A DNA stretch of 64,000 nucleotides from Clostridia bacterium (GTDB lineage Bacteria > Bacillota > Clostridia > Oscillospirales > CAG-272), in the NCBI GenBank assembly GCA_017415485.1, contig JAFQGP010000009.1, positions 9,305 to 73,304 of the forward strand, read 5' to 3'. The number at the start of each line of letters is the position of its first letter. Positions within the stretch are counted from its first letter, which is position 1. Shown here one piece after another: positions 1 to 64,000 of the stretch. The notes under the pieces are model-generated. The model did not search any database. It saw only the letters and a list, made by a program, of their open reading frames with translations, and was not told the DNA's origin. The position numbers were made by a program, and so were the translations under genes.

Positions 1-840
1 TGGGAGCGAGTAAACGCGGTCAAGCTCGCACCTTTCAAGCGGCGGCATCGGGGGATTTTGTACCAACAGCTTGTCGCCGTAAAGCTCGGTGATGGCTCTG
101 CCGCCGATTGCGTCCTGCTCGCGGTACTGCGCGCCGAAAGCGTCGGCGTAGGCACGACCGCCCTCCTTCAGGCTTTCCCAATCAAGCTCTGCCGCAACGG
201 GGAAGTGAACCTCGGGCTTGTCCGCGGGGCAAAGATAGCATGAGCCGCGCACGTCGCGGATCTTTTTGACGGGAACTCCTTTGTCGAGCAGCTCCGCAAT
301 GCGAAGAAGGATGTTTTCGCCCATTCCGTAGGTGAGAATATCAGCGCGGCTGTCGATGAGGATCGAGCGGCGCATACGGTCTTCCCAATAATCGTAGTGG
401 GCGAATCGACGAAGTGAGGCTTCAAGGCCGCCAAGGATGATCGGCACGTCGCCGTAGGCTTGTCTTATGAGATTCGAGTAAACGATGGTCGCGCGGTCGG
501 GGCGCAAACCGGTCTTTCCGCCGGGCGAATAGTAGTCGTATCCTCTGCGGTGGCGTGTGACCGAGTAGTGCGAAACCATCGAGTCAACATTGCCCGCCGT
601 GACGAGAAAGCCGAGGCGGGGCTTGCCGAAGCGCTTGATGTCGTCAAGAGTCTTCCAGTTCGGCTGTGCCAGAATTGCGACGCGGTAACCCGCTGCCTCA
701 AGCACACGCGATATTATGGCAACGCCAAAAGAGGGATGATCGACATAGGCATCCCCCGTAACGTATACAAAATCGGGTCTGTCCCATCCGCGCGCCTCCA
801 TATCGGCGCGCGAAATGGGAAGAAATTCAGTTCCGAGCAT
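1..840 (-). CDS. ygiQ: YgiQ family radical SAM protein (UPF0313), N-terminal part; the rest lies beyond the window start
   Basis: Hand-translated minus-strand frame, ATG at 840-838 and open to position 1. It is absent from the ORF track because it has no in-window stop. Sequence: MLGTEFLPISRADMEARGWDRPDFVYVTGDAYVDHPSFGVAIISRVLEAAGYRVAILAQPNW..GNVDSM..RPDRATIVY..LGGLEASLRRFAHYDYWEDRMRRS, the conserved YgiQ N-terminal domain. Confidence 0.8.
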   Translation of the reverse strand, partial: MLGTEFLPISRADMEARGWDRPDFVYVTGDAYVDHPSFGVAIISRVLEAAGYRVAILAQPNWKTLDDIKRFGKPRLGFLVTAGNVDSMVSHYSVTRHRRGYDYYSPGGKTGLRPDRATIVYSNLIRQAYGDVPIILGGLEASLRRFAHYDYWEDRMRRSILIDSRADILTYGMGENILLRIAELLDKGVPVKKIRDVRGSCYLCPADKPEVHFPVAAELDWESLKEGGRAYADAFGAQYREQDAIGGRAITELYGDKLLVQNPPMPPLERCELDRVYSLP

Positions 841-914
841 TTTTTATCTCCTGAATTATAATAATTCGAATGTAAATATTTATTTTAATAAGCAAGTGCG
901 AACATATCACACTT

Positions 915-1234
915 GGTGTCCCCTCATCACCCGCTACGTCAGAACCCCAAAAACGCGCAAGCGCGTTTCCGGGAACCCGACGGCGGGAGCTTCTCCCAGG
1001 AGAAGCCGGGGATTGGTTTGCGCAATAATTATGTTTCTACAATAAATATCGTTCAACCTTTTTCTAAGTAAGCGAGCCCAAAGCAATATCAATAAACAAA
1101 TTGCTTTCCTAACGATTGATTCACTTTTTTGATTAGCTATACGAAAAGTTTAGAAAATACCAAACGAAGCTCACAGTAACTCCAAGGCTTCTCCTGGGAG
1201 AAGCTCCCGCCGCAGCGGGTGATGAGGGGACACC
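915..1234. repeat. IR-bounded element F1 (21-bp terminal inverted repeat around an AT-rich core)
   Basis: GGTGTCCCCTCATCACCCGCT at 915-935 is the exact reverse complement of 1214-1234. An inner pair GGCGGGAGCTTCTCCCAGGAGAAGCC (982-1007) and its complement (1186-1211) are also present. The left arm carries a 45-bp insertion, and the core is AT-rich. Confidence 0.85.
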
Positions 1235-1274
1235 CAGAAAGCTTTGTTAGCATTCGCTTTTGACTTTTTACTTA

Positions 1275-1358
1275 TTATTTTTTAGTCTTCTTAATTCCGA
1301 AAAATTTTCGCAAAATGGGTGCCAGAATGGCGGGCGGGCGCATCAGAACGATCCTCAT
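1275..1358 (-). CDS. spoVM: SpoVM-like sporulation micro-protein (27 aa)
   Basis: Hand-found ORF, too short for the track: AGGAGG, 4 nt, then ATG; MRIVLMRPPAILAPILRKFFGIKKTKK. It resembles the 26-aa amphipathic SpoVM (B. subtilis MKFYTIKLPKFLGGIVRAMLGSFRKD). It also sits where spoVM lies in B. subtilis, downstream of thiN/yloS. Confidence 0.55.
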   Translation of the reverse strand: MRIVLMRPPAILAPILRKFFGIKKTKK

Positions 1359-1366
1359 GTTTCCTC

Positions 1367-1519
1367 CTATTTGATGAGCATAAATCCCGCGCAGAGGAGA
1401 ACAGCCGCCTCGATAAAGGCGAGGATCTTACCCGGCAACAAAAAGGCAAGGAGTATCCCCGCGCCGAAAGTCAGCGCAAGCACTCCAACCGTCTGCCGCA
1501 TCTTCCTGCAATCTCTCAT
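1367..1519 (-). CDS. small hydrophobic membrane protein (50 aa), hypothetical
   Basis: ORF 1367..1579 trimmed to the ATG at 1519, which is preceded by GGAGGTGG. Sequence MRDCRKMRQTVGVLALTFGAGILLAFLLPGKILAFIEAAVLLCAGFMLIK is mostly transmembrane. Confidence 0.4.
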   Translation of the reverse strand: MRDCRKMRQTVGVLALTFGAGILLAFLLPGKILAFIEAAVLLCAGFMLIK

Positions 1520-1575
1520 ATTCCACCTCCGCATATCGTCTTCAATGACATTATATGCAGATGTGGGGCAAAAGT

Positions 1576-2208
1576 TCACGCGTCGCGCGATTCTATGAGA
1601 TAAAGTGCGCCTTTTTTGACCGAGATGAGCGCGCAGTTGCCGTCGATCTCGTTCGAGGTCGCAAAACCGCCGTTCTTTCTGGTGAGGCGGGCATTTTTGA
1701 GAGGATATTTCGCTCCCTCGATCGAAACGCCTTTGACTATGTCGGATGCGGGAATGAGCGAGAAATACTTGAACCCGCCGCCCCTGCCGATCAGCGCGGA
1801 GCCTCCCGAAATAAAGTGAACGCGCGAGTAACCGTCGGTTGATATGGCGTAGTAATTGCGCGCGGCAAGGTCCTCGAGGATCGAGAGATTTGCAAGCGTG
1901 TGGTCAAGTCTGCCCGAAAGTCCGCCGATGATGATAAAGGAGTCGGCGCCGCGCTCGATGGCGATCTCGATCGCCGCCTGCGCGTCGGTGATGTCCTTTT
2001 CGGGCTTGAGGCGGATGACCTCGGCGCCCTCGGGGATCTCGGACTCGGGGAAGGAGTCGAAATCGCCAACGGCGACGTCAACCCGATCGCCGAGCGCGAG
2101 CGCGTTGCGAATGCCCGAATCGGCGGCGACGGTGATGTCCTCGCCCTTCGGGTGTTCGGTTATGTAATTTGTGTCGATCTTACCGCCGACATAGATGAAT
2201 GCTTTCAT
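1576..2208 (-). CDS. thiN: thiamine diphosphokinase
   Basis: GDFDS, KDITD and GGLSGRLDH motifs. The ATG at 2208 overlaps the rsgA stop (ATGA), so I prefer it to the TTG at 2223. Confidence 0.85.
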   Translation of the reverse strand: MKAFIYVGGKIDTNYITEHPKGEDITVAADSGIRNALALGDRVDVAVGDFDSFPESEIPEGAEVIRLKPEKDITDAQAAIEIAIERGADSFIIIGGLSGRLDHTLANLSILEDLAARNYYAISTDGYSRVHFISGGSALIGRGGGFKYFSLIPASDIVKGVSIEGAKYPLKNARLTRKNGGFATSNEIDGNCALISVKKGALYLIESRDA

Positions 2209-3215
2209 TGTCTTTTCTCCCAACGGGGCTTCGCCTTGAGCGTTTTATACATCGAAAGATAGCTTTCGTGGCGCGAGGGCGCGATCTCGCCGCGCTCGAT
2301 TGCCTCAAGGATGGCGCAGCCTTCCTCTTTGGTGTGCGAGCAGTCAAGGTATTTGCACTCGCCGTAATGCTCGCGGAACTCGCGCATAGTGTCGGGGAGA
2401 TCGTCAAAGGGGAAAAAATCGAAGTTTTCAAAGTCGATCATTGAAAATCCGGGCGTGTCGGCAAGGAATCCGCCGCCCTCGAGCGGAAAGAGCTCCGCCT
2501 GGCGCGTGGTGTGCTTTCCTCGCGCGATCTTTCGGCTGATCTCGCCCGCCGCAAGCTTCATTTCGGGGAAAAGGGCGTTGATAAGGGTCGATTTTCCAAC
2601 ACCCGATGCGCCCGCAAAAGCGGCAACCTTGCCGCGCAGGCGCTCTTTTATATAGGAAGAAAACTCCGCAATGCCCTCGCCCTTGTAGCAGGAAAGGCGG
2701 AAGGTGGGGTAAAGCGCGGATTTGTACGTTTTCTCGAGCTTTTTGGCAACCTCGCTGTCAAGCTCACATTTGCCGATGACGACCATAGCCTCGATGCCGT
2801 GATATTCGGCAACCGAGAGGAGTTTGTCTATCGTCTCGGTCGCGGGGGCGGGAGCAGCCGCGGCGCAAACGATGACGAGGATATCAAGATTCGAAAGCGG
2901 AGGGCGAATGAGCGAGTTGCGGCGGGGGAGAATTGCCGAAACCGCGCCCTCGGGCAGACCCGAGGAATCGTCCTGCGGAATTCCGCCTTCGGTGAAGGAA
3001 TTGTCGGTATAAATAAATTCGCAAATGTCGCCAACCTTGATCTTTCCGCCGTCGGGCGTGCGAAGCGCACCGCGTGCGCGGGTCAAAAGGGACTTGCCCG
3101 CAAGGGGCGAGGGTGTATCGGGGTAAAGTACGGAATGGCTTTCCGCGTCCGCAAGGCTGACGTAATAAAGTCCGCCGACGCCGCGAAGAATGCGGCATTG
3201 AGTTTTATATTCCAT
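2205..3215 (-). CDS. rsgA: ribosome small-subunit-dependent GTPase A
   Basis: GASGVGKSTLINAL P-loop, DTPGF, and a C-terminal Zn cluster CKYLDCSHTKEEGC. Confidence 0.95.
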   Translation of the reverse strand: MEYKTQCRILRGVGGLYYVSLADAESHSVLYPDTPSPLAGKSLLTRARGALRTPDGGKIKVGDICEFIYTDNSFTEGGIPQDDSSGLPEGAVSAILPRRNSLIRPPLSNLDILVIVCAAAAPAPATETIDKLLSVAEYHGIEAMVVIGKCELDSEVAKKLEKTYKSALYPTFRLSCYKGEGIAEFSSYIKERLRGKVAAFAGASGVGKSTLINALFPEMKLAAGEISRKIARGKHTTRQAELFPLEGGGFLADTPGFSMIDFENFDFFPFDDLPDTMREFREHYGECKYLDCSHTKEEGCAILEAIERGEIAPSRHESYLSMYKTLKAKPRWEKRQ

Positions 3216-3218
3216 TCG

Positions 3219-4673
3219 TCACCTTTCTGTAAGTCCGAATTCAGCGGCGTAAACGTAGGAAAGCGTCGCCTCGGTATAGCCCGCGCGGCGATGTTCGATG
3301 GTCAGCAAGCAGCCTCCGCGCAGGGAATGGTTGTATTCAAATCTTCCTCCGATGCCAAGCTGATCGAATCCGATCGAGCCCGAAAGGGCGATGTGACCCA
3401 CCGCACAGTCTATGAGCGCGGGCGAAGCGGGATCAGCGGCGCAGATGAAGTTGTCCGCGCCCGCAAGGATCAGCGAGTCGCAAATGTCGGAAAGAGCAGA
3501 GGATATGTATTCGGTCGGAATACCCTCCGCCGAGGATGCGAGCTGCTTCGTTACGGCGGGCAGGATCGCGGAGATCGATCTCTTGTGCGACGATGCGCGC
3601 GCATAGAGCTCGGTCTCTTTGTCAATGAGATCGCAAAGGTCATTCGCGGAGGCATAAACGTCAGCAACGTAAATGCTTGCCGTAACGGTGCCCGATGTGT
3701 TGGCAACGGTCAGAGAATATGCCGCGCCGTCCGTGATCTTCTTGATGCATCCGGGGAAGGATGAAATGACCTCGCAGACAGTAACACGCGGGATGTCGCC
3801 CGAAAGCTCACCCGGGGTGAAACACCAGGGAGTGGATGTCTTTGTCAGAACAGCCGAAACGCTCTGCCAGATGGCGGTCAGCTCCTGACGTGTCTTCGCG
3901 CCGCCCTCAACTCCGCCGTTGAAAACGACAAGATTGGGCTTTACCTCGGCAATGATGCCCTCAAGTGCGCGGAGAGTGTAGGAATTCGAGTCGATGTGCG
4001 AGAAGGTCAGAATCTTGAGCTCGCTGTCGGATATGATGTCGGGCGCATAGTCGGTATCGGTCTCGGGACGGAGATCGAAGCGGAAAAGCTCCTCGGAAAT
4101 ATTATATCCGCCAAGATATGAGAATGCTTCGATAAAGGCGAGCGCGCCTTCGCGTACTCTGCCCGCGGAAGCCGCAGAGATATCAATTCGGGTGCCTTTT
4201 CTCGTGATCTCGAGACCTTCCGCACCAATGCGCGATAGATTTTGCAGGTATGAGCCGTCAAGCAGTTCGGTGATCCCAAGGTTGACGGTCAGAGTCGGCT
4301 CTGCGTTGTAAAGCTCGAGCGTTGCCTTGTCAAGAGCAAGGTATTCCTTGTCGGAAATAATGACGAAATGCGCGTGAAAACGCCCTTGAAGCTCTGCTTT
4401 GATATGTACCGCTATCTCTTCTCCCCAGCCTTCGGCTTCGGGATAAACGATGACAAGGTGCGGGAAGAGCTTTGGCACGGCAGTACCGTCAAGCTCGGGC
4501 ATTTTGTCGTCAAAGGAGAACGGGGGAGGCAGTTCGCTCTCGCCCGTGTCGGGCATTGCCGCGGGAAGCATAGTCAAAAGAAGCATTGCGAAAAATGCCG
4601 CGACAGTTATTCTTATTAAGTTCTTTCTGTCCGTCCGCAAAACGGCTTCTTTGATTTTTTGAAAGTTCGGCAT
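3219..4673 (-). CDS. membrane-anchored hypothetical protein (484 aa), possibly a degenerate metallophosphoesterase-like fold
   Basis: One N-terminal TM helix (ITVAAFFAMLLLTMLPAA) followed by a large extracytoplasmic domain. Tightly packed between prkC and rsgA. I recognised no catalytic motif. Confidence 0.7.
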   Translation of the reverse strand: MPNFQKIKEAVLRTDRKNLIRITVAAFFAMLLLTMLPAAMPDTGESELPPPFSFDDKMPELDGTAVPKLFPHLVIVYPEAEGWGEEIAVHIKAELQGRFHAHFVIISDKEYLALDKATLELYNAEPTLTVNLGITELLDGSYLQNLSRIGAEGLEITRKGTRIDISAASAGRVREGALAFIEAFSYLGGYNISEELFRFDLRPETDTDYAPDIISDSELKILTFSHIDSNSYTLRALEGIIAEVKPNLVVFNGGVEGGAKTRQELTAIWQSVSAVLTKTSTPWCFTPGELSGDIPRVTVCEVISSFPGCIKKITDGAAYSLTVANTSGTVTASIYVADVYASANDLCDLIDKETELYARASSHKRSISAILPAVTKQLASSAEGIPTEYISSALSDICDSLILAGADNFICAADPASPALIDCAVGHIALSGSIGFDQLGIGGRFEYNHSLRGGCLLTIEHRRAGYTEATLSYVYAAEFGLTER

Positions 4674-4706
4674 GAAATTGCTTTCCTTTTTATAATATAT
4701 CGGATT

Positions 4707-7046
4707 TTATGGGAATGTGGGTGAGCTGTAGCCCGTGCTGACCACAAGGTCGATGGTGAGCCAGCCCTGGGGACCTGTGAGTACCTGTCCCGCTGTTGCC
4801 GACTGGAAGATGACGTTGCCTGCCGGTGCGTAGCTTTGCGCGTAGCTGATGTTGCTGATCAGAATACCCGCTGCCAGCAGACGCGCTTCCGCCTCGGCAA
4901 GTGTCATTCCCGTGACGTTCGGAACGACAACGCTGACTGTGGGCGGTGTATAAGTGGTTCCGCCGCTGAGAACGAGCGTGATCTCAAGAACGCCCGTGGA
5001 GATCTCAACCTTGCCTTCGCGCGGTATCTGCGAGAGGATGGTGTCCTTTGGCTTGAGGCTCATGGTGTAGGTCACGTTCAGCTTGTATTCGCAAACGCCC
5101 TCGAACATATAGTCAAGGATCGCGCGCGCACCGCTGAGCGACTGTCCCACAAGGCTCATCATATTGACCGTGCGTGTGTATGTAGGACCGCCGCTGACCG
5201 TGAGGGTCATCGAATGTGTATTCGATGCAACGGCGTCCGCGGCACTCGGCGACTGCAAAATGACAGTTCCTGCCGGTGCCTCATCTCTTACCGTGATAAG
5301 ATTGACATCAACGCCGTAGCGTTCAAGCTCCTTTTTCGAAAGCTCGGCGTCCTTTCCGATAACGTCGGGGCAGACCTTAAGCGCGAAATCCTCGCCGCCG
5401 CTGACGACAAAGTCGATGGCGGTGATATAGGCATAAGCACCGATGCCCGCCTCGTGCGACGAATAGATGATCGTGCCCGCCTTCATCGGCGAACGGGTAT
5501 AGGTCACATCGCCGACAAGAAGATAGTTTTCGTCAAGAAAAGTCTTTGCCTCGCGCTCGGTCATCCCCACAAACTGCGGGAGCGTGACAAGCACCTGCTC
5601 GGTGCCCGCGCTGACGTAAACGTTGATCATACTGCCCGGCTCGACCTTTGCGCCCGGCATAGGCTCGGTCGCGTAGACGTATCCCTCGGGGATCGCGGCG
5701 TTTTCCTCACGGATGATGTTCACGCCGTAGCCCTCGGAGCGAAGTTTTGTCTGCGCCACGCGCCAGTTCATCATAAGATAGTCGCCAAAGGTGACAAGCT
5801 CGGGGCCGATGCTGACCGAGATCGTAACGTTGCAGGGAGATTTTCTGCGCGCGCCCGCGGAGGGCTTTTGCGAGATGACTATGCCCTTTTCGACCGTGTT
5901 TGAGGTCAGATATTCAACGGTGACGATATAATCTTCCTCGTTAAAACCGAGTTCGGTAATGATCTCCTCGCTGTATTCCACTCCGACGCTGTCGGGCACT
6001 TTAAGGCTCGCGGTTCCCGGCGCACCGAAATTCAGCGCGTCAAGCCCGTAAAATACCGAAACGAGTCCGACAAAGCAAACGGCGCAGGCAATTCCGAGCA
6101 CGATGGGGAAGAAGGAGCGGCTCGGAGGTCTTTCCGTGCGGTTTCTTCTCGAACGCGCTTCCGCCGCCATTTGCTTGGGGGAGGGTACTGCGGCAAGGGG
6201 ATTGTTGCCCAACCTTCGGATCTGAATAAAGACGTCCTTCGCCGTCTGGTAACGGCGGCGCGGATCCTTTTCCATCATGGTGAGGATCAGACGCTCAAGT
6301 CCGCGGGGAATCTGCTTGCTGATCTTTCTCGGCGGCAGGGGCTTATCGTGTATCTGCATCATAAGGATGGAGATGGGGCGCTCGTCGTCGAATGGGAGTC
6401 TGCCCGTCGCCATTTCATACATCAGAACGCCGCAGGAGTAAAGGTCGGAGCGCGAATCGGTCGATTTGCCCGCCGCCTGCTCGGGGCTGATGTAGTAAAC
6501 CGTTCCGATGGCGTTGTCGGAGATCGTTTTGCCCTTGCTCTTCTCAGGCACCTTTGCGATGCCGAAGTCGGTCACCTTGATAAAGCCGTCCTTGAGAACA
6601 AGAATGTTCTGCGGCTTGATGTCGCGGTGAACGACGCCGCGGCTGTGCGCGTGCTCAAGCGCGGCAAGGATCTGTTCCGAAAAGGAGATGAATTCGTCAA
6701 AATCGAGCGCACCGCGCTTGTCCATATAGGTGCGGAGCGATATGCCGTCGATATACTCCATAACGAGGTATTTTTTCTCGGTCTTGAAGGATACCGCGCG
6801 GATCGAAACGATGTTGGGGTGCGAAAGCATGGAAACGACCTTGGATTCGTTCATAAAGATATTCAGCGATTCCTTGTCGTCCGCAACGTCGTCGCGAAGC
6901 ATTTTTATAGCAACTGCGGAACCGTCGCGGAGGTCGGTCGCCTTGAAGACAACGCTCATTCCGCCCGTTCCCAGGCATTTTTCTATTTTGTATCTCGAGT
7001 CAAGCGTGGTGCCGACGAGATCTTTATATGATAGGTTCTTTTCCAT
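4707..7046 (-). CDS. prkC: PASTA-domain Ser/Thr protein kinase (PrkC/PknB type)
   Basis: HRDIKPQNIL, DFGIA and GTVYYISPEQ kinase motifs, a central TM helix, and about six PASTA-like repeats in the C-terminal 420 aa. Confidence 0.95.
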   Translation of the reverse strand: MEKNLSYKDLVGTTLDSRYKIEKCLGTGGMSVVFKATDLRDGSAVAIKMLRDDVADDKESLNIFMNESKVVSMLSHPNIVSIRAVSFKTEKKYLVMEYIDGISLRTYMDKRGALDFDEFISFSEQILAALEHAHSRGVVHRDIKPQNILVLKDGFIKVTDFGIAKVPEKSKGKTISDNAIGTVYYISPEQAAGKSTDSRSDLYSCGVLMYEMATGRLPFDDERPISILMMQIHDKPLPPRKISKQIPRGLERLILTMMEKDPRRRYQTAKDVFIQIRRLGNNPLAAVPSPKQMAAEARSRRNRTERPPSRSFFPIVLGIACAVCFVGLVSVFYGLDALNFGAPGTASLKVPDSVGVEYSEEIITELGFNEEDYIVTVEYLTSNTVEKGIVISQKPSAGARRKSPCNVTISVSIGPELVTFGDYLMMNWRVAQTKLRSEGYGVNIIREENAAIPEGYVYATEPMPGAKVEPGSMINVYVSAGTEQVLVTLPQFVGMTEREAKTFLDENYLLVGDVTYTRSPMKAGTIIYSSHEAGIGAYAYITAIDFVVSGGEDFALKVCPDVIGKDAELSKKELERYGVDVNLITVRDEAPAGTVILQSPSAADAVASNTHSMTLTVSGGPTYTRTVNMMSLVGQSLSGARAILDYMFEGVCEYKLNVTYTMSLKPKDTILSQIPREGKVEISTGVLEITLVLSGGTTYTPPTVSVVVPNVTGMTLAEAEARLLAAGILISNISYAQSYAPAGNVIFQSATAGQVLTGPQGWLTIDLVVSTGYSSPTFP

Positions 7047-7063
7047 AATATAATTCCGTAATA

Positions 7064-7837
7064 TTAAAGTTCGGCGATAACGACCGTGATGTTATCGGGT
7101 CCTCCCGCTGCATTTGCGGCGGCAACGAGTTTTTCGGTCTTTTCGCGCAATTCGCCATCCGCGCAAACGATCTCGGCGATCTCGTCGTCGCTGATGACAC
7201 CGCAGAGTCCGTCGGTGCAAAGCAGGAGGTATCGGGGTGAGTCCGGAGTGCCGGGGGCGGGATTCAGCGAATGAATATCAGCCGCAACGTCGCCGTCAAT
7301 GCCGACAGCGCGGGTGATGATATTCCTCATAGGGGAATTCTGCGCTTCCTCGTATGTAAGCTCGCCGATGTCAACAAGATGCTGAACGTATGAGTGGTCC
7401 TTCGTCAGCTGCTCAATCTTGCCGCCCGAGATCTCATACATACGGCTGTCACCGATGTTGAGCGAATATGCAAGGGTGTTCTCAACCACCAAAAGGGCAA
7501 CAAGCGTCGTGCCCATATCCTCGAGTTTGCCGTCCGAGTCCTTTGCCTCTTTGTAAACGGCGCGGTTGGCTTCGGATGCCGAAGCCGAAAGCGAAAAACG
7601 CAGACCGACACTGCCGAGATCGGGTTCGTCCTCGGGATTATCGGGCAGAATATGCTCGCGCATAGCTTGCGCAAAGGTATCAAGGGCAAGTCTGGAAGCT
7701 ATCGCGCCTCCTGCCACTCCGCCCATACCGTCACAAACTGCAAGCAGAGTGACCCCGGGGAGGATCTCGTAGATACCGAAGCAATCCTGATTTTCTGTGC
7801 GACGAGTGCCAACGTCGGTCTTTCCGTAAAATTTCAT
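7064..7837 (-). CDS. stp: PP2C-family Ser/Thr phosphatase (Stp/PrpC)
   Basis: RTENQD, VCDGMGG and GGPDNITV motifs. Sits upstream of prkC, as in other Firmicutes. Confidence 0.93.
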   Translation of the reverse strand: MKFYGKTDVGTRRTENQDCFGIYEILPGVTLLAVCDGMGGVAGGAIASRLALDTFAQAMREHILPDNPEDEPDLGSVGLRFSLSASASEANRAVYKEAKDSDGKLEDMGTTLVALLVVENTLAYSLNIGDSRMYEISGGKIEQLTKDHSYVQHLVDIGELTYEEAQNSPMRNIITRAVGIDGDVAADIHSLNPAPGTPDSPRYLLLCTDGLCGVISDDEIAEIVCADGELREKTEKLVAAANAAGGPDNITVVIAEL

Positions 7838-7869
7838 GAGAACACCTTTCTGTGTGTTAAATGATGTTT

Positions 7870-8946
7870 TTAGTTCTTTTCTTCTTCTTTATGCTGTCGT
7901 CTGAGCTGTCCGCAGGATGCGTTGATGTCGGGGCCGAGCTTTCGGCGCACCGTTGCGCGTATGCCCTTTTTCTCAAGAGCCGCGCGGAATGCCTCGATCC
8001 CCGCAGGCGAGGGAGGCATAAGTCCCGTTTCCTTGACGGGATTGACGGGGATGAGATTTACGTGGATAGGAAATTTTTCACCGCGTGAGGGCTTTCCGCG
8101 AAGGGCGGAATTGAGCACGCCCGCAAGGTGAGCGGCATCGGCGGGGGAAGAATTCTGCCCGTCGATAAGGGTGTATTCGAAGGATATGCGCCGTCCCGTC
8201 GCGCGCCACCAGTCAAGGCAGGCGGCAAGAAGCTCTGCGACGTTCCATCGGTGATTGATCGGCATGATCTTGTCCCTCACCTCGTCATCTGCGGCGTGGA
8301 GAGAGATCGAAAGGGTGATGGGCAGATTCTCCTTCATCAACTTGCGGATACCGTCAACGTGACCGCAGGTCGAGAGGGAGATGTGCCGGTAGCCGATGCA
8401 GATGCCTCGCTCGTCGTTTACAAGGTGCAAAAAGCGGAGGACGTTATCGTAATTGTCCATCGGCTCGCCGATTCCCATAAGTACAATGTTTGAAATGCGC
8501 TCGCCCATATCGGCGGATGCCACGATCACCTGACCGAGGATCTCGCCCGCACTCAGGTCGCGCACCTTGCCGCCGATCGTGGAGGCACAGAAGGCGCAGC
8601 CCATTCGGCATCCGACCTGCGAGGAAACGCAGATGGTGTTGCCGTGGTTGTAGCGCATAACGACAGATTCAATGCACTCGCCGTCGTGCAGGCGGAAGAG
8701 GTATTTCACCGTTCCGTCAACCTGCGAGACGAGCTTTTGCTCGATCTCGGGCATACGCGAGGGCAGTGCCGCCTCGAGCTTTTCGGCTGTCGCCTTTGAA
8801 ATATTCGTCATTCGGCTCGGCGCGAGCCCCTTGTGAAGAGCGGGGAAGATCTGTCCCGCGCGGTATTTGGGCTCGCCGAGCGAGATCATCAGCTCCGTCA
8901 GCTCCTCGGGGTAGAGCGAGAGCAGATCTGTCTGTTTTGTTTCCAT
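7870..8946 (-). CDS. rlmN: 23S rRNA/tRNA (adenine-C2)-methyltransferase, radical SAM
   Basis: CRMGCAFCAST radical-SAM cluster motif and overall RlmN-like sequence. Confidence 0.95.
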   Translation of the reverse strand: METKQTDLLSLYPEELTELMISLGEPKYRAGQIFPALHKGLAPSRMTNISKATAEKLEAALPSRMPEIEQKLVSQVDGTVKYLFRLHDGECIESVVMRYNHGNTICVSSQVGCRMGCAFCASTIGGKVRDLSAGEILGQVIVASADMGERISNIVLMGIGEPMDNYDNVLRFLHLVNDERGICIGYRHISLSTCGHVDGIRKLMKENLPITLSISLHAADDEVRDKIMPINHRWNVAELLAACLDWWRATGRRISFEYTLIDGQNSSPADAAHLAGVLNSALRGKPSRGEKFPIHVNLIPVNPVKETGLMPPSPAGIEAFRAALEKKGIRATVRRKLGPDINASCGQLRRQHKEEEKN

Positions 8947-8960
8947 AGTTATGACTTTAG

Positions 8961-10259
8961 TTATGACTTTCTTGTGAGTTTTGATATGAAGAACCCGTCG
9001 TGCTCGGCGCAGGGATAAAGCGTCAGCATACCATCGGGGGCGTCGTGTTCGCCCACCTTGAAGGGGACGGCTTCAAAATCTTTATGTTCGGATAGGAATT
9101 TTTCAACAATATTTTCGTTTTCCTCGGGCAGGATCGTGCAGGTCGAGTAAACGAGCGTGCCGCCGACTTCGAGCGACTCTGAAACCGCGCAGAGGATGGA
9201 GTACTGAAGCGGGGGCAATTCCGCGTTTTTTGCAAGCGGGCGATATTTGATCTCGGTTTTCTTCGCCGCGACTCCAAGCCCCGAGCAGGGCACGTCGCAG
9301 ATGATCTTCGAGAATTTTTCACCGCAAGGCAGAGATGAATCGCGCTCCTCGGTCTTGATTATCGAAATACCCAGTCGCTCCGCGCCCGATGAAATGAGCG
9401 GGAGTTTTGAGGCGTGCAAGTCGCGCGAGGTGATGCTGCCTGTGTTCTTCATCAGCATAGCCGCCGAGAAGGATTTTCCGCCGGGACAAGCGCAAGCGTC
9501 AAGAAGTCTGTCGCCCTCGTGCGGGTCGAGCACGAGTGAGGAGATCTGCGAGGACTCGTCCTGAACGTAGCAAAGACCTTCGGAGATTTCAGCGGGAAGC
9601 CCCGAGCCGACAACTCGGATGCCGTAAGGCGAGGTCGCGGTGGGCGTGCACTTGAATTCCTCGGACTCAAGCCGTTCGATCAGCTCGTCGCGGGTGGTGC
9701 GGAGAGTGTTTACGCGCAAAGTGAGCGCGGGAGTTTCAAGATAGGATGCAAGGATACTTTCAGCTTTCACCACGCCGAAAAGCGAAATGAACTTCTCGCA
9801 AAGCTCGCGTGGAGCCGAATAGGTGACCGAAAGCCGCTCCGCGTCGGGCTCTTCGGGGAATTTGATCGCATCCGCGCGCAGATATGAGCGCAGGATCGCG
9901 TTGATAAAGCCGCGCGAGCGCGATCTCGCAAGGTTCACAGTCTCGTTGACGGCGGCGTGCGAGGGGATGCGGTCGAGGTAGCGAAGCTGATAAACTCCCA
10001 TCCTCAAAAGGCAAAGCGCGTCGCGGTCAAGCTTTGAAAGAGGAGCTTTAGAGAATTTTTGAATTATAAAATCAAGCGTTATGCGCCGCTCGGTCACACC
10101 TGAAACGATCTGCGAAAGAAGCGCGCGGTCGGCGCCCTCAAAGGAGTGCTTCGAGATAGCCGAGTCGATCAGACGGTTTGAGTAGCCCTCGCCCTCATCC
10201 TTTTCCATTCGCATCAGAATGTCAAGCGCGGCGCGGCGGACGTTTTTGTTCTCTGCCAT
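8961..10259 (-). CDS. rsmB: 16S rRNA (cytosine967-C5)-methyltransferase
   Basis: NusB-like N-terminus; DACACPGGKS, CDVPCSGLG and YSTCT motifs. Confidence 0.93.
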   Translation of the reverse strand: MAENKNVRRAALDILMRMEKDEGEGYSNRLIDSAISKHSFEGADRALLSQIVSGVTERRITLDFIIQKFSKAPLSKLDRDALCLLRMGVYQLRYLDRIPSHAAVNETVNLARSRSRGFINAILRSYLRADAIKFPEEPDAERLSVTYSAPRELCEKFISLFGVVKAESILASYLETPALTLRVNTLRTTRDELIERLESEEFKCTPTATSPYGIRVVGSGLPAEISEGLCYVQDESSQISSLVLDPHEGDRLLDACACPGGKSFSAAMLMKNTGSITSRDLHASKLPLISSGAERLGISIIKTEERDSSLPCGEKFSKIICDVPCSGLGVAAKKTEIKYRPLAKNAELPPLQYSILCAVSESLEVGGTLVYSTCTILPEENENIVEKFLSEHKDFEAVPFKVGEHDAPDGMLTLYPCAEHDGFFISKLTRKS

Positions 10260-10975
10260 TATCTTCTTCTGTTGTTAGAGAGAATCACGAGGCGGAGGAT
10301 CTGAAGGAGCGAAACCGCAAGCGCGGCAACGTAGGTCATTGCGGCGGCACGGAGAACTTTGCGCGCACCGGCAAGCTCCTCGTCGGTGTAGTTGCCCGAA
10401 GCCTCAAGAGCCGCCATTGCACGGCGCGAGGCGTTGAATTCAACGGGCAGGGTAACGACCTGGAAGAACACCGCAACCGAAAACGCGATGATCCCCGCCT
10501 GCATCATCAGAAAACCGAATGATGTTTCGGGATTCCAGGAGGAAAAGAGCAGTCCGAGCAGAAACAGCGGCATCGCAAGCGATGATGCAAAATTGCAAAC
10601 GGGTATGATGGACATACGAAGTTTGATGGGACCGTAACCCTCCGCGTGCTGAAGCGCGTGACCCGCCTCGTGCGCCGCAACTCCGATAGCCGCGGCAGTC
10701 GTAGCACCGCAAACGGTCTCGGAAAGGCTGATCGAATTGTCGCGCGGATCGTAATGGTCGGTCATGCTTCCCTTGATGCCCTTGATGGACACGTCATTAA
10801 CTTTGCCGTAAGAAAGCACCTGCCGCGCCGCATCCGCGCCCGTAATACCGCGCGAAATTCTGACTCTTGAATATTTGTTAAACGTCGACTGCACCGAAAT
10901 CTGCGCCCAGACGGAGATTACAAGTCCAATGAGGACGAGAATGTAGGTGGGGTCGAAATAGTAGAAGAAAGGCAT
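10259..10975 (-). CDS. membrane zinc metallopeptidase (putative neutral zinc metallopeptidase family)
   Basis: HEAGHALQH motif flanked by TM segments. Confidence 0.85.
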   Translation of the reverse strand: MPFFYYFDPTYILVLIGLVISVWAQISVQSTFNKYSRVRISRGITGADAARQVLSYGKVNDVSIKGIKGSMTDHYDPRDNSISLSETVCGATTAAAIGVAAHEAGHALQHAEGYGPIKLRMSIIPVCNFASSLAMPLFLLGLLFSSWNPETSFGFLMMQAGIIAFSVAVFFQVVTLPVEFNASRRAMAALEASGNYTDEELAGARKVLRAAAMTYVAALAVSLLQILRLVILSNNRRR

Positions 10976-10990
10976 TTTAACTCCTTGAGT

Positions 10991-11050
10991 AGTGAAAAGA
11001 GGAAAGTGGACAGTGAAAAGTGAAGGAAAATTTTCGCTTTGCGAAAATTC
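10991..11050. repeat. heptamer-arm repeat (solo arm) plus GGAAAATTTTCGC hairpin
   Basis: AGTGAAAAGAGGAAAGTGGACAGTGAAAAGTGAAGG followed by the hairpin AAAATTTTCGC-TTT-GCGAAAATT. Fills the gap between the Zn-peptidase gene and fmt. Confidence 0.85.
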
Positions 11051-11056
11051 ACATTT

Positions 11057-12001
11057 TTAATTCAAAAGATCTCCGACAGAAATCTTTCTTCCACGGAGGA
11101 AGTCCGCGGCGTCCATTCTGCCCTTTCCTTCGGGCAAAACTTTGGTGATCTCGATTCTGCCGCAGCCGTCTTCGCCGCAGGCGATGATGATGGATTTGTC
11201 GGCAGAAACGACCTTGCCGATCTCTTCGGGCTTGCCGCTGTCGGCGACGCGGGATGCTACGAATTTGAGCATCTTGCCGTCGGGCATTCGGGCGTATGAG
11301 AGGGGGAAGGGCGAAAGACCGCGTATCTTGTTATGGATAGTATCTGCATCCTGTGCGAAATTTATGAGGCATTCGCTTTTCTCAATTTTTGCGGCGTAAG
11401 TCGGCTCGATTCCCGTCGAATCCTGCGGGATGCGGACAAGAGTGCCCGCGCGGATGGCGTCGATGGTCTTGAGCATAAGAGAACCGCCAACCGCTGCCAT
11501 TTTGTCGTGAATGGTCTCAAAATTATCCTCGGGGAGAATGTCGACGCGCTCGGTCAAGAGAATGTCGCCCGTGTCGATCCCGTCCGCCATCATCATTGTG
11601 GTGATGCCCGTGAACGCCTTGCCGTCGATGATCGCGCGCTGCATCGGCGCCGCGCCGCGATATTCGGGCAGAAGCGAGCCGTGAATGTTGATGCAACCGT
11701 GCTTGGGATAATCGAGCACGTTTCGCGGAAGAATTTTTCCGTAAGCCGCAACGATTATCAGCTCGGGGTCGATCTCTTCAAGAAAAGCGGCAAATTCCTC
11801 GCCCTTGAGGGTCGTCGGCTGATAAACGGGGATATTTCTTTCAAGCGCGCAGACCTTGACAGCGCTGGGCGTCAGCTTGTAGCCGCGTCCAACGGGTCTG
11901 TCGGGGAGAGTGATGACTCCGATAACGTCCTCGCCCGCGTCGCAGATTGCGGAGAGCGCAACCGCAGCGAAGTCCGGAGTTCCCATAAATAATATTTTCA
12001 T
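11057..12001 (-). CDS. fmt: methionyl-tRNA formyltransferase
   Basis: MKILFMGTPDFA N-terminus and HGSLLPEYRGAAP motif. I prefer the ATG at 12001 (GAGG upstream) to the upstream extension in the track. Confidence 0.93.
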   Translation of the reverse strand: MKILFMGTPDFAAVALSAICDAGEDVIGVITLPDRPVGRGYKLTPSAVKVCALERNIPVYQPTTLKGEEFAAFLEEIDPELIIVAAYGKILPRNVLDYPKHGCINIHGSLLPEYRGAAPMQRAIIDGKAFTGITTMMMADGIDTGDILLTERVDILPEDNFETIHDKMAAVGGSLMLKTIDAIRAGTLVRIPQDSTGIEPTYAAKIEKSECLINFAQDADTIHNKIRGLSPFPLSYARMPDGKMLKFVASRVADSGKPEEIGKVVSADKSIIIACGEDGCGRIEITKVLPEGKGRMDAADFLRGRKISVGDLLN

Positions 12002-12018
12002 TTTGTACCTCACATTTC

Positions 12019-12235
12019 TTGCCTGCACGAAGCAAGCGGAAAGTTTTGGTCCACCTTTTTCAAAAGGTGGCAGAGCTCGAGACGGAGTCTCGAACTAATG
12101 CAAAAGCTTCAGCTTTTGCCACCGTGCTTTAAAATCACGAAGCTTGCTTCGGGATTTTGGACAGAGTCAATACTTCCCGACTGTAGGGAAGTATTGCGCT
12201 CTGTCACCCTGCGCCTGAAGGGCGCAAGTAATAGG
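12019..12235 (+). repeat. concatenated-hairpin repeat D1 (head GCGGAAAGTTTTGGTCCACC..., conserved ~95-nt module at 12118-12210)
   Basis: A chain of at least 6 stem-loops. Positions 12118-12210 are near-identical to 27937-28030. Confidence 0.9.
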
Positions 12236-12301
12236 TAAAAATCCGTGCCAAATTTTTATTTTATAATATTTCGCCTTGGCATTTGTTGTGTGCGAAAAAT
12301 T

Positions 12302-12350
12302 TCGCGCGGCGCTGACTGCCCACCCCAACCCCTCCCGCAAGCGGGAGGGG
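12302..12350 (+). repeat. CCCTCCC-GCAA-GGGAGGG hairpin repeat, copy C1
   Basis: TCGCGCGGCGCTGACTGCCCACCCCAACCCCTCCCGCAAGCGGGAGGGG. Same word and 5' flank as at 21656 and 63199. Confidence 0.9.
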
Positions 12351-12404
12351 CAGAGATAGTAGAAATCTCGTTGTTCGGTGTTCTGAACATAGTTCGTCAG
12401 GTTG

Positions 12405-12507
12405 GCGACCTCTGCGGAGGTCGCGTGATATATTCGCTTCGCGAATACGATATATCTTCGATACTATATGCCTGCGGCACGATATGTTCGCCGTTGGCGA
12501 ACGTGAT
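12405..12507. repeat. mini-hairpin array, GATAT-linker dialect
   Basis: gcgacctc-tgcg-gaggtcgc, then GTGATAT attcgc-ttc-gcgaat, ACGATAT atc-ttc-gat, ACTATAT gcc-tgc-ggc, ACGATAT gttcgcc-gtt-ggcgaac. The array abuts the def stop codon. Confidence 0.8.
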
Positions 12508-13020
12508 TTATTTGTCTTTTCTTCTTGCGTATTTGCGCAAGCGCGGCGACACGCGCTCCTCCTCTTCGGGCTCGTACATATATTCGGCAAAGTCGATGTA
12601 GAGATGACCGTCGAGGTGGTCGGTCTCGTGGCAGATGGCGCGGGCAAGGAGCTCGGTGCCTTCAAGTACGTACTCTTCACCGTTACGGTTAAGTGCCTTG
12701 ACCTTGACGTAATTCGGGCGCTTGACGTGTCCAGAACGGCCGGGAAGGGAAAGACAACCCTCGCTGCCCTCCTGCTCGCCCGAGGTTTCGATGATCTCGG
12801 GGTTGATCAGCTCGTGAACTGTGCCGGGCTCGGTTTCGATGACAACGGCGCGGAGAAGAACTCCGACCTGCGGTGCGGCAAGACCAACGCCGTTCGCGTC
12901 GCGCATCGTTTCGATCATATCGTCAAGAAGGGTGACGATTCGGGGAGTGATGCGGGGCACGGGGCGGCAAACTGTGCGGAGGGTGGGATCGTTATCTGTA
13001 AGAATCTTTCTTTTAGCCAT
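12508..13020 (-). CDS. def: peptide deformylase
   Basis: GVGLAAPQVG, EGCLSLPG and HETDHLDG motifs. Confidence 0.95.
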   Translation of the reverse strand: MAKRKILTDNDPTLRTVCRPVPRITPRIVTLLDDMIETMRDANGVGLAAPQVGVLLRAVVIETEPGTVHELINPEIIETSGEQEGSEGCLSLPGRSGHVKRPNYVKVKALNRNGEEYVLEGTELLARAICHETDHLDGHLYIDFAEYMYEPEEEERVSPRLRKYARRKDK

Positions 13021-13032
13021 GATGAGTTTCCT

Positions 13033-15546
13033 TTATAAATTGGTGGGATTGAAATCTATCGAAAGCGTCGGGGCGGTCGCGCCCTCGGCGGGGAATTCGG
13101 TAAGTAATTGCGCGAAAAGCCTTCTCGTCTGCGCGCCGAGCTTGCATTTGACTACCATTCGCATTCGGTAGCGCGAGTCAACGCGGTAAACGGGCGCCTC
13201 AAAGGGTCCAAAGAGTATGAAGGGCAAGTCGCGGTATTTTTCGGACGACGTCAGCGCGCGGAGGTTTTCGTTCAGCACGTTCGATGCCTTCAGCACGTCG
13301 CTTTCAACCTTGCCCGTCAGCGTCAAAAGAACAATGTCGCAGAAGGGGGGGAAGACAAGCGCGCGGCGCAGTCTTATCGTCCGCTTGTAAAAGGTCTCGT
13401 AATCCTGCATACTTGCAAGCTCGATGACCTCGTGGTCGGGGTTGTTGGTCTGTATGATCGCGCGTCCCGCCTTGTCGCGCCGTCCCGCACGTCCGATGAC
13501 CTGCGTCAGAAGCGCAAAGGTGCGTTCCTCGGCGCGGTAATCGTCGTAGTAAAGCGAGGCGTCGGCAAGAAGCACGCCGACAAGCGTGACGTCGGGGAAG
13601 TCGTGACCCTTCGTGACCATCTGCGTTCCGAGGAGGATATCCGCCTCGTGACGCTTGAATTTGCCTAAAAGCTCGCGGTATGAGTTCTTCGTTTGCGTCG
13701 TATCGGTGTCCATACGGAGAATTTTGGCATCGGGAAGAAGGAGGGAAAGCTCCTGCTCGACCCTCTGCGTGCCGTAGCCCATTCGGATGAGATGCTCGGA
13801 TTTGCATTCGGGGCATTCGGTGGGAAGCGGCATTCGCCTGCCGCACCAATGGCAGACAAGCTCGCCCGCTTCATAATTGCCGCGGCGGGTGTGATAGGTC
13901 ATTGAAACGCTGCAGGATGGGCACTTGATCGCCTCACCGCAAACGGCGCAGGAAACGTAATTGTTGTATCCGCGGCGGTTGAGGAAGAGGATCGATTGCT
14001 CGCCCTTCTCGAAGGTCTCAACAAGTGCGGCTGAAAGCTCGGCGCCGATGGGGGTGAGATTGCCCGTCCGTGCCTCGCCGCGCATATCGGCAACCACGAC
14101 CTCGGGCAGCACCGCGTTTCCGTAGCGCTTCGTCAGCCTGATGAGTGTGTAAGCCCCGTCTTCCGCCTTTTTTCTGCTTTCAAGCGACGGCGTTGCCGAG
14201 GCGAGAAGCATCAGCGCCTTTGAATAGGCACAGCGCAGACGGGCAATGTCCCTCGCGTGGTAGCGCGGGGAGGAGTCGGATTTGTAGGTGTGCTCTTGTT
14301 CTTCGTCAATAATGATCAGCCCAAGATCCTTTGTCGGCGCAAATATTGCGGAGCGCGTCCCGATAACGAGCCTCGCCGCGCCGTTTTTGATTCGGTTGTA
14401 GGAATCCTGCCTCTCTCCCGCCGACATTCCCGAGTGCAAAAGCGCGACCTCTTCGCCGTAGCGGGCGCAGAAGATCGAAAGCGTTTGCGGTGTCAGCGCG
14501 ATTTCGGGGAGAAGAAGGATGACGCCGCGTCCCGATTCAAGAACGCGGTCGATCAGCGCGAGCATAACGCTCGTTTTTCCGCTTCCCGTAACGCCCTCAA
14601 GCAGAGCCGCGCGCGGCTCTCCCGATGAATAAAGCTCGGTGAGCGTTGCAAGCGCTTCGGATTGCTCGTCGCTGAGAACGAGCTCTCTTTTTTGCGCCGC
14701 CGCCTCAGCGTGGGCGTGAATGAGGATGAGATCGCGGTTTACCGATCTCTTTTCCTCCGAAATAAGTCCTTTTTTGAGCAGCGCGGACAAGTGCGCGGTC
14801 GTGATGTTGCCGCCTTCGCGCAGCTCGAGCGATGAAAGTGCCTCTCCGCATTCCATAAGCTTGCGAAGAGCCAGCACCTGACCTTCGGATTTGATCTTCG
14901 CTACCTTTTTGCCCCCGATGATGCCGCCCGAGATGTGAATTTCCGCCGTTTCCTCATCGACAGCGAGCGAATATACCGATTCGCTCTTGCCCGCCGAGGG
15001 ATCGCAGACCTCAAGCTCGCGGCGTATGCATCCCGCTTTGAGCAATTTTTCGACCGATTCCGCGGTCTTCACGCCGAAGCGGTATTTGAGAGCCTCTTCG
15101 CCGATCCGCCCGCGGCTGACGATGAGGTTGAAGATCATCATTGCCTGCGCGTTTTCAAGGATCGCCTTCGTCGGCGCTTTTTCGGTCGGGGAATAGTATT
15201 CCTCGAGCTTCGAGAGCGCGGCTGAGGGGATCATTGCGTGAATGGCGTCCGAGGTGGTGCAAAGAGTAGTCGAGCGCAGAAAGCGCCAGATCTCGAGCAT
15301 CTCACCGTCAAGATGAAGCCCGTCGGCACATTTTGCAAGGATCGGCTTGACCTTCCCTTCGGGCACGTCCGTGGTGTCCTTGATCGAGGTCACAAGCGCG
15401 ATCCGCCTGCGGTTTCCGTTGCCAAATGGCAGACCGACGAAGTCGCCCGGGGTAATATTTATCCCCTCGGGGATCAGATAATCATATTCGCGGTCAAGCG
15501 AGAACGGCGCATCCAGGAGATAAACGCCTGCGTATTTGATTGACAT
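13033..15546 (-). CDS. priA: primosomal replication restart helicase PriA
   Basis: GVTGSGKT Walker A, IIIDEEQEH, and Cys-rich Zn region CAVCGEAIKCPSCS..CHWCG. I prefer the ATG at 15546, because the 30-aa upstream extension in the track reads through a heptamer repeat. Confidence 0.95.
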   Translation of the reverse strand: MSIKYAGVYLLDAPFSLDREYDYLIPEGINITPGDFVGLPFGNGNRRRIALVTSIKDTTDVPEGKVKPILAKCADGLHLDGEMLEIWRFLRSTTLCTTSDAIHAMIPSAALSKLEEYYSPTEKAPTKAILENAQAMMIFNLIVSRGRIGEEALKYRFGVKTAESVEKLLKAGCIRRELEVCDPSAGKSESVYSLAVDEETAEIHISGGIIGGKKVAKIKSEGQVLALRKLMECGEALSSLELREGGNITTAHLSALLKKGLISEEKRSVNRDLILIHAHAEAAAQKRELVLSDEQSEALATLTELYSSGEPRAALLEGVTGSGKTSVMLALIDRVLESGRGVILLLPEIALTPQTLSIFCARYGEEVALLHSGMSAGERQDSYNRIKNGAARLVIGTRSAIFAPTKDLGLIIIDEEQEHTYKSDSSPRYHARDIARLRCAYSKALMLLASATPSLESRKKAEDGAYTLIRLTKRYGNAVLPEVVVADMRGEARTGNLTPIGAELSAALVETFEKGEQSILFLNRRGYNNYVSCAVCGEAIKCPSCSVSMTYHTRRGNYEAGELVCHWCGRRMPLPTECPECKSEHLIRMGYGTQRVEQELSLLLPDAKILRMDTDTTQTKNSYRELLGKFKRHEADILLGTQMVTKGHDFPDVTLVGVLLADASLYYDDYRAEERTFALLTQVIGRAGRRDKAGRAIIQTNNPDHEVIELASMQDYETFYKRTIRLRRALVFPPFCDIVLLTLTGKVESDVLKASNVLNENLRALTSSEKYRDLPFILFGPFEAPVYRVDSRYRMRMVVKCKLGAQTRRLFAQLLTEFPAEGATAPTLSIDFNPTNL

Positions 15547-15570
15547 AGCGTGACCTCCGTTGTGCGGTGC

Positions 15571-15635
15571 AAGTGTAAAGTGAAAAGTGGAAAGTGTAAA
15601 GTTAAGGTGAATTTCCGCCAAAGCGAAAATTTTCA
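15571..15635. repeat. heptamer-arm repeat (solo arm) plus GAATTTCCGCC..GCGAAAATTTTC hairpin
   Basis: AAGTGTAAAGTGAAAAGTGGAAAGTGTAAAGTTAAGG followed by an imperfect hairpin. Confidence 0.85.
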
Positions 15636-15651
15636 ATTAAATCAAACACCT

Positions 15652-15757
15652 ATTTAACTTCGCCGAAGGCGAACATTAACTCGGGCGCAGCCCGATCATA
15701 ACTCGGCGAAGCCGATATTAACTTGCGCGAAGCGCAAAATTAACTCGCCGAAGGCGA
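15652..15757 (-). repeat. mini-hairpin array, 5 units, TTAAC linker (inverse orientation of the GTTAA arrays)
   Basis: TTAAC/ATAAC starts at 15654, 15676, 15698, 15718 and 15740 (periods 22, 22, 20, 22). Units are ttcgcc-gaa-ggcgaa, tcgggc-gca-gcccga, tcggc-gaa-gccga, ttgcgc-gaa-gcgcaa and tcgcc-gaa-ggcga. Confidence 0.9.
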
Positions 15758-15783
15758 TAGCCTCGCTCAGATGGCAAACCACC

Positions 15784-16089
15784 TTACGAATTATTGGGAT
15801 TTCCTTCGAATGTCATTCCTTCTTCGGTCTTTTCGCAAATAACGTATTCGCCGTCGTCGAGCTTGTCGATGGCGATCTTAACAGCCTTTCTGTCGCGGTA
15901 GTCGGCGTTGACCGCGTGCTCCATCATGGGGCGGTCGATGTCCTTGTTGCCGGTGAGCTGCTTTTCGGCGTTCTTGCGCTGGGTGGAGTACTCGTCGGTG
16001 ATGATGCGCGCGCACTTTGCGGTCGCGATAGCGAGCTGATAGCGGTTGTACTTGCCCTGTGTGAGCTTTGCAATGGTGGGATAGATCAT
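15784..16089 (-). CDS. rpoZ: DNA-directed RNA polymerase subunit omega
   Basis: N-terminal NRYQLAIATAKCARIIT core typical of RpoZ, plus conserved position between remA/gmk and priA. Confidence 0.8.
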   Translation of the reverse strand: MIYPTIAKLTQGKYNRYQLAIATAKCARIITDEYSTQRKNAEKQLTGNKDIDRPMMEHAVNADYRDRKAVKIAIDKLDDGEYVICEKTEEGMTFEGNPNNS

Positions 16090-16128
16090 AATGTTCTCCT
16101 TTATTTGTGAAATAATAATTTTTAAAAT

Positions 16129-16389
16129 TTATTCTTCATCGTCATCCGAGGAGGTATCTCCCTCAAGTCGGCGGGCGATCTTTTCGGTTGTGAGCGCGGA
16201 AAGAATGACGTGTTCGGAGTCGGTGACGAGCACCGATCTTGTTTTGCGGCCGCAGGAAACGTCGATAACTCTGCCCATTTCCTTGGCATCTTGTATAAGT
16301 CTTTTGACGGGCGCGGATTCGGGGCTGACCAGAGCGACGATGCGCTCAACGGCAACCGAATTACCATACCCGATGCTGATGAATTTCAT
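16129..16389 (-). CDS. remA: RemA/DUF370 family regulator
   Basis: MKFISIGYGNSVAVERIVALVSPESAPVKRLIQDAKE...VIDVSCGRKTRSVLV is a strong RemA signature. Confidence 0.9.
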   Translation of the reverse strand: MKFISIGYGNSVAVERIVALVSPESAPVKRLIQDAKEMGRVIDVSCGRKTRSVLVTDSEHVILSALTTEKIARRLEGDTSSDDDEE

Positions 16390-16402
16390 TGTTCGGGACC
16401 TC

Positions 16403-17290
16403 TTATTCTATGTTCTGAATTTGCTCGCGAATCTTTTCGGATTCGTTTTTCATTTCAACAACGAGCTTTGCAATGTCCGCGTTCTGGCACTTCGAGCCGA
16501 TGGTGTTGATCTCGCGGCTCGATTCCTGAAGCTGAAAGTCAAATTTGCGTCCAACGGGGATGTCAAGCTCCGCCATGTCCTCAAGCGCGGCAAAGTGCGA
16601 ACGCAGGCGAACGAGCTCCTCGTCAATGGCGATCTTGTCTGCCCAAATTGCGCATTCGGTGAGGATGCGGTTCTCGTCAACCGTGATGCGGTTGTCGGCA
16701 AGAACGGCGATCAGGCGCTGCTTTATGCGGTCGCGAGCCGATTCGATCTCGCCCTTCGAGATCTCCTCGATGCGGTCGGTGAGTGTTCGCAGATGCGCGA
16801 TCTTTGCGAGAATATCGCGGCGAAGGTTTTCACCCTCGCGCAGTCTTTCGGCAACGAATTCGCGGCAAGCCTCGTCGATAACGGGAAGAATGTCAGCCCA
16901 AACGGCGTCAAGATCCTCGCCGACCTCGCGGACGGTGAAGATGTCGCGGTTCTGTGCCACCGTCATGACAGAAATGTCGTCGGTGAGCGAAAATTTGTCG
17001 CGCAGCTCGCGAAGAGCGGCAATGTATCCCTCGGCGTAGGCGCTGTCAAGCGCGAGAGTGTTGCCCGAGGAAGAGGAATTGACGTAATTTATGAAAACGT
17101 CAACGCGCCCGCGGCTGATCGGGTGCGCCGTGACCGCGCTCTTGATCCTCGCCTCGAGTGGCGAAAGCGCGCGCGGAGTCTTGACGCTGAGGTCAAGGAA
17201 CTTGCTGTTGACCGATTTGAGCTCGACCGTGATCTCGCGCTCGTCGGTAAGAAGAGCCGCGCGGCCGTAAGCTGTCATGCTTCTGAACAT
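16403..17290 (-). CDS. yicC: YicC/YloC family endoribonuclease
   Basis: MFRSMTAYGRA N-terminus and C-terminal EINTIGSK..EMKNESEKIREQIQNIE. I prefer the ATG at 17290 (AAGGAG upstream). Confidence 0.88.
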   Translation of the reverse strand: MFRSMTAYGRAALLTDEREITVELKSVNSKFLDLSVKTPRALSPLEARIKSAVTAHPISRGRVDVFINYVNSSSSGNTLALDSAYAEGYIAALRELRDKFSLTDDISVMTVAQNRDIFTVREVGEDLDAVWADILPVIDEACREFVAERLREGENLRRDILAKIAHLRTLTDRIEEISKGEIESARDRIKQRLIAVLADNRITVDENRILTECAIWADKIAIDEELVRLRSHFAALEDMAELDIPVGRKFDFQLQESSREINTIGSKCQNADIAKLVVEMKNESEKIREQIQNIE

Positions 17291-17516
17291 ATTTTTGCTC
17301 CTTTTCGGATGGTTGTAATATATTATATAACTAAATAACACTTATCCATTATGACATATATATTTAATTATACTATATTTTAAGCCAAAAGTCAAGTTAT
17401 TTATTTGTTTAACTCTCCAAGGCGAAAAACTGCCGTAATTGATTTTGTAAAATTTTTGTGAACGACCGCAAAACGAGGATTTTTGCGTCGAAAACATATT
17501 GCTTATGTCGATTGTG

Positions 17517-17966
17517 CAGTACAGATTCCGCCACCCCTCATCCGCCGCTTCGCGACACCTGTCTCGCTGCGGCTCGGTCACGCCGCGGGTCTGACAGTCC
17601 CCCGGACTGTCATTCAATACCGCGCCGCCGCTTCGCTACCCAAGGTCCGGGAGAAGGCATAGTTCGCCTCGCGGCGAACAGTTGGTTAGGTCCCTCAAAC
17701 TTTGCGTTTCAGCGAATACTATTTATAGCGATAATTATGTTTTGGCAAAGAGGAATGCTTGTATTGAGATTATTGTGCGCTTGTTTTGAAGTTTCAGCAA
17801 GTTTTTTCAATAAAATATTCCTATTTAACCAACCGTGGTTTACATTTCAAACAGTGTTCGCTGATAATACAAAATTAGCGAACTAAACACTCAGCCTTCT
17901 CCCGGATCTTGGGAGAAGGTGGCGCCCCTTGGGGGCGTCGGATGAGGGGTGGCGGAGTCTGTACTG
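17517..17966. repeat. IR-bounded element F2 (28-bp terminal inverted repeat, AT-rich core)
   Basis: CAGTACAGATTCCGCCACCCCTCATCCG (17517-17544) against its complement at 17939-17966, 1 mismatch. An inner CCGGGAGAAGGC/GCCTTCTCCCGG pair is present. The core shares GC(A/G)ATAATTATGTTT with F1. Confidence 0.85.
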
Positions 17967-18086
17967 TATTTTATCAAGTGAGTTATCTTAAGGTACTACC
18001 GCAATACGTTTATAGTGCAAAATGTAAATTTTTTTTGAAAGTGTGTAAAAAGTGTGCTTTTTGAGCAATAAAATATCGCAAACCTC

Positions 18087-18115
18087 TTGCAAAATCGCGA
18101 AAAATATTATATAAT
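18087..18115 (+). promoter_or_regulatory. sigma-A type promoter for efp
   Basis: TTGCAA (18087-18092), 17-nt spacer, TATAAT (18110-18115). GGAGG RBS before the ATG at 18157. Confidence 0.6.
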
Positions 18116-18156
18116 ATGGTGTAATTTTATGAAAACAAACCACGGAGGTATTTACA

Positions 18157-18714
18157 ATGGTAACAGCCGGCGATTTCAAAAACGGTGTAACATTCGAAAT
18201 GGAGGGCAACGTATTCCAGGTTGTCGAGTTCCAGCACGTTAAGCCCGGAAAGGGTGCGGCTTTCGTCCGCACAAAGATGAAGAACGTTATTACCGGTGCG
18301 GTAATCGAGCGTTCCTTCTCCCCCACAGACAAATTTGACAGCGCATATATCGAAAGAAGAGATATGCAGTATTCCTACAATGACGGCGATCTTTACTATT
18401 TCATGGACATGGAGTCCTTTGATATGGTTCCCCTCAACAAGGAAGTTCTTCCCGATTCCTTTAAGTTCGTAAAGGAAGAGATGATGTGCAAGCTTTGCTC
18501 CTTCAAGGGCAAGGTATTCAGCGTTGAGCCCCCCACATTCGTTGATCTCGAGATCACCGATACCGACCCCGGCTTCGCTGGCAACACTGCAACCAACACC
18601 CTCAAGCCCGCAACCGTTGAGACCGGCGCTGAGATCAAGGTTCCCCTCTTCATCGAGGTTGGCGAGGTCATCAAGATCGACACCAGAACCGGCGAGTATC
18701 TCTCTCGCGCATAA
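18157..18714 (+). CDS. efp: elongation factor P
   Basis: [16 protein letters not shown] loop and full-length EF-P-like sequence. Confidence 0.97.
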
Positions 18715-18732
18715 TCTCGGAGGACTCTGAAT

Positions 18733-19074
18733 ATGGCACTCAAGGAAAAGGCAGCTTATCTCAAGGGTCTTGCTGACGGTCTTGATTTCGACAAGACCAC
18801 CGCAGAGGGCAAGCTTATTGCCGCTATGCTTGAGCTTCTCGGCGAAATGACCGAGGCTATCGAGGAGATCGGCGAGAATATGGAATATCTCGGCGATTAC
18901 ATCGAAGAAGTGGACAAGGATCTCGGCGAGCTCGAGGAGTATTGCTACGAGGATGACTGCGACTGCTGCGATTGCGACGATTGTGATTGCGATTGCGACG
19001 ATTGCACTTGTCTTGCTTGCCTCGACGAAGAATTCGACTTCGACGACGAGGAAGAGGAAGAAGAGAACGAGTAA
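18733..19074 (+). CDS. highly acidic protein with Cys/Asp repeat tail (CD1247 N-terminal-domain-like)
   Basis: N-terminus AYLKGLADGLDFDKTTAEGKLIAAMLELLGEM resembles the conserved efp-linked clostridial family. The C-terminus is CYEDDCDCCDCDDCDCDCDDCTCLACLDEEFDFDDEEEEEENE. The gene lies 18 nt after efp. Confidence 0.75.
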   Translation: MALKEKAAYLKGLADGLDFDKTTAEGKLIAAMLELLGEMTEAIEEIGENMEYLGDYIEEVDKDLGELEEYCYEDDCDCCDCDDCDCDCDDCTCLACLDEEFDFDDEEEEEENE

Positions 19075-19086
19075 TTCTCGCATTAT

Positions 19087-19122
19087 AACGGGGCTGTGTT
19101 AACAAAAACGGCCCCGTTTTTG
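19087..19122 (+). terminator. intrinsic terminator of the efp operon
   Basis: AACGGGGC, 16-nt loop, GCCCCGTT, then TTTT. Confidence 0.7.
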
Positions 19123-19272
19123 TTAAGTGTAAAGTGAAAAGTGGAAAGTGAAAAGTTGTGGTAACTTTTTTCGCTGCGCTCAAAAAGTATTTTTATAAAA
19201 ATGGAAATTCCCGAGCGTCCGCGAGGAAATTGTCCTTAACTTTACACTTTACGCTTTTCACTTTACACTTAC
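19122..19272. repeat. heptamer inverted-repeat element HIR-3 (both arms)
   Basis: Left arm GTTAAGTGTAAAGTGAAAAGTGGAAAGTGAAAAGTT (19122-19157). Right arm AACTTTACACTTTACGCTTTTCACTTTACACTTAC (19238-19272). The arms have a 7-bp periodicity. Confidence 0.9.
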
Positions 19273-19323
19273 TTTAGTCAATCATCCGAATTTCATTTTT
19301 CCACCAAACAAAGGAGAAAGAAC

Positions 19324-20796
19324 ATGTCAAAGCCCAATATAATCTTAATAATGACCGATCAGCAGAGGTTTGATACTATCTCGGCACTCGGTAATGATAA
19401 GTACATAACGCCGAATCTCGACCGCTTGGCGCGGGAGGGTATGATCTTTGATAACTGTTTTTGCGTGTCGCCAACTTGTATGCCTTCGCGTGCGGCGCTG
19501 TTCAACTGCAAGTACCCGGGCAGAACGGGAGTTTACAGCAACAGCGACAGTTGGGAGCATTCCTGGGTCGAACAGCTTGCGGACGCGGGATATCATTGCA
19601 TAAACGTCGGAAAAATGCATACGTATCCTTATGATGCTCCTTGCGGATTCCATCAGAGATATGTTGTTGAGAACAAGGACCGCCGCTGCGATCAAATGGG
19701 ACTTGACAACAAATGCGGCCGCTTTGAGGACGAGCTTGACAAGTTCTTTTATTGGTCGGGGATGAAAAAGCCCGACAGAAAGTTCTTTGTTGAAAACTTC
19801 CCCGATTATCAGGACGCTGTCGGGTGCTTCACCTGGCCTTTTGAGGAAAAATTCCACCACGATGTCTTTGTCGGAGATATGGCTTTGCGCGTGATCGAGC
19901 ACAGAAAGACGGATGAACCCCTCTTTTTGCAGATCGGATTCCCCGGTCCGCACCCGCCCTTTGATCCGCCTCAGAGATTTATCGATATGTATGACGGCGT
20001 CGAATTTTCGGGCGAGATCATCAGCGCGGAGGAGGCAGACCGTCAGCCGAAGGCGCAGAGAATGTTCCGCGAAAGAGGAATGAAGCGCGGAATGGACGGC
20101 GTTGTCTGGCCTGCCGAGCCGACACCCGAGCAGATCAAGCGTATGCGCAAAAATTATGCCGCAAACGTGACGATGATCGACGAAAAGATCGGTCAGATAA
20201 TGGATTCGCTTCGTGAAAAAGGATACCTTGAGGACGCGATCGTCGTCTTCACCTCGGATCACGGCGAATGTCTCGGCGACCACAGACTTTTTGAAAAATG
20301 GTGTATGTATGATTGCATCACCCGCATCCCCGCGATCGTCTGGGGAAGCGAAAAGTACGTAAAATCTGGAGCACGAAGCGCGGAGCTTGTCGAGCAGTTC
20401 GACGTTATGCACACGGTGCTCGAAATGGCGGGGATCAAGCTCCCCGACGATTGCCAATCGATCTCTCTCGGTGCGTTCGACTCGGATATCAAGGGACGCG
20501 ACTGCGTTTTTGCCGAGCACGCCGTCGACCACGTCATGCGCGGCTGCGAGTTTATGACTATGGCAAGAACGAAGGACTACAAATTCGTTCACTACCAGAA
20601 CGAGGAGAGCGAGGACGAGCTTTACGACCTCGCAAGCGACCCCGAGGAGAGAGTCAACCTTTATCATAACGACCGCTACCACGCCGTCCGCGACAAGATG
20701 ATAATGCGAATGCTTGATTTCAAGTGTATGCACCATTATGGCGTTCCGGAGATCTATAAGGAATGCCTCAAGAACGAGCCGCCGGTGAAATTATAA
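19324..20796 (+). CDS. formylglycine-dependent sulfatase family protein
   Basis: IILIMTDQQR and SPTCMPSRAALF (C-x-P-x-R formylglycine motif). By eye the GC and codon usage are lower than in neighbouring genes. Confidence 0.9.
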   Translation: MSKPNIILIMTDQQRFDTISALGNDKYITPNLDRLAREGMIFDNCFCVSPTCMPSRAALFNCKYPGRTGVYSNSDSWEHSWVEQLADAGYHCINVGKMHTYPYDAPCGFHQRYVVENKDRRCDQMGLDNKCGRFEDELDKFFYWSGMKKPDRKFFVENFPDYQDAVGCFTWPFEEKFHHDVFVGDMALRVIEHRKTDEPLFLQIGFPGPHPPFDPPQRFIDMYDGVEFSGEIISAEEADRQPKAQRMFRERGMKRGMDGVVWPAEPTPEQIKRMRKNYAANVTMIDEKIGQIMDSLREKGYLEDAIVVFTSDHGECLGDHRLFEKWCMYDCITRIPAIVWGSEKYVKSGARSAELVEQFDVMHTVLEMAGIKLPDDCQSISLGAFDSDIKGRDCVFAEHAVDHVMRGCEFMTMARTKDYKFVHYQNEESEDELYDLASDPEERVNLYHNDRYHAVRDKMIMRMLDFKCMHHYGVPEIYKECLKNEPPVKL

Positions 20797-20936
20797 GTGT
20801 AGAGTGTAAAGTGAAAAGTGTAAAGTGGAGGAAACTTTTCGGCAAGCCGAAAAGTATAAATAATAAATGAAAATTTCCGAGCATAGCGAGGAAATTATCC
20901 TTAACTTTTCACTTTTCACTGTTCACTTTCCACTTC
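20795..20936. repeat. heptamer inverted-repeat element HIR-4 (both arms)
   Basis: Left arm 20795-20831 starts inside the sulfatase stop codon. Right arm CCTTAACTTTTCACTTTTCACTGTTCACTTTCCACTTC (20899-20936). Inner hairpins are ACTTTTCGG-CAAG-CCGAAAAGT and AATTTCC..GGAAATT. Confidence 0.9.
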
Positions 20937-20967
20937 TCAGACAAATATCTGTTTAAGGAGAAAGCAA

Positions 20968-21477
20968 ATGAACAACAATCCCTTCGACAATTACAAAGGC
21001 ACGTCGGATTCCGCGGTACGCGGAGGTATGCGCGAGCTGCCGATGAATTGGTATAAGTTCCTTATCTACGTCGCGCTGTGGTTTTCGGCGGCGGTGAACA
21101 TTCTCGGTGCGATCCCGTATTTTACGGGCACGTCTCAGACCGAGGAAGTGCTCGCGCAGTTCCCGATCCTCTCGACGATCGACCTCTTTTACGGTATTCT
21201 GACGCTCGGAATGGGCGCTTTGGCGATCTATACCCGCTTTGCGCTTGCGGGATATAAAAATACCGCCCCCCGCCTCATCGTTGGGCTCTATGCGTATGGC
21301 CTTGTCATTTCGCTTGCCTATAACGCCCTCGTGCTGTCGATCACCTCGTCGCTCTACGCCCCCGTCGATCTCATCATCACGGGTATGTCGGTCGGCACAT
21401 CGATGATCATCAACGTCGCAATGGTGATCTGCAACCATATTTATTTTAAGAAGAGGAAAAGACTTTTTAATAAGTGA
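20968..21477 (+). CDS. hypothetical multi-pass membrane protein
   Basis: 169 aa with about 4 predicted TM helices, AAGGAG RBS, and a clean terminator downstream. Confidence 0.65.
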   Translation: MNNNPFDNYKGTSDSAVRGGMRELPMNWYKFLIYVALWFSAAVNILGAIPYFTGTSQTEEVLAQFPILSTIDLFYGILTLGMGALAIYTRFALAGYKNTAPRLIVGLYAYGLVISLAYNALVLSITSSLYAPVDLIITGMSVGTSMIINVAMVICNHIYFKKRKRLFNK

Positions 21478-21484
21478 ATGTAAA

Positions 21485-21513
21485 GAAAATCCGCCGAGCG
21501 GCGGATTTTCTTT
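21485..21513 (+). terminator. intrinsic terminator
   Basis: GAAAATCCGCC-GAGC-GGCGGATTTTC followed by TTT. Confidence 0.75.
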
Positions 21514-21616
21514 AGTTAATGTCGGGCTTCGCCCGAGTTAAGATTGCCTGCGGCAAGTTAAGGTTCGCCTGCGGCGAAGTTGAAGGAGAATTTCCATCGC
21601 TTCGCTCGGAAATTTT
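21514..21616 (+). repeat. mini-hairpin array, GTTAA linker (3 units) plus GGAAATTT hairpin
   Basis: AGTTAAT gtcgggc-ttc-gcccgag, TTAAGA ttgcc-tgc-ggcaa, GTTAAGG ttcgcc-tgc-ggcgaa, GTTGAAG, then gagaatttcc..tcggaaattttc. Confidence 0.88.
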
Positions 21617-21655
21617 CGATTAAATTTCGCACTTGGTTACGTTTGGGCGAAAGAA

Positions 21656-21703
21656 CCTCGCGCGGCGCTCTATACCCTCCCAACCCTCCCGCAAGCGGGA
21701 GGG
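21656..21703 (+). repeat. CCCTCCC-GCAA-GGGAGGG hairpin repeat, copy C2
   Basis: CCTCGCGCGGCGCTCTATACCCTCCCAACCCTCCCGCAAGCGGGAGGG. Confidence 0.9.
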
Positions 21704-21753
21704 CAATTTTTATTATTCGATACCCCTAAATACTGCAAAAAATCCGCAAGCTA

Positions 21754-21782
21754 TTGACTGATTCGCGGTTATGCGATATAAT
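21754..21782 (+). promoter_or_regulatory. near-consensus sigma-A type promoter, about 280 nt upstream of the ECF sigma gene
   Basis: TTGACT (21754-21759), 17-nt spacer, TATAAT (21777-21782). A transcript from here would contain the whole B1 repeat. Confidence 0.55.
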
Positions 21783-21850
21783 TGATAAATAATTTGAAAA
21801 AACATAAAAAATGTTGTAAGATTTCCTTTTTCTCGGAGTCTTATGTTTAG

Positions 21851-22036
21851 CAATTGCATAATACAATAAAAATCGTTTTTTCGGCGGCTTTGCCGACCGA
21901 AAAAACACCGCTAAGACGAGCAAAGCGAGTTCGCGCGCCGAGGGGAGCTGTCAAAATCGAAGATTTTGACAAGCGGCGATAAGCGCGCGTATCCCCGCCG
22001 AGCGGGTCTCAATTGTAAAACGCAGTTTTACAATTG
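21851..22036 (+). repeat. composite repeat B1 ending in the 27-bp perfect palindrome CAATTGTAAAACGCAGTTTTACAATTG
   Basis: Shares modules in the same order with 29073-29266, 49534-49709 and, inverted, 44385-44552: GTTTTTTCGGCGGCTTTGCCGACCGAAAAAAC, CCGAGGGGAGC, TCAAAATCGAAGATTTTGA, GGCGATAAGCGCGCG. The palindrome is at 22010-22036. Confidence 0.92.
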
Positions 22037-22061
22037 TTTATTCGAAGGGAGGTGGAAAGTA

Positions 22062-22562
22062 ATGGAGTTCGAGGACATCTACAAAACGTATTTTAAGTCG
22101 GTCTACCTATACATAATGCAGCTTTCGGGGAACGAGCACGTCGCCGAGGAGATCACAAGCGAAACCTTTTTCAAAGCGATAAAGTCAATAAACGATTTCC
22201 GCGGCGACTGCGATATGCGTGTCTGGCTTTGCCAGATCGCGAAAAATACCTATTATTCGTACATAAAAAAGAACAAAAAGGTGATAAGCCTTGAGGAGTC
22301 GGGGCTTGCGAGCATATCCGATCCCGATGACCTTGTTGATTCGCGGCTCGGCGACCGCGAGGACGCGCGGCAGATACGCAAGATAATGCATTCGCTGCCC
22401 GATCCGTATAAAGAGGTCTTTATGTGGCGCGTTTTCGGGGAGCTTTCGTTTAAGGATATCGGCGATATTTACGGAAAAACCGATAACTGGGCTTGCGTTA
22501 CCTACCACCGTGCGGTAAAAATGATTCAAAAGAGAATGGAGGAGATCAAAAATGAAAAATGA
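22062..22562 (+). CDS. ECF-type RNA polymerase sigma-70 family factor
   Basis: Region 2 (AEEITSETFFKA..VWLCQIAKNTYYSY) and region 4 (FMWRVFGELSFKDIGDIYGKTDNWACVTYHRA). The ATG at 22062 follows GGGAGGTGG. The upstream extension in the track runs through repeat B1. Confidence 0.88.
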   Translation: MEFEDIYKTYFKSVYLYIMQLSGNEHVAEEITSETFFKAIKSINDFRGDCDMRVWLCQIAKNTYYSYIKKNKKVISLEESGLASISDPDDLVDSRLGDREDARQIRKIMHSLPDPYKEVFMWRVFGELSFKDIGDIYGKTDNWACVTYHRAVKMIQKRMEEIKNEK

Positions 22563-23295
22563 GTGCAGTGTTGTACGCGATATTTTGCCCCTGTACCTTG
22601 AAAATATGGTCAGCGAAGAAACCGCGGAGTCGATCAAGGAGCATATTGAAAATTGCCCCGATTGTGCCGCGGAATTTGAAGCTATGAGATCGGGCAAGAC
22701 GGTTGAAAAGATCGGGGAAGAGGCGCAAAGCGATATTGAAGCCGAGGTGTTGAGATCGATAAAAAATATACGCAAAAAATTCCGAAAAAAGGTTTTGCGC
22801 GTCGGGTCTTTGATCGCGGCTGTTATTGCGACCGTTCTGATCGCGGGAGGGCTTTTGCTCCACTTTTTCCCCGTATATCGGATTGCACAGATCAGTCTTA
22901 ACGATTATTACAGCAAAGATCAGATGAAAATGGTGCTTTATATTGGTTCGGCATCCGACCGCAGAGAAGCGCAGTCGGTGCTTCGCTTGGCTGACAAGGC
23001 ATTTAACGATACTCGCCACACGAGAGAAGAAAACGAGGCGGAATACGGCTTGCTTGCAAGATATGCAACCCCCACCGACAGCTACGAGGATGCGGCGTAC
23101 AACCTGCACACGCTCGAGCTGTGGAGTGCTCATCTTGAAGAAAACGAGGGCTGGATATGGGTCTACTATTCGTCGGAGACCTACGCGCACCTTGGAAACG
23201 TGATCTGCGGAAGTTGGCGTATTCCGTCGCTTTGGAAGGTGGAAAAGAACGAATCGGGCGAATGGGTGGTGGTTGATATCCGCGAGCATCCCTGA
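22552..23295 (+). CDS. zf-HC2 anti-sigma factor, single-pass membrane protein
   Basis: HIENCPDC H-x3-C-x2-C motif, a TM helix (VGSLIAAVIATVLIAGGLLLHFF), and an 11-nt overlap with the sigma gene. Confidence 0.8.
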   Translation: MKNECSVVRDILPLYLENMVSEETAESIKEHIENCPDCAAEFEAMRSGKTVEKIGEEAQSDIEAEVLRSIKNIRKKFRKKVLRVGSLIAAVIATVLIAGGLLLHFFPVYRIAQISLNDYYSKDQMKMVLYIGSASDRREAQSVLRLADKAFNDTRHTREENEAEYGLLARYATPTDSYEDAAYNLHTLELWSAHLEENEGWIWVYYSSETYAHLGNVICGSWRIPSLWKVEKNESGEWVVVDIREHP

Positions 23296-23313
23296 CGCAA
23301 AGAGGTACACAAA

Positions 23314-23892
23314 ATGTATTTCCCGGAAGATATGAATTTTCAATATTTCTTTTTTGACACTTATATCGGCTACTTCCTGCAAGCACTGCCGATCGCGTTG
23401 CTGGTGAGTGCGGTATACGGTTTTATCAGGTTCAAAAAAGATAAGGAAACACCGATTTTCAGAAAAGTGTTCTCTTGCGTGTTTGTTTGCTATATGACGG
23501 GACTTGCGTGCTTGGTCATAGGACTTGATTTAATGAATATGTTTTGGTATAAACTGCTTTACCGTATGGATCCGGGTTTTACGATAAATTGGTTTGGCGG
23601 GTATTTCGACTTTGTTCCCGATCTCTTTAACAATATCAGCGCGGAAACTATCGGAAATGTTTTGATGTTTATGCCATTTGGTATTCTGTATCCGTTAACA
23701 CAGAAAGACCCTGCGTGGAAGAAATGTGTTATCAAGGGACTGATCACAATTGCCGCTATTGAAGTCCTTCAACCGATTTTCGGAAGGGCGTTTGATATGA
23801 ACGATATTATTTTGGACTCGATCGGTATTGTTGTTTCGGTATCGGTTTTTGTGGGCGTAAAAAGAATGTTGAAAAAGAAAAAAGCTAAATAA
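23314..23892 (+). CDS. VanZ family membrane protein
   Basis: GNVLMFMPFGILYP and NDIILDSIGIVVS motifs with 4-5 TM helices. Visibly lower GC. Confidence 0.8.
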   Translation: MYFPEDMNFQYFFFDTYIGYFLQALPIALLVSAVYGFIRFKKDKETPIFRKVFSCVFVCYMTGLACLVIGLDLMNMFWYKLLYRMDPGFTINWFGGYFDFVPDLFNNISAETIGNVLMFMPFGILYPLTQKDPAWKKCVIKGLITIAAIEVLQPIFGRAFDMNDIILDSIGIVVSVSVFVGVKRMLKKKKAK

Positions 23893-23904
23893 AATACTGC
23901 AAAA

Positions 23905-23943
23905 GGCTGTCTGGTTAAGTAACACGAGACAGCCATTTGTTTG
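23905..23943 (+). terminator. intrinsic terminator after the VanZ gene
   Basis: GGCTGTCT, 14-nt loop, AGACAGCC, then ATTTGTTTG. Confidence 0.65.
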
Positions 23944-24001
23944 ATTGTTATTCTAATAAATAACGAGATTTATTTTTATTTTCCGGCTTTGTCAAATAAC
24001 G

Positions 24002-24153
24002 AGCTTGTAGGGGAGGGCGCCCTCGACCTCCCGAGCCCAACGAAATTATATCTGTTGTATTAAATCAATATAATTTAACTTTAGTTACTCGATTTTATCA
24101 ACGCTGTAATTTTGTGCGGTTCGGGAGGTCGAGGACGCCCTCCCCTACAAGCT
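24002..24153. repeat. IR-bounded element E (36-bp terminal inverted repeats, 80-bp AT-rich core)
   Basis: AGCTTGTAGGGGAGGGCGCCCTCGACCTCCCGAGCC (24002-24037) against the complement at 24118-24153, 2 mismatches. Confidence 0.9.
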
Positions 24154-24199
24154 ATTATATTGATTTTTGCCTGTTTTTGATAAAGGTGGACGAAAACTT

Positions 24200-24958
24200 T
24201 CAAGCTTTAATAAATGTGGTTTTTGCGTTTTCGGGCTTTTCGACGAGGTCGAAAAAGTCGGCGTCGGAGATTACGTAATCGACGTCTCCGATGTTGCACA
24301 GCTCAAGCAGGTAGGTCTTGCCGATCTTTGAGCTATCGCAGAGGTATACCTTTGTTGTCGAGCGTGTGAGAGCCTTGGCGACGACGTTGTGCTCGGGCTC
24401 GATGGCGGCAAGGAGTCTGCCGTCGGTCGAAACGCCCGTGGTCGAGAAAAAGCATTTGTCGATATGCAGGCGCGAGAGGTTGTCGATGGCGAATTGTCCC
24501 GTCAGAGCCATCGAATTGTTCATTCGCAGGCCGCCGAGGGAGTAGACGGTGAGGTTTGAAAGGTCCTCGAGCTGCTCGAGCGTATGTATTCCGTTTGTGA
24601 CGACGGTGAGGTGGTTGAATTTCGCAAGGTGCGCGACCATACAGAGCGCGGTCGATGAGGCGTCGATGAAGATGATGTCGCCGTCGCGGATCAGCTCCGC
24701 CGCGCGCTGACCGATGTTCAGCTTCGCCTCGGGCATATTTTTGCGTCGCAAAAGGATGGGAAGCCCCGCTTCCTCGCCGTAATTGAGCGTCGCTTTGCCA
24801 TAAGCGCGATGCAAAAGCCCGCGGCTCTCGAGTACCTGATAATCGCGGCGTATCGTCGATGGGCTGACGAAAAGCTTTTTCGCCAAATATCCCACCGAAA
24901 CATCGCCCCTCGCGCGTAATATCTCAAGTATCTGCTCATATCTTTCTTCTCTTGACAT
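24200..24958 (-). CDS. DeoR/GlpR family transcriptional regulator
   Basis: N-terminal HTH (ILEILRARGDVSVGYLAKKLFVSPSTIRRDYQVLESRGLLHRAYG) plus a DeoR C-terminal sensor domain. I prefer the ATG at 24958, because the track extension reads through repeat D3. Confidence 0.9.
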   Translation of the reverse strand: MSREERYEQILEILRARGDVSVGYLAKKLFVSPSTIRRDYQVLESRGLLHRAYGKATLNYGEEAGLPILLRRKNMPEAKLNIGQRAAELIRDGDIIFIDASSTALCMVAHLAKFNHLTVVTNGIHTLEQLEDLSNLTVYSLGGLRMNNSMALTGQFAIDNLSRLHIDKCFFSTTGVSTDGRLLAAIEPEHNVVAKALTRSTTKVYLCDSSKIGKTYLLELCNIGDVDYVISDADFFDLVEKPENAKTTFIKA

Positions 24959-24980
24959 AGTTCCCCTCCCAATCAAAATA

Positions 24981-25141
24981 GCGGAAAGTTTTCGTCCACC
25001 TTTTTCAAAAGGTGGCGCCGTCAAGGGCGCGTAGCCCTTGCCGTCCTCCGCAGAGGACGGAACTCCCTTTTGCGCTTCGAAACGGAGGCGGGACGCCTCC
25101 GTTTCGGAAGGAGTAAAAACTCCCCCTTCGGGGAGTTTTTT
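24981..25141 (+). repeat. concatenated-hairpin repeat D3
   Basis: Head GCGGAAAGTTTTCGTCCACCTTTTTCAAAAGGTGG, then these hairpins: CAAGGGC..GCCCTTG, CCGTCCTC-CGCA-GAGGACGG, CGAAACGGAGGCG-GGA-CGCCTCCGTTTCG and AAAAACTCCCC-CTTC-GGGGAGTTTTT. Confidence 0.88.
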
Positions 25142-25212
25142 GCTCCTTCGCTCTCTTTTTTACATCAAAATTATACCACAAATCGCGCATTCGGTCAAGG
25201 TCGAATCGAGCA

Positions 25213-25233
25213 AATACGCAAAGAATACGCAAA
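25213..25233. promoter_or_regulatory. 10-bp direct repeat AATACGCAAA x2 with 11-bp phasing (candidate DeoR operator)
   Basis: Copies at 25213-25222 and 25224-25233, about 55 nt upstream of the -35 of the divergent dehydrogenase promoter. Confidence 0.3.
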
Positions 25234-25287
25234 AATTGCGCGTTTTGAGCAAAAAAATGATTTTTTCATAAAAGATTGCACCCCTAC

Positions 25288-25316
25288 TTGCATAATCGGG
25301 GTTTATATGATATAAT
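25288..25316 (+). promoter_or_regulatory. sigma-A type promoter with extended -10 for the dehydrogenase-aldolase operon
   Basis: TTGCAT (25288-25293), 17-nt spacer, TGaTATAAT (TATAAT at 25311-25316). Confidence 0.65.
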
Positions 25317-25348
25317 CAAGATAATATAAATATATACGGAGGCTGAAA

Positions 25349-26407
25349 ATGAAATTTACAGCAGTTGCAGACGTGTTTCTGCCCGAAGAGTATTATAAGA
25401 ATGCGCTCGAAAAATATCCGGGCTACGAATGTCTCGGCATTCCCTATTTTGGCGTGCCCGACCGCACCGTGATGCGTGAGATCGTTCACGGCATCGAAAA
25501 GAAGGGCTCGGAGGCTTGCGATCCGCCCGCAGAGCTTTGGGATCTCATCGAGGAGACCGAGGTCCTCATGGTCCACCTTTGCCCCGTCAGCCGCAAGCTT
25601 CTCGAAAAGGCAAAGAATCTCAAGCTCATCCTCGTCAATCGCGGCGGCACGGAGAACGTCAACGTTGAGGCGGCTACCGAGCTCGGTATCCCCGTCCTCT
25701 CGAACCCCGCTCACAACGCAAACGCGGTTGCGGAGTTCACCATCGGACTTATGATCGCGGAGACGAGAAATATCGCCCGCGGCCACGGCGCGCTGATGAA
25801 CGGCACTTGGAGAGAAAGATTCGCCAACAGCGGCGTGATCTTTGAGCTCGTCAATCAGACCATCGGTCTTATCGGCTTCGGCACCATCGCCCGCCTTGTT
25901 GTCAAGAAGCTTCAGGGCTGGGACGTAAACGTCATCGTTTATGACCCCTACGTTTCCGAAAACGATCCCGATCTCGTCAAGTACGGCTGCAAGAAGGTCG
26001 AACTTCACGAGCTGCTTTCGACCGCGGATATCGTTTCGCTCCATGCTCGTTCGTCCGGCGACAAGCCCCTGCTTGGCGCAGAAGAGCTTGCACTTCTCAA
26101 GCCCTCTGCATACCTTGTTAACACCGCGCGTTCCTATCTCGTTGACTATGACGCGCTTTACCAGATCCTTCGTGACGGCAAGATCCGCGGCGCGGCGCTC
26201 GACGTTTTCGAGTCCGAGCCCATCAAGCCCGATCACAAGATGCTCACCCTTGATAACGTAACACTCACCAACCACCGCGGCGGCGACACCGTCAATTCCT
26301 ATTCCGACAGCCCCGCAATGCTTCTCTGCGAAGCGAAAAAGTTCCACGAGGGCGACTTCGATTCGGTCCGCTTCTGGAAGAACAAAAAAGATACTATTAA
26401 GAAATAA
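25349..26407 (+). CDS. D-isomer-specific 2-hydroxyacid dehydrogenase family protein (NAD-binding)
   Basis: GLIGFGTIARLV Rossmann motif; NTARSYLVD and LDVFESEP motifs. Confidence 0.88.
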   Translation: MKFTAVADVFLPEEYYKNALEKYPGYECLGIPYFGVPDRTVMREIVHGIEKKGSEACDPPAELWDLIEETEVLMVHLCPVSRKLLEKAKNLKLILVNRGGTENVNVEAATELGIPVLSNPAHNANAVAEFTIGLMIAETRNIARGHGALMNGTWRERFANSGVIFELVNQTIGLIGFGTIARLVVKKLQGWDVNVIVYDPYVSENDPDLVKYGCKKVELHELLSTADIVSLHARSSGDKPLLGAEELALLKPSAYLVNTARSYLVDYDALYQILRDGKIRGAALDVFESEPIKPDHKMLTLDNVTLTNHRGGDTVNSYSDSPAMLLCEAKKFHEGDFDSVRFWKNKKDTIKK

Positions 26408-26419
26408 GGAGAAAAATCA

Positions 26420-27694
26420 ATGAAACTGATTAATATGACCTCGGCTGAAAAGATAGCCTACATAATGACCAGACTTTACACAAACAAGCTGACCACCACC
26501 TCGGGCGGCAACCTTTCGATAATGGATGACGACGGTGTGATGTGGATCTCTCCCTCGGGCGTTGACAAGGCGCATCTGACCGCTGACGACATCATGTGGG
26601 TCACCCCCGACGGAGTCGTTCACGGCAAGCACCGCCCCTCGACCGAGTACCCCTTCCACCTTGCAGTTCTGCGCTCCCGCCCCGACCTCAAGGCGGTCTT
26701 CCACGCTCATCCCGCCGCTCTCGTCGCATACAGCCTTGAGAGAAAGCTCCCCAAGCTCGACGTTATGCCCGGCGTTTCGAAGCTTTGCGGCAAGATCGCT
26801 ATCGCAAAGTACGCGCTCCCTGGCTCGAAGCAGCTCGGTGACCTCATTGCGGAGAAGTTCGCAGAGGGTTGCGATACCGTTCTGCTTGAAAACCACGGCG
26901 TAGTTCTCGGCGCTGATAGCCTTGAAAGAGCATTTATGATGTTCGAGGCACTCGATTATGCCGCAAGAACCGGCGTTGCTGCCGCTATGCTCAAGAAGGA
27001 AGCAAAGGAGCTGACCGCAGAGGAGCTCGCAGTCAAGAATTCGCCCAAGGTATATGAGGCAGTTCTCGGTTCTGACAACGAAACCGCTATCCGCGAGGAA
27101 ATGACCGCAATGTGCGCTCGCTGCTGCCGCAACCGCATCTTCACAATGGGCGTCGGCGCGTTTGCAAAGAAGATCGAGGGTGGCTTCATCATCACTCCCG
27201 ATGACGAAGACCTTCTTGAACTCACCCCCGATATGCACGTCCGCGTTGAGGGTGATAAGTGCGAGGCGGGCAAGGTTCCTTCTCCCTTCGCAAAGATCGC
27301 GGGCGAGATCTTCGCCGCTCACGATGATATCGACAGCATCGCGTTTGCTCGCGCACCCTATATCATGGCGTTCGCCGTTACCGATGCGGAGTTCAACTCC
27401 CACCTCATCCCCGAGGGCTACATCTGCCTGCGCAACACCAACCGCCATCCTTACGGCACCATCGAGAACGCGCCCGAAAAGATCGTCGATTCGATCAGCA
27501 TCAAGGCTCCCATCGCGATCGTTGAAAACGACTGCGTGATCGTCGGCGGTACCTCGCTTCTCAATGCTTATGACCGCCTCGAAGTTCTCGAGTTCGGCGC
27601 AGAATCCCTCTGCGACATCGCGGCGATGAACGGAACGATTGTGCCGATCAGTCCGGAAGAGATCAGAGAGATTGAGGTTGCATTTAATCTGTAA
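26420..27694 (+). CDS. class II aldolase/adducin family protein, tandem two-domain form
   Basis: The first half carries GGNLS, SPSGV and FHAHP motifs. The second half (about aa 215-424) repeats the fold but lacks the His cluster. Confidence 0.82.
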   Translation: MKLINMTSAEKIAYIMTRLYTNKLTTTSGGNLSIMDDDGVMWISPSGVDKAHLTADDIMWVTPDGVVHGKHRPSTEYPFHLAVLRSRPDLKAVFHAHPAALVAYSLERKLPKLDVMPGVSKLCGKIAIAKYALPGSKQLGDLIAEKFAEGCDTVLLENHGVVLGADSLERAFMMFEALDYAARTGVAAAMLKKEAKELTAEELAVKNSPKVYEAVLGSDNETAIREEMTAMCARCCRNRIFTMGVGAFAKKIEGGFIITPDDEDLLELTPDMHVRVEGDKCEAGKVPSPFAKIAGEIFAAHDDIDSIAFARAPYIMAFAVTDAEFNSHLIPEGYICLRNTNRHPYGTIENAPEKIVDSISIKAPIAIVENDCVIVGGTSLLNAYDRLEVLEFGAESLCDIAAMNGTIVPISPEEIREIEVAFNL

Positions 27695-27806
27695 TTATCT
27701 CGCTTCGCGAGAGTTAAGATTGCGCTTCGCGCAAGTTAAGGTCGGCTTGCGCCGAGTTAATATCGCGCTTTGCGCGAGTTAAAATTCGCCTGCGGCGAAG
27801 TTAAAT
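27695..27806 (+). repeat. mini-hairpin array, 5 units, GTTAA linker
   Basis: Starts immediately after the stop codon. TTAA(G/T/A) at 27714, 27736, 27757, 27779 and 27801 (periods 22, 21, 22, 22). Units are tctcgc-ttc-gcgaga, ttgcgc-ttc-gcgcaa, tcggc-ttgc-gccga, tcgcgc-ttt-gcgcga and ttcgcc-tgc-ggcgaa. Confidence 0.92.
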
Positions 27807-27834
27807 ATGTATTTATTTTTATTAAAACATAATA

Positions 27835-28050
27835 GCGGAAAGTTTTGATCAAACTTTTTCAGAAAAGTATGTTTGCCTTCGGCAAACGGCGGAGTTTGAG
27901 GCGGAGCCTCATTTCAATGCGAGACCTTCAGGTCTCGCCACTGCGCTTCAAAATCACGAAGCTCCGCTTCGGGATTTTGGACAGAGTCAATACTTCCCGA
28001 TTGTAGGGAAGTATTGCGCTCTGTCACCCTCCGCGCGCAAGCGCGGATCG
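27835..28050 (+). repeat. concatenated-hairpin repeat D2 (conserved module 27937-28030)
   Basis: Head GCGGAAAGTTTTGATCAAACTTTTTC. The module GCCACTGCGCTTCAAAATCACGAAGC..GGACAGAGTCAATACTTCCCGATTGTAGGGAAGTATTGCGCTCTGTCACCCT matches 12118-12210. Confidence 0.9.
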
Positions 28051-28051
28051 C

Positions 28052-28082
28052 AAAAAGAAAAGCCGCCGCAAATGCGGCAGCT
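28052..28082 (-). terminator. intrinsic terminator of the flavin-reductase operon
   Basis: On the minus strand: AGCTGCCGC-ATTT-GCGGCGGCT followed by TTTCTTTTT. Confidence 0.6.
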
Positions 28083-28090
28083 TATTCCGA

Positions 28091-28600
28091 TTATTCCTTG
28101 ATATACGCTTTCTCAACCTCGCACACATAAACCGTATGATAATCCTTCGCGGGATAGCACGCGGCGTCAACTTCTTTGTCGAGGAAGTTTTCTTCCTTGA
28201 TCAGGTCGGTATACATCTTACGGCAAACAAGGACAAGCTTTGCCTCCTCGAATGCGGGAACGCCGTCGAGGTAGGTGTAGTGGAAGCCGGCTTCTGCGGC
28301 TTTGTCGCCGTCGCGGCCGCTCTTTCTGCCGAAGATCTTGCCGAGTTCCTGGCGGTAATCATCGCCAAAGAAGCAAAGGCTGACGCGGTCTGCCTTTTCG
28401 GTCAGCGTGTGGGTGAATCTCTGCGGGCGAACGAAGCAGACTGCTGCGTCGCGGTTCCAGAGATTGCCGAGAAAGCCCCAGGATGCCGTCATGGCGTTGC
28501 GGATTCCGTCCGCCTCGGCTGTGATGAGAAACCATTCCTTGCCAACGGCGCGGAAGGCGTTCATACTTTCAAGTTCGGTGGGTCTGATTTCTTTGAACAT
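28091..28600 (-). CDS. flavin reductase-like domain protein
   Basis: 169 aa. AFRAVGKEWFLITAE..NAMTASWG resembles the flavin-reductase-like FMN-binding split barrel family. Confidence 0.7.
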   Translation of the reverse strand: MFKEIRPTELESMNAFRAVGKEWFLITAEADGIRNAMTASWGFLGNLWNRDAAVCFVRPQRFTHTLTEKADRVSLCFFGDDYRQELGKIFGRKSGRDGDKAAEAGFHYTYLDGVPAFEEAKLVLVCRKMYTDLIKEENFLDKEVDAACYPAKDYHTVYVCEVEKAYIKE

Positions 28601-28602
28601 AA

Positions 28603-29010
28603 TTATTCCTCCGTAAATTCCGTGATATGTTCGCCGTCAAAGGCAAGCCCCTCGTCGGTCAGAATGACCGAAAGGACTCCGAATCGCTTGTGTATCGCGC
28701 GAAGTATCTCCTCGGGGTCGAAGGTCGGCTCCTTGAGAAAGATCTCCGCGGTGTTCGAGTCGGTGAAGATGAAGCTGACGTAAGAAAGCGCCTCGCAAAG
28801 GGCGTCGTATTCGGCGGGCATCAGCGAGCCGTCGAAGCCCTTGACTATTGCCGTGATCGGCACATCTCTGCGAAGTGCGTCGATCAGCACGCTTCTATGG
28901 GCAGCGCGGCAGGGAAGAAGCGATTCCTCCGTCGGCACAAAGCAGATCATATCCGCATCCGCCGCGCCCTCAAGATTCATTATATTCGCATCAAGCGTAA
29001 AAGTTTTCAT
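28603..29010 (-). CDS. hypothetical protein, ribokinase/PfkB-like central fragment?
   Basis: ATG at 29010 after GGAGG. YVSFIFTDSNTAEIFL..GVLSVILTDEGLAFDGE resembles the middle of PfkB kinases, but the substrate lid and the C-terminal ATP motif are absent. Confidence 0.45.
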   Translation of the reverse strand: MKTFTLDANIMNLEGAADADMICFVPTEESLLPCRAAHRSVLIDALRRDVPITAIVKGFDGSLMPAEYDALCEALSYVSFIFTDSNTAEIFLKEPTFDPEEILRAIHKRFGVLSVILTDEGLAFDGEHITEFTEE

Positions 29011-29072
29011 TTCCGCCTCCAAATTTTACTGTTATTATTTTACCATAAATTTTTAAGAATTACAAGTTGGCT

Positions 29073-29266
29073 GATTGTAAAAGTTTGAAATTACAATAAA
29101 TTTCGTTTTTTCGGCGGCTTTGCCGACCGAAAAAACACCTCTTTGACGAGCAAAGCGAGTCCGCGCGCCGAGGGGAGCCGTCAAAATCGCAGATTTTGGC
29201 GAGCGGCGATAAGCGCGCGTATCCCCGCCGCGCGGATCTCAATTGTAAAACGCAGTTTTACAATTG
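29073..29266 (+). repeat. composite repeat B2 (palindrome at 29240-29266)
   Basis: Same module order as B1. The palindrome ends 25 nt before the GDPD ATG. Confidence 0.92.
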
Positions 29267-29291
29267 CCAAAATTAGAAAGGAAAAATTAAA

Positions 29292-30074
29292 ATGGCTATC
29301 AGATGGGAAGACGCAACAAGACAAAATATTCAGATCACCGCGCACAGAGGTATCAAGGATCTGATTCCCGAAAATACACTCCAGTCCTTCAAGGCGGCTC
29401 TCGACGCTCGCTGTGACGTTCTTGAATACGACGTTCACCTCAGCCGCGACAACGTGCCCGTAATTATGCACGACCAGACCGTCGAGCGCACCACCGACGG
29501 CTTTGGCGCGATCAGCTTTATGACCCTCGAAGAGATCAAAAAGCTCGACGCGGGTATCAAATTCGGCGAAGAATTCAAGGGCTACCGCGTGCCCACGCTC
29601 GAGGAAACTCTCGATCTTTTCGTCAGCTACGATTATAAGCCCCTGCACATCGTAGAGATCAAGGATTTCCGCCCCCAGTGCGTTGATATCATTGTCGAAA
29701 TGCTCCGCAAATACGACCTCGTCGAGCGCACCGTCATCGAGGCAGGCGACTGCCCCACGCTGAAATATCTTCAGGACTATTATCCCGAATTCAAGACTCT
29801 TTCCTTTATGCCCTATTCGATGAAGCGCCTTGACGAGTCGATCTACGACCGCCTCTACGGCGTTTCCCTTCCCGGCTCAAAGACCGACCCCGAAAGCGTC
29901 AAAAAGGTGCTCGACGGCGCCGATTTCGTTGAAGGCAAGGGACTCGTCCTCTTCCTTTCGGGCACGACCGAGGAGCAGATGGACAACGCCATCAACGCCC
30001 GCTGCGTAAACCTCACCACGAATAACCTTTATAAAGCGCAGGAGTATCTTGCGAAAAAGGGACTTAGAAAATAA
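29292..30074 (+). CDS. glycerophosphodiester phosphodiesterase family protein
   Basis: ITAHRG, ENTLQSF and EYDVHLSRDNVPVIMHD motifs. Confidence 0.88.
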   Translation: MAIRWEDATRQNIQITAHRGIKDLIPENTLQSFKAALDARCDVLEYDVHLSRDNVPVIMHDQTVERTTDGFGAISFMTLEEIKKLDAGIKFGEEFKGYRVPTLEETLDLFVSYDYKPLHIVEIKDFRPQCVDIIVEMLRKYDLVERTVIEAGDCPTLKYLQDYYPEFKTLSFMPYSMKRLDESIYDRLYGVSLPGSKTDPESVKKVLDGADFVEGKGLVLFLSGTTEEQMDNAINARCVNLTTNNLYKAQEYLAKKGLRK

Positions 30075-30379
30075 GTGATAAGTGGAAAGTGAAAAGTGTA
30101 AAGTTAAGGAAAATTTCCTCGCTTTGCTCGGAAATTAAAAATGATAATTTAATTCGGTATTGATGATCCATTATTAGGTGCGTCAATTCAATGCCTAAAC
30201 TAAAAAACTCGGATATTACGAAGATTTTTGCTTCATAATACTCGAGTTTTTCATTTACTTGTTATAGATTTGCATAGCACAAAGTTTTATCAACCCAGCA
30301 CAAAGTTATCGATATGAAATTTTCGCTTCAGAGAAAATTTTCCTTAACTTTCCACTTTTCACTTTCCACTTTTCACTTA
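30073..30379. repeat. heptamer inverted-repeat element HIR-5 (both arms, 230-bp core)
   Basis: The left arm (30073-30109) begins in the GDPD stop codon. The right arm (30342-30379) ends in the stop codon of the convergent isomerase gene. The core holds GGAAAATTTCC hairpins and a bidirectional terminator. Confidence 0.92.
30202..30251. terminator. bidirectional terminator-like hairpin (CTCGGATAT family)
   Basis: AAAAAACTCGGATATTA..TAATACTCGAGTTTTT, an imperfect stem with an A-run and a T-run on either side, between convergent genes. Confidence 0.55.
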
Positions 30380-31288
30380 TGCTTTAGCATACAGATCCAT
30401 AAGATACATACCGACCTTATATCCCAACTTTCCTGCTTCGATTCGCAGGTCGTCGGGGATCTTGGAGTAGAAGCCGTGGACTTCGTAGGTGAAGTCGCCG
30501 TCGTAGCCGATCTCTTTGAGAAGGGGCATGATCTCTTCCCAATTCGTGTTTCCGCGGACGAAGGGGAGGTAGTGATCGTCCTCGCGGCCGTCGCATTCCT
30601 GAACGTGAGTCGCGGCAAGACGGTGACCGAGCTTGCGCAGGGGCTTGACTTGATCGCGGTAAACGAGCTCTGCGTGGCCGAAGTCCCAGCAAGCGCGGCA
30701 GGAAACGGGGTCTCCCATCGCGTCGATGATGGCGATCTGCTCCTCAAGCGCGGCGGTAAAGCGGTGCTTCGTCTTTCCGGGGTTGAACTCTGCCATATTC
30801 TCGATGGCAATGCCGGTGCCCTCACGCTTGGCAAGCTCAAGAAGGGGAGTGTAGTAGTGGATATTCGCGCGCATATTTTCCTCGAAGCACATCTCATCGT
30901 TTTCGGTCGCCGTTTGCGCGTGGGTGACTATCCAGCGGACGCCGAGCCTGCCCGACGCGATGATGCAGCGGCGGCTTGCCTCGGCAAACCACACGCGGTA
31001 TTCGTCCGAAAGCTTCTGCTCGGGGCGGTAGAGATTCGAGTCAAAGGGCATGTGCGACTGCGAAAACTCAACGCCGAGCTTTGCCGCAAGGTTGCCGATC
31101 GAGTCGATGTTTCGCTCCCAATCGTCGCCCGCAAGCTCACTCTTTGCGCCAAGTCCGCCCGCGCCGCCCCAGTTGAGGTCGATCACGCGGAAGCCGCATT
31201 CGTGGCACATTTTGATGGATTCTTCAAGCGGTGTGCGCCCGCCCTGACGGTGAGCGGGGAAGATACAGGTTGAAGTAGCAAGCCTCAT
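30377..31288 (-). CDS. sugar phosphate isomerase/epimerase (xylose isomerase-like TIM barrel)
   Basis: 303 aa with a TIM-barrel family pattern (..IDLNWGG.., ..WIVTHA.., IAIENM, DFGHA). Confidence 0.78.
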   Translation of the reverse strand: MRLATSTCIFPAHRQGGRTPLEESIKMCHECGFRVIDLNWGGAGGLGAKSELAGDDWERNIDSIGNLAAKLGVEFSQSHMPFDSNLYRPEQKLSDEYRVWFAEASRRCIIASGRLGVRWIVTHAQTATENDEMCFEENMRANIHYYTPLLELAKREGTGIAIENMAEFNPGKTKHRFTAALEEQIAIIDAMGDPVSCRACWDFGHAELVYRDQVKPLRKLGHRLAATHVQECDGREDDHYLPFVRGNTNWEEIMPLLKEIGYDGDFTYEVHGFYSKIPDDLRIEAGKLGYKVGMYLMDLYAKA

Positions 31289-31360
31289 TTTTATATCTCC
31301 TTATACTTTAATGACCGCGCACCGCTCATAAGCGGGCGCGGTCTGAAAAAATTGTCTTAA

Positions 31361-32917
31361 TTAGTTGTCAAGAACAGCGTCAAGATCCTTGTTGAGGTCG
31401 GACATCGATCTCTTGAGAGTTCTGTCATACTGTGCCTTCATGGATGCCCAGCTGGTGGAAATAGCTGCAGCCTTGGAGGGCATTTCGCTCATAAAGCTGA
31501 GGATGTCGGAGAAGATACGGCCAAGGTCGAATGCGATGGACTCACGAACAATATCGAACATACGCGCGGAAGCACCCTTACCTGCGGTGTCGGGAGTGTA
31601 GCGGTACTTCATGTTGTTTTCGAAGATCATGGGCGAGGTCTTGCGGTAAGCCTCGGAAGCCATGCACTCGATAACTGCGGTGCTCATCTGGGGATTCTTT
31701 GCACCCTGCATTACACACCAAAGGGTAAAGGGATTGCCCACAACAGTGATGTACTCGGTCTGGTTCTCATCGTACATAGGAACGGGGAGAATACCGTATT
31801 CCCAATCGGCATTACGGAGGGGAGCTGCGCCGCCGCCGTACTGGGTATCAGCCATATATACACGGTTGAGGCAGAAGAGTGCGGTGCCTTCCTCAAAGGG
31901 AGCGTCGTAGTCAAGGCTGCCGCCGTGGGGGTTAACGTATGTATCGCCGGTCTTGAACCAAGTTCCAAGCTTATCAACAAGGTCGATGGTCTTCTGACCG
32001 AAGAAGTCTTCGGAAATGGCAAGGTTGGTGCCGTTGCCGGGAACGATGAGCATCATATCCGAACCGGTATAGAATGCGTCAAGGTGGAAGTAGGTGCTGC
32101 AGAATCCGTACTGGTCGCCGACGGAGGCGCCGCCGTCCTGGTCAAGGTCAACGTAAAGATCCTTGGTGTAATTGATAAGAGCGTCCAAGGTCCACTTCTT
32201 ATTGTCTACAAGATCAACGGGATCCTGAAGGTTCAGGTCCTCAAGAAGATCCATATTGTAGTAAACTGCATACATAAAGTGAAGCACGTTTGTGGAAATG
32301 TCGCCCGAAACGAAGAAGAGAGAATCCTTGATCGAACAGGTCTCGAGCATCGACTTGGGCCACCAGGGCTGCTCTACATTGATGTAGCTGTCCTCAATAG
32401 CATTGAGGTCCTGAATGAAGCCGTTGGTAAGAAGCATACCTGCGGTTCTGGAGTATGTAGCGATGATGTCATAGAATGTGCCGCCCGAGTAAGCGTTGCG
32501 GACGTAGTTTGTGAAGTTGGCGCGGTCGCCGGAGTCACCGGGGGTTCCGACCCACTCGAAGGTCACGCCCATGCGCTCTTCGGTTGCAAGGTTACGGCGG
32601 TAGATAGCGTCCTTGACCATATCTCCGTCAGCCTCGTCCTGGGTGATCTCGAATTCGGGACGTTCAACGTCATCCCAATAAAGAATGGTAACAGTCTCGC
32701 CCTTGAAGTCGATCTCATCTGCGAGGTCGTCCTTCCAGAAACCTTCGTCGTCATATCTGGGGTCTTTTTCGGGTGTTGTGTCCTCGGGTGTAGCCTGGGT
32801 CTGAGCGTTGTTTGCGGTGGTCTCTTCGCTTCCCTGAGTGTTTGCACAAGCAGCAAAGCAAGGAACCAGCATAAGAATCGCACAAACAAGCGCAATGATT
32901 CTTGCGTAAATTTTCAT
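31361..32917 (-). CDS. SBP-like lipoprotein, paralogue 1 (ABC-type extracellular solute-binding, LplA-like size class)
   Basis: Lipobox LVPCFAAC, Thr/Glu-rich linker, 518 aa. Clearly paralogous to 33262..34818 and 35010..36569 (shared blocks such as SGDISTN, YYNMDL, NRVY(M/V)ADAQYGG and ENNMKYRYTPD). Confidence 0.8.
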   Translation of the reverse strand: MKIYARIIALVCAILMLVPCFAACANTQGSEETTANNAQTQATPEDTTPEKDPRYDDEGFWKDDLADEIDFKGETVTILYWDDVERPEFEITQDEADGDMVKDAIYRRNLATEERMGVTFEWVGTPGDSGDRANFTNYVRNAYSGGTFYDIIATYSRTAGMLLTNGFIQDLNAIEDSYINVEQPWWPKSMLETCSIKDSLFFVSGDISTNVLHFMYAVYYNMDLLEDLNLQDPVDLVDNKKWTLDALINYTKDLYVDLDQDGGASVGDQYGFCSTYFHLDAFYTGSDMMLIVPGNGTNLAISEDFFGQKTIDLVDKLGTWFKTGDTYVNPHGGSLDYDAPFEEGTALFCLNRVYMADTQYGGGAAPLRNADWEYGILPVPMYDENQTEYITVVGNPFTLWCVMQGAKNPQMSTAVIECMASEAYRKTSPMIFENNMKYRYTPDTAGKGASARMFDIVRESIAFDLGRIFSDILSFMSEMPSKAAAISTSWASMKAQYDRTLKRSMSDLNKDLDAVLDN

Positions 32918-32997
32918 AATACCCTCCTTAAGGCATATTTTTAACTATTTTACCATAATAATTGTTAAAAGTCAAGCGGAATTTGGTAAATTTTATA

Positions 32998-33265
32998 GAA
33001 GTGGACAGTGGATGTAAAAGTGAACAGTGGTCAGTGGACAGTGAACAGAAAGATGCGGCTGATAATTTTGCTTGGTGCAAAGTGGGTTTGGGATTGCATA
33101 TAACTTAATTAATAAAGAAACCTCGGATATCAAGAAGCGTTAACTTCAAAATATCCGAGATTCCTGTAATTAAATTATCAGTCAATGCAATGGTTCAGTG
33201 ATGCAAATTAAATTATCAATTCGCATCTTTCTGTTCACTGTCCACTGACCACTGTTCACTTTTAC
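32998..33265. repeat. heptamer inverted-repeat element HIR-6 (GTGGACA/GTGAACA dialect, both arms)
   Basis: Left arm 32998-33057. Right arm 33222-33265, ending in the stop codon of SBP paralogue 2. The core carries the CTCGGATAT terminator. Confidence 0.9.
33112..33162 (-). terminator. intrinsic terminator of SBP paralogue 2 (CTCGGATAT family)
   Basis: Minus strand: TCTCGGATAT..ATATCCGAGG followed by TTTCTTT. Confidence 0.7.
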
Positions 33266-34818
33266 TCTCCCAGCGCATTCGCAAGACCCTTGTTGAGGTC
33301 TGCAAGGTTCTTCTTGAGCGCGTTGGTCTGCTGCTTGCCGGCGGTGGACCAGGATGCGCCGTCGAGGGCTGCGCGGAGAGGCTTTTCGCTGATGTAGTTC
33401 ATTTCGGCAGCGAAGAATCTGCCGAGGTCGAAGGAGATGTTTTCGCGGATGATGTCAAACATACGCGCGCCGTCGCCCTTGTTGGAGGAGTCGGGGGTGT
33501 ATCTGTACTTCATGTTGTTCTCAAAGAGAGCGGGAGAGGTCTTGCGGTAGCCCTCGGAGCCCATAACTTCCATAACCGCGGTGCTCATAGAAGCGTTGCG
33601 CGCGCCTCTCATAACACACCAAAGTGTGAAGGGGTTACCGATAAGGGTGATGTAATCCTCCTGATCTGCATCGTAGAGGGGATTGGGGATGATTCCGTAT
33701 TCCCAGTCTGCATTGCGGAGCTTGCCGCCGCCGTACTGTGCATCCGCAACGTAAACGCGGTTCTGGGTGAAGAGTGCGCGACCCTCAGCAAATACAAGGT
33801 CGTTGGGGAGCTTGCCGCCGGGAGGGTTGATGAAGGTGTCGCCAAGTTTGAACCAGGAGCCGAGCTTGTCAACAAGGTCGATGGTCTTCTGGCTGAGGTA
33901 GTCGTCGGAGATCTTGAGCACCTTTCCGTCAGTTGCGGGCTCAAGGAGCTTCATGCCGGAGCCGGAGTAGAATGCCTCAAGGTGGAAGTAGTTGGAGCAG
34001 AAGCCGTAACGGTCGTTGTCGCTTCTGTCCTGGGAGGAGTCAAGGTCGAGGTAGACGTCGGTGGTCATCTTGATGAGCGCGTCGATCGTCCAGGTCTTTT
34101 CGTCAACCATCTTCACGGGATCATCAAGACCGAGATCCTTGAGCATATCCATGTTGTAATAGATAGCGTACATCATGTGGAGAAGGTTGGTCGAGATGTC
34201 GCCCGAAACGAAGAAGAGGGAATCCTTGATCGAGCAGGTCTCAAGCATAGCCTCGGGCCACCAGGGCATATCGAGGTCGAGATGGCTGTCCTCAACGTCA
34301 TTGAGGTCCTCGAGAAGTCCGCTTGCGGAAAGCGATGCCGCTGTTCTCGAGTAGGTCGCGATGATGTCATAGTAGGTTCCTGCGTTGAAGGCGTTCTGAA
34401 CGTAGTTTACGAATGCCTTGAGGTCATTCGAATCGCCAGCCTGTTCGGTCCACTCAAGGGTCACGCCAAGGCGCGCCTCGGTTGCGATGTTGCGCTCGTA
34501 GATAGCGTCCTTGACAAGGTCAAGTCCGGTCTCGCTTTCAAGAACTTCAAATTCGGGGCGCTCAACGTCCTCCCAGCAGAGGATGCTGATCTTTTCGCCG
34601 GTGTATTTAACGTCATCGGGGAGCTTGGATTTAAGGTATCCGTCGTCATCATAATTAGGGTCTTTTGTAACCTCGGGCTCGGTCTCAACTATGGGAGCCT
34701 CGGTTCCCGCGATAGCTTCTGTGGTTTCCGCTTCGGTTCCCGTTTCAGCACAAGACGCAAAGAGGGAAAGAACCATAACGAGAGCACAGAAAAGAGAAAT
34801 GATCTTTGTGATCTTCAT
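33262..34818 (-). CDS. SBP-like lipoprotein, paralogue 2
   Basis: I prefer the ATG at 34818 (MKITKIISLFCALVMVLSLFASC lipobox). Homologous to paralogues 1 and 3 throughout. Confidence 0.8.
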   Translation of the reverse strand: MKITKIISLFCALVMVLSLFASCAETGTEAETTEAIAGTEAPIVETEPEVTKDPNYDDDGYLKSKLPDDVKYTGEKISILCWEDVERPEFEVLESETGLDLVKDAIYERNIATEARLGVTLEWTEQAGDSNDLKAFVNYVQNAFNAGTYYDIIATYSRTAASLSASGLLEDLNDVEDSHLDLDMPWWPEAMLETCSIKDSLFFVSGDISTNLLHMMYAIYYNMDMLKDLGLDDPVKMVDEKTWTIDALIKMTTDVYLDLDSSQDRSDNDRYGFCSNYFHLEAFYSGSGMKLLEPATDGKVLKISDDYLSQKTIDLVDKLGSWFKLGDTFINPPGGKLPNDLVFAEGRALFTQNRVYVADAQYGGGKLRNADWEYGIIPNPLYDADQEDYITLIGNPFTLWCVMRGARNASMSTAVMEVMGSEGYRKTSPALFENNMKYRYTPDSSNKGDGARMFDIIRENISFDLGRFFAAEMNYISEKPLRAALDGASWSTAGKQQTNALKKNLADLNKGLANALGE

Positions 34819-34891
34819 CTTGAAATTCTCCTTCAAAAATTTTATTTCATCATATTTTACCATATTTTGCGTAATAATTCAAGACGAAAAT

Positions 34892-34938
34892 GAAAAAATC
34901 TCGGATATTAAGAAGCGCACTTCAAAATATCCGAGATT
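34892..34938 (-). terminator. intrinsic terminator of SBP paralogue 3 (CTCGGATAT family)
   Basis: Minus strand: ATCTCGGATATT, 16-nt loop, AATATCCGAGAT, then TTTTTT. Confidence 0.75.
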
Positions 34939-34984
34939 ACATTTAATCGTTATTATTCAGATCTGAACAAAATTACCGGTCGCG

Positions 34985-35007
34985 CCTTTCTGTTCACTAA
35001 TCACTGA
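34985..35007. repeat. partial heptamer arm (remnant)
   Basis: CCTTTCTGTTCACTAATCACTGA resembles the HIR-6 right arm CATCTTTCTGTTCACTGTCCACTGA. No partner arm is present. Confidence 0.6.
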
Positions 35008-35009
35008 AA

Positions 35010-36569
35010 TCAGTCAACGATCTTCTCAAGCGACTTATTGAGCGAGTTCATAGCTCTGGTGAGAGCTACCTTCTGCTGTTTCATGATGGTTGCCCAGCTG
35101 GAGCCGTTTGCTGCAGCGTCGGAGGGCATCTCGCTCATGTAGGAAAGGCTGTTGGAGAAGAGACGGCCAAGGTCAAAGTTGATGTTTTCGCGGATGATGT
35201 CGAACATACGCGCGGAGTCACCCTTACCTGCGGAGTCGGGAGTGTATCTGTACTTCATATTGTTCTCAAAGAGAGCGGGCGAGGTCTTGCGGTAAGCCTC
35301 GGAAGCGAAGCATTCGATAACAGCGGTGCTCATCTTGGGATCCTTTGCGCCGTTCATAACCGACCAAAGAGAAATGGGGTTGCCGAGAAGGGTGATGTAC
35401 TCTTCCTGTTCGGAGGTGTAAAGGGGAGTGGGAAGGATGCCGAATTCCCAGTCAACGTCACGAAGGGGACCTGTGCCGCCCGCATACTGTGCGTCTGCCA
35501 TGTAAACACGATTCTGGATGAATACACATTTGCCTTCCTGGAAGGGAATATCCTCGTCGAAGCTGTCGCCGCGGCGGGAAACGTAGCAGTCGCCCTGCTT
35601 GAACCAAGCACCGAGCTTGTCTGCAAGGTCGATAGCCTTCTGGCTGTAGAAGTCGTCGGAGATCTTGAGGATTCCCTCGGGATCGTCATCAACAAGGCGG
35701 AGACCCGAGCCGGAGTAGAATGCGTCGAGGTGGAAGTAGGAGGAAGAGAAGCCGTACTGGTCGCCCTCGGACTTGTCGCCCGACTGATCGGCATCAACGT
35801 AAAGACCGCTGCTCAATTCGATGAGCTTGTCAACGGTCCAGGTCTTGTTGTCAACAAGAGCAACGGGATCCTCGAGATTGAGATTCTTGAGAAGGTCCAT
35901 ATTGTAATAGATCGCGTACATGAAGTGAAGGATGTTGGTCGAGATGTCGCCCGAGATGAAGAAGAGCGAATCGTCGATCGAACAGGTGTCCACCATGCAC
36001 TTGGGCCACCAGGGCTGCTCAAAGTTGAGGTAGCTGTCTTCGATGGTGTTAAGGTCCTGAAGGTGTCCGTTTACGCAAAGCATAGCGGATGTTCTGGAGT
36101 ATGTAGAGATGATGTCATAGAAGGTGCCGCCGGAGTAGCAGTTGGTAACGTAGTTTGCAAAGTTTGCGCGCTGTCCGTTGTCGCCCTCAACGCCGGTCCA
36201 CTCAAGGGTAACGCCCATGCGGTCCTCAACTGCGAGGTTACGGTTGTAGATAGCGTCCTTGACCATATCGGTGCCGGTCTCTTCTTCAAGGATCTCGTAT
36301 TCGGGACGCTCAACGTCGGACCAGTAAAGAATGGAAACAACTTCGCCCTTGTAGTCGATCTCGTCTGCAAGGTCGTCCTTCCAGAAGCCGTCCTTGTCGT
36401 ATTTATCTGCATTGGGATCAACAACTACGGTGTCGTTGGGTGTAGCCTGGGTCTGAGCATTGTTCGCCGTGGTCTCCTCACCGCCCTGCGTATTTGCGCA
36501 AGAAGCAAAAGCGGGAACCAACAGAAGAACAGCACAGATCAGAGAAATGATTCTTGCAAATTTTTTCAT
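35010..36569 (-). CDS. SBP-like lipoprotein, paralogue 3
   Basis: Lipobox LVPAFASC. The post-lipobox segment CANTQGGEETTANNAQTQATP is almost the same as in paralogue 1. Confidence 0.8.
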   Translation of the reverse strand: MKKFARIISLICAVLLLVPAFASCANTQGGEETTANNAQTQATPNDTVVVDPNADKYDKDGFWKDDLADEIDYKGEVVSILYWSDVERPEYEILEEETGTDMVKDAIYNRNLAVEDRMGVTLEWTGVEGDNGQRANFANYVTNCYSGGTFYDIISTYSRTSAMLCVNGHLQDLNTIEDSYLNFEQPWWPKCMVDTCSIDDSLFFISGDISTNILHFMYAIYYNMDLLKNLNLEDPVALVDNKTWTVDKLIELSSGLYVDADQSGDKSEGDQYGFSSSYFHLDAFYSGSGLRLVDDDPEGILKISDDFYSQKAIDLADKLGAWFKQGDCYVSRRGDSFDEDIPFQEGKCVFIQNRVYMADAQYAGGTGPLRDVDWEFGILPTPLYTSEQEEYITLLGNPISLWSVMNGAKDPKMSTAVIECFASEAYRKTSPALFENNMKYRYTPDSAGKGDSARMFDIIRENINFDLGRLFSNSLSYMSEMPSDAAANGSSWATIMKQQKVALTRAMNSLNKSLEKIVD

Positions 36570-36755
36570 GGTTTGCTCCTTTATATTTTATTTCACTCTA
36601 TATTTTATCACAATCGGATATATTTGTCAATCGCATTATAAACAAAACTGATTTGGCTAAAGTGTGCATTCTGCACAAAAGCCGGAAACTCAATTATAAT
36701 ATTATAATAAAAGATAAAAAATTGTGAACGGATTCTAAAACTTCGGGGAAAAGCC

Positions 36756-36784
36756 TTTACTTTTTTAAGTAATTGTGGTATAAT
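36756..36784 (+). promoter_or_regulatory. promoter with extended -10 for rpsO
   Basis: TTTACT (36756-36761), 17-nt spacer, TGgTATAAT (TATAAT at 36779-36784). Predicts a leader of about 100 nt. Confidence 0.55.
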
Positions 36785-36890
36785 TCTATTCGAATGACGC
36801 CGGCTCGGTTTTCGGACAAAGGCACCAAGTGCACTTCACCCACCGATCGCTGTGCCCGCGCATAATATTATTTCATATGAGGTGAAAATT

Positions 36891-37154
36891 ATGACCAAAG
36901 CTGAAAAGCAGGCAATCATCGCCGAGTACGCAACTTGCGAAGGCGATACCGGATCCCCCGAGGTACAGATCGCGATTCTTACCCACAGAATCAACTCGCT
37001 CAACGAGCACCTTAAGGTTAACACCCACGACAACCACAGCCGTCGCGGACTCCTTAAGATGGTTGGACGCAGAAGAAATCTCCTCAAGTATCTGATGAAC
37101 GTTGATATCGAGCGCTACCGTTCGATCATCGCAAGACTCGACATCAGAAAGTAA
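36891..37154 (+). CDS. rpsO: 30S ribosomal protein S15
   Basis: [62 protein letters not shown]. The ATG at 36891 follows GAGGTGA. Confidence 0.96.
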
Positions 37155-37160
37155 TACGGA

Positions 37161-37206
37161 TGGGGCAAGGAGGACGGTCGCGATTTTCGTGCCGCCCCTT
37201 GCCCCA
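37161..37206 (+). terminator. GC-rich stem-loop after rpsO (attenuator or processing hairpin; no U-tract)
   Basis: TGGGGCAAGG..CCTTGCCCCA with a 26-nt loop, followed by AATG rather than a T-run. Confidence 0.35.
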
Positions 37207-37218
37207 AATGTATTCTAC

Positions 37219-37368
37219 AAGTGAAAAGTGAAAAGTGAAGAGTGAAAAGTGAAAAGTTGAGGTGAACGGCTCTGACGGTTTTCCTTGGAAAACGGCGGTG
37301 TTCAGCCGCCGAGACAGAGTCGAAATTTGCCGAAGGCAAATACTTCCTCGCGGAGCTCGGAAATTTTC
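37219..37368. repeat. heptamer arm (GTGAAAA x5, solo) plus hairpin chain
   Basis: GTGAAAA GTGAAAA GTGAAGA GTGAAAA GTGAAAA GTTGAGG (37221-37262), then GGTTTTCC-TTGG-AAAACGG, GGCGGTGTTCAGCCGCC, TTTGCC-GAA-GGCAAA and CTCGGAAATTTTC. Confidence 0.88.
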
Positions 37369-37499
37369 ATTTTATTTTTAAACTAACGTCCGCAAAAGGA
37401 TTAGCAGTTAACATCGCGCACAAGATGGGATTGCGCGTAATGTTAAGTGCTAAACCGTGAGCGGATGATGAATATTAAATTTTTTGGAGGTACAAAATT

Positions 37500-39611
37500 A
37501 TGTACGAGATCAAAAGTTCCGCTAAGGTATTTGACCAGCACAGAGTGTTCCATTACACACTCGCAGGCCGTCCCCTTGTCGTTGAGACCGGCAAGCTTGC
37601 AGGCCTTGCAAACGGCGCGTGCCTTGTAAGATACGGTGAGACATCCGTTCTCTGCACCGCGACCGCATCCGAAAAGCCCCGCGAGGGCATCGACTTCCTT
37701 CCCCTCTCGGTAGACCTTGAGGAAAGAATGTATTCCGCAGGTAAGATCCCCGGCGGTTATCTCAAGAGAGAAGGCAAGCCCAGCGAAAAGGCAGTTCTCA
37801 CTTCCCGCGTTATCGACCGTCCCGTTCGTCCTCTCTTCCCGAAGGACCTTCGCAACGACGTTGCCCTCACCCTCACCGTTATGTCCGTTGACTATGACTG
37901 TGAGCCCGAGGTAGTTGCTATGATCGGCGCGTCCATCGCTCTTTCCATCTCCGACATTCCGTGGAACGGTCCTCTCGGCGGTCTCCACATCGGTCTTTGC
38001 GATGGCAAGCTCGTGATCAACCCCACCGAGGCACAGAGAAAGGTCTCCGACCTTGAGCTCACCGTTGCCGCTTCCCGCGAAAAGGTCGTTATGATCGAGG
38101 CAGGAGCAAACGAGGTTCCCGATGACGTTATGTACGATGCAATCATGCTTGCACACGAGGAGATCAAGCGCTTCCTCGACTTCGTTGACGCTATCGTCGA
38201 CGAGATCGGCAAGCCCAAGTTCGAGTATCCTTCGGGCGAGCTCGATCACGATATGTTCGACAAGATCTTCGCATTCTGCGAGAAGGATCTTATGAACGCA
38301 CTTGACACCGATGACAAGAACGTTCGCGATGCAAGAATGGTTCCGATCACCGATGCTATCCTTGAGAAGTTCTCCGAGGAGTATCCCGATCTTCCCGTTC
38401 AGATGCCCGAGCTCGTTTACAAGATGCAGAAGAAGGTCGTTCGCCGCTGGCTCCTCGAGGACGGCAAGCGTGTTGACGGCCGTGCAATGAACGAGATCAG
38501 GCCTCTCGCTGCAGAGGTTGGTATGTTCCCCAGAGTTCACGGTTCGGGTATGTTCACCAGAGGCCAGACTCAGGTCATCACTTTCGCAACTCTCGGCACT
38601 CTCGCTGAGGTTCAGATGCTCGACGGTATCGATAACGAGACCGAAAAGAGATATATGCACCACTACAATATGCCCGGCTTCTCCACCGGTGAGGCAAAGG
38701 CATCCCGTACTCCCGGTCGTCGTGAGATCGGTCACGGTGCACTCGCAGAGCGTTCGCTCGTTCCCGTTCTTCCTTCCGCTGAGGAATTCCCCTATGCTAT
38801 CCGTCTTGTTTCCGAGGTGGTTTCCTCCAACGGTTCGACCTCTCAGGCATCCGTTTGCGGTTCTACTCTTGCTCTTATGGACGCAGGCGTTCCGATCAAG
38901 GCTCCCGTTGCAGGTATCTCCTGCGGTCTTATCACCGAGGGTGAGCGTTGGATGACCATGATCGACATCCAGGGTGTTGAGGACTTCTACGGCGATATGG
39001 ACTTCAAAGTTGCAGGTACTCACAAGGGTATCACCTCCATTCAGATGGACCTCAAGATCGACGGTCTTACTCCCGCGATCATCAAGGAAGCTCTCGAGTC
39101 CACTCACGCAGGCCGTGACTACATCATCGACAACGTAATTCTCAAGGCTATCGACGCTCCTCGCGCCGAGGTCAACGAGTATGCTCCCAAGATGATGACC
39201 GTCAAGATCGATCCCGACAAGATCCGCGAAGTTATCGGTAAGGGCGGCTCCGTAATCCAGAAGATCACCGCTGACACCGGCGCAAAGATCGATATCGAGG
39301 ATGACGGCACCGTTTACATCGCAGCAGTTAACCGCGCATCCGCTGACGCAGCCAAGGCTGTTATCGACGCTATCTGCTTCGAACCCGAGGTTGGCGCTGT
39401 TTACACCGGTAAGGTAACCGGCATCAAGGAGTTCGGCTGCTTCGTTGAGTATGCTCCCGGCAAGGAGGGCATGGTTCACATCTCCAAGATCGCTGACAAG
39501 CGTATCGACAAGGTAGAGGACGTTCTCTCCCTCGGCGACACCGTTAAGGTCAAGTATATCGGCCTTGACAAGAAGGGCAGAATGGACTTCTCCATTAAGG
39601 ACGCAAAATAA
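37500..39611 (+). CDS. pnp: polyribonucleotide nucleotidyltransferase (PNPase)
   Basis: Two RNase PH domains, a KH domain (IGKGGSVIQKI) and an S1 domain (GKVTGIKEFGCFVEY). Confidence 0.97.
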   Translation: MYEIKSSAKVFDQHRVFHYTLAGRPLVVETGKLAGLANGACLVRYGETSVLCTATASEKPREGIDFLPLSVDLEERMYSAGKIPGGYLKREGKPSEKAVLTSRVIDRPVRPLFPKDLRNDVALTLTVMSVDYDCEPEVVAMIGASIALSISDIPWNGPLGGLHIGLCDGKLVINPTEAQRKVSDLELTVAASREKVVMIEAGANEVPDDVMYDAIMLAHEEIKRFLDFVDAIVDEIGKPKFEYPSGELDHDMFDKIFAFCEKDLMNALDTDDKNVRDARMVPITDAILEKFSEEYPDLPVQMPELVYKMQKKVVRRWLLEDGKRVDGRAMNEIRPLAAEVGMFPRVHGSGMFTRGQTQVITFATLGTLAEVQMLDGIDNETEKRYMHHYNMPGFSTGEAKASRTPGRREIGHGALAERSLVPVLPSAEEFPYAIRLVSEVVSSNGSTSQASVCGSTLALMDAGVPIKAPVAGISCGLITEGERWMTMIDIQGVEDFYGDMDFKVAGTHKGITSIQMDLKIDGLTPAIIKEALESTHAGRDYIIDNVILKAIDAPRAEVNEYAPKMMTVKIDPDKIREVIGKGGSVIQKITADTGAKIDIEDDGTVYIAAVNRASADAAKAVIDAICFEPEVGAVYTGKVTGIKEFGCFVEYAPGKEGMVHISKIADKRIDKVEDVLSLGDTVKVKYIGLDKKGRMDFSIKDAK

Positions 39612-39736
39612 TTAGCGCAAGTTAATATTCACTTCGAGAGAAGGGGAAAGAGTCTTTGCAATCGATAAATGAAAGTTTTCGGGCGCACCCTGAGGACATC
39701 CCCTTCTCTTTGCTTATCTCTCGAAAGGAGACCGCA

Positions 39737-41275
39737 ATGAACAACAACACCAATCAGAAATCGAATACCAAACAGTATTCAACGACAAGATACACTCCCC
39801 GCCGCGACCGCGGAAGAAGACACAATCAGAACAAGATGGTCTTTTTCGTTCTTCTGGCGCTGCTCATCATAGCTCTTATCGTGGCGATCTCGCTTGTCAT
39901 TGCCGATCTTATCGGCTCTGCGGGCGCAGATACGACCGAGGGCTCCGAGGGCGAGGGCACCCGTGCTCCCGGCTTCGTCTCGGAGGGTCACGCAATGTCG
40001 AATGCATACGATGGCAAGTCCGATACCTATATGCTTTCGGTGACCAATCAGAGTGCCGGCTCCTTCTTCAGCTGTGAATTTGAAAATCAGGCGGACGTCG
40101 GACAGATCGTTTTCGCATCCACAGAGGAGGAATACTATATCCGAGGCTGTGAGATCCAGCTCAAGGTTGACGGCGAATGGAAGTCCGTGGCTCAGCATTC
40201 GAGCACGGAGGAGAAGACCTACGCCATCAGCGCGGCTACCTTCAACGCAACCGCGGTAAGGATCCTTCTGACCGCAGACGCAGATGCTCTTTGGGCGATC
40301 AACGAGCTCAGCCTTGCCGATAAGGCCGGCAACCCCATCGTTCTCCGCTCCCCCTCCGCAGGCACCAATACTACACCTGTTAATCCCGACGTGACCACCA
40401 ATCAAGCGGAAGTCACAACCACTCCCGGCGGAGTTGAAACGACCGCTCCATCCGGAAGCACCACCATCCCTCAGGTTACCGGCTACACCACGATTCAGAT
40501 AAGCAACGAAAGCCTCTACACGGGCTCGCTCATCCTTGTAAATTCGCAGTATGCCTACCGCTTCCCCGCTTCGACGGCAAGCCTGCTCAACGTGTATAAC
40601 GAGTATTACGCAAACGATTACCATTGCAACTACTTTGTTGACAGCGCGGTTCAGCTCGAGGCTGTTGCGGCTCGTGCGGTTCTTCAGATGGCAAACGCCC
40701 TCTTCACCGAAACGGGGCTCAACAACCTCCAGGTCGGAACCGGCTACCGCACCTATGAGACCCAGCAGGATCTTTCGTCCCGCTACCCCGCAACTGCGGC
40801 TCTTCCCGGCTACAGCGAGCACCACACCGGTCTCGGCATCGACCTTCAGGTATGGGATAAGGATAAGAAGGTGACCTACGTCCTCGACGACGCAAATCAG
40901 ACCTGCATGTCCATCCTTGCCTGGATGAATTCGAATGCTTACAAGCACGGCTTCGTCCGCCGCTTCGCACCCGATAAGGATGCGATCACGGGTATCGCCT
41001 CCGACCGTTGGCATTACAGATACGTTGGCGTGCCCCACGCTTACTATATGATGACCAACAACCTCTGCCTTGAGGAATATCTTGCGGCGCTTGAAAATTG
41101 CACCTACGAGGGCAACCATCTCCTTTTCGACGTCGACGGCAAGAGCTACGAGATCTATTTCGTAGCGGCTGAAAACGGCGCGACGACCACACTCCCCGTG
41201 CCGAACGATCCCACCATTTATACAGTTTCGGGTAACAATTACAGCGGTTATATCGTAACCATCACCCGCGGCTGA
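39737..41275 (+). CDS. M15B (VanY-type) D-Ala-D-Ala carboxypeptidase with N-terminal TM anchor and a discoidin/F5-8-type-C-like domain
   Basis: SEHHTGLGIDL and DRWHYRYVG motifs, a TM helix (VFFVLLALLIIALIVAISLVIADLI), and a beta-sandwich-like insert (IVFAS..IRGCEIQLKVDGEWKSV..AVRILL). The ATG at 39737 follows AAAGGAG. Confidence 0.82.
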   Translation: MNNNTNQKSNTKQYSTTRYTPRRDRGRRHNQNKMVFFVLLALLIIALIVAISLVIADLIGSAGADTTEGSEGEGTRAPGFVSEGHAMSNAYDGKSDTYMLSVTNQSAGSFFSCEFENQADVGQIVFASTEEEYYIRGCEIQLKVDGEWKSVAQHSSTEEKTYAISAATFNATAVRILLTADADALWAINELSLADKAGNPIVLRSPSAGTNTTPVNPDVTTNQAEVTTTPGGVETTAPSGSTTIPQVTGYTTIQISNESLYTGSLILVNSQYAYRFPASTASLLNVYNEYYANDYHCNYFVDSAVQLEAVAARAVLQMANALFTETGLNNLQVGTGYRTYETQQDLSSRYPATAALPGYSEHHTGLGIDLQVWDKDKKVTYVLDDANQTCMSILAWMNSNAYKHGFVRRFAPDKDAITGIASDRWHYRYVGVPHAYYMMTNNLCLEEYLAALENCTYEGNHLLFDVDGKSYEIYFVAAENGATTTLPVPNDPTIYTVSGNNYSGYIVTITRG

Positions 41276-41298
41276 TCGCAAAGAACAACTATATTCCA

Positions 41299-42831
41299 AT
41301 GAAATTGAAATTTATATCCCGCTCCGCAAGGAGTGCGGCGCTCTTGATCGTCCTTGCTTTGATGATCTCGGCGCTCTCCTCCTGCGGAATAATAATCATC
41401 AACAAACCCGAGACCGAGCCGCCCGCCACCACGGTGACGCCCGATTCCGAGCAGTCGCCCGAGCAAAGCGGAGTTGCCACCGAGTCTCCGGAAACCACGG
41501 AGGAGCCCCTCGAGACCGAGGCCCCCGACGTGGAGACCGAGCCTCCCAAGCAGATCGACTTTCCCTCAAGGATCGAGGAGGCAGAGCAAAGACTCGATGG
41601 GCTCGGCGAATCGATCAAGATCTCTGATTTCCATCTGATCTACGCTGCGGCGGATAATACCGTGGACGTCATCTTCTCGGAGGAGGATTCCCCGCTTTAC
41701 GCGGCAAGGGTCAAGAGAAACGCAATGGTAGAGGAAAAATATTCCTCGATCGTGCGTACAATATATGAGGGCAAGGTCACAAGCGACAAGCTTTATGAGG
41801 ACGTCCGCGTGGCGGTATCATCGGGTAACGCGACCGACTATTATCTCGATCTGCTCGTTCTCACCGCCGCCGATGCCTGCAAGTTCCTTTCAAAGGGACT
41901 TCTCAAGGATATGCGTTCGCTTCCTTTTTATGATGTGAACCTCGGCCCGAGAGGCGGAAACGTCGGTCAGACACGTTATTTTGACCTCGGCGCGGGCGCG
42001 GATGCCCCCGAGGAGCTTTGCGCGATCTATTTCAACCGCACTCTTGTCGGCGCAGAGAACGAAAAAATGCTTTTTGAAGCCTCTCTTGAAGGCAAAATGA
42101 GCTGGGAGCTGCTTTGCACGGTTTCCGCTTCAATCTCTGATCGCGCCGCGGATATGGCGGTAAAGAATGGGGAAAACACCCTCCCCGGTGAGCTTGCCGC
42201 ATACCTTTCTGGCATCGAATATGTTTCGCAGAGTGCCGCGGGTGTGCCCAAGATCACGGTTTCCGACAGCACCGCGCTTGAGATCGATGCGCTGATCGAA
42301 TCTATCTCGAAGCTCAGCTTTTATACCCCCGCGGAGGGCGGCGCTTCGTCCCGCGATAAATTCCTCGAGGGCAAGATCCCCTTCTACCTCGGAACACTCT
42401 CGGAAATGAGCGAGTTTTACGATGATCCCGTCGAATGGGGACTTCTCACGCTCCCGTCCGATAAGGATCTCGGCGCATTCTCCGAAAACCGTCCCGTGCT
42501 CTGCATTCCCGCAACCAATACCCGCCTTGAACAGACCAGCATCTGGCTTACCGCGCTGAATGCCGCTTCGGGCGATTGGATCAGGGATCAGTACCTGCTG
42601 ATCTCGCTTGAAAACCACATCCGCGACAACAATTCCTGCCTCGTTCTGAATAAGATCCTCTCGCAGAAAGCGGAATCCGCCTTCGAGCGCGTATTTGCAG
42701 GATATTATGAAGGACTTAAGGACGCCACCTACGGTGCTGCGGGCAAGGCTCTCACCGGCGGAGATAAATTTTCCGCAGTCCTTGCAAAAAATATCACGTC
42801 TATAAACAAAAAGCTTGCGAAGCTCCCATAA
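41299..42831 (+). CDS. divergent SBP-like lipoprotein (paralogue 4)
   Basis: Lipobox ISALSSC and a Pro/Glu/Thr linker. Has weak but colinear similarity to the SBP-like family (ARVKRNAMVEEKY.., YYLDLLVLT..). Confidence 0.65.
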   Translation: MKLKFISRSARSAALLIVLALMISALSSCGIIIINKPETEPPATTVTPDSEQSPEQSGVATESPETTEEPLETEAPDVETEPPKQIDFPSRIEEAEQRLDGLGESIKISDFHLIYAAADNTVDVIFSEEDSPLYAARVKRNAMVEEKYSSIVRTIYEGKVTSDKLYEDVRVAVSSGNATDYYLDLLVLTAADACKFLSKGLLKDMRSLPFYDVNLGPRGGNVGQTRYFDLGAGADAPEELCAIYFNRTLVGAENEKMLFEASLEGKMSWELLCTVSASISDRAADMAVKNGENTLPGELAAYLSGIEYVSQSAAGVPKITVSDSTALEIDALIESISKLSFYTPAEGGASSRDKFLEGKIPFYLGTLSEMSEFYDDPVEWGLLTLPSDKDLGAFSENRPVLCIPATNTRLEQTSIWLTALNAASGDWIRDQYLLISLENHIRDNNSCLVLNKILSQKAESAFERVFAGYYEGLKDATYGAAGKALTGGDKFSAVLAKNITSINKKLAKLP

Positions 42832-42858
42832 AATAACATTTTGAAAGGAATCAACATC

Positions 42859-44379
42859 ATGGCAAAGAAAGCTTTAGCGTTGATACTCGCACTTCTCACG
42901 ATCCTTCCTTTGGCAGTAGCCTGCGCAGAAACAAACGTCGGCACCGATGACACCACCGCCCCCGAAGCAACTATTGCTCCTTCCGGCACCGATGCCGTCA
43001 CCGAGCCCGTCGAAACCGAGCTCAAGAGCGCAACCCTTCCCGATGATCTCGACTTCAAGGGCGAGACCGTGACCATCCTCAGCCGCGATGCCGCGTTCGT
43101 CAGCGATGAGCTGTGGGTCGATGACCAAAACGGTTCAATGGTCAACGACGCGATCTACAAAAGAAACGAAAAAGTAATGCAGCAACTCGGCGTCAACCTT
43201 GAAAGCATCAAGCTCACGGGCGATGCTTACCTTGTTTCCACCGAACTCCGCAACGCTGCTTCGAGCGGCGAGACCTATTTTGATATTGCCGCGAACAGTA
43301 CGTACTCCACAATTATGTACACAAGCGAAAATATCTTCCTTGATCTCACCGATTGCGAATATCTTGATCTCGATGCGATCTATTGGTCGCAGGGCTACAA
43401 CGAAAGCGCATCCATCGGCAATTCGCAGTATCTTGCAACCGGTGCCATCGCACTTTCGCTCTACCGCCTTATGTTCATTACCTTCTATAATAAGAATCTG
43501 CTTCAGGCGGCTCAGTATGAAAATCTTTATACCGTCGTTGACGAGGGCAGATGGACTCTTGACTATCAGATCCAGCTTGCGAAGGACCTTTATAAGGACG
43601 CCGACGGCTCGGGCACCGTTTCCGAGGGTGATACCGTAGGCTTTGCAAGCTCGAGCCTCAGCTACATCGACCCCTATTGGTCGAGCTGTGATCTTACGAT
43701 CCTCGGCAAGGATGCAGACAATCTGCTGGTATTCAGCCTTGATATCGAAAAAATGAGCAACGTAGTCGATAAGCTGATCGTTCTCTTCAACGAATCCAAC
43801 GCTTGGTTCGATACTTCCTCGGGCGATGACGGCAAGCAGACCGCTATGTCGAACCTCTTCACCTCCGGTACCGTCGGCACCGCAACGATGCGTCTTGGCT
43901 CCGTTGAGACAGAGCAGTTCGTTACTATGCAGGATGAATACGGCATTATTCCTATGCCGAAGTATGACGAGAATCAGGAAAATTACCACACCTTCCTGCA
44001 CGACCAGTTCACCTCCATCGGTATTACCTCCGTTCTCGCAAAGGATACGGAAAGAGTGCAGATGCTCGGTGCAGTTCTTGAGGCAATGGCTCTCGAAAGC
44101 TACAAGTCGGTTGTTCCTACATATTATGAGGTTGCTCTCAAGGGCAGATACCTCGAGGACAGCGATTCCTGGAGAATGCTCGATATGATCTATGAGAACG
44201 TCAAGGTCGATGCGGGCGTGCTTTACACCAAGAATATCGAATCGGTGCATCAGTCTCCCAGAGATATGGTACTCAACGGCAGAAACACCGTTGCATCAAT
44301 GATGAAAAAGATCTCGACAAGAGTGCAAAATGTGCTTCTCCCGAAGCTCCTTGATAATCTCTTGGCACTTGAAAAATAA
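42859..44379 (+). CDS. SBP-like lipoprotein (paralogue 5)
   Basis: ATG at 42859 after GAAAGGAA; lipobox LPLAVAC. LPDDLDFKGETVTILSRD and VNDAIYKRNEKVMQQLGV align with paralogues 1-3. Confidence 0.75.
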   Translation: MAKKALALILALLTILPLAVACAETNVGTDDTTAPEATIAPSGTDAVTEPVETELKSATLPDDLDFKGETVTILSRDAAFVSDELWVDDQNGSMVNDAIYKRNEKVMQQLGVNLESIKLTGDAYLVSTELRNAASSGETYFDIAANSTYSTIMYTSENIFLDLTDCEYLDLDAIYWSQGYNESASIGNSQYLATGAIALSLYRLMFITFYNKNLLQAAQYENLYTVVDEGRWTLDYQIQLAKDLYKDADGSGTVSEGDTVGFASSSLSYIDPYWSSCDLTILGKDADNLLVFSLDIEKMSNVVDKLIVLFNESNAWFDTSSGDDGKQTAMSNLFTSGTVGTATMRLGSVETEQFVTMQDEYGIIPMPKYDENQENYHTFLHDQFTSIGITSVLAKDTERVQMLGAVLEAMALESYKSVVPTYYEVALKGRYLEDSDSWRMLDMIYENVKVDAGVLYTKNIESVHQSPRDMVLNGRNTVASMMKKISTRVQNVLLPKLLDNLLALEK

Positions 44380-44384
44380 TTATC

Positions 44385-44552
44385 CAATTGTAAAACTTCG
44401 TTTTACAATTGCCCCGCTCTGCGGGGATGCGCGCCATTATCGCCGCCGCCAAAATCGAAGATTTTGACGGCTCCCCTCGGCGCGCGGGCTCGCCTTGCTC
44501 GCCTAAAAGGTGTTTTTTCGGTCGGCAAAGCCGCCGAAAAAACTGATTTTCA
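44385..44552 (-). repeat. composite repeat B3 (inverted copy; palindrome CAATTGTAAAACTTCGTTTTACAATTG at 44385-44411)
   Basis: Reverse-complement module order of B1, B2 and B4. Starts 6 nt after the stop of paralogue 5. Confidence 0.9.
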
Positions 44553-44699
44553 GAAATATATAAAAATCAGTTACTTGAAGAATAATAAGAATTTTCGCCG
44601 TTCTCGAAAGGGAGCGGCGAAAATTTTGTTACATTTTAGTAAAACGCAGATATTATTGGTATACTATAATATAGGTAGCAAATCGAGAAGGAGCGCGGA

Positions 44700-45614
44700 A
44701 TGAAAAGGATCGTGCGCGCGGAGGAGGACGGCATCAGCCTGCTTGCTCTGCTGAAGAATAAATTAAAGCTTTCAACAAGAACAATAAAAGTGCTGAAATA
44801 CCGCTCGGGCGGGCTCAAGGTCAACGGCGAGGAGGTCACGGTGCGCCGTGTGCTTCGCGCTGGCGACACGGTCGAGCTTGCTGTTGAGGACAGGGAAGAG
44901 GAGCGCGCGGAATCCGTCGTTCCCCGCAAGCTTCCGATAAAGATACTCTACCGCGACGCGAGCATTACCGTCTGCAACAAGCCGCCCAAAATGCCGACTC
45001 ACCCTTCACACGGGCATCTTGACGACACCCTTGCCAATGCGCTTGCCTTCTTGGCGGCGGCAAAGGGTATTCCATTTGTCTTCCGCCCCGTCAACCGCCT
45101 TGACAGCGACACAAGCGGCATCGTTCTCACCGCCAACGACCGCATTTCTGCGGGCAGAATGTTCACGGCGATGAAGAACGGGGAGATCAAGAAGACATAT
45201 ATCGCCATCGTCTGCGGAGTTCCCGAGCCGATGCGCGGTGTGGTTGACGCACCGATAGCGCGCGCCGACGTCGGCATTCTTATGCGAACCGTTTCCGCCG
45301 AGGGCAGAGAGGCGCGGACGGAATATAACACCGCCGCGGTTTCTCCGGACGGCAAGTATTCGATGGTCGTCCTGCGCCCGCTGACGGGAAGAACGCATCA
45401 GATCCGCGTACATATGTCATATATCGGCTGCCCCCTCGTCGGTGATTTCCTCTATGGCGAGCGAAGCGAGCTGATCGACCGCCACGCCCTTCACGCCGCA
45501 AGGATGACTTTTTCGCATCCCGAGGACGGCAGAAGCATAACCGTCAGTGCCCCACTGCCCGACGATATGCTCGCACTTTACGAAAAACTGATACGGAGTT
45601 CGGATGATGAATAA
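44700..45614 (+). CDS. RluA family pseudouridine synthase
   Basis: S4-like N-terminus, VNRLDSDTSGIVL catalytic Asp motif, and GRTHQIRVH. Confidence 0.9.
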   Translation: MKRIVRAEEDGISLLALLKNKLKLSTRTIKVLKYRSGGLKVNGEEVTVRRVLRAGDTVELAVEDREEERAESVVPRKLPIKILYRDASITVCNKPPKMPTHPSHGHLDDTLANALAFLAAAKGIPFVFRPVNRLDSDTSGIVLTANDRISAGRMFTAMKNGEIKKTYIAIVCGVPEPMRGVVDAPIARADVGILMRTVSAEGREARTEYNTAAVSPDGKYSMVVLRPLTGRTHQIRVHMSYIGCPLVGDFLYGERSELIDRHALHAARMTFSHPEDGRSITVSAPLPDDMLALYEKLIRSSDDE

Positions 45615-46737
45615 TAACGAAAATATCGAGATCAAAAACGAGCGAAAAAAGCGAACGCTTTGGGGACTTCCCATCTTTTCGTGGGTGCTTTTCGGCATCG
45701 CGGCGTTTTCTGTCATTATTATGATAACCTACAGCCTGTGGGAGGGCTTCGCCGATTTCTACAATCGCTACCCTGCCGCATTTTTGCGCGGAGTTTTTGC
45801 GCAGATCTCGGGCATCCTGCCCTGCTCGATAGCCGAGGCTTTCATCATTTTCAGCCCGATCTTGCTCGTCACGATAATTGTTTATGCAAACAAGCACTTC
45901 GTTGAAAGCTGGCGCACGGTCGGAAGGTTCCTGATAATCACCGTTTCGGTCGCGTCGCTCTTCTTCTCGACCTTTGTGCTCAATTTCGGCGCGGGTTATC
46001 ATACGAGCAGCGTCGATAAGCTCCTCGGACTCGACCGCCGCGACGTCAGCGCGGAAGAGTTGCGCGAAACCGCGGAGATCCTTGTTGAGGAGATCAATAA
46101 ATACACCGACAGCCTCGCCGTCAGATCGTCGGGTTCAAGCGTGATGCCCTATGGCTACGGCAAACTCAGCGAAAAGCTTGTCGAGGCTTATGACAAGGTC
46201 TGCGATGAGCACGCTTTCGTTTCGCGTTTCCCTTCCCGCGTCAAGCCCGTAATGCTTTCCGAGCCCTGGACTTACACCCATATTTCGGGCGTTTATACCT
46301 ATTTCACGGGCGAGGCAAATATCAACGTCAATTTCCCCGATTACACACTTCCCTATACCGCCGCGCACGAAATGGCGCATCAGCGAGGCATCGCGCGCGA
46401 GGACGAGGCAAATTTTGTTGCATTTCTGGTCTGCGCGGCATCGGATGATGAATATATTCGATACAGCGGCTATCTCAATCTCTATGAATACGTCGCAAAC
46501 GCGCTCTATTCGGCGGATAAAGAGGCATATTCCGAGGTCCGCGCCAAGCTTGAGCCCGCGGCAAGAAAGGAAATGAGCGCATACAGCGCCTTTTTCGATA
46601 AATACCGCGAAAACGTCGCCGCGAACGTCACGGGCGCGGTGAATAACGCCTATCTGACCATTCAGGGCACGCCCGGAACAAAGAGCTACGGCATGGTCGT
46701 TGATCTTGCGGTCGCGTATTTGAGGAACGCAAAATAA
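45604..46737 (+). CDS. DUF3810-type membrane protein with HExxH motif
   Basis: N-terminal TM helices and the AAHEMAHQRG motif. Overlaps the upstream gene by 11 nt. Confidence 0.78.
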   Translation: MMNNNENIEIKNERKKRTLWGLPIFSWVLFGIAAFSVIIMITYSLWEGFADFYNRYPAAFLRGVFAQISGILPCSIAEAFIIFSPILLVTIIVYANKHFVESWRTVGRFLIITVSVASLFFSTFVLNFGAGYHTSSVDKLLGLDRRDVSAEELRETAEILVEEINKYTDSLAVRSSGSSVMPYGYGKLSEKLVEAYDKVCDEHAFVSRFPSRVKPVMLSEPWTYTHISGVYTYFTGEANINVNFPDYTLPYTAAHEMAHQRGIAREDEANFVAFLVCAASDDEYIRYSGYLNLYEYVANALYSADKEAYSEVRAKLEPAARKEMSAYSAFFDKYRENVAANVTGAVNNAYLTIQGTPGTKSYGMVVDLAVAYLRNAK

Positions 46738-46832
46738 TTTACAATTTTCTTGAAAAATTACTTCCATTTTTCGTCCTGATATGATATAATATATTATGTG
46801 TGACTTTATACTTCGCAAGGGGCTTTTAATAT

Positions 46833-48095
46833 ATGAAAAAGATCTTGGTGCGCGGCGGAAAGCCGCTGTACGGTAATATAAATATCAGCGGTATGAAAAA
46901 TGCCGCACTTCCCATAATTTTCGCAAGCATCCTCGTCGGCGACCGCTGTGTTGTCGAGAATCTCCCTCCCGTCAGCGACGTTGAGCTTTCGCTCAAGATC
47001 CTTGAAACAATGGGTGCGACGATCGAGCGTCTCGGCAACAACACCGTGGCGATCGACACAAAGAATTTCGTCAACGGAACTTCGCCCGTCGAGATGGTCT
47101 CAAAGCTCAGAGGCTCGACCTATCTTCTCGGCTCCGAGCTTGGAAGATTCGGCGAGGCGCGCGTTGGTTCCTCGGGCGGATGCGATTTCGGATCGCGTCC
47201 CATTGATCAGCACATAAAGGGTTTTTCCGCTCTTGGCGCAAAGTTTGAATCCTGCGATACATATAACTACGTCAAGGCAGGTCCCGGCGGGCTTTTCGGT
47301 GCACCGGTGTATCTTGATATCGCCTCTGTCGGCGCAACGGTGAACGTAATGCTCGCGGCAACTCTTGCCAAGGGCAAAACCACCATCGAAAATGCCGCGC
47401 GCGAGCCGCATATCGTCGACGTGGCAAACTTCCTGAATATGTGCGGTGCGCGCATCACGGGCGCGGGTACCTCGGTCATCAAGGTCATCGGTGTCGAGGA
47501 GCTTCACGGCTGTAACTACACCATCCTCCCCGATATGATCGAGGCGGGAACATATATGGCTGCCGTTGCGGCAAGCGGCGGACGCGTCAGCATCCGCGGT
47601 GTCATCCCGAAGCACATGGAGACCGTCACCGCAAAACTGCTCGAAATGGGCGTTGACGTTGAGATCTACGAGGATATCATCACGGTCTCGCGCTATGTCA
47701 GACCGGGTCCCGCAAATGTCAAGACCTATTTCTATCCCGGTTTCCCGACCGATATGCAGCCGCAGTTCTCTGCGCTCCTTTCCGTGGCTAACGGAACCTC
47801 CGTGGTCACCGAAAGCGTATGGGAAAGCCGCTTCCAATATGTTGAAGAGCTCAAAAAGATGGGCGCGGACATCACGGTCGAGGGCAATCGCGCGACGATA
47901 AACGGCGTCGCAAGGCTCAAGGCGGCAGATGTTTCCGCCACCGACCTCCGAGCAGGCGCGGCACTCATCATCGCCGGCCTCAACGCCGAGGGAGAGACCA
48001 AGGTTGCAGGGGTCGAAAAGATCGAACGCGGCTACGACGACATCGTCGGCAAGCTCAAATCCATCGGAGCTGAAGTTGAATTGATTGAAGAATAA
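46833..48095 (+). CDS. murA: UDP-N-acetylglucosamine 1-carboxyvinyltransferase
   Basis: Full-length MurA-like sequence (GMKNAALPI, catalytic Cys in GGCDFGSRPIDQH). Confidence 0.96.
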   Translation: MKKILVRGGKPLYGNINISGMKNAALPIIFASILVGDRCVVENLPPVSDVELSLKILETMGATIERLGNNTVAIDTKNFVNGTSPVEMVSKLRGSTYLLGSELGRFGEARVGSSGGCDFGSRPIDQHIKGFSALGAKFESCDTYNYVKAGPGGLFGAPVYLDIASVGATVNVMLAATLAKGKTTIENAAREPHIVDVANFLNMCGARITGAGTSVIKVIGVEELHGCNYTILPDMIEAGTYMAAVAASGGRVSIRGVIPKHMETVTAKLLEMGVDVEIYEDIITVSRYVRPGPANVKTYFYPGFPTDMQPQFSALLSVANGTSVVTESVWESRFQYVEELKKMGADITVEGNRATINGVARLKAADVSATDLRAGAALIIAGLNAEGETKVAGVEKIERGYDDIVGKLKSIGAEVELIEE

Positions 48096-48140
48096 AGAAG
48101 TACGCTTGTCACGTATGCGACAAGCGTACTTCTTTATATT
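48094..48140. terminator. bidirectional intrinsic terminator between murA and the convergent membrane-protein gene
   Basis: AAAGAAGTACGCTTGTC-ACGTATGC-GACAAGCGTACTTCTTT, a 17-bp stem with A/T runs. Confidence 0.7.
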
Positions 48141-48236
48141 AATTAGTAATTTTCGCCTTGGCGAAAATTTTCCTTCATTTTGCCGAAGGCAAACTATCAT
48201 TCTCGCGCAGCGAGATTATCATTCTCGCTTAGCGCG
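48141..48236 (-). repeat. mini-hairpin array, ATCATT linker (inverse of the AATGAT dialect), overlapping a CDS 3' end
   Basis: TTCATT/ATCATT at 48174, 48196 and 48218 (period 22). Units are attttcgcc-ttg-gcgaaaat, ttgcc-gaa-ggcaa, ctcgc-gca-gcgag and ctcgc-tta-gcg. Confidence 0.85.
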
Positions 48237-48661
48237 ACAGCAGTCTTTTGAGTAAGACTGTGCACAAGCATAATCGCCGTTACCGATTCCGCAATCGTCC
48301 GTGCGGCAAGATTGAGTGACACGGTAAGTGCTCCGCTTGAGTCGATTATTATCCACATTCCGCAGATCAGAAATACTGCGCAAGCCGCAAGAACCGAATA
48401 TCCCCAAAGCTTTGAAAGCGCGTGCGACCACAAAAGATTGAGAAGCAACGCCGTGAAAAGCAAAAGGCAGATGGTCAGGGACATCGAAAAATAGTCGAAG
48501 ATCAGGTAAATACCGCCCGAAAAGCCGCCGAGCATTTCTGTGTATTCGGGATCAGCTATCGTTCGCGCGACCTCGAAAAGGTGGTAGACGGCAAGTGCCG
48601 AGCCGAGCGCGGCGGGGATGACCGTCAGCCAGAATGCGAGGTGCGGATGCTTTTTTTGCAT
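48197..48661 (-). CDS. hypothetical multi-pass membrane protein
   Basis: About 4 TM helices. Its start shares one nt with the stop of the upstream hydrolase gene (TAATG). The last 12 codons (ALSENDNLAARE) are encoded by the hairpin array. Confidence 0.6.
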   Translation of the reverse strand: MQKKHPHLAFWLTVIPAALGSALAVYHLFEVARTIADPEYTEMLGGFSGGIYLIFDYFSMSLTICLLLFTALLLNLLWSHALSKLWGYSVLAACAVFLICGMWIIIDSSGALTVSLNLAARTIAESVTAIMLVHSLTQKTAVALSENDNLAARE

Positions 48662-49491
48662 TATTTAAGCTCCATCGCCCACTTGATCGCAAGGTTTATC
48701 CAATCCTCGCAATGGGGAACGATGCTGTCGGGATTCTGCGAGCAGGTGAACTCGTTGCAAAGCGCCAAGCCGTGCTTTCCTTCGGGGTAGATGTGAAGCT
48801 CGAAGGGAACCTTGTGCTCGGTCAGCGCCGAAGCGTAGAGAAGGGCGTTCTCAACGGGAACAGTCTTGTCGGTGAAGGTGTGCCAGATGAAGGCGGGCGA
48901 GGTGGTCTCGTCAACGTGAAGCTCAAGCGAGAACTCGGCAATAGCCTCGTCGGTCAGCGGGTCGCAGCCCGAAACATTCTTGATCGAGCCCTTGTGCGCC
49001 TTGTCGCCGCCGGTGATAACGGGATAGGAAAGGATGGTGCCCGTGGGACGGTTGATCCCCTCGGGGGCTTCGCCCGATTCGATGCCAAGCGCCTCGCGGA
49101 CGGGCTTTACGTTCCAAAGAGTACCCGCACTTGCGGCAAGGTGTCCGCCTGCGGAGAAGCCGCTGATGAAGACGTAATTCGGGTCGGAATTGTACTTTTC
49201 AGCGTTTTCGCGGATATATTTGATCGCCATTCCCGCTTCGATCAGGGGAGCGTAGTCCTTTGCGTTGGGTCCTATGCTGTAACGGAGAAGGAAAACGTTG
49301 AATCCTGCGGAGAGAAATTTGAAAACTATCGGCTCAGCCTCGCGGTCGGAAAGAAAGTGGTATCCTCCGCCGGGGCAAACAACAACGGTGCGGCGGGGAG
49401 GGAGCTTGAGCTCGGGGGTGCTTGTAATGCAATAGGAAGTGAGAGTAGCCTCGGGATGCTTGTCCCAAAGGGCGATCGTTTCGTGGATCAT
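48661..49491 (-). CDS. alpha/beta hydrolase (esterase, BD-FAE/acetyl-esterase-like)
   Basis: PGGGY oxyanion region and GFSAGGHLA nucleophile elbow. Confidence 0.85.
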   Translation of the reverse strand: MIHETIALWDKHPEATLTSYCITSTPELKLPPRRTVVVCPGGGYHFLSDREAEPIVFKFLSAGFNVFLLRYSIGPNAKDYAPLIEAGMAIKYIRENAEKYNSDPNYVFISGFSAGGHLAASAGTLWNVKPVREALGIESGEAPEGINRPTGTILSYPVITGGDKAHKGSIKNVSGCDPLTDEAIAEFSLELHVDETTSPAFIWHTFTDKTVPVENALLYASALTEHKVPFELHIYPEGKHGLALCNEFTCSQNPDSIVPHCEDWINLAIKWAMELK

Positions 49492-49533
49492 GGTCGAAAC
49501 CTCCGTTTTTTAATATATATTATTAATTATTAG

Positions 49534-49709
49534 CCGATTGTAAAAGCAAGCGAATATAATAAAATCCGTTTTTTCGGCGGCTTTGCTGACCGAAAAAACA
49601 CCTTTGGGGCGAGCAGGGCGAGCCCGCGCGCCGAGGGGAGCCGTAAAAATCGAAGATTTTTGCGGCGGCGATAAGCGCGCGTATCAATTGTAAAACGCAG
49701 TTTTACAAT
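49534..49709 (+). repeat. composite repeat B4 (palindrome at 49683-49709; CCCCGCC..GGG module deleted)
   Basis: Same order of modules as B1 and B2. Confidence 0.9.
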
Positions 49710-49787
49710 TGGCTTATTAATATGTAATAATTGTACCACTTTTCCGCGCCCTCTTCAAGGGGAAAAGCGAAATTTTTCAATAATCAC

Positions 49788-49816
49788 TTGACTTTTTGCG
49801 AAAATAATTGTAAAAT
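49788..49816 (+). promoter_or_regulatory. sigma-A type promoter for the 610-aa lipoprotein gene
   Basis: TTGACT (49788-49793), 17-nt spacer, TAAAAT (49811-49816). Confidence 0.55.
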
Positions 49817-49840
49817 GATATGGTATGGAGGATTTTATCA

Positions 49841-51652
49841 ATGAAAAAACGACTCTTAACTTTCCTTATTTGTGCAATGCTTTTGCTTTCGTCATGCTCG
49901 GGTGACGTGCTTGACCCGATCATCACGAATGCTCCCGAAGAATTTCCGACTTCCGAGTTGACCGAGGCACCCACCAGCGTGTCGCTCGCGGGATACAAGG
50001 TCGTTCGCCCTTCGCTGGCTTCAAATCAGGTGGTTGATGCGGCAGTCGAACTTAAAAAAGCACTTGACAAAACTATAGAGAATATAACGATCGGCGACGA
50101 TTGGCACAGAGAATCCGAAGAGCTTCCCGCAGAGGCGCTTGAGATCCTTGTCGGTGAAACAAACCGTGCCGAGAGCGTTGAGATGAAAAACGGGCTCCTT
50201 GAAGACGATTTCGCAGTTAAATATTATCCCGAAAGCCGCCGCATCGTCATTCTCGGCGGCAGTGACGAGGCTACGCTCAAGGCGGTCTCATATTTTCTTG
50301 AATTCTGCTTCAAAAACGGTGAGATCGAAAGCTCACTTTCCTTCCTCTCCGCGGGACAGTATGCCGTAACGGAATGTCTCCTCAACGGCACACCTATCGC
50401 GGAGTATTCCCTCGTTCTTCCCGATATTTCTGATGACGACGAGGATTACGCGGCTGAGCTTATCAGTTACACGGTCGCGGAAAAGACGGGCATCAGGCTT
50501 GAAACCGTAAAGAAAGCGGATGCCTCGGGCAAGCAGATACTTATCGGAACTGCCGCGCAGAAGACTCTTGCGGCGTCCGAATATAGCTATGGAACCGACG
50601 GAGGAAGCGTGATCCTTTGCGGCGAGGGCGGACTTGTCGTAAAGGCGGCTCGCACGCTGCTTGACGAGCTCTTCCCGAAGGGAAAGGCAGAGGTCTCGCT
50701 GACTCTCGGCGAGCCCAAAGTGCTGAAATTCGAGCGCGCGACATATCCTGCGCTGACCGACTTCGGCACAAAGCCCATCGCGCTTGCCGATCAGCTTAAT
50801 GCAAGTATCGCGGTCTATGATCTTGCCTCGGGCGAGCCCGTGCTCAAATATGAATTCAAACCGCAGGCATCGAAAGGTTTCTCGCTCAAGGGCTACGGCA
50901 ACCGCGTTGACGAGGCGCGCCTGCGTTACAGTGAAAAATGGGGTACATATATCATACTCTTCACCTCGTCCTCGGGCTATTGCGGGGTCGCATCCTATCC
51001 CGCAGAGGAATGCCTGTGGCAGGCGGAGCTTGGCGGCACCTCTCCCCACTCGATCGAGTATCTGCCTAACGGTATGGTCGCGATCGCTTCGTCGGGAGGC
51101 AACAATATAGAAAACGGATTCATCCGCATTTACTCTGCCGAAAAGAAAAACGACGCAAAATATGCAGAAGCACAGCTGACAAGCGCTCACGCGGTCCTTT
51201 GGGACGAAACGCGCGACGTTCTTTGGGCAATGGGAAACACCGCAGTCGTTGCTTACGAGGTCGGCAATGATCCCTCCGTCCCCTCACTCCGAAAGATCGC
51301 GTCCTACGGCTGCAACGATATGAAGAGCGGCCACGATCTTTCCGCAATTAACGGAAATGAGGATCAGGTATGGGTCGGCGGAAGCTTTGTGCGCATCTTT
51401 GATAAGGCGAAAGGAACGATCACCTCAAATTATCCCGGTTCGGCGCAGATAAGCGCGGGAAGTGTCAAGTGCATCTGTTCCTTCCCTGACGGCGATGCAG
51501 CTTTGACCGTTGCGACGGGCGTATACGCTTCTCACAACACCGACCGCTTCAAGCTGTTCAAATTTGATGGAAATAACGTCACCGAGACCTCTTACGTCTT
51601 CGACGGCAGAGCCTTTTATAAGGCGAGAGCGTGGTTTGCAAATTACAATTAA
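49841..51652 (+). CDS. hypothetical lipoprotein (603 aa), C-terminal beta-propeller-like region
   Basis: ATG at 49841. Lipobox LLLSSCSG. I recognised no enzymatic motif. Confidence 0.7.
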   Translation: MKKRLLTFLICAMLLLSSCSGDVLDPIITNAPEEFPTSELTEAPTSVSLAGYKVVRPSLASNQVVDAAVELKKALDKTIENITIGDDWHRESEELPAEALEILVGETNRAESVEMKNGLLEDDFAVKYYPESRRIVILGGSDEATLKAVSYFLEFCFKNGEIESSLSFLSAGQYAVTECLLNGTPIAEYSLVLPDISDDDEDYAAELISYTVAEKTGIRLETVKKADASGKQILIGTAAQKTLAASEYSYGTDGGSVILCGEGGLVVKAARTLLDELFPKGKAEVSLTLGEPKVLKFERATYPALTDFGTKPIALADQLNASIAVYDLASGEPVLKYEFKPQASKGFSLKGYGNRVDEARLRYSEKWGTYIILFTSSSGYCGVASYPAEECLWQAELGGTSPHSIEYLPNGMVAIASSGGNNIENGFIRIYSAEKKNDAKYAEAQLTSAHAVLWDETRDVLWAMGNTAVVAYEVGNDPSVPSLRKIASYGCNDMKSGHDLSAINGNEDQVWVGGSFVRIFDKAKGTITSNYPGSAQISAGSVKCICSFPDGDAALTVATGVYASHNTDRFKLFKFDGNNVTETSYVFDGRAFYKARAWFANYN

Positions 51653-51654
51653 AA

Positions 51655-51678
51655 AAGCAGCAGCCGAGGCTGCTGCTT
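51655..51678. terminator. bidirectional terminator between the lipoprotein gene and yoeB
   Basis: AAGCAGCAGCC-GAG-GCTGCTGCTT, flanked by AAAA upstream. Confidence 0.6.
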
Positions 51679-51682
51679 GAGA

Positions 51683-51943
51683 CTATTCGTAATGTCCTTT
51701 GCATTGGATGATCTCTATGCCGCTGTCTGAATATCTGTATACGATCCTGTTGCACTCGTCAATGCGGCGGCTCCAATATCCGCTGAGATCTCCCTTTAAT
51801 GGCTCGGGCTTCCCAAGACCCTCGTGTCCCGAACGGGATATATCCTGCAACAAGAGATTTATCCGTTTCAATGTCTTTTTGTCTTGCGATTGCCAATAAA
51901 GATAATCATTCCACGCATCTTCCGAAAAGATGAAATTACTCAC
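51683..51943 (-). CDS. yoeB: Txe/YoeB family type II toxin (mRNA interferase)
   Basis: FSEDAWNDYLYWQSQDKKTLKRINLLLQDISR..GKPEPLKGDLSGYWSRRIDECNRIVY..GHYE closely parallels E. coli YoeB. Confidence 0.93.
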   Translation of the reverse strand: MSNFIFSEDAWNDYLYWQSQDKKTLKRINLLLQDISRSGHEGLGKPEPLKGDLSGYWSRRIDECNRIVYRYSDSGIEIIQCKGHYE

Positions 51944-52208
51944 TCGCCATTTCCTCGAGTTCCTTCAGCGATCGAACAACAACTTTTCCTTCCTCGATCT
52001 GTTTTGCAGATCTTTGCAATGCTTCTGTGTTGCTTTTTGCATAAAAAGGATCGACGGAAACTTCAAACGGGATTCTTTCCTCGCGGATCATTTTTTTGGC
52101 TAAAATATTGATAGCGATAGACATATTGATTCCAAGCTCGTTGCAAACACGGTCAAATTCTCTTTTAATGTCTTCATCCATTCTGATGTTAACTGTAGAT
52201 TGTGCCAT
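51936..52208 (-). CDS. RelB/DinJ family antitoxin
   Basis: N-terminal ribbon-helix-helix VNIRMDEDIKREFDRVCNELGINMSIAINILAKKM. Overlaps yoeB by 8 nt. Confidence 0.88.
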   Translation of the reverse strand: MAQSTVNIRMDEDIKREFDRVCNELGINMSIAINILAKKMIREERIPFEVSVDPFYAKSNTEALQRSAKQIEEGKVVVRSLKELEEMASE

Positions 52209-52231
52209 TATGCCACCTCCTTGTATTATAT

Positions 52232-52260
52232 ATTATATCACATTGTGGGTACAATGTCAA
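52232..52260 (-). promoter_or_regulatory. consensus promoter of the antitoxin-toxin operon with embedded inverted-repeat operator
   Basis: Minus strand: TTGACA (52260-52255), 17-nt spacer, TGaTATAAT (-10 at 52237-52232). The inverted repeat ACATTGT-GGGT-ACAATGT (52240-52257) overlaps the -35 and the spacer. Confidence 0.7.
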
Positions 52261-52314
52261 TACAAAACGTATAATTCTCAATAACAATATTTCCCTTTTT
52301 GAATAGGTAACAAA

Positions 52315-53013
52315 ATGAACATTCAAGGATTCAATAAACTCACACTTCTCGATTACCCTGGGCTGACTGCCTGCACGGTCTTTACGGGCGGATGCGACCT
52401 TCGCTGTCCCTTCTGCCACAATTCGCCGCTCGTTCTCGATCCCCGCGGGACCGAGGGCTACAGCGTCGATGAGGTCCTCGCGCATCTCCGCAAACGCAAG
52501 GGCATCCTTGACGGAATCGCCGTCAGCGGCGGCGAGCCTCTTTTGCAGCCCGATATTGAGGATTTCCTTCGCCGTGTGCGCGACATCGGCGACTATAAGA
52601 TCAAACTTGACACCAACGGCACTCACCCGGAGCGCCTTGCGAGCATCATTTCCGAAGGGCTTTGCGACAAGGTTGCGATGGATATCAAAAACTCGCCCGA
52701 AAAATACTCGCAGACCGTCGGTATCCGTAATTTTGACGTTGAGCTGATCCGCGCATCACTTTCCTTCATTATGCTTTCGGGCATCGACTACGAGCTCCGC
52801 ACCACCCTTGTCCGTGAGCTTCACGACGAGGAATCGATGTACGGAATTGCCGATTTCATCCGCGGCGCAAAGGCTTATTATCTCCAGAATTTTGTCGATT
52901 CGGGCGCGGTCATGTACGGAGGTCTTCACGGATTCGATAGACATGAAATTGAACGTTTCAGGGATATCGTAAAACGTTCCGTCGAGCTCGTCGAGATCCG
53001 AGGAGTTGACTGA
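52315..53013 (+). CDS. nrdG: anaerobic ribonucleoside-triphosphate reductase activating protein
   Basis: GGCDLRCPFCHN radical-SAM motif and GIAVSGGEPL. Confidence 0.92.
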   Translation: MNIQGFNKLTLLDYPGLTACTVFTGGCDLRCPFCHNSPLVLDPRGTEGYSVDEVLAHLRKRKGILDGIAVSGGEPLLQPDIEDFLRRVRDIGDYKIKLDTNGTHPERLASIISEGLCDKVAMDIKNSPEKYSQTVGIRNFDVELIRASLSFIMLSGIDYELRTTLVRELHDEESMYGIADFIRGAKAYYLQNFVDSGAVMYGGLHGFDRHEIERFRDIVKRSVELVEIRGVD

Positions 53014-53047
53014 TCTATTGGTGAAAGTGACCAAAAAATCAATTTAA

Positions 53048-53095
53048 TAACTATATATTGTGCTGATTTTTTAAAATCAGCACAATATCTTGTTA
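53048..53095. promoter_or_regulatory. two NrdR-box-like palindromes, centres 32 bp apart
   Basis: TAACTATATATTGTGC (53048-53063, 13/16 to ACACWATATATWGTGT) and GCACAATATCTTGTTA (53080-53095, 12/16). Confidence 0.5.
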
Positions 53096-53102
53096 TAAGG
53101 TA

Positions 53103-53131
53103 TTGACAAATACTACAAGATGTAGTATAAT
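53103..53131 (+). promoter_or_regulatory. consensus sigma-A promoter for nrdD
   Basis: TTGACA (53103-53108), 17-nt spacer, TATAAT (53126-53131). The spacer holds the palindrome TACTACA-AGA-TGTAGTA. Confidence 0.7.
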
Positions 53132-53193
53132 ATAACTCGCCAGCGCATTACCCGTACTATATATAGATAAATTTTTGAAAGGGAAGAAAAAGA

Positions 53194-55587
53194 ATGTATC
53201 AGGTAGTAAAAAGAAACGGCAAGACCGTCGAATTCGACATATCTAAAATTTCCAAGGCGATAACGCTTGCATTCGAGGCATGCGACAGAAAATACAACTC
53301 TGACGTGATCGACCTTATCGCTCTTCGCGTCACCTCTCACTTCGAGCCCAAGGTTAAGGGCGACAAGATCGCTGTCGAGGATATCCAGGACAGTGTTGAG
53401 ACTGTTCTCGCACAGGCGGGCTATGAGGACGTTGCAAAGGCATACATCCTCTACCGCCGTCAGCGCGAGAAGCTCCGTAACATGAAGTCCACCATTCTTG
53501 ACTACAAGGCACTCGTTGACTCTTACGTTAAGAGCACCGACTGGCGAGTCAAGGAGAACTCGACCGTAACCTATTCGGTCGGCGGACTCATTCTCTCCAA
53601 CTCGGGCGCCATCACCGCAAACTATTGGCTCTCCGAAATTTATGACGACGAGATCGCTCAGGCGCATCAGAACGCAGATCTCCATCTGCACGACCTCTCG
53701 ATGCTCACCGGATACTGTGCAGGTTGGTCTCTCCGTCAGCTCATCGAGGACGGACTCGGCGGAATCACGGGCAAGATCTCGTCCGCTCCCGCAAAGCATC
53801 TGGCAACCCTCTGCAACCAGATGGTCAACTTCCTCGGTATTATGCAGAACGAATGGGCAGGCGCGCAGGCGTTCTCCTCCTTCGATACCTATCTCGCTCC
53901 CTTCGTAAAGACCGATAACCTCAGCTACGATCAGGTCAAGAAGTGCATCGAGTCCTTTGTTTACGGCGTAAACACCCCCTCCCGTTGGGGTACTCAGGCT
54001 CCCTTCTCGAACATCACCCTTGACTGGGTATGTCCTCCCGATATGATCGACAAGCCCGCGATCGTCGGCGGCAAGGAGCAGGACTTCACCTACGGTGACT
54101 GCAAGAAGGAAATGGATATGGTCAATAAGGCGTTCATCGAGATCATGATCGAGGGCGACGTCAACGGTCGCGGATTCCAGTATCCCATCCCCACCTATTC
54201 GATCACCCGCGATTTTGACTGGTCGGATACCGAAAACAACCGCCTCCTCTTCGAGATGACCTCGAAGTACGGCATTCCCTATTTCTCGAACTATATCAAC
54301 AGCGATATGGAGCCCAGCGACGTTCGTTCGATGTGCTGCCGTCTGCGTCTTGACCTCCGTGAGCTTCGCAAGAAGTCGGGCGGTTACTTCGGAAGCGGCG
54401 AGTCGACAGGTTCCGTCGGCGTTGTTACCATCAATATGCCCCGCCTCGGCTACACCGCCGAGAACGAGGAGGACTTCTACCGTAAGCTCGACAGACTTAT
54501 GGACATCGCCGCTCGTTCGCTCAAGATCAAGCGCGACGTTATCACCAAGCTCCTCAATGAGGGCCTCTATCCCTACACAAAGCGCTACCTCGGCACCTTC
54601 AACAACCACTTCTCCACAATCGGTCTTGTCGGCATGAACGAGGCTTGCCTCAACGCAAGCTGGATCAAGAAGGACCTCACCGATAAGAAGGCGCAGAAGT
54701 TCACTCAGGATGTTCTCAACCATATGCGCGAGCGCCTTTCCGACTATCAGGAAATGTACGGCGACCTCTACAACCTCGAGGCTACCCCCGCAGAGTCGAC
54801 CTCTTACCGTCTTGCAAAGCACGACAAGAAGAGATATCCCGACATCATCACCGCTTCGCAGGGTGAAACTCCTTACTACACCAACTCCTCCCACCTCCCC
54901 GTAAGCTACACCGACGACGTATTCACCGCCCTCGATATTCAGGACGAGCTCCAGACTCTCTATACCTCGGGCACGGTATTCCACACCTTCCTTGGTGAAA
55001 AGCTTCCCGACTGGAAAGCTGCAGCAGCTCTCATCCGCAAGATCGCGGAAAACTATAAGCTTCCTTATTACACTCTTTCTCCCACCTATTCGGTATGCTC
55101 CGAGCACGGATATATCGCAGGCGAGCACTTCTCCTGCCCCAAGTGCGGCAAGGTTACCGAGGTTTACAGCCGTATCACCGGCTACTACCGTCCCGTTCAG
55201 AACTGGAACGACGGTAAGTCGCAGGAGTATAAGGAAAGAGTTGAATACGATCCCGAACAGTCGATGCTTCACTTCGAAGACAGAGGCCACGGAAACGTTA
55301 AAAAGGAGTGCGAGTGTGCTCACGCATCTACCGACGCCGTATACGAGGACGGTCGCGTAGTTCTCTTCGCAACCAAGACCTGCCCCAAGTGCAAGATCGC
55401 AGCTTCTCTCCTTGAAAAGGCGGGCATCGAGTTCGAAAAGGTCTATTTCGAGGATGATCCCGACTTCGCAAAGAAGTATGGAACCCGTCAGGCTCCCACT
55501 CTGCTTTATATCGTAGGCGAGGACTTCACCGCGTTTGCCGATATCGCGGGTGTTAAGGAGTTCATCAAGACCACCGCTCAGGCATAA
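53194..55587 (+). CDS. nrdD: anaerobic (class III) ribonucleoside-triphosphate reductase with a C-terminal thioredoxin/glutaredoxin-like domain
   Basis: ATP-cone N-terminus, Zn ribbon CSEHGY..CPKCG, and glycyl-radical motif SRITGYYRP (Gly codon at 55180-55182). A further ~134 aa follow, including VVLFATKTCPKCKIAASLLEKAGIEFEKV (CPKC at 55381-55392). Confidence 0.95.
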   Translation: MYQVVKRNGKTVEFDISKISKAITLAFEACDRKYNSDVIDLIALRVTSHFEPKVKGDKIAVEDIQDSVETVLAQAGYEDVAKAYILYRRQREKLRNMKSTILDYKALVDSYVKSTDWRVKENSTVTYSVGGLILSNSGAITANYWLSEIYDDEIAQAHQNADLHLHDLSMLTGYCAGWSLRQLIEDGLGGITGKISSAPAKHLATLCNQMVNFLGIMQNEWAGAQAFSSFDTYLAPFVKTDNLSYDQVKKCIESFVYGVNTPSRWGTQAPFSNITLDWVCPPDMIDKPAIVGGKEQDFTYGDCKKEMDMVNKAFIEIMIEGDVNGRGFQYPIPTYSITRDFDWSDTENNRLLFEMTSKYGIPYFSNYINSDMEPSDVRSMCCRLRLDLRELRKKSGGYFGSGESTGSVGVVTINMPRLGYTAENEEDFYRKLDRLMDIAARSLKIKRDVITKLLNEGLYPYTKRYLGTFNNHFSTIGLVGMNEACLNASWIKKDLTDKKAQKFTQDVLNHMRERLSDYQEMYGDLYNLEATPAESTSYRLAKHDKKRYPDIITASQGETPYYTNSSHLPVSYTDDVFTALDIQDELQTLYTSGTVFHTFLGEKLPDWKAAAALIRKIAENYKLPYYTLSPTYSVCSEHGYIAGEHFSCPKCGKVTEVYSRITGYYRPVQNWNDGKSQEYKERVEYDPEQSMLHFEDRGHGNVKKECECAHASTDAVYEDGRVVLFATKTCPKCKIAASLLEKAGIEFEKVYFEDDPDFAKKYGTRQAPTLLYIVGEDFTAFADIAGVKEFIKTTAQA

Positions 55588-55596
55588 ATCAATAAA

Positions 55597-55626
55597 AAGA
55601 TCGGCTGCTTTTGGCAGCCGATCTTC
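55597..55626 (+). terminator. stem-loop between nrdD and trxB (weak terminator or attenuator)
   Basis: GATCGGCTGC-TTTTG-GCAGCCGATC followed by TTCGTT. Confidence 0.4.
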
Positions 55627-55641
55627 GTTAAGAGGAAAATT

Positions 55642-56559
55642 ATGAAAGATATTATTATAATCGGAGCGGGTCCTGCGGGACTTACCGCGGCAATTTACGC
55701 AGTTCGCGCGGGCAAGAGCGTCACCGTTATTGAAAAGTCCACCTTCGGCGGACAGATGACGTTTTCACCCAAGATCGAAAACTATCCCGGTTTTTCCGAG
55801 ATCTCGGGCAACGAGCTTGCCGATAAGATGGTCGAGCAGGCGCTCGGACTCGGCGCGGAGATCGAATGCGCAGAGGTAACCGCTATCGCGTATAACAAAA
55901 AGGAAAAATTCTATACCCTCACCACGCCCGACGGCGATTTCGAGGCAAAGAGCGTCATCATCGCGGTTGGCTCGCACCACCGCAGACTCGGTCTTGAGGG
56001 CGAAGAGGAGCTTGTCGGTCACGGAATTTCCTTCTGCGCCGTTTGCGACGGCGCGTTCTACACGGGCGGCGAGATCGCTGTCATCGGCGGCGGCAACAGC
56101 GCGGCTGTCGAGGCACTCCTGCTTGCAAAGATCGCAAAAAAGCTGACCATCGTGCAGAACCTTCCCGATCTGACCTGCGAGGCGAACACAGCCGCGGAGC
56201 TCAAGTCGATGGAGAATGTCGAGATCATCTATAACACCGTTGTTGAGGAATACGTTTCCGAGGGCGGCGAGCTTACCGGCATCGTCGTCAAGAACACCGA
56301 AACCGGCGATCTCAGCAAGCTCAAGGTTGACGGCATTTTCCTTGCAGTCGGAATGGCTCCCGCAACCGATATTTTCAAGGACATCGCGCCCATCGACCCC
56401 TATGGCTACCTTATCGCGTCGGATGACGGCGATATGGGCTGCGAAGGCGTCTTCGCAGCAGGCGACTGCCGCAAGAAGGGCGTTCGCCAGATCTCAACCG
56501 CAACCTCCGACGGCGCTTGCGCGGCGCTGGCGGCTTGTAAATACGTGGATTCTCTATAA
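55642..56559 (+). CDS. trxB: thioredoxin-disulfide reductase
   Basis: GAGPAGLTAAIYA, redox-active CAVCDG, and GGGNSAVEEA-like NADPH motif. Confidence 0.94.
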   Translation: MKDIIIIGAGPAGLTAAIYAVRAGKSVTVIEKSTFGGQMTFSPKIENYPGFSEISGNELADKMVEQALGLGAEIECAEVTAIAYNKKEKFYTLTTPDGDFEAKSVIIAVGSHHRRLGLEGEEELVGHGISFCAVCDGAFYTGGEIAVIGGGNSAAVEALLLAKIAKKLTIVQNLPDLTCEANTAAELKSMENVEIIYNTVVEEYVSEGGELTGIVVKNTETGDLSKLKVDGIFLAVGMAPATDIFKDIAPIDPYGYLIASDDGDMGCEGVFAAGDCRKKGVRQISTATSDGACAALAACKYVDSL

Positions 56560-56564
56560 GTGAT

Positions 56565-56608
56565 AACATAAAACAGCTCCCATTCAAAAATGGGAGCTGT
56601 TTTATGTT
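56565..56608 (+). terminator. intrinsic terminator after trxB
   Basis: AACATAAAACAGCTCCCA-TTCAAAAA-TGGGAGCTGTTTTATGTT. Confidence 0.75.
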
Positions 56609-56737
56609 CGGAATGTCGGCGGGGCGCCGCCATTCCGAAGCACAAGGGAGGTTTCGCCCTCTGCGGAGGGCGACTTAAGGCGCTGCCTTAAGAATCTGCA
56701 AACTTTTGAAAAAGTTTGATCAAAACTTTGATCTGCC
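56609..56737 (-). repeat. concatenated-hairpin repeat D4 (inverted head module)
   Basis: Hairpins GGAATG..CATTCC, TCGCCCTC-TGCG-GAGGGCGA, TTAAGGC-GCTG-CCTTAA, CAAACTTT..AAAGTTTG and GATCAAA..TTTGATC. The last part is the reverse complement of the GCGGAAAGTTTTGATCAAACTTTTTC head. Confidence 0.8.
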
Positions 56738-56748
56738 GGAGGATCTGA

Positions 56749-57354
56749 TTAGAACCACTTGTCAATAACTTCGGCTTCAGCCTTGGCAAGCTTCGCAAGA
56801 CATTCGGAATCCTGCAAAAACGCCGAATCTTCGGGGTTGGTGTGGAAACCGTGCTCGATAAGGAAGGCGCGCTTGCAGCCAGATGCGGCGGCGGAACGGA
56901 GGACGCCGTAGTAGTCGACGGATTCGTTATCGGGGTAGCGGCGGGTCTTGATGCCGCGATCTTCGGTTCCCATAGTGCGGACGACGGCGTCGGTCAGGTC
57001 GCGCGCGATTGGAGCGTTACCCTCGCAGTCGCTGACGGAATAGAAGGTTTCAGCGCCGCGAACCTTGGGGTATCTCTCTTCAGAGGGATTTCCGCCGGGC
57101 GCGTTCGAGTGGATCGAAAGGAACATAACTGCGCCAAGATCACCAGACATCGAGCCGCGCTCTGCAAGTCCGGGGTCATCCTCGACCTTGTTTCTGGTCA
57201 TTCGGATGTCAAATCCGAGTGCTTCAAGCTCTGCCTTGAGGAAGGAAGCAAGAATGAAGTTCTGCGTGCCCTCATAGAAGCCTGCGCGAGTGGTGTGGGG
57301 GTTGCCAAACTGTCCGTGGCCGGGGTCAAGAATGATGATTCCGCGATTATTCAT
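56749..57354 (-). CDS. N-acetylmuramoyl-L-alanine amidase (Amidase_3 family), no signal peptide seen
   Basis: IIILDPGHG, FLSIHSNA and FLIEHGFHTN motifs. Confidence 0.85.
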   Translation of the reverse strand: MNNRGIIILDPGHGQFGNPHTTRAGFYEGTQNFILASFLKAELEALGFDIRMTRNKVEDDPGLAERGSMSGDLGAVMFLSIHSNAPGGNPSEERYPKVRGAETFYSVSDCEGNAPIARDLTDAVVRTMGTEDRGIKTRRYPDNESVDYYGVLRSAAASGCKRAFLIEHGFHTNPEDSAFLQDSECLAKLAKAEAEVIDKWF

Positions 57355-57366
57355 TATATTTACCTC

Positions 57367-59517
57367 TCAATCTGTATTTGTTGCCGCGCCGAGTTTTGAA
57401 AGAGATTCTCGGAGCGCGGGATATTCTTCGAGTGTGGGGGATGCGGCGAGGAGCGAATGCGCGTCCTCGGTTGCCGATGTGAGGAGGGATGCGTCGCCGC
57501 AAAGATCTGCGAATTTGAAGCGGAGCCCGCCGCTTTGCCTGATCTCGTTTGAGTTTGAAGCAAGGAAGTCGCCGGGTCCGCGCGCCGCAAGGTCGGCTTC
57601 CGCGATCGAAAAGCCGTCGTAATTGTCGCGCATAACTGTGAGACGCTTGCGAGCAGTCTCGGAGCCGTCGTCGGAAACAAGAATGCAATATGATTTCCGC
57701 TTCCCGCGGCCAACTCGTCCGCGAAGCTGATGGAGCTGTGAAAGACCGAATCGCTCTGCATTTTCAACGATCATAAGCGAAGCGTTCGGAACGTTGACGC
57801 CGACTTCTATAACGGTGGTCGAAACAAGAACGTCTATCTCGCCGCATTCAAATGATGTCATTATTGCTTCCTTTTGCTCGCTCTTGAGCTTGCCGTGCAG
57901 GAAGGCAACAGAAAGCTCGGGCAGAGCCGCGCTGAGCTCGTCGGCATACTTGATCGCCGCCTTCAGTGGCGGTCTTTTGTATATTCCGCTGTCGCCGATG
58001 TCATAAAGATCGACTTCGCCGCTGTCGCGGTCGGGGTTTTCTTCGATCGAAGGACAAACAACGTATACTTGTCCGCCCTCGGAAGCGGTCTTTTTGATAA
58101 AGGCAATGAGGCGGCTGCGGTAATTTTCGTCAACAACAAAGGTATCAACGCGCTGTCTGCCGGGGGGCATCTCGTTTATGCGCGAGATGTCAATGTCACC
58201 GTACATCACGAGGGCGAGCGAACGCGGGATGGGTGTCGCAGACATCGAAAGCAGATGTGTACCCTTTGATTTTTCTGTCAATGCCGCGCGCTGATTGACG
58301 CCGAAGCGGTGTTGCTCGTCGGTTACAACGAGCGAAAGGGCGGAGAATTGCACACCCTCGGAAAGAAGCGCGTGCGTGCCGATGACGATCGGCGTTCTGA
58401 TCTCGGGATCCTCTGCAGACAGCGTCGAATAAATTCTGCGCTTTTCTTTCGCGGTAGTCGCGCCGATGAGAAGCTCGCATCTGATCCCTATCTTGCCGAA
58501 CAGCTCGGAAAGATCCTCATAATGCTGTCGCGCAAGGATCTCGGTCGGTGCCATAAGAGCAGCTTGGCGTCCGCTTAAAACTGCGATCAGCATCGCCGCC
58601 GCTGCAACAACGGTTTTTCCGCATCCAACGTCGCCGATCAGCATACGCCGCATTGGCGTTTCGGATTTCATATCTGCCGCAATTTCGGTGATCGCGCGTT
58701 TCTGTGCGCCCGTCAGCTCATAAGGCAGCTCGGCGAGGAGCGGAGAGATGTTCTGCTTTTTGCAGGAAAAGGCATGTCCCTCGCGCTTCTTCTTGCCCTG
58801 CATCGACATTGAAAGCGAGAAAAGGAAAAATTCATCATAGATCAGTCGCTTTTTTGCCGCCGCGAGTGCAACATAGCTTTCGGGATTGTGAATGTTTCGG
58901 ACGGCAAAGGGGAGCGTGCAAAGCTCGCGCCTTCGTCTGATCTCGTCGGGGAGAACATCCACGGGTGAGCCGCAAAGTCGAAGCGCCTCGGCAACGTGCG
59001 CCGCGAGATTTTTCTGCGTCAAACCTTCCGAAAGCGGATAAACTGCTGTGAAATCGGGGAGCGCGCCTTCCGTGTATGGCTCATAAGCGGGGGAGGAGAT
59101 CTTATATTTCATTCCGCCGCGGATCGGGGTTCTTTCAACAACGCCGAAAAAGCGCCACTCGGATCCCACTGTAAAGACCTGGCGCAGGTATGGCATATTG
59201 AAGAAGACGATCTCGGCGCTTCCGCTTTCGTCAAAGGCGCGGAATTTCACGATAGTGAGCCGCCCTTTGAGCTTTGCCGCTTGCGGTGTTGTTGCAACGG
59301 TCAGAACAACCGCAGTTTTGCCGCCGTCGGCACGCGATTCGGAAAGAAGCCTGATATCGCCTCGGTTTTCATAGGCGCGCGGAATGTGCAACAGCAGATC
59401 TTCGAGCGTTTCGATACCCGCTTTTGCATAAGCCGCCGCCTTCGCGGGACCGACTCCCGAAAGCACGGTGACGGGAGAGGTAAGGTTAACCCCTCCCGAT
59501 TTTGTTGTTTTAGGCAT
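57367..59517 (-). CDS. recG: ATP-dependent DNA helicase RecG
   Basis: Wedge domain; GDVGCGKT, VTDEQHRFG and QLHQLRGRVGRG motifs. Confidence 0.95.
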   Translation of the reverse strand: MPKTTKSGGVNLTSPVTVLSGVGPAKAAAYAKAGIETLEDLLLHIPRAYENRGDIRLLSESRADGGKTAVVLTVATTPQAAKLKGRLTIVKFRAFDESGSAEIVFFNMPYLRQVFTVGSEWRFFGVVERTPIRGGMKYKISSPAYEPYTEGALPDFTAVYPLSEGLTQKNLAAHVAEALRLCGSPVDVLPDEIRRRRELCTLPFAVRNIHNPESYVALAAAKKRLIYDEFFLFSLSMSMQGKKKREGHAFSCKKQNISPLLAELPYELTGAQKRAITEIAADMKSETPMRRMLIGDVGCGKTVVAAAAMLIAVLSGRQAALMAPTEILARQHYEDLSELFGKIGIRCELLIGATTAKEKRRIYSTLSAEDPEIRTPIVIGTHALLSEGVQFSALSLVVTDEQHRFGVNQRAALTEKSKGTHLLSMSATPIPRSLALVMYGDIDISRINEMPPGRQRVDTFVVDENYRSRLIAFIKKTASEGGQVYVVCPSIEENPDRDSGEVDLYDIGDSGIYKRPPLKAAIKYADELSAALPELSVAFLHGKLKSEQKEAIMTSFECGEIDVLVSTTVIEVGVNVPNASLMIVENAERFGLSQLHQLRGRVGRGKRKSYCILVSDDGSETARKRLTVMRDNYDGFSIAEADLAARGPGDFLASNSNEIRQSGGLRFKFADLCGDASLLTSATEDAHSLLAASPTLEEYPALRESLSKLGAATNTD

Positions 59518-59535
59518 AATATTTCACCGGATGCG

Positions 59536-60150
59536 TCAGTTCTCGAATGCTTTTTTTATCTCGTTGTATGAAAATCCCTGACGCAAAAGATAATCAATAC
59601 ATTTCTTTTTAATATCGAAATCGGTTGGCACGCCGCCGTATTTCTTCTCGATCGCCCTGCGGCATATCGGGATGAAATCGACTTCTGCAAGGTATTCCTT
59701 GACACCCTCGAGCGCTTCATCCGAGTAACCGCGCCCGCGAAGGTAGGAAAGAATCCTGCGTGCGCCGATATTTTTGGCTATCTGAAGCTCGCAAAGCCTG
59801 AGCGCGTCGCCGGATTCGTTGAGCCCCGCCTCGTTGCTGAGAATTTCAACAGCTTCGTCGGCGTATTCGGGTTTGACGCCCTTGCCGATCAGCTTCATTC
59901 GAAGCGCGGATCGCGAATTTGCCCCGTAACCGAGTATTCTTCTGCCCGAGCTCACCGCGCGGCAAATGCCGTCAAGGCGGCAGAGCACGGTGTAAGCCTC
60001 GTCGGGGTAATCGCCCGTGACAAATTCGCATTCCCTTTGATGGACGGTGAGAATATACAGACTTTCGCTCTTTTTTTCGCCCTCGCGCTTCAGATCGATC
60101 CTTACCGCTCCGCCGCCGTCGGAGGCGCGGAGGGAGGTGATCTTAAACAT
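59536..60150 (-). CDS. recX: RecX family regulator
   Basis: Helical-repeat protein of 204 aa immediately downstream of recA, with overlapping stop and start. Confidence 0.78.
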   Translation of the reverse strand: MFKITSLRASDGGGAVRIDLKREGEKKSESLYILTVHQRECEFVTGDYPDEAYTVLCRLDGICRAVSSGRRILGYGANSRSALRMKLIGKGVKPEYADEAVEILSNEAGLNESGDALRLCELQIAKNIGARRILSYLRGRGYSDEALEGVKEYLAEVDFIPICRRAIEKKYGGVPTDFDIKKKCIDYLLRQGFSYNEIKKAFEN

Positions 60151-61244
60151 TAAAGATCTCCGAGAAGATCGATGTCGAGATCGTCGTCGTCAAGCTCGAA
60201 ATCGCCGCCGTCTTCCTCGGCAAGCTTGTCGCTGAGGGAACGGATCTTGGCTTCGATCTCGGCAAAGAGCGCGGGATCACTTTCGATCGTCTTTCTTGCG
60301 TTGTCGCGTCCCTGACCGATGCGCTCGCCGTTATAGGAGAACCACGAGCCGCTCTTCTGGATGACTTCGAGAGTCACACCCATATCAACGATCTCGCTCG
60401 CGCGGGAAATTCCCTTGCCGTAGAGAATGTCAAATTCCGCGGTGCGGAAGGGGGGAGCGACCTTGTTCTTTACGACCTTGCACTTGACGCGGTTGCCGTA
60501 AATGTCGTTGCCCGTCTTGAGCTGCTCGGACTTGCGAACGTCGATTCTGACGGATGCGTAGAATTTAAGCGCGCGGCCGCCCGTGGTAACCTCGGGGTTG
60601 CCGTACATAACTCCGACCTTTTCGCGGAGCTGGTTGATGAAGATAACAAGGCAATTCGACTTCGAAATAGCCGCGGAAAGCTTACGCATTGCCTGCGACA
60701 TAAGTCTTGCCTGAACGCCGACCTGCGAGGAACCCATATCGCCCTCAAGCTCCTGGCGGGGAACAAGTGCGGCTACCGAGTCGATGACTACGATATCGAC
60801 CGCGCCCGAACGAACGAGCGATTCGGTGATCTCAAGCGCGTCCTCACCGCAGTCGGGCTGGGAAACGAGAAGATTATCGATGTCAACGCCGAGAGCCTTG
60901 GCGTAAACGGGGTCAAGCGCGTGCTCCGCGTCGATGAAGGCAGCCTCGCCGCCCGTCTTCTGAACCTCTGCAACAACGTGCAGAGCAACGGTGGTCTTAC
61001 CCGAGGATTCGGGACCGTAGATCTCAACGATCCTTCCGCGGGGGAGTCCGCCGATTCCGAGAGCCATATCAAGCGAGATCGAACCTGTGTGGATCGCCTG
61101 AACTTCCATGTGTGTATTTTCACCAAGGCGCATTACAGCACCCGCGCCAAAATCGCGCTCGATCTGCGAGATCGCAGTCTGCAGAGCCTTCTTTTTTGCG
61201 TCGCCGTCAGCGGGCATAGCCGCCGCATTTTTCTTTGTTGCCAT
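60150..61244 (-). CDS. recA: recombinase RecA
   Basis: GPESSGKTT Walker [10 protein letters not shown] and [18 protein letters not shown]. Confidence 0.98.
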
Positions 61245-61288
61245 TATAACTACCTCATAAAAAACGAAATTTGGAATTCTTTTATTAC

Positions 61289-61317
61289 ATTATACACCCT
61301 GGGCGCGCGTTTGTCAA
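61289..61317 (-). promoter_or_regulatory. consensus sigma-A promoter for recA
   Basis: Minus strand: TTGACA (61317-61312), 17-nt spacer, TATAAT (61294-61289). Confidence 0.65.
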
Positions 61318-61346
61318 GTACTTTTGCGAAGAAAAATTCCAAAATC

Positions 61347-61392
61347 GGAAAAATAAATGTACTCACCAATTAAAACAAATGGTGAGTACATT
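61347..61392 (-). terminator. intrinsic terminator of rbfA-nrnA
   Basis: Minus strand: AATGTACTCACC, 13-nt loop, GGTGAGTACATT, then TATTTTT. Flanked by 19-bp direct repeats. Confidence 0.7.
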
Positions 61393-61457
61393 AAAAATTC
61401 CAAAATCGGAACTAATATTAAGTATATTCTTGCTATGTGAGCGGATATGTTTCAAGA

Positions 61458-62462
61458 TCAGGAAATCAGTCGCTCGGCACGCTCGACGATGAGGGATCTT
61501 GCTTTTTCGAGTGTGGGAGCGCTGACGGTACATCCTGCCGCCTTGACGTGTCCGCCGCCGCCGAAATAGGCGCAGAGAGAGGAAACGTCTATGTTCGAGT
61601 TCGAGCGAGCCGAAACGCGGTAGCTCTTCTCGGCTTCCTCGCGGATCGAGAATGCGACCTCGACGCCCGCGACCGAGCGCGCGATGTCAATGAGGGCGTC
61701 AAGGTCCTCGCTTGCAAGGTTGTGCGCCGAGATCTGTTCAAGCGAGATCGAGCAGACGGCGATCTTGCCGCCACCTGCGAAACTGAGCAGATCGAGAGCC
61801 GCCTTTTCCGCCGCGAGTCTGCCGGGAGTCTTGGTTTCGAAAAGAAGACGGTCGATGTCGGAGTGCGAGGGGATGAGCGCGATCAGCTGTGCCGCGGTGC
61901 GGTGGGTGGCGGGGGTTACGTTCGAGTAACGGAAGCAACCCGTGTCCGAGCTGATAGCGGCGTAAATTGCGGGCGCGACACGTTCGGGGATCGCGTCGAT
62001 GTAGCCCATTCTGATCCATTCGCGCGCGATGCGCCAAACGATCTCGCCTGTTGCCGATGCCTCGGGGGAGAGATAGCGGTCGCAGAAGGGAGTCGAGCGC
62101 GCGTGATGGTCGAAGGAGAGTGCAATGTCGTATTTGCCCTCAAGCTGACCGAGCTGTGTTGCCGCCGCGATGTCGAGAGCGACAGCGGTGACCTTACCGG
62201 GAGCAAAATCCGAGGGGATCTTATCGAGCGTGATGTCGCCGTCGAGCCCCGCGCTTTCGGCAATGAAGCGAAGACGTGCGGGCAGGGGATCGGCGCAGAC
62301 CACGTGTGCGTTGCATCCGACCGCCGCAAGCAGGACTGCGGTGGCGTAAGCCGAGCCGATGCAGTCGCCGTCGGGGCGGGCGTGAACGAGGAGCGCAAGC
62401 TTGCCCTTGCGCGAAAGCTCATAGAGGTTTCGGCAGGCAGCCTTAAAGGTGAGATTGCGCAT
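61458..62462 (-). CDS. nrnA: DHH/DHHA1 phosphoesterase (NrnA-type oligoribonuclease/pAp phosphatase)
   Basis: HARPDGDCIGS, DHH (FDHHA) and GGGGH motifs, plus conserved position after rbfA. Confidence 0.85.
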   Translation of the reverse strand: MRNLTFKAACRNLYELSRKGKLALLVHARPDGDCIGSAYATAVLLAAVGCNAHVVCADPLPARLRFIAESAGLDGDITLDKIPSDFAPGKVTAVALDIAAATQLGQLEGKYDIALSFDHHARSTPFCDRYLSPEASATGEIVWRIAREWIRMGYIDAIPERVAPAIYAAISSDTGCFRYSNVTPATHRTAAQLIALIPSHSDIDRLLFETKTPGRLAAEKAALDLLSFAGGGKIAVCSISLEQISAHNLASEDLDALIDIARSVAGVEVAFSIREEAEKSYRVSARSNSNIDVSSLCAYFGGGGHVKAAGCTVSAPTLEKARSLIVERAERLIS

Positions 62463-62881
62463 TATTCGTCACCTTCTTCGCTCTTTTTTTCGGTGGTGAT
62501 ACCGAGCCTTGCGGCTCTTTCTGCGCTGTCGGTTTCAACTTTGTGGAGGAGGGAGGAGATATAAGCTCCGTTTGCACCCGATCGGTCAAGGATGAATGTG
62601 AGCTCTGGGGTCTGGCGGAGATCGACCGCGCGTGCAAGCGCACGGCGGATGTAGCCGTTGCTGGATCTGAGTCCTTCAGCGACCTTCTTTTCCTTTTCCT
62701 TATCGCCGTCGGCGCCAAGGAGGGAGTAGTATATCTTTGCGAATTTAAGATCGGGCGTAACGTCTGCACCCGTAATGCTTATAAAGGCGGAGCTGACTCT
62801 GGGGTCCTTGACCTCTCGGAGAATCTCCGAAAGCGCCTTTTGGACCTCATCGTTGATCCTGCCGCGTCTGTAGTTTGCCAT
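62462..62881 (-). CDS. rbfA: 30S ribosome-binding factor RbfA
   Basis: RRGRINDEVQKALSEILREVKDPRV..ITGADVTPDLKFAKIYYS. Confidence 0.92.
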   Translation of the reverse strand: MANYRRGRINDEVQKALSEILREVKDPRVSSAFISITGADVTPDLKFAKIYYSLLGADGDKEKEKKVAEGLRSSNGYIRRALARAVDLRQTPELTFILDRSGANGAYISSLLHKVETDSAERAARLGITTEKKSEEGDE

Positions 62882-63007
62882 TTCTTTTTCCTTCTATATA
62901 AAACTAATTTAATAACTAATAAAAGAGCATATTATTACTATTATAATATAACATAAATTAAGGAAAAAGTCAAGGGAAAAATATGAAATTTAGGTTACAT
63001 TGGGAAA

Positions 63008-63125
63008 AATGATTGTCTGCCTGCGGCAGAATGATGGTCACGCTGCGCGTGAATGATATCTGCCTGCGGCAGAATGATAATCACGCTTCGCGTGAATGAT
63101 AGTTCGCCCGATGGGCGAAATGAAG
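63008..63125 (+). repeat. mini-hairpin array, 5-6 units, AATGAT linker
   Basis: AATGAT at 63008, 63030, 63052, 63073 and 63095, and AATGAA at 63119 (periods 22, 22, 21, 22, 24). Units are tctgcc-tgc-ggcaga, tcacgc-tgc-gcgtga, tctgcc-tgc-ggcaga, tcacgc-ttc-gcgtga and ttcgccc-gat-gggcgaa. Confidence 0.92.
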
Positions 63126-63126
63126 G

Positions 63127-63152
63127 AAAAAATCCGCCGGCGGCGGATTTTC
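63127..63152 (-). terminator. intrinsic terminator (minus-strand sense) downstream of the 155-aa membrane-protein gene
   Basis: AAAAATCCGCC-GGC-GGCGGATTTT. On the minus strand it is followed by TTTTTT. Confidence 0.6.
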
Positions 63153-63198
63153 TCGGATTTATTATATTACGCTTTTGATGTTGTTTTGCAAAAGTATT

Positions 63199-63244
63199 TC
63201 GCGAAGCGCTGACTACCCTCCCAACCCTCCCGCAAGCGGGAGGG
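63199..63244 (+). repeat. CCCTCCC-GCAA-GGGAGGG hairpin repeat, copy C3
   Basis: TCGCGAAGCGCTGACTACCCTCCCAACCCTCCCGCAAGCGGGAGGG. Confidence 0.9.
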
Positions 63245-63252
63245 CTTTGTGG

Positions 63253-63720
63253 TTAATGAACGTGCGAGTTTTTTGCCCACGACCAATGAAGATAGAGATT
63301 TACTGCAAGATTGAAAACGAAATACAGAGGAATATTAAGGAATATCCAAGGGAACACATAGTTAAACAGCCAATATACTACGGTTATGACCGAAACAAAG
63401 ATCAATTCTGCCCAAAAATCTTTGGATTTTATTAAATTCTTAAAGTCATTTTTCGCGTCGTAGGGTTCTTCTCTTAACTTGGCAACAAACGTGATCTTTT
63501 CTTCGCTGCCGTTCTTCTTGTAGAAGAAGATGATAATAAATGCGATTGTCGGCCACAGTAATCGCATAATTGTTTGTGTTGCCGCCAAACCGGCTTTTTC
63601 CGAGCCTGCGATTGAATTGCATATCGGCAACAAGAGGAAGTTGCCTAACAAAAATGATGCAACTATCGCCATTATGTACGCCAATAAGACAAATAAGTGC
63701 TGCTTGAGTTTCGAATTCAT
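63253..63720 (-). CDS. hypothetical multi-pass membrane protein (AT-rich gene)
   Basis: 155 aa, about 4 TM helices, GGAGGAAAAAG RBS. GC is much lower than in neighbours. Confidence 0.55.
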   Translation of the reverse strand: MNSKLKQHLFVLLAYIMAIVASFLLGNFLLLPICNSIAGSEKAGLAATQTIMRLLWPTIAFIIIFFYKKNGSEEKITFVAKLREEPYDAKNDFKNLIKSKDFWAELIFVSVITVVYWLFNYVFPWIFLNIPLYFVFNLAVNLYLHWSWAKNSHVH

Positions 63721-63737
63721 AGCTTTTTCCTCCGTTA

Positions 63738-64000
63738 TTAAAATATCGATGTGTGAAGTTTGCCTTTCAAGCCTTTTTTCAAATGACTTAAAGAATAGTA
63801 AGTAAAATCACCGATCGTCTGACCGTTTGACAGTGGCACAACGACGTTATTGACCACACAATTTGCTTCCGAAGGCATATTGGGTATCAGCAAAACATGC
63901 TTTCTTTTGTCACCGTATTCAATTTCCGGCAGACTCTTTGTTTTATCGTGGTTCTTGTTCAGTGCATACTGAGTCGATCTGATGAGAGCATTGCGATTGC
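63738..64000 (-). CDS. hypothetical protein, C-terminal part (gene starts beyond the window end)
   Basis: Hand-translated frame open to the window edge: ..NRNALIRSTQYALNKNHDKTKSLPEIEYGDKRKHVLLIPNMPSEANCVVNNVVVPLSNGQTIGDFTYYSLSHLKKGLKGKLHTSIF, stop at 63740-63738. AT-rich, and I recognised no family. Confidence 0.35.
   Translation of the reverse strand, partial: NRNALIRSTQYALNKNHDKTKSLPEIEYGDKRKHVLLIPNMPSEANCVVNNVVVPLSNGQTIGDFTYYSLSHLKKGLKGKLHTSIF

Follow-up and report, generated by a model that had tools for sequence, protein, structure and literature searches.

Mini-Hairpin Arrays behind Genes of Uncultured Gut Clostridia Are Extragenic Palindromic Repeats Related to the Gut-1 Motif

The five tandem mini-hairpins that follow a class II aldolase gene in the window, i.e., in the whole 64,000-nucleotide stretch analyzed here, make up one array in a family of extragenic palindromic repeats that is lineage specific and differs in its linker from the Gut-1 motif, itself barely described. 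We put the probability at roughly one-half that the arrays are repeats of REP/BIME-like kind, which the host tolerates and may have co-opted as putative 3′-end (3′-UTR) buffers.

Results

Anatomy of the Arrays and Their Modules

Array C (27695–27806, plus strand) consists of five units, each made of a T, a GC-rich stem half (5–6 bp), a loop, the other stem half, and an A, with a GTTAAnn linker after it (Table 1). The aldolase stop codon TAA lies at 27692–27694 and is followed by TTA, the first hairpin beginning 3 nt on. The linkers, one on the 3′ side of each hairpin, read in order GTTAAGA, GTTAAGG, GTTAATA, GTTAAAA, and GTTAAAT, and the periods from linker to linker are 22, 21, 22, and 22. 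A sequence-only reading of this DNA had described five tandem units directly behind the aldolase stop, with a conserved linker and variable, perfectly paired stems, and the five perfect hairpins and their linkers confirm that description. It had also judged the array to be noncoding, rightly, as the position after a stop codon and a period that is no multiple of 3 rule out a coding role. In a promoter and terminator scan, the DNA 3′ of the aldolase gene yielded no clear terminator on the plus strand. On the 3′ side of array C lies element X, a second multihairpin repeat; its other copy in the window is at 12040–12226, and it also lies 3′ of GTTAA arrays in L092, L254, and L256.

Table 1. Positions of the arrays, hairpins, and associated features in the window
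Feature	Position	Strand	Details
Degenerate array	12405–12502	+	GTGATAT-like (true Gut-1-type) linkers; antisense, in a 480-bp insertion between def and fmt
Heptamer array	15571–15640	+	AAGTGTA/AAGTGAA, 4.6 copies; then GTTAAGG and hairpin GAATTTCCGCC-aaa-GCGAAAATTTTC, family D6
Array A	15652–15757	−	GTTAA type, five units; hairpins 15745–15757, 15723–15737, 15703–15715, 15681–15695, 15659–15673
Terminator-like hairpin	21481–21514	+	15-bp stem, TAAAGAAAATCCGCC-gagc-GGCGGATTTTCTTTA; between 169-aa ORF (20968–21477) and array B
Array B	21514–21585	+	GTTAA type, three units; hairpins 21522–21536, 21544–21556, 21564–21578
Core hairpin	21589–21614	+	AATTTCC-(12 nt)-GGAAATT, family D6; 3′ of the final ..GAAGGAG word of array B
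Aldolase gene, class II	26420–27694	+	Pfam PF00596; gene calls on identical contigs
Array C hairpin 1	27698–27712	+	TCTCGC-ttc-GCGAGA
Array C hairpin 2	27720–27734	+	TTGCGC-ttc-GCGCAA
Array C hairpin 3	27742–27755	+	TCGGC-ttgc-GCCGA
Array C hairpin 4	27763–27777	+	TCGCGC-ttt-GCGCGA
Array C hairpin 5 (last unit)	27785–27799	+	TTCGCC-tgc-GGCGAA
Element X	27836–28047	+	Multihairpin repeat, families D12 and D13
Array E	48148–48237	−	ATGAT type, three units; hairpins 48223–48237 (imperfect), 48201–48215, 48179–48193
Array D	63008–63126	+	Sister array, linker ATGATnn; hairpins 63016–63030, 63038–63052, 63059–63073, 63081–63095, 63103–63119
Core or terminator-like hairpin	63129–63151	+	AAAATCCGCC-ggc-GGCGGATTTT; 3′ of array D

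The same grammar recurs elsewhere in the window. The phased pattern AGTTAA-NN-T-N11-13-AGTTAA is present eight times, compared with 0.00 in 100 shuffles, and the segments defined by the linkers of those phased pairs are perfect hairpins in 8/8 cases; TRF detects all three GTTAA arrays (A, B, and C). Recurrence at 21514–21580 in the same orientation and at 15652–15757 in the inverse one had been pointed out earlier, and we count three and five units there; the hairpin at 15723–15737 is, as claimed, the exact reverse complement of 27720–27734. Array B closes with the word GTTGAAG(GAG). One of the five units of array A carries the variant linker GTTATGA; the array stands behind a 101-aa minus-strand ORF (15784–16089) and opposes, across a common hairpin, the heptamer array that forms the other half of its module. 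Array D has five units in an ABAB-plus-terminal pattern and the closing word ATGAAGG and otherwise follows the grammar of the GTTAA arrays. Array E ends in ATGAAGG and a hairpin at 48148–48169, and a putative minus-strand ORF with no Pfam match (48197–48661) has its stop within one of its linkers. The two genes around the degenerate array, def and fmt, directly adjoin in L128, and the array itself gave no Rfam match at E ≤ 5.

Each array is half of a module that runs from a stop codon through the array and a final ..AAGG word to a AAATTTCC..GGAAATTT hairpin, and this anchor of AAGG and hairpin closes nearly all arrays, whatever their type. The modules are frequently mirrored, with convergent mirrored modules in L123 and L131, and the same slot can hold alternative array types, namely ATGATnn hairpin arrays and GTGAAAA-type heptamers. 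Altogether, 5–6 hairpin arrays and 11 heptamer arrays occupy 13 of the ∼35 intergenic regions of the window. The GTTAA/ATGAT-class hairpin arrays in the window are all (5/5) sense-oriented behind an ORF, on both strands, and seven of the upstream genes in other genomes are backed by Pfam, in agreement with the orientation bias that had been predicted. Antisense to their flanking genes are the degenerate array and several heptamer half-modules.

Across the family, arrays comprise two to six units of 20–24 bp with palindromes of 13–17 nt. The stem foot is 5′ T/3′ A on both strands and each unit ends ..A and GTTAA; TTC, TGC, and TTT are among the loops counted. The strict 22-bp phasing, or two helical turns, of the sequence-only reading did not survive: The period is 20, 21, 22, or 24 and varies across the family because stems and loops differ in length. 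Nor do the stems vary freely: About 16 types are found again and again in different species, and 15/18 arrays have TTCGCC(C) as their last unit. Identical stems were never adjacent (0/53 versus 4.9 expected, P = 0.005).

Pairing and Strand Asymmetry

The pairing test found 99.1% of cells paired, a percentage slightly inflated because the unit finder accepted near-perfect stems only, and a change on both sides in 5/6 pairs. Changes on both sides were seen in 96 cells, whereas one-sided (G·U) changes were seen in 0 of 336 paired cells, and the observed score was reached by 0/500 shuffles. For a comparison of G·U with A·C in imperfect stems, only about four such stems were seen, one with a wobble, which leaves that comparison underpowered.

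The two strands differ in their loops: GNA triloops and GNRA tetraloops closed by C–G are found in 47/71 units on the mRNA-complementary strand, for example as GCGAAGC at 15727–15733, versus 2/71 on the sense strand. ViennaRNA, applied to both strands, gives TTC and GAA triloops identical energies; the greater stability of GNA loops is a claim taken from the literature, and these energies do not separate the loops. Whole-array RNA folds reached z = −1.9 for the sense and z = −4.0 for the antisense strand, values that are uninformative as the minimum-energy structure mixes neighboring units.

Distribution and Turnover

True arrays were found only in gut Clostridia/Eubacteriales, in at least eight genomes of uncultured members (MAGs), which matches the recurrence in relatives that had been predicted. 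Array-bearing MAGs include JAFQPI01, JAZQXP01, JAZSEA01, JAGBYM01, and GCA_965346005.1, whereas the L133, L125, and L127 lineages are relatives free of arrays; the organism of the window is present in ruminant or hindgut samples, such as those of SRR12529391 and ERZ28653877. A pattern scan of genome contigs gave 12 loci with true arrays among the matches listed, about 90% of the matches listed being unrelated tandem repeats or AT-rich chance matches. No true array was among the first 119 loci listed from viral contigs, and a scan of metagenome contigs with the terminal-unit pattern returned five loci only.

The site behind the aldolase gene illustrates the turnover. It holds five GTTAA units in the window and in L129 and four in L124, an exact one-unit indel; in L123, L130, and L131 it holds ATGAT arrays instead, and in L132 the linker is ATGGTTA. 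The aldolase DNA of L123 and L124 is 98.5% identical, yet their array types differ. L133, of a sister lineage, lacks the module altogether, its two genes being 21 nt apart, and none of its five other intergenic regions contains an array; the module is thus dispensable. L255, the strain ortholog of array A, has four units where array A has five, and this case and that of L124 (four versus five) verify the predicted polymorphism in unit number. Indels of two-unit blocks are seen as ABAB patterns in array D and L044, and within one species the entire array type can be swapped at one site for another linker or for heptamers.

The arrays also reach into genes, supplying the last codons and the stop codon of four of them. 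ThiF (L120) and TauE (L122) both end in SRFA* (asterisk, stop), read from TCACGCTTCGCGTGA; an acyltransferase in L091 has its stop inside a GTTAA linker; and the C terminus of a flavin reductase changes from ..KE* to ..SSPAAK* in L123 and L131.

Kinship with Gut-1 and Other Known Repeats

The arrays, which the sequence-only reading could not assign to a named repeat family, do have a named relative. At gathering thresholds, Rfam matched nothing in the window; below them, Gut-1 (RF01706) was the top and only meaningful match, the best for all three linker classes, and shares the architecture of the arrays. Its scores of 25.6 bits (27732–27811), 29.0 bits (63029–63107), 28.9 bits (L123), and 29.8 bits (L044) compare with a gathering score of 50 bits, and the arrays are therefore a linker variant of Gut-1 and not formal members. 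They resemble Gut-1 in that at least three short hairpins stand in tandem, with C-UYY-G loops and with stems that vary and covary; the Gut-1 linker RUGAAAU/RUGAnAU gives way to GTTAAnn and ATGATnn, with GTGATAT-like linkers only at 12405–12502. The Gut-1 consensus and the arrays also have in common the hairpin–linker–hairpin plan, CUYYG loops, conserved A/U/G-rich linkers of 7 nt, and an origin in gut metagenomes, and the flanks of the Gut-1 seed are organized into the same module, in which a stop codon and a terminator are followed by an array and its mirrored counterpart, the hairpin of AAGG+AAAUUUCC, and reverse heptamers. Gut-1 has three tandem hairpins and GUGAAAU linkers, whereas the arrays here have two to six units and GUUAAnn or AUGAUnn. 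Gut-1 is filed as a stand-alone sRNA with a one-sentence description that mentions neither array dynamics nor overlap with gene ends (Weinberg et al. 2010, PMC2864571), and searches of the literature on Gut-1, REPIN/RAYT, heptamer repeats, and clostridial repeats made of tandem hairpins gave no further description. The gene context, as read from the DNA, argues for a probable 3′-UTR or intergenic repeat over a separate RNA gene.

The arrays had been called REP/BIME-like in concept, and their anatomy agrees (conserved linker, variable perfect stems, noncoding, behind a gene). With REP/BIME and REPIN-RAYT of Enterobacteria and Pseudomonads they share extragenic palindromes with a short conserved tag beside the hairpin (PMC3116915, PMC3337134, PMC8266576); as in REP/BIME, they are clustered with conserved linkers, lie in 3′ UTRs or between convergent genes, often as inverted pairs, and are lineage specific, vertically inherited, and fast evolving. 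The tags differ, being GTAG/CGTC in REPs (PMC3733652) and GTTAA/TTAAC in the arrays. REP stems are conserved imperfect palindromes, while the array palindromes are perfect and variable in sequence, and at 20–24 bp an array unit is about half a REP. Array units are all head-to-tail, whereas the REPs of BIMEs alternate in orientation. Judged by the features that define REPs, the arrays thus show the high-copy, clustered extragenic location in 3′ UTRs and at convergent genes, but have 16 variable perfect stems in place of a conserved imperfect palindrome of 20–40 nt with a GTAG/CGTC tag. The repeats of REPIN-RAYT systems typically flank a cognate RAYT gene, which encodes a Y1 HUH transposase. When 189 kb of DNA with arrays was searched by tblastn for a Y1 transposase of the IS200/RAYT type, three approximate queries gave nothing better than E = 0.4, a weak test.

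The TAACTGA repeats of Beggiatoaceae, Cyanobacteria, and Bacteroidetes are likewise abundant and lineage-specific intergenic tandem words of 7 nt with stop triplets (PMC4679880). The heptamer arrays of the GTGAAAA type resemble them and share the slot of the hairpin arrays, whose linker is also a 7-nt word; the TAACTGA repeats, on the other hand, have no hairpins between the words, and most of them immediately precede a start codon rather than follow a stop. Cyanobacterial STRRs, too, are heptamer tandem repeats that lack intervening hairpins. The DNA mini-hairpins d(GCGNAGC)/d(GCGNNAGC) (PMC13037366; closing-pair dependence, PMC3201870) have loops like those of the 47/71 units on the mRNA-complementary strand, but are structures defined in vitro whereas the arrays are known from genomic sequence; we found no genomic mini-hairpin array with a linker grammar in the literature. 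Two further candidates were rejected. A CRISPR array, in which repeats of 23–50 nt alternate with unique spacers of like length, as a rule beside cas genes, is ruled out by a conserved part of 5–7 nt and a variable part that is a palindrome of about 16 types, and no CRISPR family of Rfam matched in the window. Intrinsic (Rho-independent) terminators, GC-rich hairpins that run straight into a U-tract, are ruled out as the units end ..A and GTTAA and have no U-tract; a handful of units at most are flagged by the terminator scan, with weak signals that lie on the opposite strand.

Discussion

Strong covariation with essentially no G·U, combined with stable loops that are mRNA-complementary, suggests that the palindromy is kept at the DNA level, and it shifts weight from a purely RNA-level role toward a DNA-level repeat. 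We envisage that perfect palindromy is maintained on DNA, for example by template-switch correction of quasi-palindromes, and that slippage removes arrays with identical neighboring units. In the genomes compared, single units and blocks of two come and go, and an array can overwrite the last codons of a gene, providing its stop codon. The arrays that persist have almost only one orientation, behind a gene and toward the anchor hairpin, and we therefore expect transcription to carry them into the 3′ UTR. With feet of 5′ T/3′ A and no U-tract, the hairpins should not terminate transcription, and they could act as serial barriers to 3′–5′ exonucleases. The linkers are free of C and carry TAA/TGA, which the 20/22-nt spacing puts in all three frames, so that stray ribosomes would come off the message ahead of the terminator. 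Stable loops on the mRNA-complementary strand count against selection of the RNA for stability, of which they would not be expected. Slippage and template switching do not by themselves account for the shared stem alphabet or the fixed terminal unit, which hint at a copying mechanism or a putative trans factor.

An alternative that we regard as unlikely is that an enzyme specific for hairpins in single-stranded DNA, either an HUH transposase of the RAYT/IS200-IS605 type or some analogue, both makes the arrays and spreads them. Such an enzyme would recognize the 5-nt tag TTAAC where it adjoins the base of a mini-hairpin in the mRNA-complementary DNA strand and insert units beside existing tags, producing tandem, polar arrays. 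The complementary strand does read TTAAC and hairpin, similar to GTAG and REP or to the pentanucleotide and hairpin of IS200/IS605, whose elements use a target pentanucleotide and a hairpin as REPs use a GTAG tag (PMC3733652, PMC8266576), and the C–G-closed GNA/GNRA loops of the 47/71 units on that strand belong to a class of extraordinarily stable DNA mini-hairpins (PMC13037366, PMC3201870). The absence of G·U pairs, the polarity of the arrays, whose first and last units are fixed and whose stem alphabet is common across species, the replacement of whole modules, and the invasion of gene ends would also fit. However, the tblastn search of 189 kb detected no Y1/HUH transposase, a weak test given its approximate queries and its extent, nor was there any array among the first 119 phage-contig matches listed, and REP families conserve the stem sequence that the arrays vary. 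Moreover, the orientation tracks the upstream gene on both strands and mirrored arrays stand <250 bp apart, which is unlike the lagging-strand targeting of IS200/IS605.

Less probable again is a functional structured RNA, the class in which Rfam places Gut-1. It would be either a processed small RNA derived from the 3′ UTR or a scaffold whose single-stranded GUUAA words, exposed between the hairpins, are read by a multimeric RNA-binding protein. Sense orientation behind genes, conserved single-stranded 7-nt words without C, and C-UYC-G loops common to Gut-1 are what such an RNA might display, and small repetitive hairpins have been taken as a sign of protein binding (PMC2864571, on mini-ykkC); GTGAAAA heptamer arrays in the same slot fit a protein that reads words, as in the proposal for TAACTGA (PMC4679880). 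Against these points, one-sided G·U changes number 0 of the 336 paired cells, the module is absent from a close lineage, and the genes upstream of the arrays are unrelated. The linker words furthermore differ within one genome (GTTAA, ATGAT, and GTGATAT), and members of one species can have different words at the same site, which is hard to reconcile with a single trans factor.

Quite doubtful, in our judgment, is the more far-reaching proposal that both hairpin and heptamer arrays are written by a dedicated array-building system, which would add units from the small mini-hairpin alphabet beside a 5-nt tag and would do so only in the interval that separates a stop codon from the fixed anchor hairpin. 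If true, this would be a new templated or enzymatic mechanism of repeat writing in bacteria, distinct from CRISPR adaptation and RAYT-REP, and Gut-1 would be its first catalogued product.

It is improbable that slippage during replication, together with recombination, has merely left the arrays behind in noncoding DNA as neutral by-products without function or dedicated machinery. Indels of units and two-unit blocks (ABAB in array D and L044), rapid turnover, and a dispensable module are as neutrality would have them, but grammar, stem alphabet, terminal unit, and anchor hairpin recur in at least eight species, the orientation bias is strong, the loop composition is asymmetric between the strands, and identical neighbors, which slippage ought to produce, are never seen among the stems. 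Phased binding sites on double-stranded DNA, iteron-like or for a nucleoid protein and two helical turns apart, would account for a commonest period of 22 bp and a conserved linker, but are highly improbable, and plasmid-type iterons or phased duplex sites were rejected, since the period (20, 21, 22, and 24) depends on stem length and helical phase drifts within arrays, linker words are interchangeable and the same slot takes heptamer arrays with a 7-bp period, and the flanking genes are metabolic or housekeeping, with no replication or partition context.

The arrays have practical consequences. Several sit at contig ends, and they thus break metagenome assemblies; they alter annotated protein C termini and constitute VNTR-like strain markers as well as natural tandem hairpins that are nonterminating and nonidentical. 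For the biology of such repeats, they offer a concrete handle on function and origin. Gut-1, an Rfam orphan "sRNA" since 2010 and from human gut reads only, is one linker class of the family described here, and the wider family consists of very dynamic intergenic repeat modules of uncultured gut Clostridia, with rules of polarity, a fixed terminal unit, unlike neighboring stems, and stop codons of their own.

Anatomy of the GTTAA Arrays

The array behind the aldolase gene (array C) consists of five perfect hairpins, each followed by GTTAAnn, as the sequence-only reading had described it. Its left arms read TCTCGC, TTGCGC, TCGGC, TCGCGC, and TTCGCC, and its loops ttc, ttc, ttgc, ttt, and tgc, in order. 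The same grammar recurs, as that reading also held, at two further loci (arrays A and B), and the hairpin at 15723–15737 is the exact reverse complement of 27720–27734. All three arrays were reported by TRF. The phased pattern AGTTAA-NN-T-N11-13-AGTTAA occurs 8 times in the window versus 0 times in 100 shuffles, and all 8 segments delimited by the linkers form a perfect hairpin. The most fitting notation for the unit is T-stem-loop-stem-A + GTTAA + NN, and C–G closes the loop in 89 of 90 units from the window and its relatives.

Features of the array system in the window
Feature	Position	Strand	Details
Aldolase gene	26420–27694	+	Pfam PF00596; ends TAA, then TTA before the first hairpin of array C
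Array A	15652–15757	−	5 units, grammar as array C
Array B	21522–21585	+	3 units, grammar as array C
Array C	27695–27806	+	GTTAA linkers
Array D	63008–63126	+	same hairpins, linker ATGATnn
Array E	48172–48237	−	same hairpins, linker ATGATnn
Third array type	12405–12502		degenerate, GTGATAT-like linkers
Heptamer array	10991–11024
Heptamer array	15571–15602
Heptamer array	19125–19156
Heptamer array	19239–19270
Heptamer array	20795–20827
Heptamer array	20904–20939
Heptamer array	30073–30104
Heptamer array	30347–30378
Heptamer array	33000–33048		GTGGACA
Heptamer array	33231–33260
Heptamer array	37219–37257

Arrays Are Halves of a Larger Module

Every array type ends in the word ..AAGG(A/T)G, followed by an anchor hairpin AAATTTCC(GC)-loop-(GC)GGAAATTT, and an array is thus half of a larger module. 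The half-module runs from stop codon through array, AAGG word, and anchor hairpin to an AT-rich spacer. Half-modules often form facing pairs whose halves can differ in array type, and at 15571–15757 a heptamer array lies opposite a GTTAA array. Linkers measure 7 nt and hairpins 13–15 nt, the latter about two heptamers. The eleven heptamer arrays, which use the words GTGAAAA, GTGTAAA, and GTGGAAA besides the one entered in the table, occupy slots equivalent to those of hairpin arrays, often paired in inverted orientation about AAGG + AAATTTCC hairpins, and those behind the sulfatase (20796) and GDPD (30074) genes begin 0 nt past the stop codon. Altogether, some array is present in 13 of the roughly 35 intergenic regions that the window contains. 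At the same sites, the heptamer word varies among genomes: GTGAAAA in the window and GTGCGGA, AGTGGCT, and TGCAGAA in the contigs L128, L123, and L124 from other genomes or metagenomes. Cyanobacterial STRR are one of the two nearest descriptions for these companion arrays. The other is that of the TAACTGA repeats (PMC4679880).

Heptamer-array modules also separate the successive copies of three tandem paralogous extracellular solute-binding protein genes (31361–36569; 63–80% DNA identity). Reverse heptamer arrays just before start codons contain TTAACTTTA or TTAACTTTT (19236–19244, 20899–20907), which resemble the phage T7 gene 10 "epsilon" translational enhancer, possibly by coincidence.

Stems Change on Both Sides and Stay Paired

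Across 18 GTTAA arrays with 71 units, only 16 stem types were found. The final unit is TTCGCC(C) in 15 of the 18 arrays and the opening unit TCTCGC in 6. Identical neighboring stems were absent (0 of 53 versus 4.9 expected, P = 0.005), and ABAB patterns from duplication of two-unit blocks were seen in array D and in contig L044. When 56 units (6-bp stem, 3-nt loop) were aligned without gaps, 99.1% of cells were paired, a figure slightly inflated because the unit finder required near-perfect stems, yet almost all array units passed this filter. Changes on both sides affected 5 of the 6 pairs and 96 cells, one-sided (G·U) changes numbered 0, and the pairing score was reached by none of 500 shuffles. 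On the strand complementary to the mRNA, the loop was a GNA triloop or GNRA tetraloop closed by C–G in 47 of 71 units, and on the sense strand in 2 of 71. C-GNA-G is the class of extraordinarily stable DNA mini-hairpins (PMC13037366, PMC3201870); as ViennaRNA parameters do not tell these loops apart, the stability argument rests on this literature.

Array Orientation Follows the Upstream Gene

All 5 GTTAA and ATGAT hairpin arrays of the window lie in sense orientation behind an ORF, 2 on the minus and 3 on the plus strand, and the orientation is thus set by the upstream gene and not by replication direction. The ORFs that precede arrays in other genomes are likewise real genes, encoding argininosuccinate lyase, M20 peptidase, acyltransferase, a transglutaminase-like protein, MazF, ThiF, and TauE. 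The first hairpin begins −19 to +120 nt past the stop codon, and in four independent cases the array encodes the gene end: SRFA*, translated from the unit TCACGCTTCGCGTGA, closes both ThiF (L120) and TauE (L122), the stop codon of the L091 acyltransferase is the TAA of a GTTAA linker, and the flavin reductase ends in ..SSPAAK* from an ATGAT unit in L123 and L131 versus ..KE* in the window. Exceptions include several heptamer half-modules, antisense and upstream of codirectional genes, and the degenerate array, antisense inside a 480-bp insertion between def and fmt. This repeat block (12029–12507; element X, a CCCTCCC element, and the GTGATAT-type array) splits the priA-def-fmt gene string and is antisense to it throughout; def and fmt abut in L128.

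Rapid Turnover behind the Aldolase Gene

We compared the site 3′ of the aldolase gene, where this gene and a flavin reductase gene converge; identities are those of the aldolase protein to the window unless stated. The same 5 GTTAA units are present in the window, in five contigs with identical protein (L001–L005), and in L129 (99%). L124 (96%) has 4 units, lacking exactly the TTGCGC unit, with all loops ttt and reverse TGCAGAA heptamers on the far side. L123, with the same protein as L124 and 98.5% gene DNA identity, carries four ATGAT units, two anchor hairpins, and four mirrored ATGAT units; L131 (92%) follows this plan with one stem changed on both sides (TCCGCC/GGCGGA to TCCACC/GGTGGA), and L132 (92%) has the linker ATGGTTA. 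In the syntenic L128 (83%), the array is ATGATATA-linked and the hairpins have C..G feet. L125, L126, and L127 (83–84%) have ordinary terminators, and L133 (85%) has no module in an aldolase–flavin reductase gap of 21 nt; the other five intergenic regions of L133 showed plain terminators and no arrays. Unit number does differ between strains, as had been anticipated, both here (4 in L124 versus 5 in the window) and in array A (4 in L255 versus 5 in the window). The position is conserved, its content is in rapid turnover, and the module is dispensable.

Relation to Known Repeats and Distribution

When the Rfam thresholds were relaxed, Gut-1 (RF01706) was the one sensible match to every linker class. 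It scored 25.6 and 29.0 bits in the window, 28.9 bits in L123, and 29.8 bits in L044; its gathering score is 50. In the Gut-1 consensus, three hairpins have CUYYG loops and stems that covary but are not specified, and RUGAAAU/RUGAnAU linkers join them. Stop codons, terminators, and mirrored arrays flank the seed sequences, together with AAGG+AAAUUUCC hairpins and reverse heptamers, which makes Gut-1 a module of the same kind from human gut relatives. The sequence-only reading could name no repeat family; Gut-1 is a relative, but the score below the gathering threshold gives no formal membership, and the match together with the shared module makes the window arrays a linker variant of a known, uncharacterized kind. 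The describing paper (PMC2864571) gives Gut-1 one sentence, files it as an sRNA, and found it only in human gut reads; our search of later literature gave no paper mentioning it. Functionally, REP/BIME comes closest, but these arrays lack the tag and the conserved stem that define it, and a weak test, tblastn with approximate Y1 queries, found no RAYT gene in 189 kb of array-bearing DNA.

When 185,579 species genomes were scanned for the pattern, unrelated tandem repeats dominated the matches listed. Of these matches, those with GC hairpins all came from MAGs of uncultured gut Clostridia/Eubacteriales: RGIG2028 (goat colon), RGIG9562 (yak colon), SGB_5076, SGB_645, SGB_169, SGB_266, and SGB_322 bear arrays, and Ruminococcus sp. 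RUG12176 gave a weak match. These MAGs share the grammar, stems, and anchor hairpin of the window arrays. The specific terminal-unit pattern matched only 5 JGI metagenome contigs, all 5 with typical arrays, and the first 119 loci of the phage-contig scan held no true array. Bacteroidales (Prevotella, Bacteroides, Phocaeicola) have their own arrays of 22-bp period with an AGTTAA word and variable center (L015, L020, L022, L024, L058, L075, L077, L086, and L094; examples AGTTAATTTACCAAGTAAAATA and AGTTAACATCCCTCGTGCTGGA), detected only because the scan pattern required phased AGTTAA.

Further repeats occur in the window. Element X (∼190 nt; 12040–12226 and 27836–28047, also L091 2032–2100, L092 3429–3497, L128 11290–11400, L254, and L256) has three hairpins whose stems vary between copies yet stay paired and a 3′ part 97% identical; it frequently lies 3′ of GTTAA arrays, and synteny between L002 and the window breaks exactly at its end ("tgtcaccc"). 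A ∼170-nt repeat (21837–22036, 29067–29266, 49530–49711, and reversed at 44385–44466; 81–93% identical), without an Rfam match, terminates in a palindrome with a 12-bp stem, CAATTGTAAAAC-nnn-GTTTTACAATTG, and lies upstream of several genes, e.g., those for a sigma factor (21966) and GDPD (29292). The hairpin CCCTCCCG-caag-CGGGAGGG closes another element, which has three copies (12293–12350, 21647–21704, and 63188–63245), two of them a short way past hairpin arrays. Long inverted repeats at 930–1250 and 23990–24170 are MITE-like; the match of the latter to the plant microRNA precursor MIR5070 is spurious (Rfam 35.6 bits, subthreshold).

Mechanism

The arrays behave as DNA repeats, with gain and loss of units, swaps of whole modules, absence in a sister lineage, and overwriting of gene ends; their pairing is kept without G·U intermediates and their orientation follows the upstream gene. 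The palindromes may be held perfect at the DNA level; correction of quasi-palindromes by template switching, an established mutational route, would give two-sided changes in one step. Slippage would remove arrays with identical neighboring units, and the surviving arrays would be those harmless behind a gene. This scheme does not account for why arrays share a stem alphabet and a fixed terminal unit, or why the DNA-stable loops lie on the non-mRNA strand. These gaps leave room for a single-strand DNA enzyme specific to hairpins or for a different mechanism that writes arrays.

The feature behind the aldolase gene is real, nonrandom, and part of a repeat system that extends across the lineage. 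Within the Gut-1 kind it represents a new linker variant, and its behavior is REP/BIME-like. Array hairpins lack a U-tract on both strands; the linkers contain TAA/TGA, and at a spacing of 20/22 nt these triplets would cover all frames. By analogy with proposals for REP/BIME, transcribed arrays may act as exonuclease barriers and ribosome-release zones before the anchor hairpin.

Follow-up and report, generated by a model that had tools for sequence, protein, structure and literature searches.

Inverted intergenic heptamer arrays in a gut Clostridia bacterium: turnover between strains and a possible role at transcription-unit borders

The gaps between genes of an uncultured gut Clostridia bacterium carry a dispersed multi-copy family of tandem 7-nt repeats, which belongs to the class of intergenic heptamer repeats found in Xanthomonas, Nostoc and Beggiatoaceae. 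Unit sequence in the arms turns over much faster than in the flanking genes; the number of units in an arm goes up and down, both arms of an element change in concert, and cassettes are exchanged at a fixed site. We hold with moderate confidence that these elements are slippage-prone palindromic heptamer cassettes, made symmetric by recombination between their arms and located around or beside terminator hairpins, and we infer that they probably act as hairpin barriers between transcription units.

Heptamer arrays, arms and hairpins in the window

The window, meaning the whole stretch of DNA analysed, is 64 kb long. Tandem Repeats Finder (TRF) located period-7 arrays starting at 10991, 15571, 19125, 19239, 20795, 20904, 30073, 30347, 33000, 33231 and 37219; the main arrays have 4.0–7.3 copies, and a remnant at 34985–35009 was not scored by TRF. 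The runs consist of (AAGTGNA)n and its complement, and across arms and dialects the unit has the form A-G-T-(G/T)-N-N-N. Searching for the pattern GTGNAAAGTGNAAAGTG with up to two mismatches gave 30 matches in the window against 0.09 expected from shuffles, and all 30 are intergenic in a window where gaps make up about 12% of the DNA. All 12 arrays lie near a gap edge, 0–80 nt off the neighbouring gene, and in 12 out of 12 the purine-rich strand points inward, with GTGNAAA at the left of the gap and TTTNCAC at the right. Read in the sense of the mRNA, GUGAAAA runs come after stop codons and UUUUCAC runs before start codons. Array size is steady at 4–6 units. The elements and their parts are as follows.

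10991..11024, plus strand: solo array GTGAAAA GAGGAAA GTGGACA GTGAAAA GTGAAGG at the left edge of the gap between fmt and a Zn-peptidase gene (TRF, pattern)
11025..11050: small AT-stem hairpin AATTTTCGC-TTT-GCGAAAATT on the inner side of the 10991 array
15571..15605, plus strand: solo array upstream of priA (TRF, pattern), followed inward by AAGG and then a hairpin at 15606–15636
15655..15759: tandem array of units that combine a TTAAC linker with a small GC hairpin, at a period of 21–22 bp
19122..19157, plus strand: left arm of a short two-armed element, straight after the intrinsic terminator 19088–19122 of a 113-aa gene
19158..19235: its inner segment, with hairpin A, AT-rich core TTTTTATAAAAAT and hairpin B
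19236..19272, minus strand: its right arm; the sulfatase ATG at 19324 is 51 nt downstream
20795..20830, plus strand: left arm, beginning within the sulfatase stop codon
20831..20898: inner segment, with hairpin A, AT core and hairpin B
20899..20936, minus strand: right arm; an ATG at 20968 is 31 nt downstream
27697..27804: linker-plus-hairpin array of about 4 units (AGTTAAG + hairpin) at the left edge of its gap, with the polarity of left arms
30071..30120, plus strand: left arm of four GTGNAAA units, then GTTAAGG, then GGAAAATTTCC; contains the GDPD stop codon 30072–30074
30198..30256: central hairpin resembling a bidirectional intrinsic terminator (A-run, CTCGGATATTACGAAG / CTTCATAATACTCGAG, T-run)
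30331..30380, minus strand: right arm, containing the stop codon 30377–30379 of a convergent xylose-isomerase-like TIM-barrel gene
33000..33057, plus strand: left arm in a GTGGACA/GTGAACA dialect; the perfect repeat starts at 33014 with GTAA
33113..33168: central terminator-like hairpin, followed by GUUUCUUUAUU on the minus strand
33222..33265, minus strand: right arm, 100% complementary to 33014–33057, spanning the SBP stop codon 33262–33264 plus one coding base
34985..35009, minus strand: remnant of a right arm, CTGTTCA CTAATCA CTGAAA, directly next to the stop codon of the SBP gene 35010–36569
37219..37262, plus strand: solo left arm in the rpsO-pnp gap, 3' of the GC-rich rpsO hairpin 37162–37205

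The genes flanking the 10991 array were identified by Pfam, and in the minus-strand mRNA this array is of the UUUUCAC type, 15 nt upstream of an ATG at 10975. The true start of priA is at 15546 on the minus strand, and contigs from an RNA run connect the 15571 array to the priA coding sequence. The neighbouring array at 15655..15759 shows the grammar of the heptamer arrays with one hairpin added per unit.

The first-pass annotation had described the arms as inverted repeats of heptamer microsatellites, which is borne out by arms of 44–51 nt with 80–100% complementarity: 94% over 50 nt (30071–30120 / 30331–30380), 100% over 44 nt (33014–33057 / 33222–33265), 80% over 51 nt (19124–19174 / 19221–19271) and 80% over 44 nt (20795–20838 / 20892–20935). 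Repeat arms extend beyond the heptamers into AAGG + GGAAAATTTCC. Four arms abut a stop codon, and in two elements the palindrome encloses the neighbouring stop codons. The copy at 30073–30379 had been read as running from one stop codon to the next, and both stop codons (30072–30074 and 30377–30379) indeed lie inside the inverted repeat. The first reading needs correcting for the copy at 19122–19272, which lies between two plus-strand genes, after a classical terminator. An ORF beside it, 18127–19083 on the minus strand, was rejected as a real gene.

Each two-armed copy is predicted to fold as one long hairpin, the copy at 30060–30392 with −110 kcal/mol (z = −11.1) and the two short copies with z = −9.8 each. 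The small hairpins are rich in AU, and their z values of −1 to −2.7 mark them as weak. The tails of the arm-proximal hairpins are interrupted U-runs, and in other dialects they are not U-rich. The long cores hold a separate terminator-like hairpin of A-run, hairpin and T-run (30198–30256 and 33113–33168), with a related copy at about 34895–34940; these central hairpins are oriented correctly for the upstream genes, and 33113–33168 with GUUUCUUUAUU is oriented correctly for terminating the SBP gene 33262–34863. The 30198–30256 hairpin is invariant across 7 related elements. At the classical terminators 19088–19122 and 37162–37205 an array follows directly 3' of each. In a second species the order is stop codon, array, AAGG, hairpin and UUUUCGAUU, and in other phyla (e.g. 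L035, L051) terminator hairpins sit between the arms.

The RNA and DNA runs were examined as assembled Logan contigs, which break at the arrays because these are repeats. In the DNA run holding the window strain, arm plus junction have about 10x the depth of the flanks, confirming the multi-copy family that the first reading had proposed. A coding role for the arrays was rejected, as GTGAAAA/GTGTAAA arrays read in the purine sense have a stop codon in every frame; read in the complementary sense they have none, which accounts for false ORF extensions (e.g. 13033–15636). Rfam gave zero matches at gathering score over the whole window and zero even at E ≤ 1 for 29000–37600, ARAGORN found no tRNA or tmRNA, and a literature search with the repeat sequence itself returned no relevant match. 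A universally conserved GTGAAAA motif was also discarded: arrays occur in >119 genomes of many phyla, but permuted heptamers are similarly frequent, with 77 GTGNAAA stretches against 50, 50 and 72 for permuted heptamers in viral contigs. The phenomenon is therefore one of heptamer arrays in general and not of the word GTGAAAA.

Turnover of the elements between strains

A search of metagenome contigs with the sulfatase as query gave a single close relative, so strain contigs were obtained by exact-protein look-ups, and orthologous gaps were compared in up to 10 strain contigs with flanking genes 94–97% identical. Across these contigs the site is kept between relatives, and length and sequence vary. 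An element fills each orthologous gap, in many cases a different cassette; the differences are replacements or deletions rather than precise insertions, and whole cassettes are swapped at one and the same site. Dialects differ among strains (GTGAAAA, GTGCAGA, AGTTGCT, ATGCAAA), with both arms always switching together; the rpsO-pnp gap, for example, has GTGAAGA or AGTGGCT units in other strains, and strain L194 has a full two-armed element at the site of the 34985–35009 remnant. Between the window and L192 the coding flanks are 95–96% identical and the arms 72–75%. Arm length had been suggested as something to compare between strains, and the number of units does differ, by ±1, as expected of slippage.

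The symmetry of the arms survives this turnover. In L192 the left and right arms are exactly complementary, and among 7 related elements 16 arm base pairs have changed on both sides. In the 100% repeat 33014/33265 a stop codon and one coding base have been copied into the far arm, where the GTAA at 33014 mirrors the stop codon of the far-side gene. The enclosed DNA is also inverted between strains, as the first-pass annotation had thought worth looking for: the inner segment 19158..19235 is 62% identical between L193 and L192 on the same strand and 91% as the reverse complement, and for the segment of the next gap (20831..20898) the values between the window and L192 are 58% and 71%, and this segment has the opposite orientation in L192 and L193. 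Some deletions terminate at an arm junction. Recombination between the arms inverts the segment that they enclose and, on the preferred reading, keeps them symmetric.

Inverted segments could also suggest programmed invertons, in which a site-specific recombinase flips the core and alters the expression of a neighbouring gene. Both orientations of the inner segment occur at two loci in three strain groups (between strains), and arms of 35–50 nt around cores of 46–210 nt have suitable dimensions. The breakpoints, however, lie inside the arrays, as plain homologous recombination predicts; the inner segments (hairpin, AT core, hairpin) look nearly alike in both directions, so that flipping alters little; no clear directional promoter lies within the elements, and the neighbours are housekeeping genes. 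Neither a transposase nor a recombinase was found among the called genes of the strain contigs or in about 42 window proteins scanned with Pfam, about a dozen of which have no Pfam match; the scan left out the proteins at 16091–17338, 17458–17886, 21966–25024 and 51824–52111. Invertons therefore seem highly improbable.

The same scan bears on the proposal of the first-pass annotation that the elements are MITE-like. As a true MITE family, the arrays would be terminal inverted repeats for a transposase encoded elsewhere, the dialects would be subfamilies, and the gaps would have been re-invaded repeatedly. Inverted termini and a dispersed multi-copy family fit such an origin, as does a cassette history uncoupled from that of the flanks. 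In L192, furthermore, an identical 32-nt arm with an irregular unit in the same place is found on three arms at two loci, with cores that, judged by eye, have diverged far more than the arms. Target-site duplications were inspected at all copies and proved inconsistent: TA...TA flanks are seen at 19122/19272 and 30073/30379, but are absent at 20795/20936, at 33000/33265 and at several strain copies. There is no empty site in the 10 strain contigs, and the negative result of that scan for a transposase counts against MITEs as well. In addition, the arms of the window strain differ from locus to locus, solo arms retain the gap-edge polarity, and unrelated heptamers in unrelated phyla have this polarity and geometry in common, a fact that one transposon family would leave unexplained. 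The terminal inverted repeats of the original proposal thus stand, but with no consistent target-site duplication, transposase or clean empty site found, a MITE is not shown and we consider it unlikely.

Polarity and possible roles at transcription-unit borders

In contigs of unrelated genomes the inverted partners are ordered unit...rc(unit) in 28:0 cases, and four heptamer sets in viral contigs gave 7:1, 1:0, 9:2 and 2:0 for this order. Arm polarity across phyla and repeat units amounts to 47:3, and in other genomes arrays are nearest to a gene 5' of them in 63 cases vs 27. The polarity rule published for Xanthomonas heptamer repeats is identical (PMC4692102). Such a purine-arm-first polarity, shared across phyla and units, narrows the explanations to transcription-linked or strand-polar DNA processes.

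The cassettes may have arisen on bidirectional terminators, at the A-tract and T-tract that flank the hairpin. The fixed polarity (5' arm rich in purines and A, 3' arm rich in pyrimidines and T, whichever strand is read) and the terminator-hairpin context fit this origin, and they also fit a sequence-independent role as a long-hairpin barrier. Such a barrier could terminate or attenuate transcription, block 3' exonucleases or offer a site to RNase III, and a solo pyrimidine run would give an unstructured leader before the ribosome-binding site. Against a barrier, four pyrimidine arms (10991, 15571, 19272 and 20936) stand 15–51 nt before a start codon, which leaves no promoter room; if termination at them were efficient, priA, the Zn-peptidase gene and others would be silenced. 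Nor can a classical U-tract mechanism hold in general, as some dialects (e.g. CUCUGCA) are not U-rich, and the weakness of the small hairpins is a further point against this role. A promoter reading was rejected as a general one as well: the TTTACA-17-TACACT flagged at three arrays is a by-product of the 7-nt period and is missing from other dialects at the same sites, and RNA-run contigs pass through the array into priA.

For the long cores, a transcript that ends at the central terminator never has both arms, so selection at the RNA level cannot keep their complementarity at 94–100%. This points to copying at the DNA level, and it leaves room for arrays without function: neutral by-products of a polymerase slipping on 7-nt units, an origin already proposed for heptamer repeats at large, that start on the AT-rich flanks of terminators, are tolerated in non-coding DNA only and are symmetrised by recombination. 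The free change of unit sequence, the similar frequency of permuted heptamers in viral contigs and complementarity kept where RNA pairing cannot occur agree with this speculation, as does the standing of heptamers as the commonest long repeat class, according to a passage in PMC4679880 citing Mrazek 2007. Neutral slippage does not readily explain why every strain examined has an array at the same gap despite the fast sequence turnover, why the polarity is so strict (47:3) or why units hold at 4–6 without drift. We regard it as possible, if somewhat improbable. Even as merely tolerated slippage products the arrays would matter for annotation, as causes of false ORF lengthening, assembly breaks and rearrangement hot spots.

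It has also been considered that the arrays are binding sites for a heptad-reading protein, on single- or double-stranded nucleic acid, that controls translation or transcription of the adjacent gene; candidates would be a cold-shock protein, ribosomal protein S1, a nucleoid protein or a CodY-like regulator on the AATTTTC...GAAAATT hairpins. The pyrimidine runs upstream of start codons are probably in 5' UTRs, and in Prevotella the arrays are placed immediately 5' of the −7 promoter box. The same idea was put forward for TAACTGA repeats (PMC4679880), and TTTTGAT heptads bind regulators at the cholera toxin promoter, as stated in an excerpt of bioRxiv 10.1101/2021.05.14.444153. Just the AGT core of the unit is retained, however, and 4 of the 7 positions vary among strains and loci at orthologous sites. 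The functions of the flanking genes are unrelated, and purine-sense arrays 3' of stop codons would be left unexplained. Binding sites thus appear very unlikely.

A broader version of the preferred reading, palindromic cassettes at transcription-unit borders, would make heptamer-array palindromes a general polarity-constrained gene-boundary element, either a "zipper" terminator/insulator or the product of a dedicated copying or recombination activity; we think this quite unlikely. The zipper would be independent of register, every 7-nt step offering a new release point of hairpin plus weak hybrid. A dedicated activity would homogenise arms within and between loci, and would account for the tendency of a strain to share one dialect and for identical irregular arms on diverged cores.

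No long simple repeat is more over-represented in bacterial genomes than the heptamer, and reports since 2007–2015 have noted, without explanation, how strictly heptamers are placed at gene borders. The present lineage has many closely related natural strains in public assemblies, and their comparison shows directly that arms co-change, enclosed DNA flips and cassettes are exchanged as the neighbouring genes stay.

Comparison with known repeats

Bidirectional intrinsic terminators consist of an A-tract, a GC hairpin and a T-tract, and are found 3' of stop codons and between convergent genes. The present elements are likewise A-rich 5' and T-rich 3', and the central hairpins 30198–30256 and 33113–33168 fit the pattern. 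They differ in having periodic arrays of 30–50 nt instead of homopolymer tracts of 5–9 nt, in dialects that are not U-rich, and in copies directly before genes that require expression.

MITEs such as the Correia elements of Neisseria are 100–300 bp long, bounded by inverted repeats, intergenic and present in many copies. In Correia elements the terminal repeats are fixed at 26 bp and come with a TA duplication; the transcripts form hairpins, and the element ends can look like promoters. The termini here are, in contrast, variable microsatellites, and neither a consistent duplication nor a transposase was found.

REP/BIME/REPIN sequences, in the excerpts available of PMC2817692 and PMC3184786, are also strain-variable extragenic palindromes 3' of stop codons, forming mosaics of alternating orientation, and are thought to stabilise the upstream mRNA. 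According to the same excerpts they differ in being GC-rich hairpins of 20–40 nt with a conserved GTAG-type head and a RAYT transposase. The stems described here are AT-rich and variable in sequence, and no RAYT-like gene was seen among the Pfam-scanned window proteins.

The TAACTGA repeats of marine Beggiatoaceae, some Cyanobacteria and Bacteroidetes (MacGregor 2015, PMC4679880) resemble the present arrays as short intergenic heptamer runs of 2–6 copies, many just upstream of start codons and with no tie to gene function; a post-transcriptional role has been proposed for them (PMC4679880). They are nearly all direct, with one inverted set in 170, have a single fixed unit and overlap the ribosome-binding site (PMC4679880), whereas here inverted pairs are common and the unit varies.

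Closest are the intergenic heptameric repeats GGGAATC of Xanthomonas and GGGGA(C/T)T of Nostoc (Rehm et al. 2015, PMC4692102), and intergenic heptamer palindromes were thus already known in other bacteria. The first-pass annotation had called arms built from microsatellites unusual; inverted intergenic heptamer pairs of the same geometry are published for Xanthomonas (PMC4692102). Both groups have tandem 7-nt units in about 4 copies, about 90% intergenic there (PMC4692102). In both, the arrays lie nearer the 5' neighbouring ORF regardless of its orientation (28 vs 160 nt there, PMC4692102; median 25 vs 86 nt in our analysis), and in both the location is conserved and length and sequence vary between close relatives; 70–75 convergent inverted pairs per genome are reported there (PMC4692102). 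The copies, non-coding bias, 5'-side placement with convergent pairs, and variability at conserved sites are all found here too. The host is different, a member of the gut Clostridia, and the units are A-rich and lack G-runs, which excludes G-quadruplexes. Moreover, the arrays are fused to AAGG and AT-stem hairpins and accompanied by linker-plus-hairpin arrays, and concerted arm change, core inversion and cassette swapping, which are not reported for Xanthomonas and Nostoc (PMC4692102), are documented here.

Heptamer arrays and the anatomy of the elements

The heptamer inverted repeats that the first-pass annotation described in intergenic gaps are real. Tandem Repeats Finder placed period-7 arrays at 10991, 15571, 19125, 19239, 20795, 20904, 30073, 30347, 33000, 33231 and 37219. 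The pattern GTGNAAAGTGNAAAGTG, allowing up to 2 mismatches, matched 30 times in the window against 0.09 expected from shuffles, and all 30 matches are intergenic (gaps account for about 12% of the window). The arms of the four two-armed elements are true inverted repeats, 80–100% complementary over 44–51 nt.

Arm pairs of the two-armed elements
30071-30120 / 30331-30380: 50 nt, 94% complementary
33014-33057 / 33222-33265: 44 nt, 100% complementary
19124-19174 / 19221-19271: 51 nt, 80% complementary
20795-20838 / 20892-20935: 44 nt, 80% complementary

Folded as a single strand, 30060-30392 is predicted to form a single long hairpin (-110 kcal/mol, z = -11.1). The two short two-armed copies likewise give one long hairpin apiece (z = -9.8 each), and solo arrays gave no structure.

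From the gene border inward, an arm consists of 4–6 units A-G-T-(G/T)-N-N-N, followed by a junction (GTTAAGG or GTGAAGG) and then by a small hairpin whose stem is AT-rich, GGAAAATTTCC...GGAAATT. The short elements (19122-19272, 20795-20936) have a short AT core between two such hairpins. In the long elements (30071-30380, 33000-33265) a core of 164–210 nt separates the arms, and at its centre a hairpin stands between an A-run and a T-run (30198-30256 and 33113-33168); a related copy is present around 34895-34940. The two central hairpins resemble intrinsic terminators of the bidirectional kind, correctly oriented for the upstream genes. The stems AATTTTC...GAAAATT of the hairpins at 11029-11049, 15613-15636 and 30315-30343 correspond to the two half-sites, 3–11 nt apart, of the CodY box, AATTTTCWGAAAATT; this likeness may be a coincidence.

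Arrays with a 21–22 bp period (15655-15759, 21536-21581, 27697-27804, 63008-63101) are built on the same plan, each linker (AGTTAAG or AATGATN) being joined by a small GC hairpin. Other repeat families were also observed. One of about 150 bp (GTTTTTTCGGCGGCTTTGCCGACCGAAAAAACACC ... CAATTGTAAAACGCAGTTTTACAATTG) occupies four gaps (21880-21960, 29100-29262, 44380-44560, inverted, and 49560-49720), where DNA-run depth is 5–10x the single-copy level. Two short hairpin families, GGACAGAGTCAATACTTCCCGA.TGTAGGGAAGTATTGCGCTCTGTCACCC (12155-12215, 27975-28035) and CCCTCCCAACCCTCCCGCAAGCGGGAGGG (12330-12365, 21675-21705, 63225-63250), recur in different gaps.

The window carries a Firmicutes-type cluster, priA-def-fmt-(Zn-peptidase)-rsmB-rlmN-PP2C phosphatase-PASTA kinase-rsgA, as well as efp, rpsO-pnp, recA-recX, recG and nrdD. 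Metagenome contigs from rumen and gut, and the MAG GCA_017466585.1, encode the same proteins; in the genome collection the species is represented by L065, labelled as an Eubacteriales MAG. Near 19 kb the map was revised according to the genes called on strain contigs: efp (18157-18714, +) is followed by a 113-aa gene (18733-19074, +), which places element 19122-19272 between tandem genes. Pyrimidine-sense arrays are stop-free in all frames and therefore lengthen or create false ORFs. The priA ORF (13033-15636) is 30 codons too long through array read-in, and a 318-aa ORF opposite efp (18127-19083) is spurious. The normally compact priA-def-fmt operon contains a gap of about 480 nt full of hairpin repeats (12029-12507), next to a putative def (12508-13020, -) assigned from gene order. 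RNA-run depth at 17496-18647, covering efp and an upstream unannotated 142-aa ORF (17458-17886), is 10–20x that of neighbouring genes and drops again ahead of the element at 19122.

Turnover, inversion and exchange among strains

Strains were compared using contigs with an identical GDPD protein, and runs containing window sequence were examined as assembled contigs, RNA and DNA alike. The units at one and the same gap differ among strains, as exemplified by the gap between the GDPD gene and its convergent neighbour.

Heptamer units at the GDPD gap
GTGNAAA: window and strain contigs L197 and L199
GTGCAGA/GTTAAGA: L192 group
GTGGACA, with a different core: L193/L194 group

At further gaps ATGCAAA, AGTTGCT, AGTGGCT and GTGAAGA were found, and an AGT core is the sole constant part of the unit across dialects. 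Between the window and L192, identity is 95–96% in coding flanks, 92% in the inner core and 72–75% in the arms. Unit number varies by one at two gaps, sulfatase / 169-aa and rpsO-pnp. The arrays thus act as microsatellites, with changes of ±1 unit and fast unit turnover.

The arms of L192 are exactly complementary, irregular unit included, and an alignment of seven related elements revealed changes on both sides at 16 arm base pairs. The perfect repeat 33014-33057 / 33222-33265 takes in the stop codon of the solute-binding protein (SBP) gene plus a single coding base, mirrored in the far arm as the odd unit GTAAAAG. This mirroring suggests that one arm was copied into the other at the DNA level. 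The inversion between arms that the first pass had proposed to look for was found at two gaps, where the inner segment is more similar as its reverse complement.

Identity of inner segments
L193 vs L192, 113-aa / sulfatase gap: same strand 62%, reverse complement 91%
Window vs L192, next gap: same strand 58%, reverse complement 71%

The inverted piece carries the innermost units along, placing the crossovers inside the arrays. The mirrored irregular units, the mirrored stop codon and these breakpoints demonstrate that exchange between the arms of an element keeps them alike.

Cassettes are also exchanged between genomes or loci. The flanks of L197 have diverged from the window as those of L192 have (96%), whereas its element is 97–98% identical, so the history of the cassette is decoupled from that of its flanks. 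The empty sites expected in relatives of a MITE-like element did not appear; every orthologous gap examined in the strain contigs was occupied. In L192 a deletion removing one SBP gene stops precisely where an arm ends on its inner side (AAGG|). The cassettes appear to be hot spots of rearrangement, since the junctions of deletions coincide with arm or hairpin junctions of the elements. RNA-run joints of this kind were seen at window 33010>34894 and 30111>30354. SBP gene number varies among strains (L192 15758-16091 vs L194 15468-17724). The AP_endonuc_2/SBP gap is 72 nt with one terminator hairpin in the window (31289-31360), and 243 nt with four or five different small hairpins in L192, L196, L197 and L200, most preceded by an ATTTCAC-type linker; the first two have CCTTAAC and ATTTCGC in that place.

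Taken together, an account in terms of DNA dynamics, namely microsatellite behaviour, arm-arm exchange and cassette exchange, is highly probable.

Polarity and possible function

All 12 arrays in the window share one polarity: on the + strand, left-side arrays of gaps read GTGNAAA and right-side arrays TTTNCAC. In mRNA sense, purine runs follow stop codons, often behind a classical terminator (19088-19122) or a GC-rich hairpin (37162-37205), and pyrimidine runs precede start codons. The one clear exception in the lineage is a palindrome in mid-position of a divergent gap (L193 14935-15025), where the T-rich arm precedes the other, (TTCATNN)n ... (NNATGAA)n.

Distance from array outer end to ATG
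10991: 15 nt
15571: 24 nt
19272: 51 nt
20936: 31 nt
33000: 82 nt, with a good predicted promoter (TTGACT-17-TAAAAT with TG) in between

An origin of the arrays in the A- and T-tracts that flank bidirectional terminators is suggested by two features, their constant purine-first polarity and their association with terminator hairpins. Complementarity is preserved while the choice of dialect seems to be free, so a function, if any, would depend on duplex formation and not on sequence. The long hairpin might block read-through or 3' exonucleases, or serve as an RNase III substrate, and solo pyrimidine runs could provide an unstructured leader. Such a barrier function can be put forward only tentatively. 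What speaks against a strong terminator role is that four arms immediately precede genes needing expression, that not every dialect is U-rich, and that in long-core elements a single transcript would rarely include both arms. The near-perfect complementarity of the arms in long-core elements is therefore better explained by DNA-level copying. RNA-run contigs continue from priA across array 15571-15605, with DNA carry-over possible.

Heptamer arrays in other genomes

The array-AAGG-hairpin module also occurs in another Clostridia MAG (L084), with two stop codons upstream and UUUUCGAUU after the hairpin. Over 119 genome contigs, drawn from many phyla, contain (GTGNAAA)x3 arrays. Viral contigs gave 77 stretches of GTGNAAA vs 50, 50 and 72 for permuted heptamers of the same composition; as these are about as frequent, the widespread thing is heptamer arrays in general, not this word. 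Polarity does generalise beyond the species: with an inverted partner at most 400 nt away, the order unit...rc(unit) outnumbers the reverse 28:0 in genome contigs and 7:1, 1:0, 9:2 and 2:0 in four viral sets. By a crude ORF heuristic, on which array-ORF distances in other phyla depend, the nearest long ORF is 5' of the array in 63 cases vs 27, and adjoins it with its stop end in 44 of the 63 and its start end in 19. In eleven Prevotella/Bacteroidales contigs (L027, L028, L032, L044-L046, L075, L083, L096, L112, L121), (TTTTCAC)n lies just upstream of and adjoining TAnnTTTG, the Bacteroidetes -7 promoter box; L027 has a divergent promoter pair with one array per promoter.

Geometry and placement match published repeats, and the window elements thus belong to an already described class whose function is unexplained. 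The Xanthomonas GGGAATC and Nostoc GGGGA(C/T)T repeats are about 90% intergenic, lie nearer the 5' ORF regardless of ORF orientation, form 70–75 convergent inverted pairs per genome, and keep conserved sites with variable length and sequence among close relatives; that study found no function (Rehm et al. 2015, PMC4692102). For TAACTGA repeats upstream of start codons, binding by S1, Csp or CsrA has been proposed (MacGregor 2015, PMC4679880). Heptamers are the most abundant long repeats, for which polymerase slippage was suggested (Mrazek et al. 2007, as summarised in MacGregor 2015, PMC4679880).

Follow-up and report, generated by a model that had tools for sequence, protein, structure and literature searches.

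The gene at positions 53194–55587 of the window, a 64,000-nt stretch of a Clostridia bacterium (CAG-272; GCA_017415485.1, contig JAFQGP010000009.1) to which all coordinates refer, encodes a class III ribonucleotide reductase (RNR), NrdD, that is fused in frame to a C-terminal redoxin domain. With a probability of roughly 70%, it is a thiol-dependent (NrdD2-like) enzyme that carries its own reductant, which would be recycled by a TrxB-like flavoprotein encoded downstream. Class III RNRs have long been assumed to run on formate, and we know of very few characterized enzymes of the thiol-dependent subtype. All features of the locus described below are located on the + strand.

The fusion gene consists of one open frame of 797 codons plus stop, whose product comprises an ATP-cone (residues 3–92, 53200–53469; PF03477, E = 4.8e-23), the NrdD catalytic core with the glycyl-radical domain (residues 121–685, 53554–55248; PF13597, E = 3e-192), a disordered linker of ~34 residues, and a ~76-residue thioredoxin-fold domain with a CPKC motif. 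Its identity as the catalytic subunit of a class III RNR is evident from the NRDD barrel, the scores against the curated models NF006126 (1145.9 bits, cut-off 548; residues 1–686) and TIGR02487 (526 bits, cut-off 326), the RxxGY glycyl-radical motif, a zinc ribbon, and a linked nrdG. The glycyl radical residue, Gly663 (55180–55182), lies within SRITGYYRP (residues 659–667), in agreement with the initial annotation, and is preceded by a putative zinc site (C635-x2-H638...C648-x2-C651). Unfused relatives terminate 2–19 residues past the core alignment, whereas the present protein extends for 134 residues beyond Gly663, a count that matches the earlier estimate. The gene encoding the radical-SAM activase, nrdG (52315–53013, 232 aa; NrdG2 model TIGR02495, 206.1 bits vs cut-off 131, and a Radical_SAM Pfam match), was not mentioned in the initial annotation; it is located directly upstream of nrdD here, and an upstream position is also seen in most fused-clade loci that were inspected.

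The initial annotation had suggested a survey of NrdD–redoxin architectures. Among 300 genomes of the same class, the redoxin domain is present in 56, in a single copy per genome that invariably forms the tail of NrdD; the three cases in which it is not in frame with the core are assembly breaks. The fusion occurs in ~19% (about one in five) of the sampled species of the class. The 56 genomes with the uninterrupted frame represent at least 25 families, and 8 viral contigs carry it as well. This recurrence rules out an artefact of assembly or gene calling. The identical protein on 5 contigs and the invariant catalytic motifs of the tail are likewise at odds with an artefact or a decaying read-through, an explanation for which we found no supporting point and whose probability is negligible. 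In a quick IQ-TREE analysis, the fused clade is recovered with an SH-aLRT support of 100%, and its topology agrees with a single gain and a single loss of the fusion. The barrel of class I/II RNRs was found in only 5 of the 56 fused genomes, compared with 129 of all 300, and no other RNR was found in the source genome. Because 51 of the 56 fused genomes are without a detected class I/II RNR, many gut anaerobes probably depend on the module for DNA synthesis.

The redoxin domain (residues 721–797, 55354–55584) was delineated with PF00462, AlphaFold2, and Foldseek. AlphaFold2 models of the domain alone and of the C-terminal 197 residues predict a beta-alpha-beta-alpha-beta-beta-alpha fold (four strands and three helices; pLDDT 89–98), and Foldseek matches the domain model to thioredoxins at TM-scores of 0.66–0.80. 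The CPKC motif (residues 730–733, 55381–55392) and the cis-proline (Pro768, 55495–55497), which is part of the QAPTL motif previously assigned to the thioredoxin-fold segment, are invariant in 35 aligned tails (alignment positions C16, C19, and P54). Together with the freely varying linker, these features establish that the tail is a real, selected redoxin domain and not a chance extension; the single frame, the Pfam domains, and the predicted fold bear out the original proposal of an NrdD with a C-terminal CPKC redoxin.

Judged by profile scores, the tail does not belong to any of the curated thioredoxin, glutaredoxin, and NrdH families. The match to the Glutaredoxin family PF00462 (residues 722–762; 25.6 bits vs cut-off 22.9) covers only 41 of 60 profile positions, and the score against the curated glutaredoxin model TIGR02181 is 20.9 bits (cut-off 90). 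NrdH-redoxins possess the motifs CVQC and WSGFRP; the tail has CPKC, lacks WSGFRP, and scores 18.6 bits against TIGR02194 (cut-off 85.75). Scores against the models of thioredoxins, whose motif is WCGPC, are also below the cut-offs (PF00085, 16.5 bits vs 23.5; TIGR01068, 17 bits vs 96.8), and the predicted structure is without the classical five-strand thioredoxin fold that includes an N-terminal beta-alpha unit. The best solved relatives of the tail profile are the C-terminal units of protein disulfide oxidoreductases (PDOs, or ‘glutaredoxin-like proteins’), the Mj0307-type thioredoxin, and NrdH. No match to PF04262 or PF02955, which represent glutathione synthesis genes, was found in the 87%-complete genome, which fits a TrxR-type enzyme as the reductase of the tail. 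A search of all representatives for free-standing homologs of the tail yielded mostly proteins of 75–140 aa, at least some of which stem from fused genes cut off at the end of a contig (P0130 starts within the NrdD core; P0125 is encoded on a 989-bp contig). Since these short homologs include broken fused genes, we make no claim concerning free-standing forms.

The linker (residues 687–720, 55252–55353), recognized by its variability and low pLDDT (<50 for residues 692–715), is hypervariable across 27 fused relatives, in sequence as well as in length (~30–70 aa). It contains a Cys706-Glu-Cys708 cluster (55309–55317), and CxC or CC clusters are present in 9 of the 27 relatives. Such additional cysteines, and a tether that would permit docking on several surfaces, could be expected if the tail were a redox sensor that gates NrdG activation or substrate access according to the thiol redox state and did not donate electrons. 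We regard such a regulatory function as very improbable, because a dedicated disulfide reductase gene next to nrdD fits catalytic recycling better, and regulation is already provided by the ATP-cone and NrdR.

The active site was compared with characterized NrdD subtypes, an alignment that the initial annotation had called for. Cys175 on strand beta-A (53716–53718), Cys381-Cys382 in the finger loop (with Met380, 54331–54339), and Glu529 (54778–54780) align with Cys125, Cys329/330 of the SCCR loop (328–331), and Glu495 of the Thermotoga maritima enzyme (PDB 4coi). The adjacent cysteines of SMCCRL are located at 54334–54339, as originally reported. By this alignment, the active-site residue set is that of the thiol-dependent subtype (NrdD2). 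The residue set of the formate-dependent subtype, which had been named as part of the evidence that would refute a redoxin-driven enzyme, was not encountered: NrdD1 enzymes have a single-cysteine MGCR loop and no active-site glutamate, whereas the present enzyme has MCCR and Glu529, with leucine at the latter position in the formate-type NrdD of P. copri, and shares only the methionine. Cys175, Met380, Cys381-Cys382, Glu529, the zinc site, and Gly663 are invariant in 40 relatives. The finger loop differs from SCCR by the retention of Met380, a residue of the formate mechanism, which speaks against a purely thiol-based explanation. The same can be said of an unfused sister clade, whose members have an identical active site in these residues but are linked to neither a redoxin nor a TrxB.

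From the observed architecture, residues, fold, conservation, and gene linkage, we infer the individual electron-transfer steps, which disulfide is involved, and what the electron donor is. NrdG would introduce the glycyl radical at Gly663, from where the radical would move to Cys381 or Cys382 of the finger loop. Each reduction of an NTP would leave a disulfide between Cys175 and the neighboring finger-loop cysteine, with Glu529 as the putative proton source. The CPKC domain on its disordered tether of ~34 residues may then swing over and reduce this disulfide in the active site of either its own subunit or the partner one, and would itself be re-reduced by the downstream TrxB-like flavoprotein. 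In fused genomes without an adjacent TrxB, the latter step is probably carried out by the housekeeping TrxR.

A lack of formate does not explain the fusion, because genomes with the fusion encode pyruvate formate-lyase (PFL) as often (33 of 56, ~59%) as the sample does overall (179 of 301); the source genome itself encodes a true PFL (TIGR01255, 1180.7 bits). The simple argument ‘no formate, hence thiols’ is thereby ruled out, and the enzyme may use formate, given the presence of both Met380 and PFL. Formate might serve as the turnover reductant via Met380 and Cys175, as in the NrdD of E. coli, while redoxin and TrxB would only repair or protect the enzyme by keeping Cys381-Cys382, the cysteines of the zinc site, or Cys175 reduced after exposure to oxygen or other oxidants, thereby reactivating the sole RNR. 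This alternative is in line with the conservation of Met380, the occurrence of PFL in this and other fused genomes, the transient oxygen encountered by gut anaerobes, the dispensability of TrxB in 43% of the fused genomes, and the formate components of MCCR enzymes (Burnim et al. 2022, PMC9669993). We nevertheless consider it rather unlikely, because Glu529 and the second cysteine are invariant although they have no role in formate chemistry, the glutamate is absent from the solved formate-type enzymes, and there is no obvious reason why repair should require a covalent tether, which 56 of 56 genomes have retained in a single copy. The combination of the two residue sets (Met380 on the one hand, Cys381-Cys382 and Glu529 on the other) and the co-occurrence of PFL would also agree with a dual-reductant enzyme that draws on formate whenever fermentation provides it and on the tethered dithiol at other times. 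However, we are aware of no characterized class III RNR that works with both, and we consider such an enzyme distinctly unlikely.

Under the preferred, thiol-dependent reading, the reductase of the tail would be the product of the gene directly downstream (55642–56559), a 305-aa TrxB-like flavoprotein disulfide reductase with the CAVCDG motif noted initially; the intergenic spacing, previously given as 55 nt, is 54 nt after the stop codon. The protein has the redox-active CxxC (CAVC, residues 132–135, 56035–56046) and the FAD and NAD Rossmann motifs (GAGPAG near the N-terminus, GGGNSA at residue 149). However, it carries VQNLPDLTCE (VQNLP, residues 171–175, 56152–56166) where NADPH-dependent TrxRs have the 2'-phosphate-binding motif HRRxxxR, and its TIGR01292 score (319.5 bits) is below the equivalog cut-off of 343.45. 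By contrast, the separate housekeeping TrxB of the same genome, which is 39% identical, has HRRDSFR and scores 352.6 bits. The initial annotation had envisaged a self-contained path from NADPH via TrxR and redoxin to NrdD; its outline (the fusion, the adjoining TrxR-like gene, and their conserved linkage) stands, but NADPH is not established as donor, since the adjacent TrxB is without the HRRxxxR motif of the housekeeping enzyme. The donor is probably a pyridine nucleotide, though not specifically NADPH. TrxRs of PDO-type systems reduce glutaredoxin-like proteins, and NADH is accepted by the one from Thermotoga; together with the missing motif, this makes NADH our guess. The nearest solved chain is the TrxR 7jyp (E = 1e-73), which shares VQNLPYLT, but the literature searched yielded nothing usable on the cofactor of 7jyp or on NADH-dependent TrxRs. 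The structures 6gna and 6gnd of ferredoxin-dependent flavin thioredoxin reductases (FFTRs) are much more distant (E = 3e-34). The FFTR hallmark is the loss of both GxGxxA and HRRxxxR (PMC10880999); of the two, the adjacent TrxB has lost HRR and kept GGGNSA.

Among the 300 genomes, all 21 homologs of the adjacent TrxB with at least 50% identity (50–56%) abut a fused nrdD, whereas none of 12 loci of the unfused clade has an adjacent TrxB. The conserved covalent fusion, combined with a reductase found only beside fused nrdD, is the strongest genomic argument available for protein thiols in this branch, and with one polypeptide plus NrdG and one flavoprotein it would make a convenient system for testing which reductant is used. 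The adjacent TrxB is present in at least 32 of the 56 fused genomes; because this amounts to only ~57%, the three-part path is common but not obligatory, and the notion of a self-contained path has to be restricted accordingly. The remaining fused genomes, about 43%, are without an adjacent TrxB, an observation that weighs against the thiol explanation.

The region upstream of nrdD (53048–53131) is a putative control region. It contains an NrdR-box-like site (53048–53063; three mismatches to the consensus, with 0.14 such matches expected per window), a palindrome with 15-bp arms (53055–53088), and a predicted sigma-70 promoter (53103–53131) that matches the consensus perfectly at 12 of 12 positions; the genome also codes for NrdR (TIGR00244, 185.6 bits). 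A strong hairpin with a 13-bp stem (55596–55626; dG −22 kcal/mol, z = −5.2) separates the nrdD stop codon from the ribosome-binding site of trxB, which does not favor the thiol explanation. There is no U-run behind it on the + strand, and the hairpin may be an RNA stabilizer, a partial terminator, or a processing site. No riboswitch or other known RNA was detected in the operon with Rfam at E = 0.1 or better.

Taken together, the tethered redoxin and the VQNL-type flavoprotein may form a private, non-NADPH electron wire for the only RNR of ~1/6 of Clostridia species, a comprehensive reading that we put forward only tentatively. If true, thiols and not formate would drive the class III RNRs of the large ‘MCCR plus Glu’ majority, and the VQNL TrxBs would constitute a new class of cofactor specificity among TrxRs that is devoted to the synthesis of DNA precursors and draws on NADH or a low-potential carrier. 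The sporadic CxC clusters of the linker would then be a shuttle dithiol, similar to the C-terminal cysteine pair of class I/II RNRs. The atypical nucleotide-binding motif of the reductase raises the separate question of how the delivery of reducing equivalents is tied to replication. The architecture is common and predictable from known parts, not a one-off.

A close parallel is provided by the NrdD2 enzymes of Neisseria bacilliformis and T. maritima (PDB 4coi/4u3e), which share the beta-A cysteine, the double-cysteine finger loop, and the active-site glutamate (Wei et al. 2014, as cited in PMC9669993, PMC4493059, and PMC9176816). Thioredoxin reduces the enzyme of N. bacilliformis (Wei et al. 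2014, as cited in PMC9669993 and PMC4493059), and T. maritima NrdD requires a protein factor larger than 10 kDa (PMC4493059); a protein dithiol is the expected reductant both there and here. By contrast, the present enzyme has only remote sequence similarity to T. maritima NrdD2 (phmmer, E = 3e-40), a finger loop with MCCR instead of SCCR, a covalently fused redoxin instead of the free general thioredoxin mentioned in these papers, and a linked reductase without the NADPH motif. According to Burnim et al. 2022 (PMC9669993), MCCR-type enzymes contain components for either formate or thioredoxin and are regarded as capable of using either one; which reductant serves the MCCR majority was left open in that paper.

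Individual parts of the module have counterparts elsewhere. The PDOs of Pyrococcus, Aquifex, and Thermotoga (1a8l, 1j08, 2ayt, 2ywm), whose C-terminal CPYC units are the solved structures closest to the tail profile (E = 1e-12 to 5e-11), are free-standing 25-kDa proteins with two units and no established link to RNR, and the VQNLP.LT motif of the adjacent TrxB recurs in the TrxR chain 7jyp. NrdD3 of Methanosarcina barkeri, as Wei et al. reportedly described in 2015 (cited in PMC9176816), works with an NrdH-like redoxin and a ferredoxin:disulfide reductase. As in the present case, a class III RNR is combined with a small redoxin that resembles glutaredoxin and with a linked, dedicated reductase of a non-NADPH type, but the system is archaeal, its components are separate proteins, and its reductase is of the Fe-S ferredoxin:thioredoxin-reductase type and not a flavoprotein. 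In Facklamia ignava, a small CxxC redoxin is likewise fused to an RNR component (Grx::ATP-cone::NrdB), and reduction of the class I RNR by the fused Grx has been shown biochemically (PMC6187632); there, however, the fusion is N-terminal on the radical-generating subunit, and a genuine glutathione-dependent Grx acts on the C-terminal cysteine pair of NrdA and not on a class III active site. The fusion architecture itself appears in the literature searched as a single table line, the Glutaredoxin::NrdD of Lachnospiraceae bacterium TWA4 (subclass NrdDd), which is listed without analysis in Table S1 of Rozman Grinberg et al. (2018, PMC6187632). This Clostridia-class protein with a Grx-Pfam domain fused to NrdD, judged here from its table entry, probably has the same architecture. 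That paper gives neither the breadth of the fusion, nor a dedicated TrxB, nor the residue pattern.

The redoxin tail of the class III ribonucleotide reductase (RNR) NrdD and the gene downstream of it are best explained by a thiol-driven enzyme that carries its reductant on a tether and has it recycled by a dedicated flavoprotein, a reading to which we assign a probability of about 70%. The tethered domain would act as the reductant of NrdD, and the TrxB encoded next door (adjacent TrxB) would recycle it. The genes nrdG (52315-53013, plus strand), nrdD::redoxin (53194-55587, plus strand; 797 aa), and the trxB-like gene (55642-56559, plus strand; 305 aa) follow each other in this order and are considered one unit because the flanking genes are unrelated (upstream a RelB-like gene, downstream an amidase, RecG, and RecX, all on the minus strand). 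The initial annotation correctly located the radical glycine (Gly663, nt 55180-55182) and the adjacent cysteines (Cys381-Cys382, nt 54334-54339) and counted the 134 residues past the glycine; the gap between nrdD and trxB is 54 nt instead of the 55 nt given there.

Pfam and NCBIfam models recognize an ATP-cone (residues 3-92) and the NRDD core (residues 121-685, E 3e-192), and the equivalog NF006126 spans residues 1-686 with 1145.9 bits. In an alignment with NrdD of Thermotoga maritima, Cys175 corresponds to Cys125, the SMCCRL motif to SCCR 328-331, and Glu529 to Glu495. The paired cysteine, the double-Cys loop, and the glutamate are literature markers of the thiol-dependent subtype (PMC9669993, PMC4493059, PMC9176816), to which the initial annotation had not assigned the enzyme; the formate-dependent NrdD of P. 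copri, by contrast, has a leucine at the position of Glu529. This residue set argues for the thiol-driven reading and is the same in relatives with and without the tail (fused and unfused clades). The finger loop starts with a methionine (Met380), as in 83% of the double-Cys enzymes, and such a Met-first loop leaves both reductants possible (Burnim et al. 2022, PMC9669993). A dual use of formate and tethered thiols would agree with this loop but is considered quite improbable. Upstream of the glycyl-radical loop lies a zinc ribbon (55096-55146, residues 635-651) of the form C-x2-H...C-x2-C, which is present also in most relatives of both clades; in two of them (L043 and L044), the histidine is replaced by a cysteine.

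The tail matches the Glutaredoxin model of Pfam weakly but above threshold (residues 722-762). An AlphaFold2 model based on 35 aligned tails has the fold beta-alpha-beta-alpha-beta-beta-alpha (mean pLDDT 89.4), and Foldseek places it among thioredoxins (TM 0.66-0.80). A model of residues 601-797 reaches pLDDT 95-98 at residues 721-796 but falls below 50, without secondary structure, at residues 692-715. These values predict a folded redoxin domain whose tether is flexible. The linker has no conserved sequence in 27 fused relatives, and its length ranges between about 30 and 70 residues. The CxxC motif of the aligned tails (mostly CPNC; CPKC in this protein) and the cis-proline motif A-P-T are invariant, and this strict selection, in a domain that occurs nowhere else in the sampled genomes, also supports a thiol-driven enzyme. 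The nearest solved relatives of the tail profile are the C-terminal CPYC unit of the "glutaredoxin-like" protein disulfide oxidoreductases of archaea and Aquifex, an 85-aa thioredoxin of Methanocaldococcus, and NrdH. Because of its fold and these relatives, because it reaches none of the curated cut-offs of the thioredoxin, glutaredoxin, NrdH, and YruB models, and because no genes for glutathione synthesis were found in the 87%-complete assembly, we class the tail as a small thioredoxin-fold redoxin in a family of its own. The otherwise unconserved linker contains Cys706-Glu-Cys708 (55309-55317), and 9 of the 27 fused relatives possess a CxC, CC, or CCC cluster in this region (including L021, L022, L026, L027, L030, L033, L035, and L040), an arrangement reminiscent of the pair of shuttle cysteines that class I/II RNRs carry on their C-terminal tail.

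The distribution of the fusion was surveyed in 300 genomes of the same class; since these genomes are related, the counts have descriptive value only, and absences hold for the genomes and thresholds searched. With the whole protein as query, about 55 of the 300 genomes yielded an NrdD with 66-77% identity that matches up to residue ~793, and another set of about 55 an NrdD with ~50% identity that ends at residue ~685. The tail alone was detected in 56 of the 300 genomes, one copy each and always within the frame of an NrdD of ~800 aa, except for three cases at contig breaks. A regulatory tail or an artefact would, taken together, account for only the small remainder of probability. In a quick maximum-likelihood tree, a branch supported at 100% sets the group of fused proteins apart, and a single secondary loss of the tail (G110) lies inside this group. 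The order nrdG, nrdD::redoxin, trxB is found in 16 of 27 fused loci, whereas all 12 unfused loci have nrdD followed by nrdG and no trxB; the order of nrdG and nrdD is thus inverted between the clades. The tail profile also retrieved nine viral contigs from IMG/VR, eight of which encode the fusion. Two viral copies (L073:725-4243 and L075:377-4246, on contigs of ~200 kb) contain in-frame inteins (PF14890 above cut-off), which extend them to 1172 and 1289 aa, respectively; in L073, the insertion lies at about the position of the finger loop. Neither trxB nor nrdG is present within 4 kb of these two genes.

The genome encodes two TrxR-like proteins, which share 39% identity. The housekeeping TrxB, encoded on a different contig, exceeds the TrxR cut-off and contains both GGGNSA and HRRDSFR; the adjacent TrxB scores below this cut-off and reads VQNLPDLTCE at the HRRxxxR position. 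The corresponding sequence in its nearest solved chain (7jyp) is VQNLPYLT, and among 18 adjacent TrxBs, 13 have the Q-N-L form (one as Q-D-L), four have HRR, and one has neither. All 21 homologs in the 300 genomes with at least 50% identity to the adjacent TrxB directly adjoin a fused nrdD, a restriction that again favors the thiol-driven reading. A TrxB is located next door in at least 32 of the 56 fused genomes (weaker adjacent ones included), and five fused genomes without such a neighbor possess only TrxBs of ~40% identity elsewhere. The adjacent TrxB is a private paralog. TrxRs of the NAD(P)H type are by convention recognized by HRRxxxR (PMC10880999), and the absence of this motif deprives the NADPH step proposed in the initial annotation of support. 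Since the protein retains GxGxxA and is far from the structures of ferredoxin-dependent FFTRs, a pyridine nucleotide, perhaps NADH, is the favored candidate for the donor.

The 180-nt spacer between nrdG and nrdD contains a perfect consensus sigma-70 promoter of nrdD (TTGACA, 17 nt, TATAAT; within 53048-53131), preceded in the same region by a palindrome with 15-bp arms and a putative NrdR-box-like site, and overlapped and trailed by further AT-rich palindromes; an NrdR gene is present elsewhere in the genome. A hairpin (55596-55626; 13-bp stem, dG -22 kcal/mol, z -5.2), with no U-run 3' of it on the coding strand, separates the stop codon of nrdD from the ribosome-binding site of trxB and could set the nrdD:trxB expression ratio. 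The RelB-antitoxin-like gene (51936-52208, minus strand; 90 aa), diverges from nrdG, and the region upstream of it (with 52240-52262) contains another perfect consensus promoter, on the minus strand, and an inverted repeat (ACATTGT-GGGT-ACAATGT). Further upstream, a 610-aa protein (49820-51652, plus strand) matches only DUF6528 in Pfam (E 2.8e-14, C-terminal half).

The 87%-complete assembly encodes one NrdD, no detectable class I/II RNR barrel, and two ordinary thioredoxins. Such a barrel is present in only 5 of the 56 fused genomes versus 129 of 300 overall, and the fused enzyme is usually the sole RNR found; according to a hand count, the unfused, ~50%-identical NrdD is accompanied by a class I/II RNR in most of the genomes that encode it. 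A true pyruvate formate-lyase (PFL) is also encoded, and formate could be the reductant of an enzyme whose tail serves only in repair; we regard this as unlikely. Of the 56 fused genomes, 33 have PFL, compared with 179 of 301 in the whole sample; a lack of formate therefore does not explain why the fusion exists.

Text searches of the literature found no published analysis of a Grx::NrdD fusion and no published description of its breadth, the restriction of the redoxin domain to NrdD, the dedicated non-HRR TrxB beside nrdD, or the near-absence of other RNRs in fused genomes. Redoxin-dependent class III RNRs are a known kind of enzyme, and Grx::NrdD of Lachnospiraceae bacterium TWA4 occupies one line of a supplementary table from 2018 (PMC6187632). 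The thiol-driven reading is further supported by two precedents, namely a thioredoxin-dependent NrdD and a glutaredoxin that is fused to a class I RNR and reduces it (PMC6187632).
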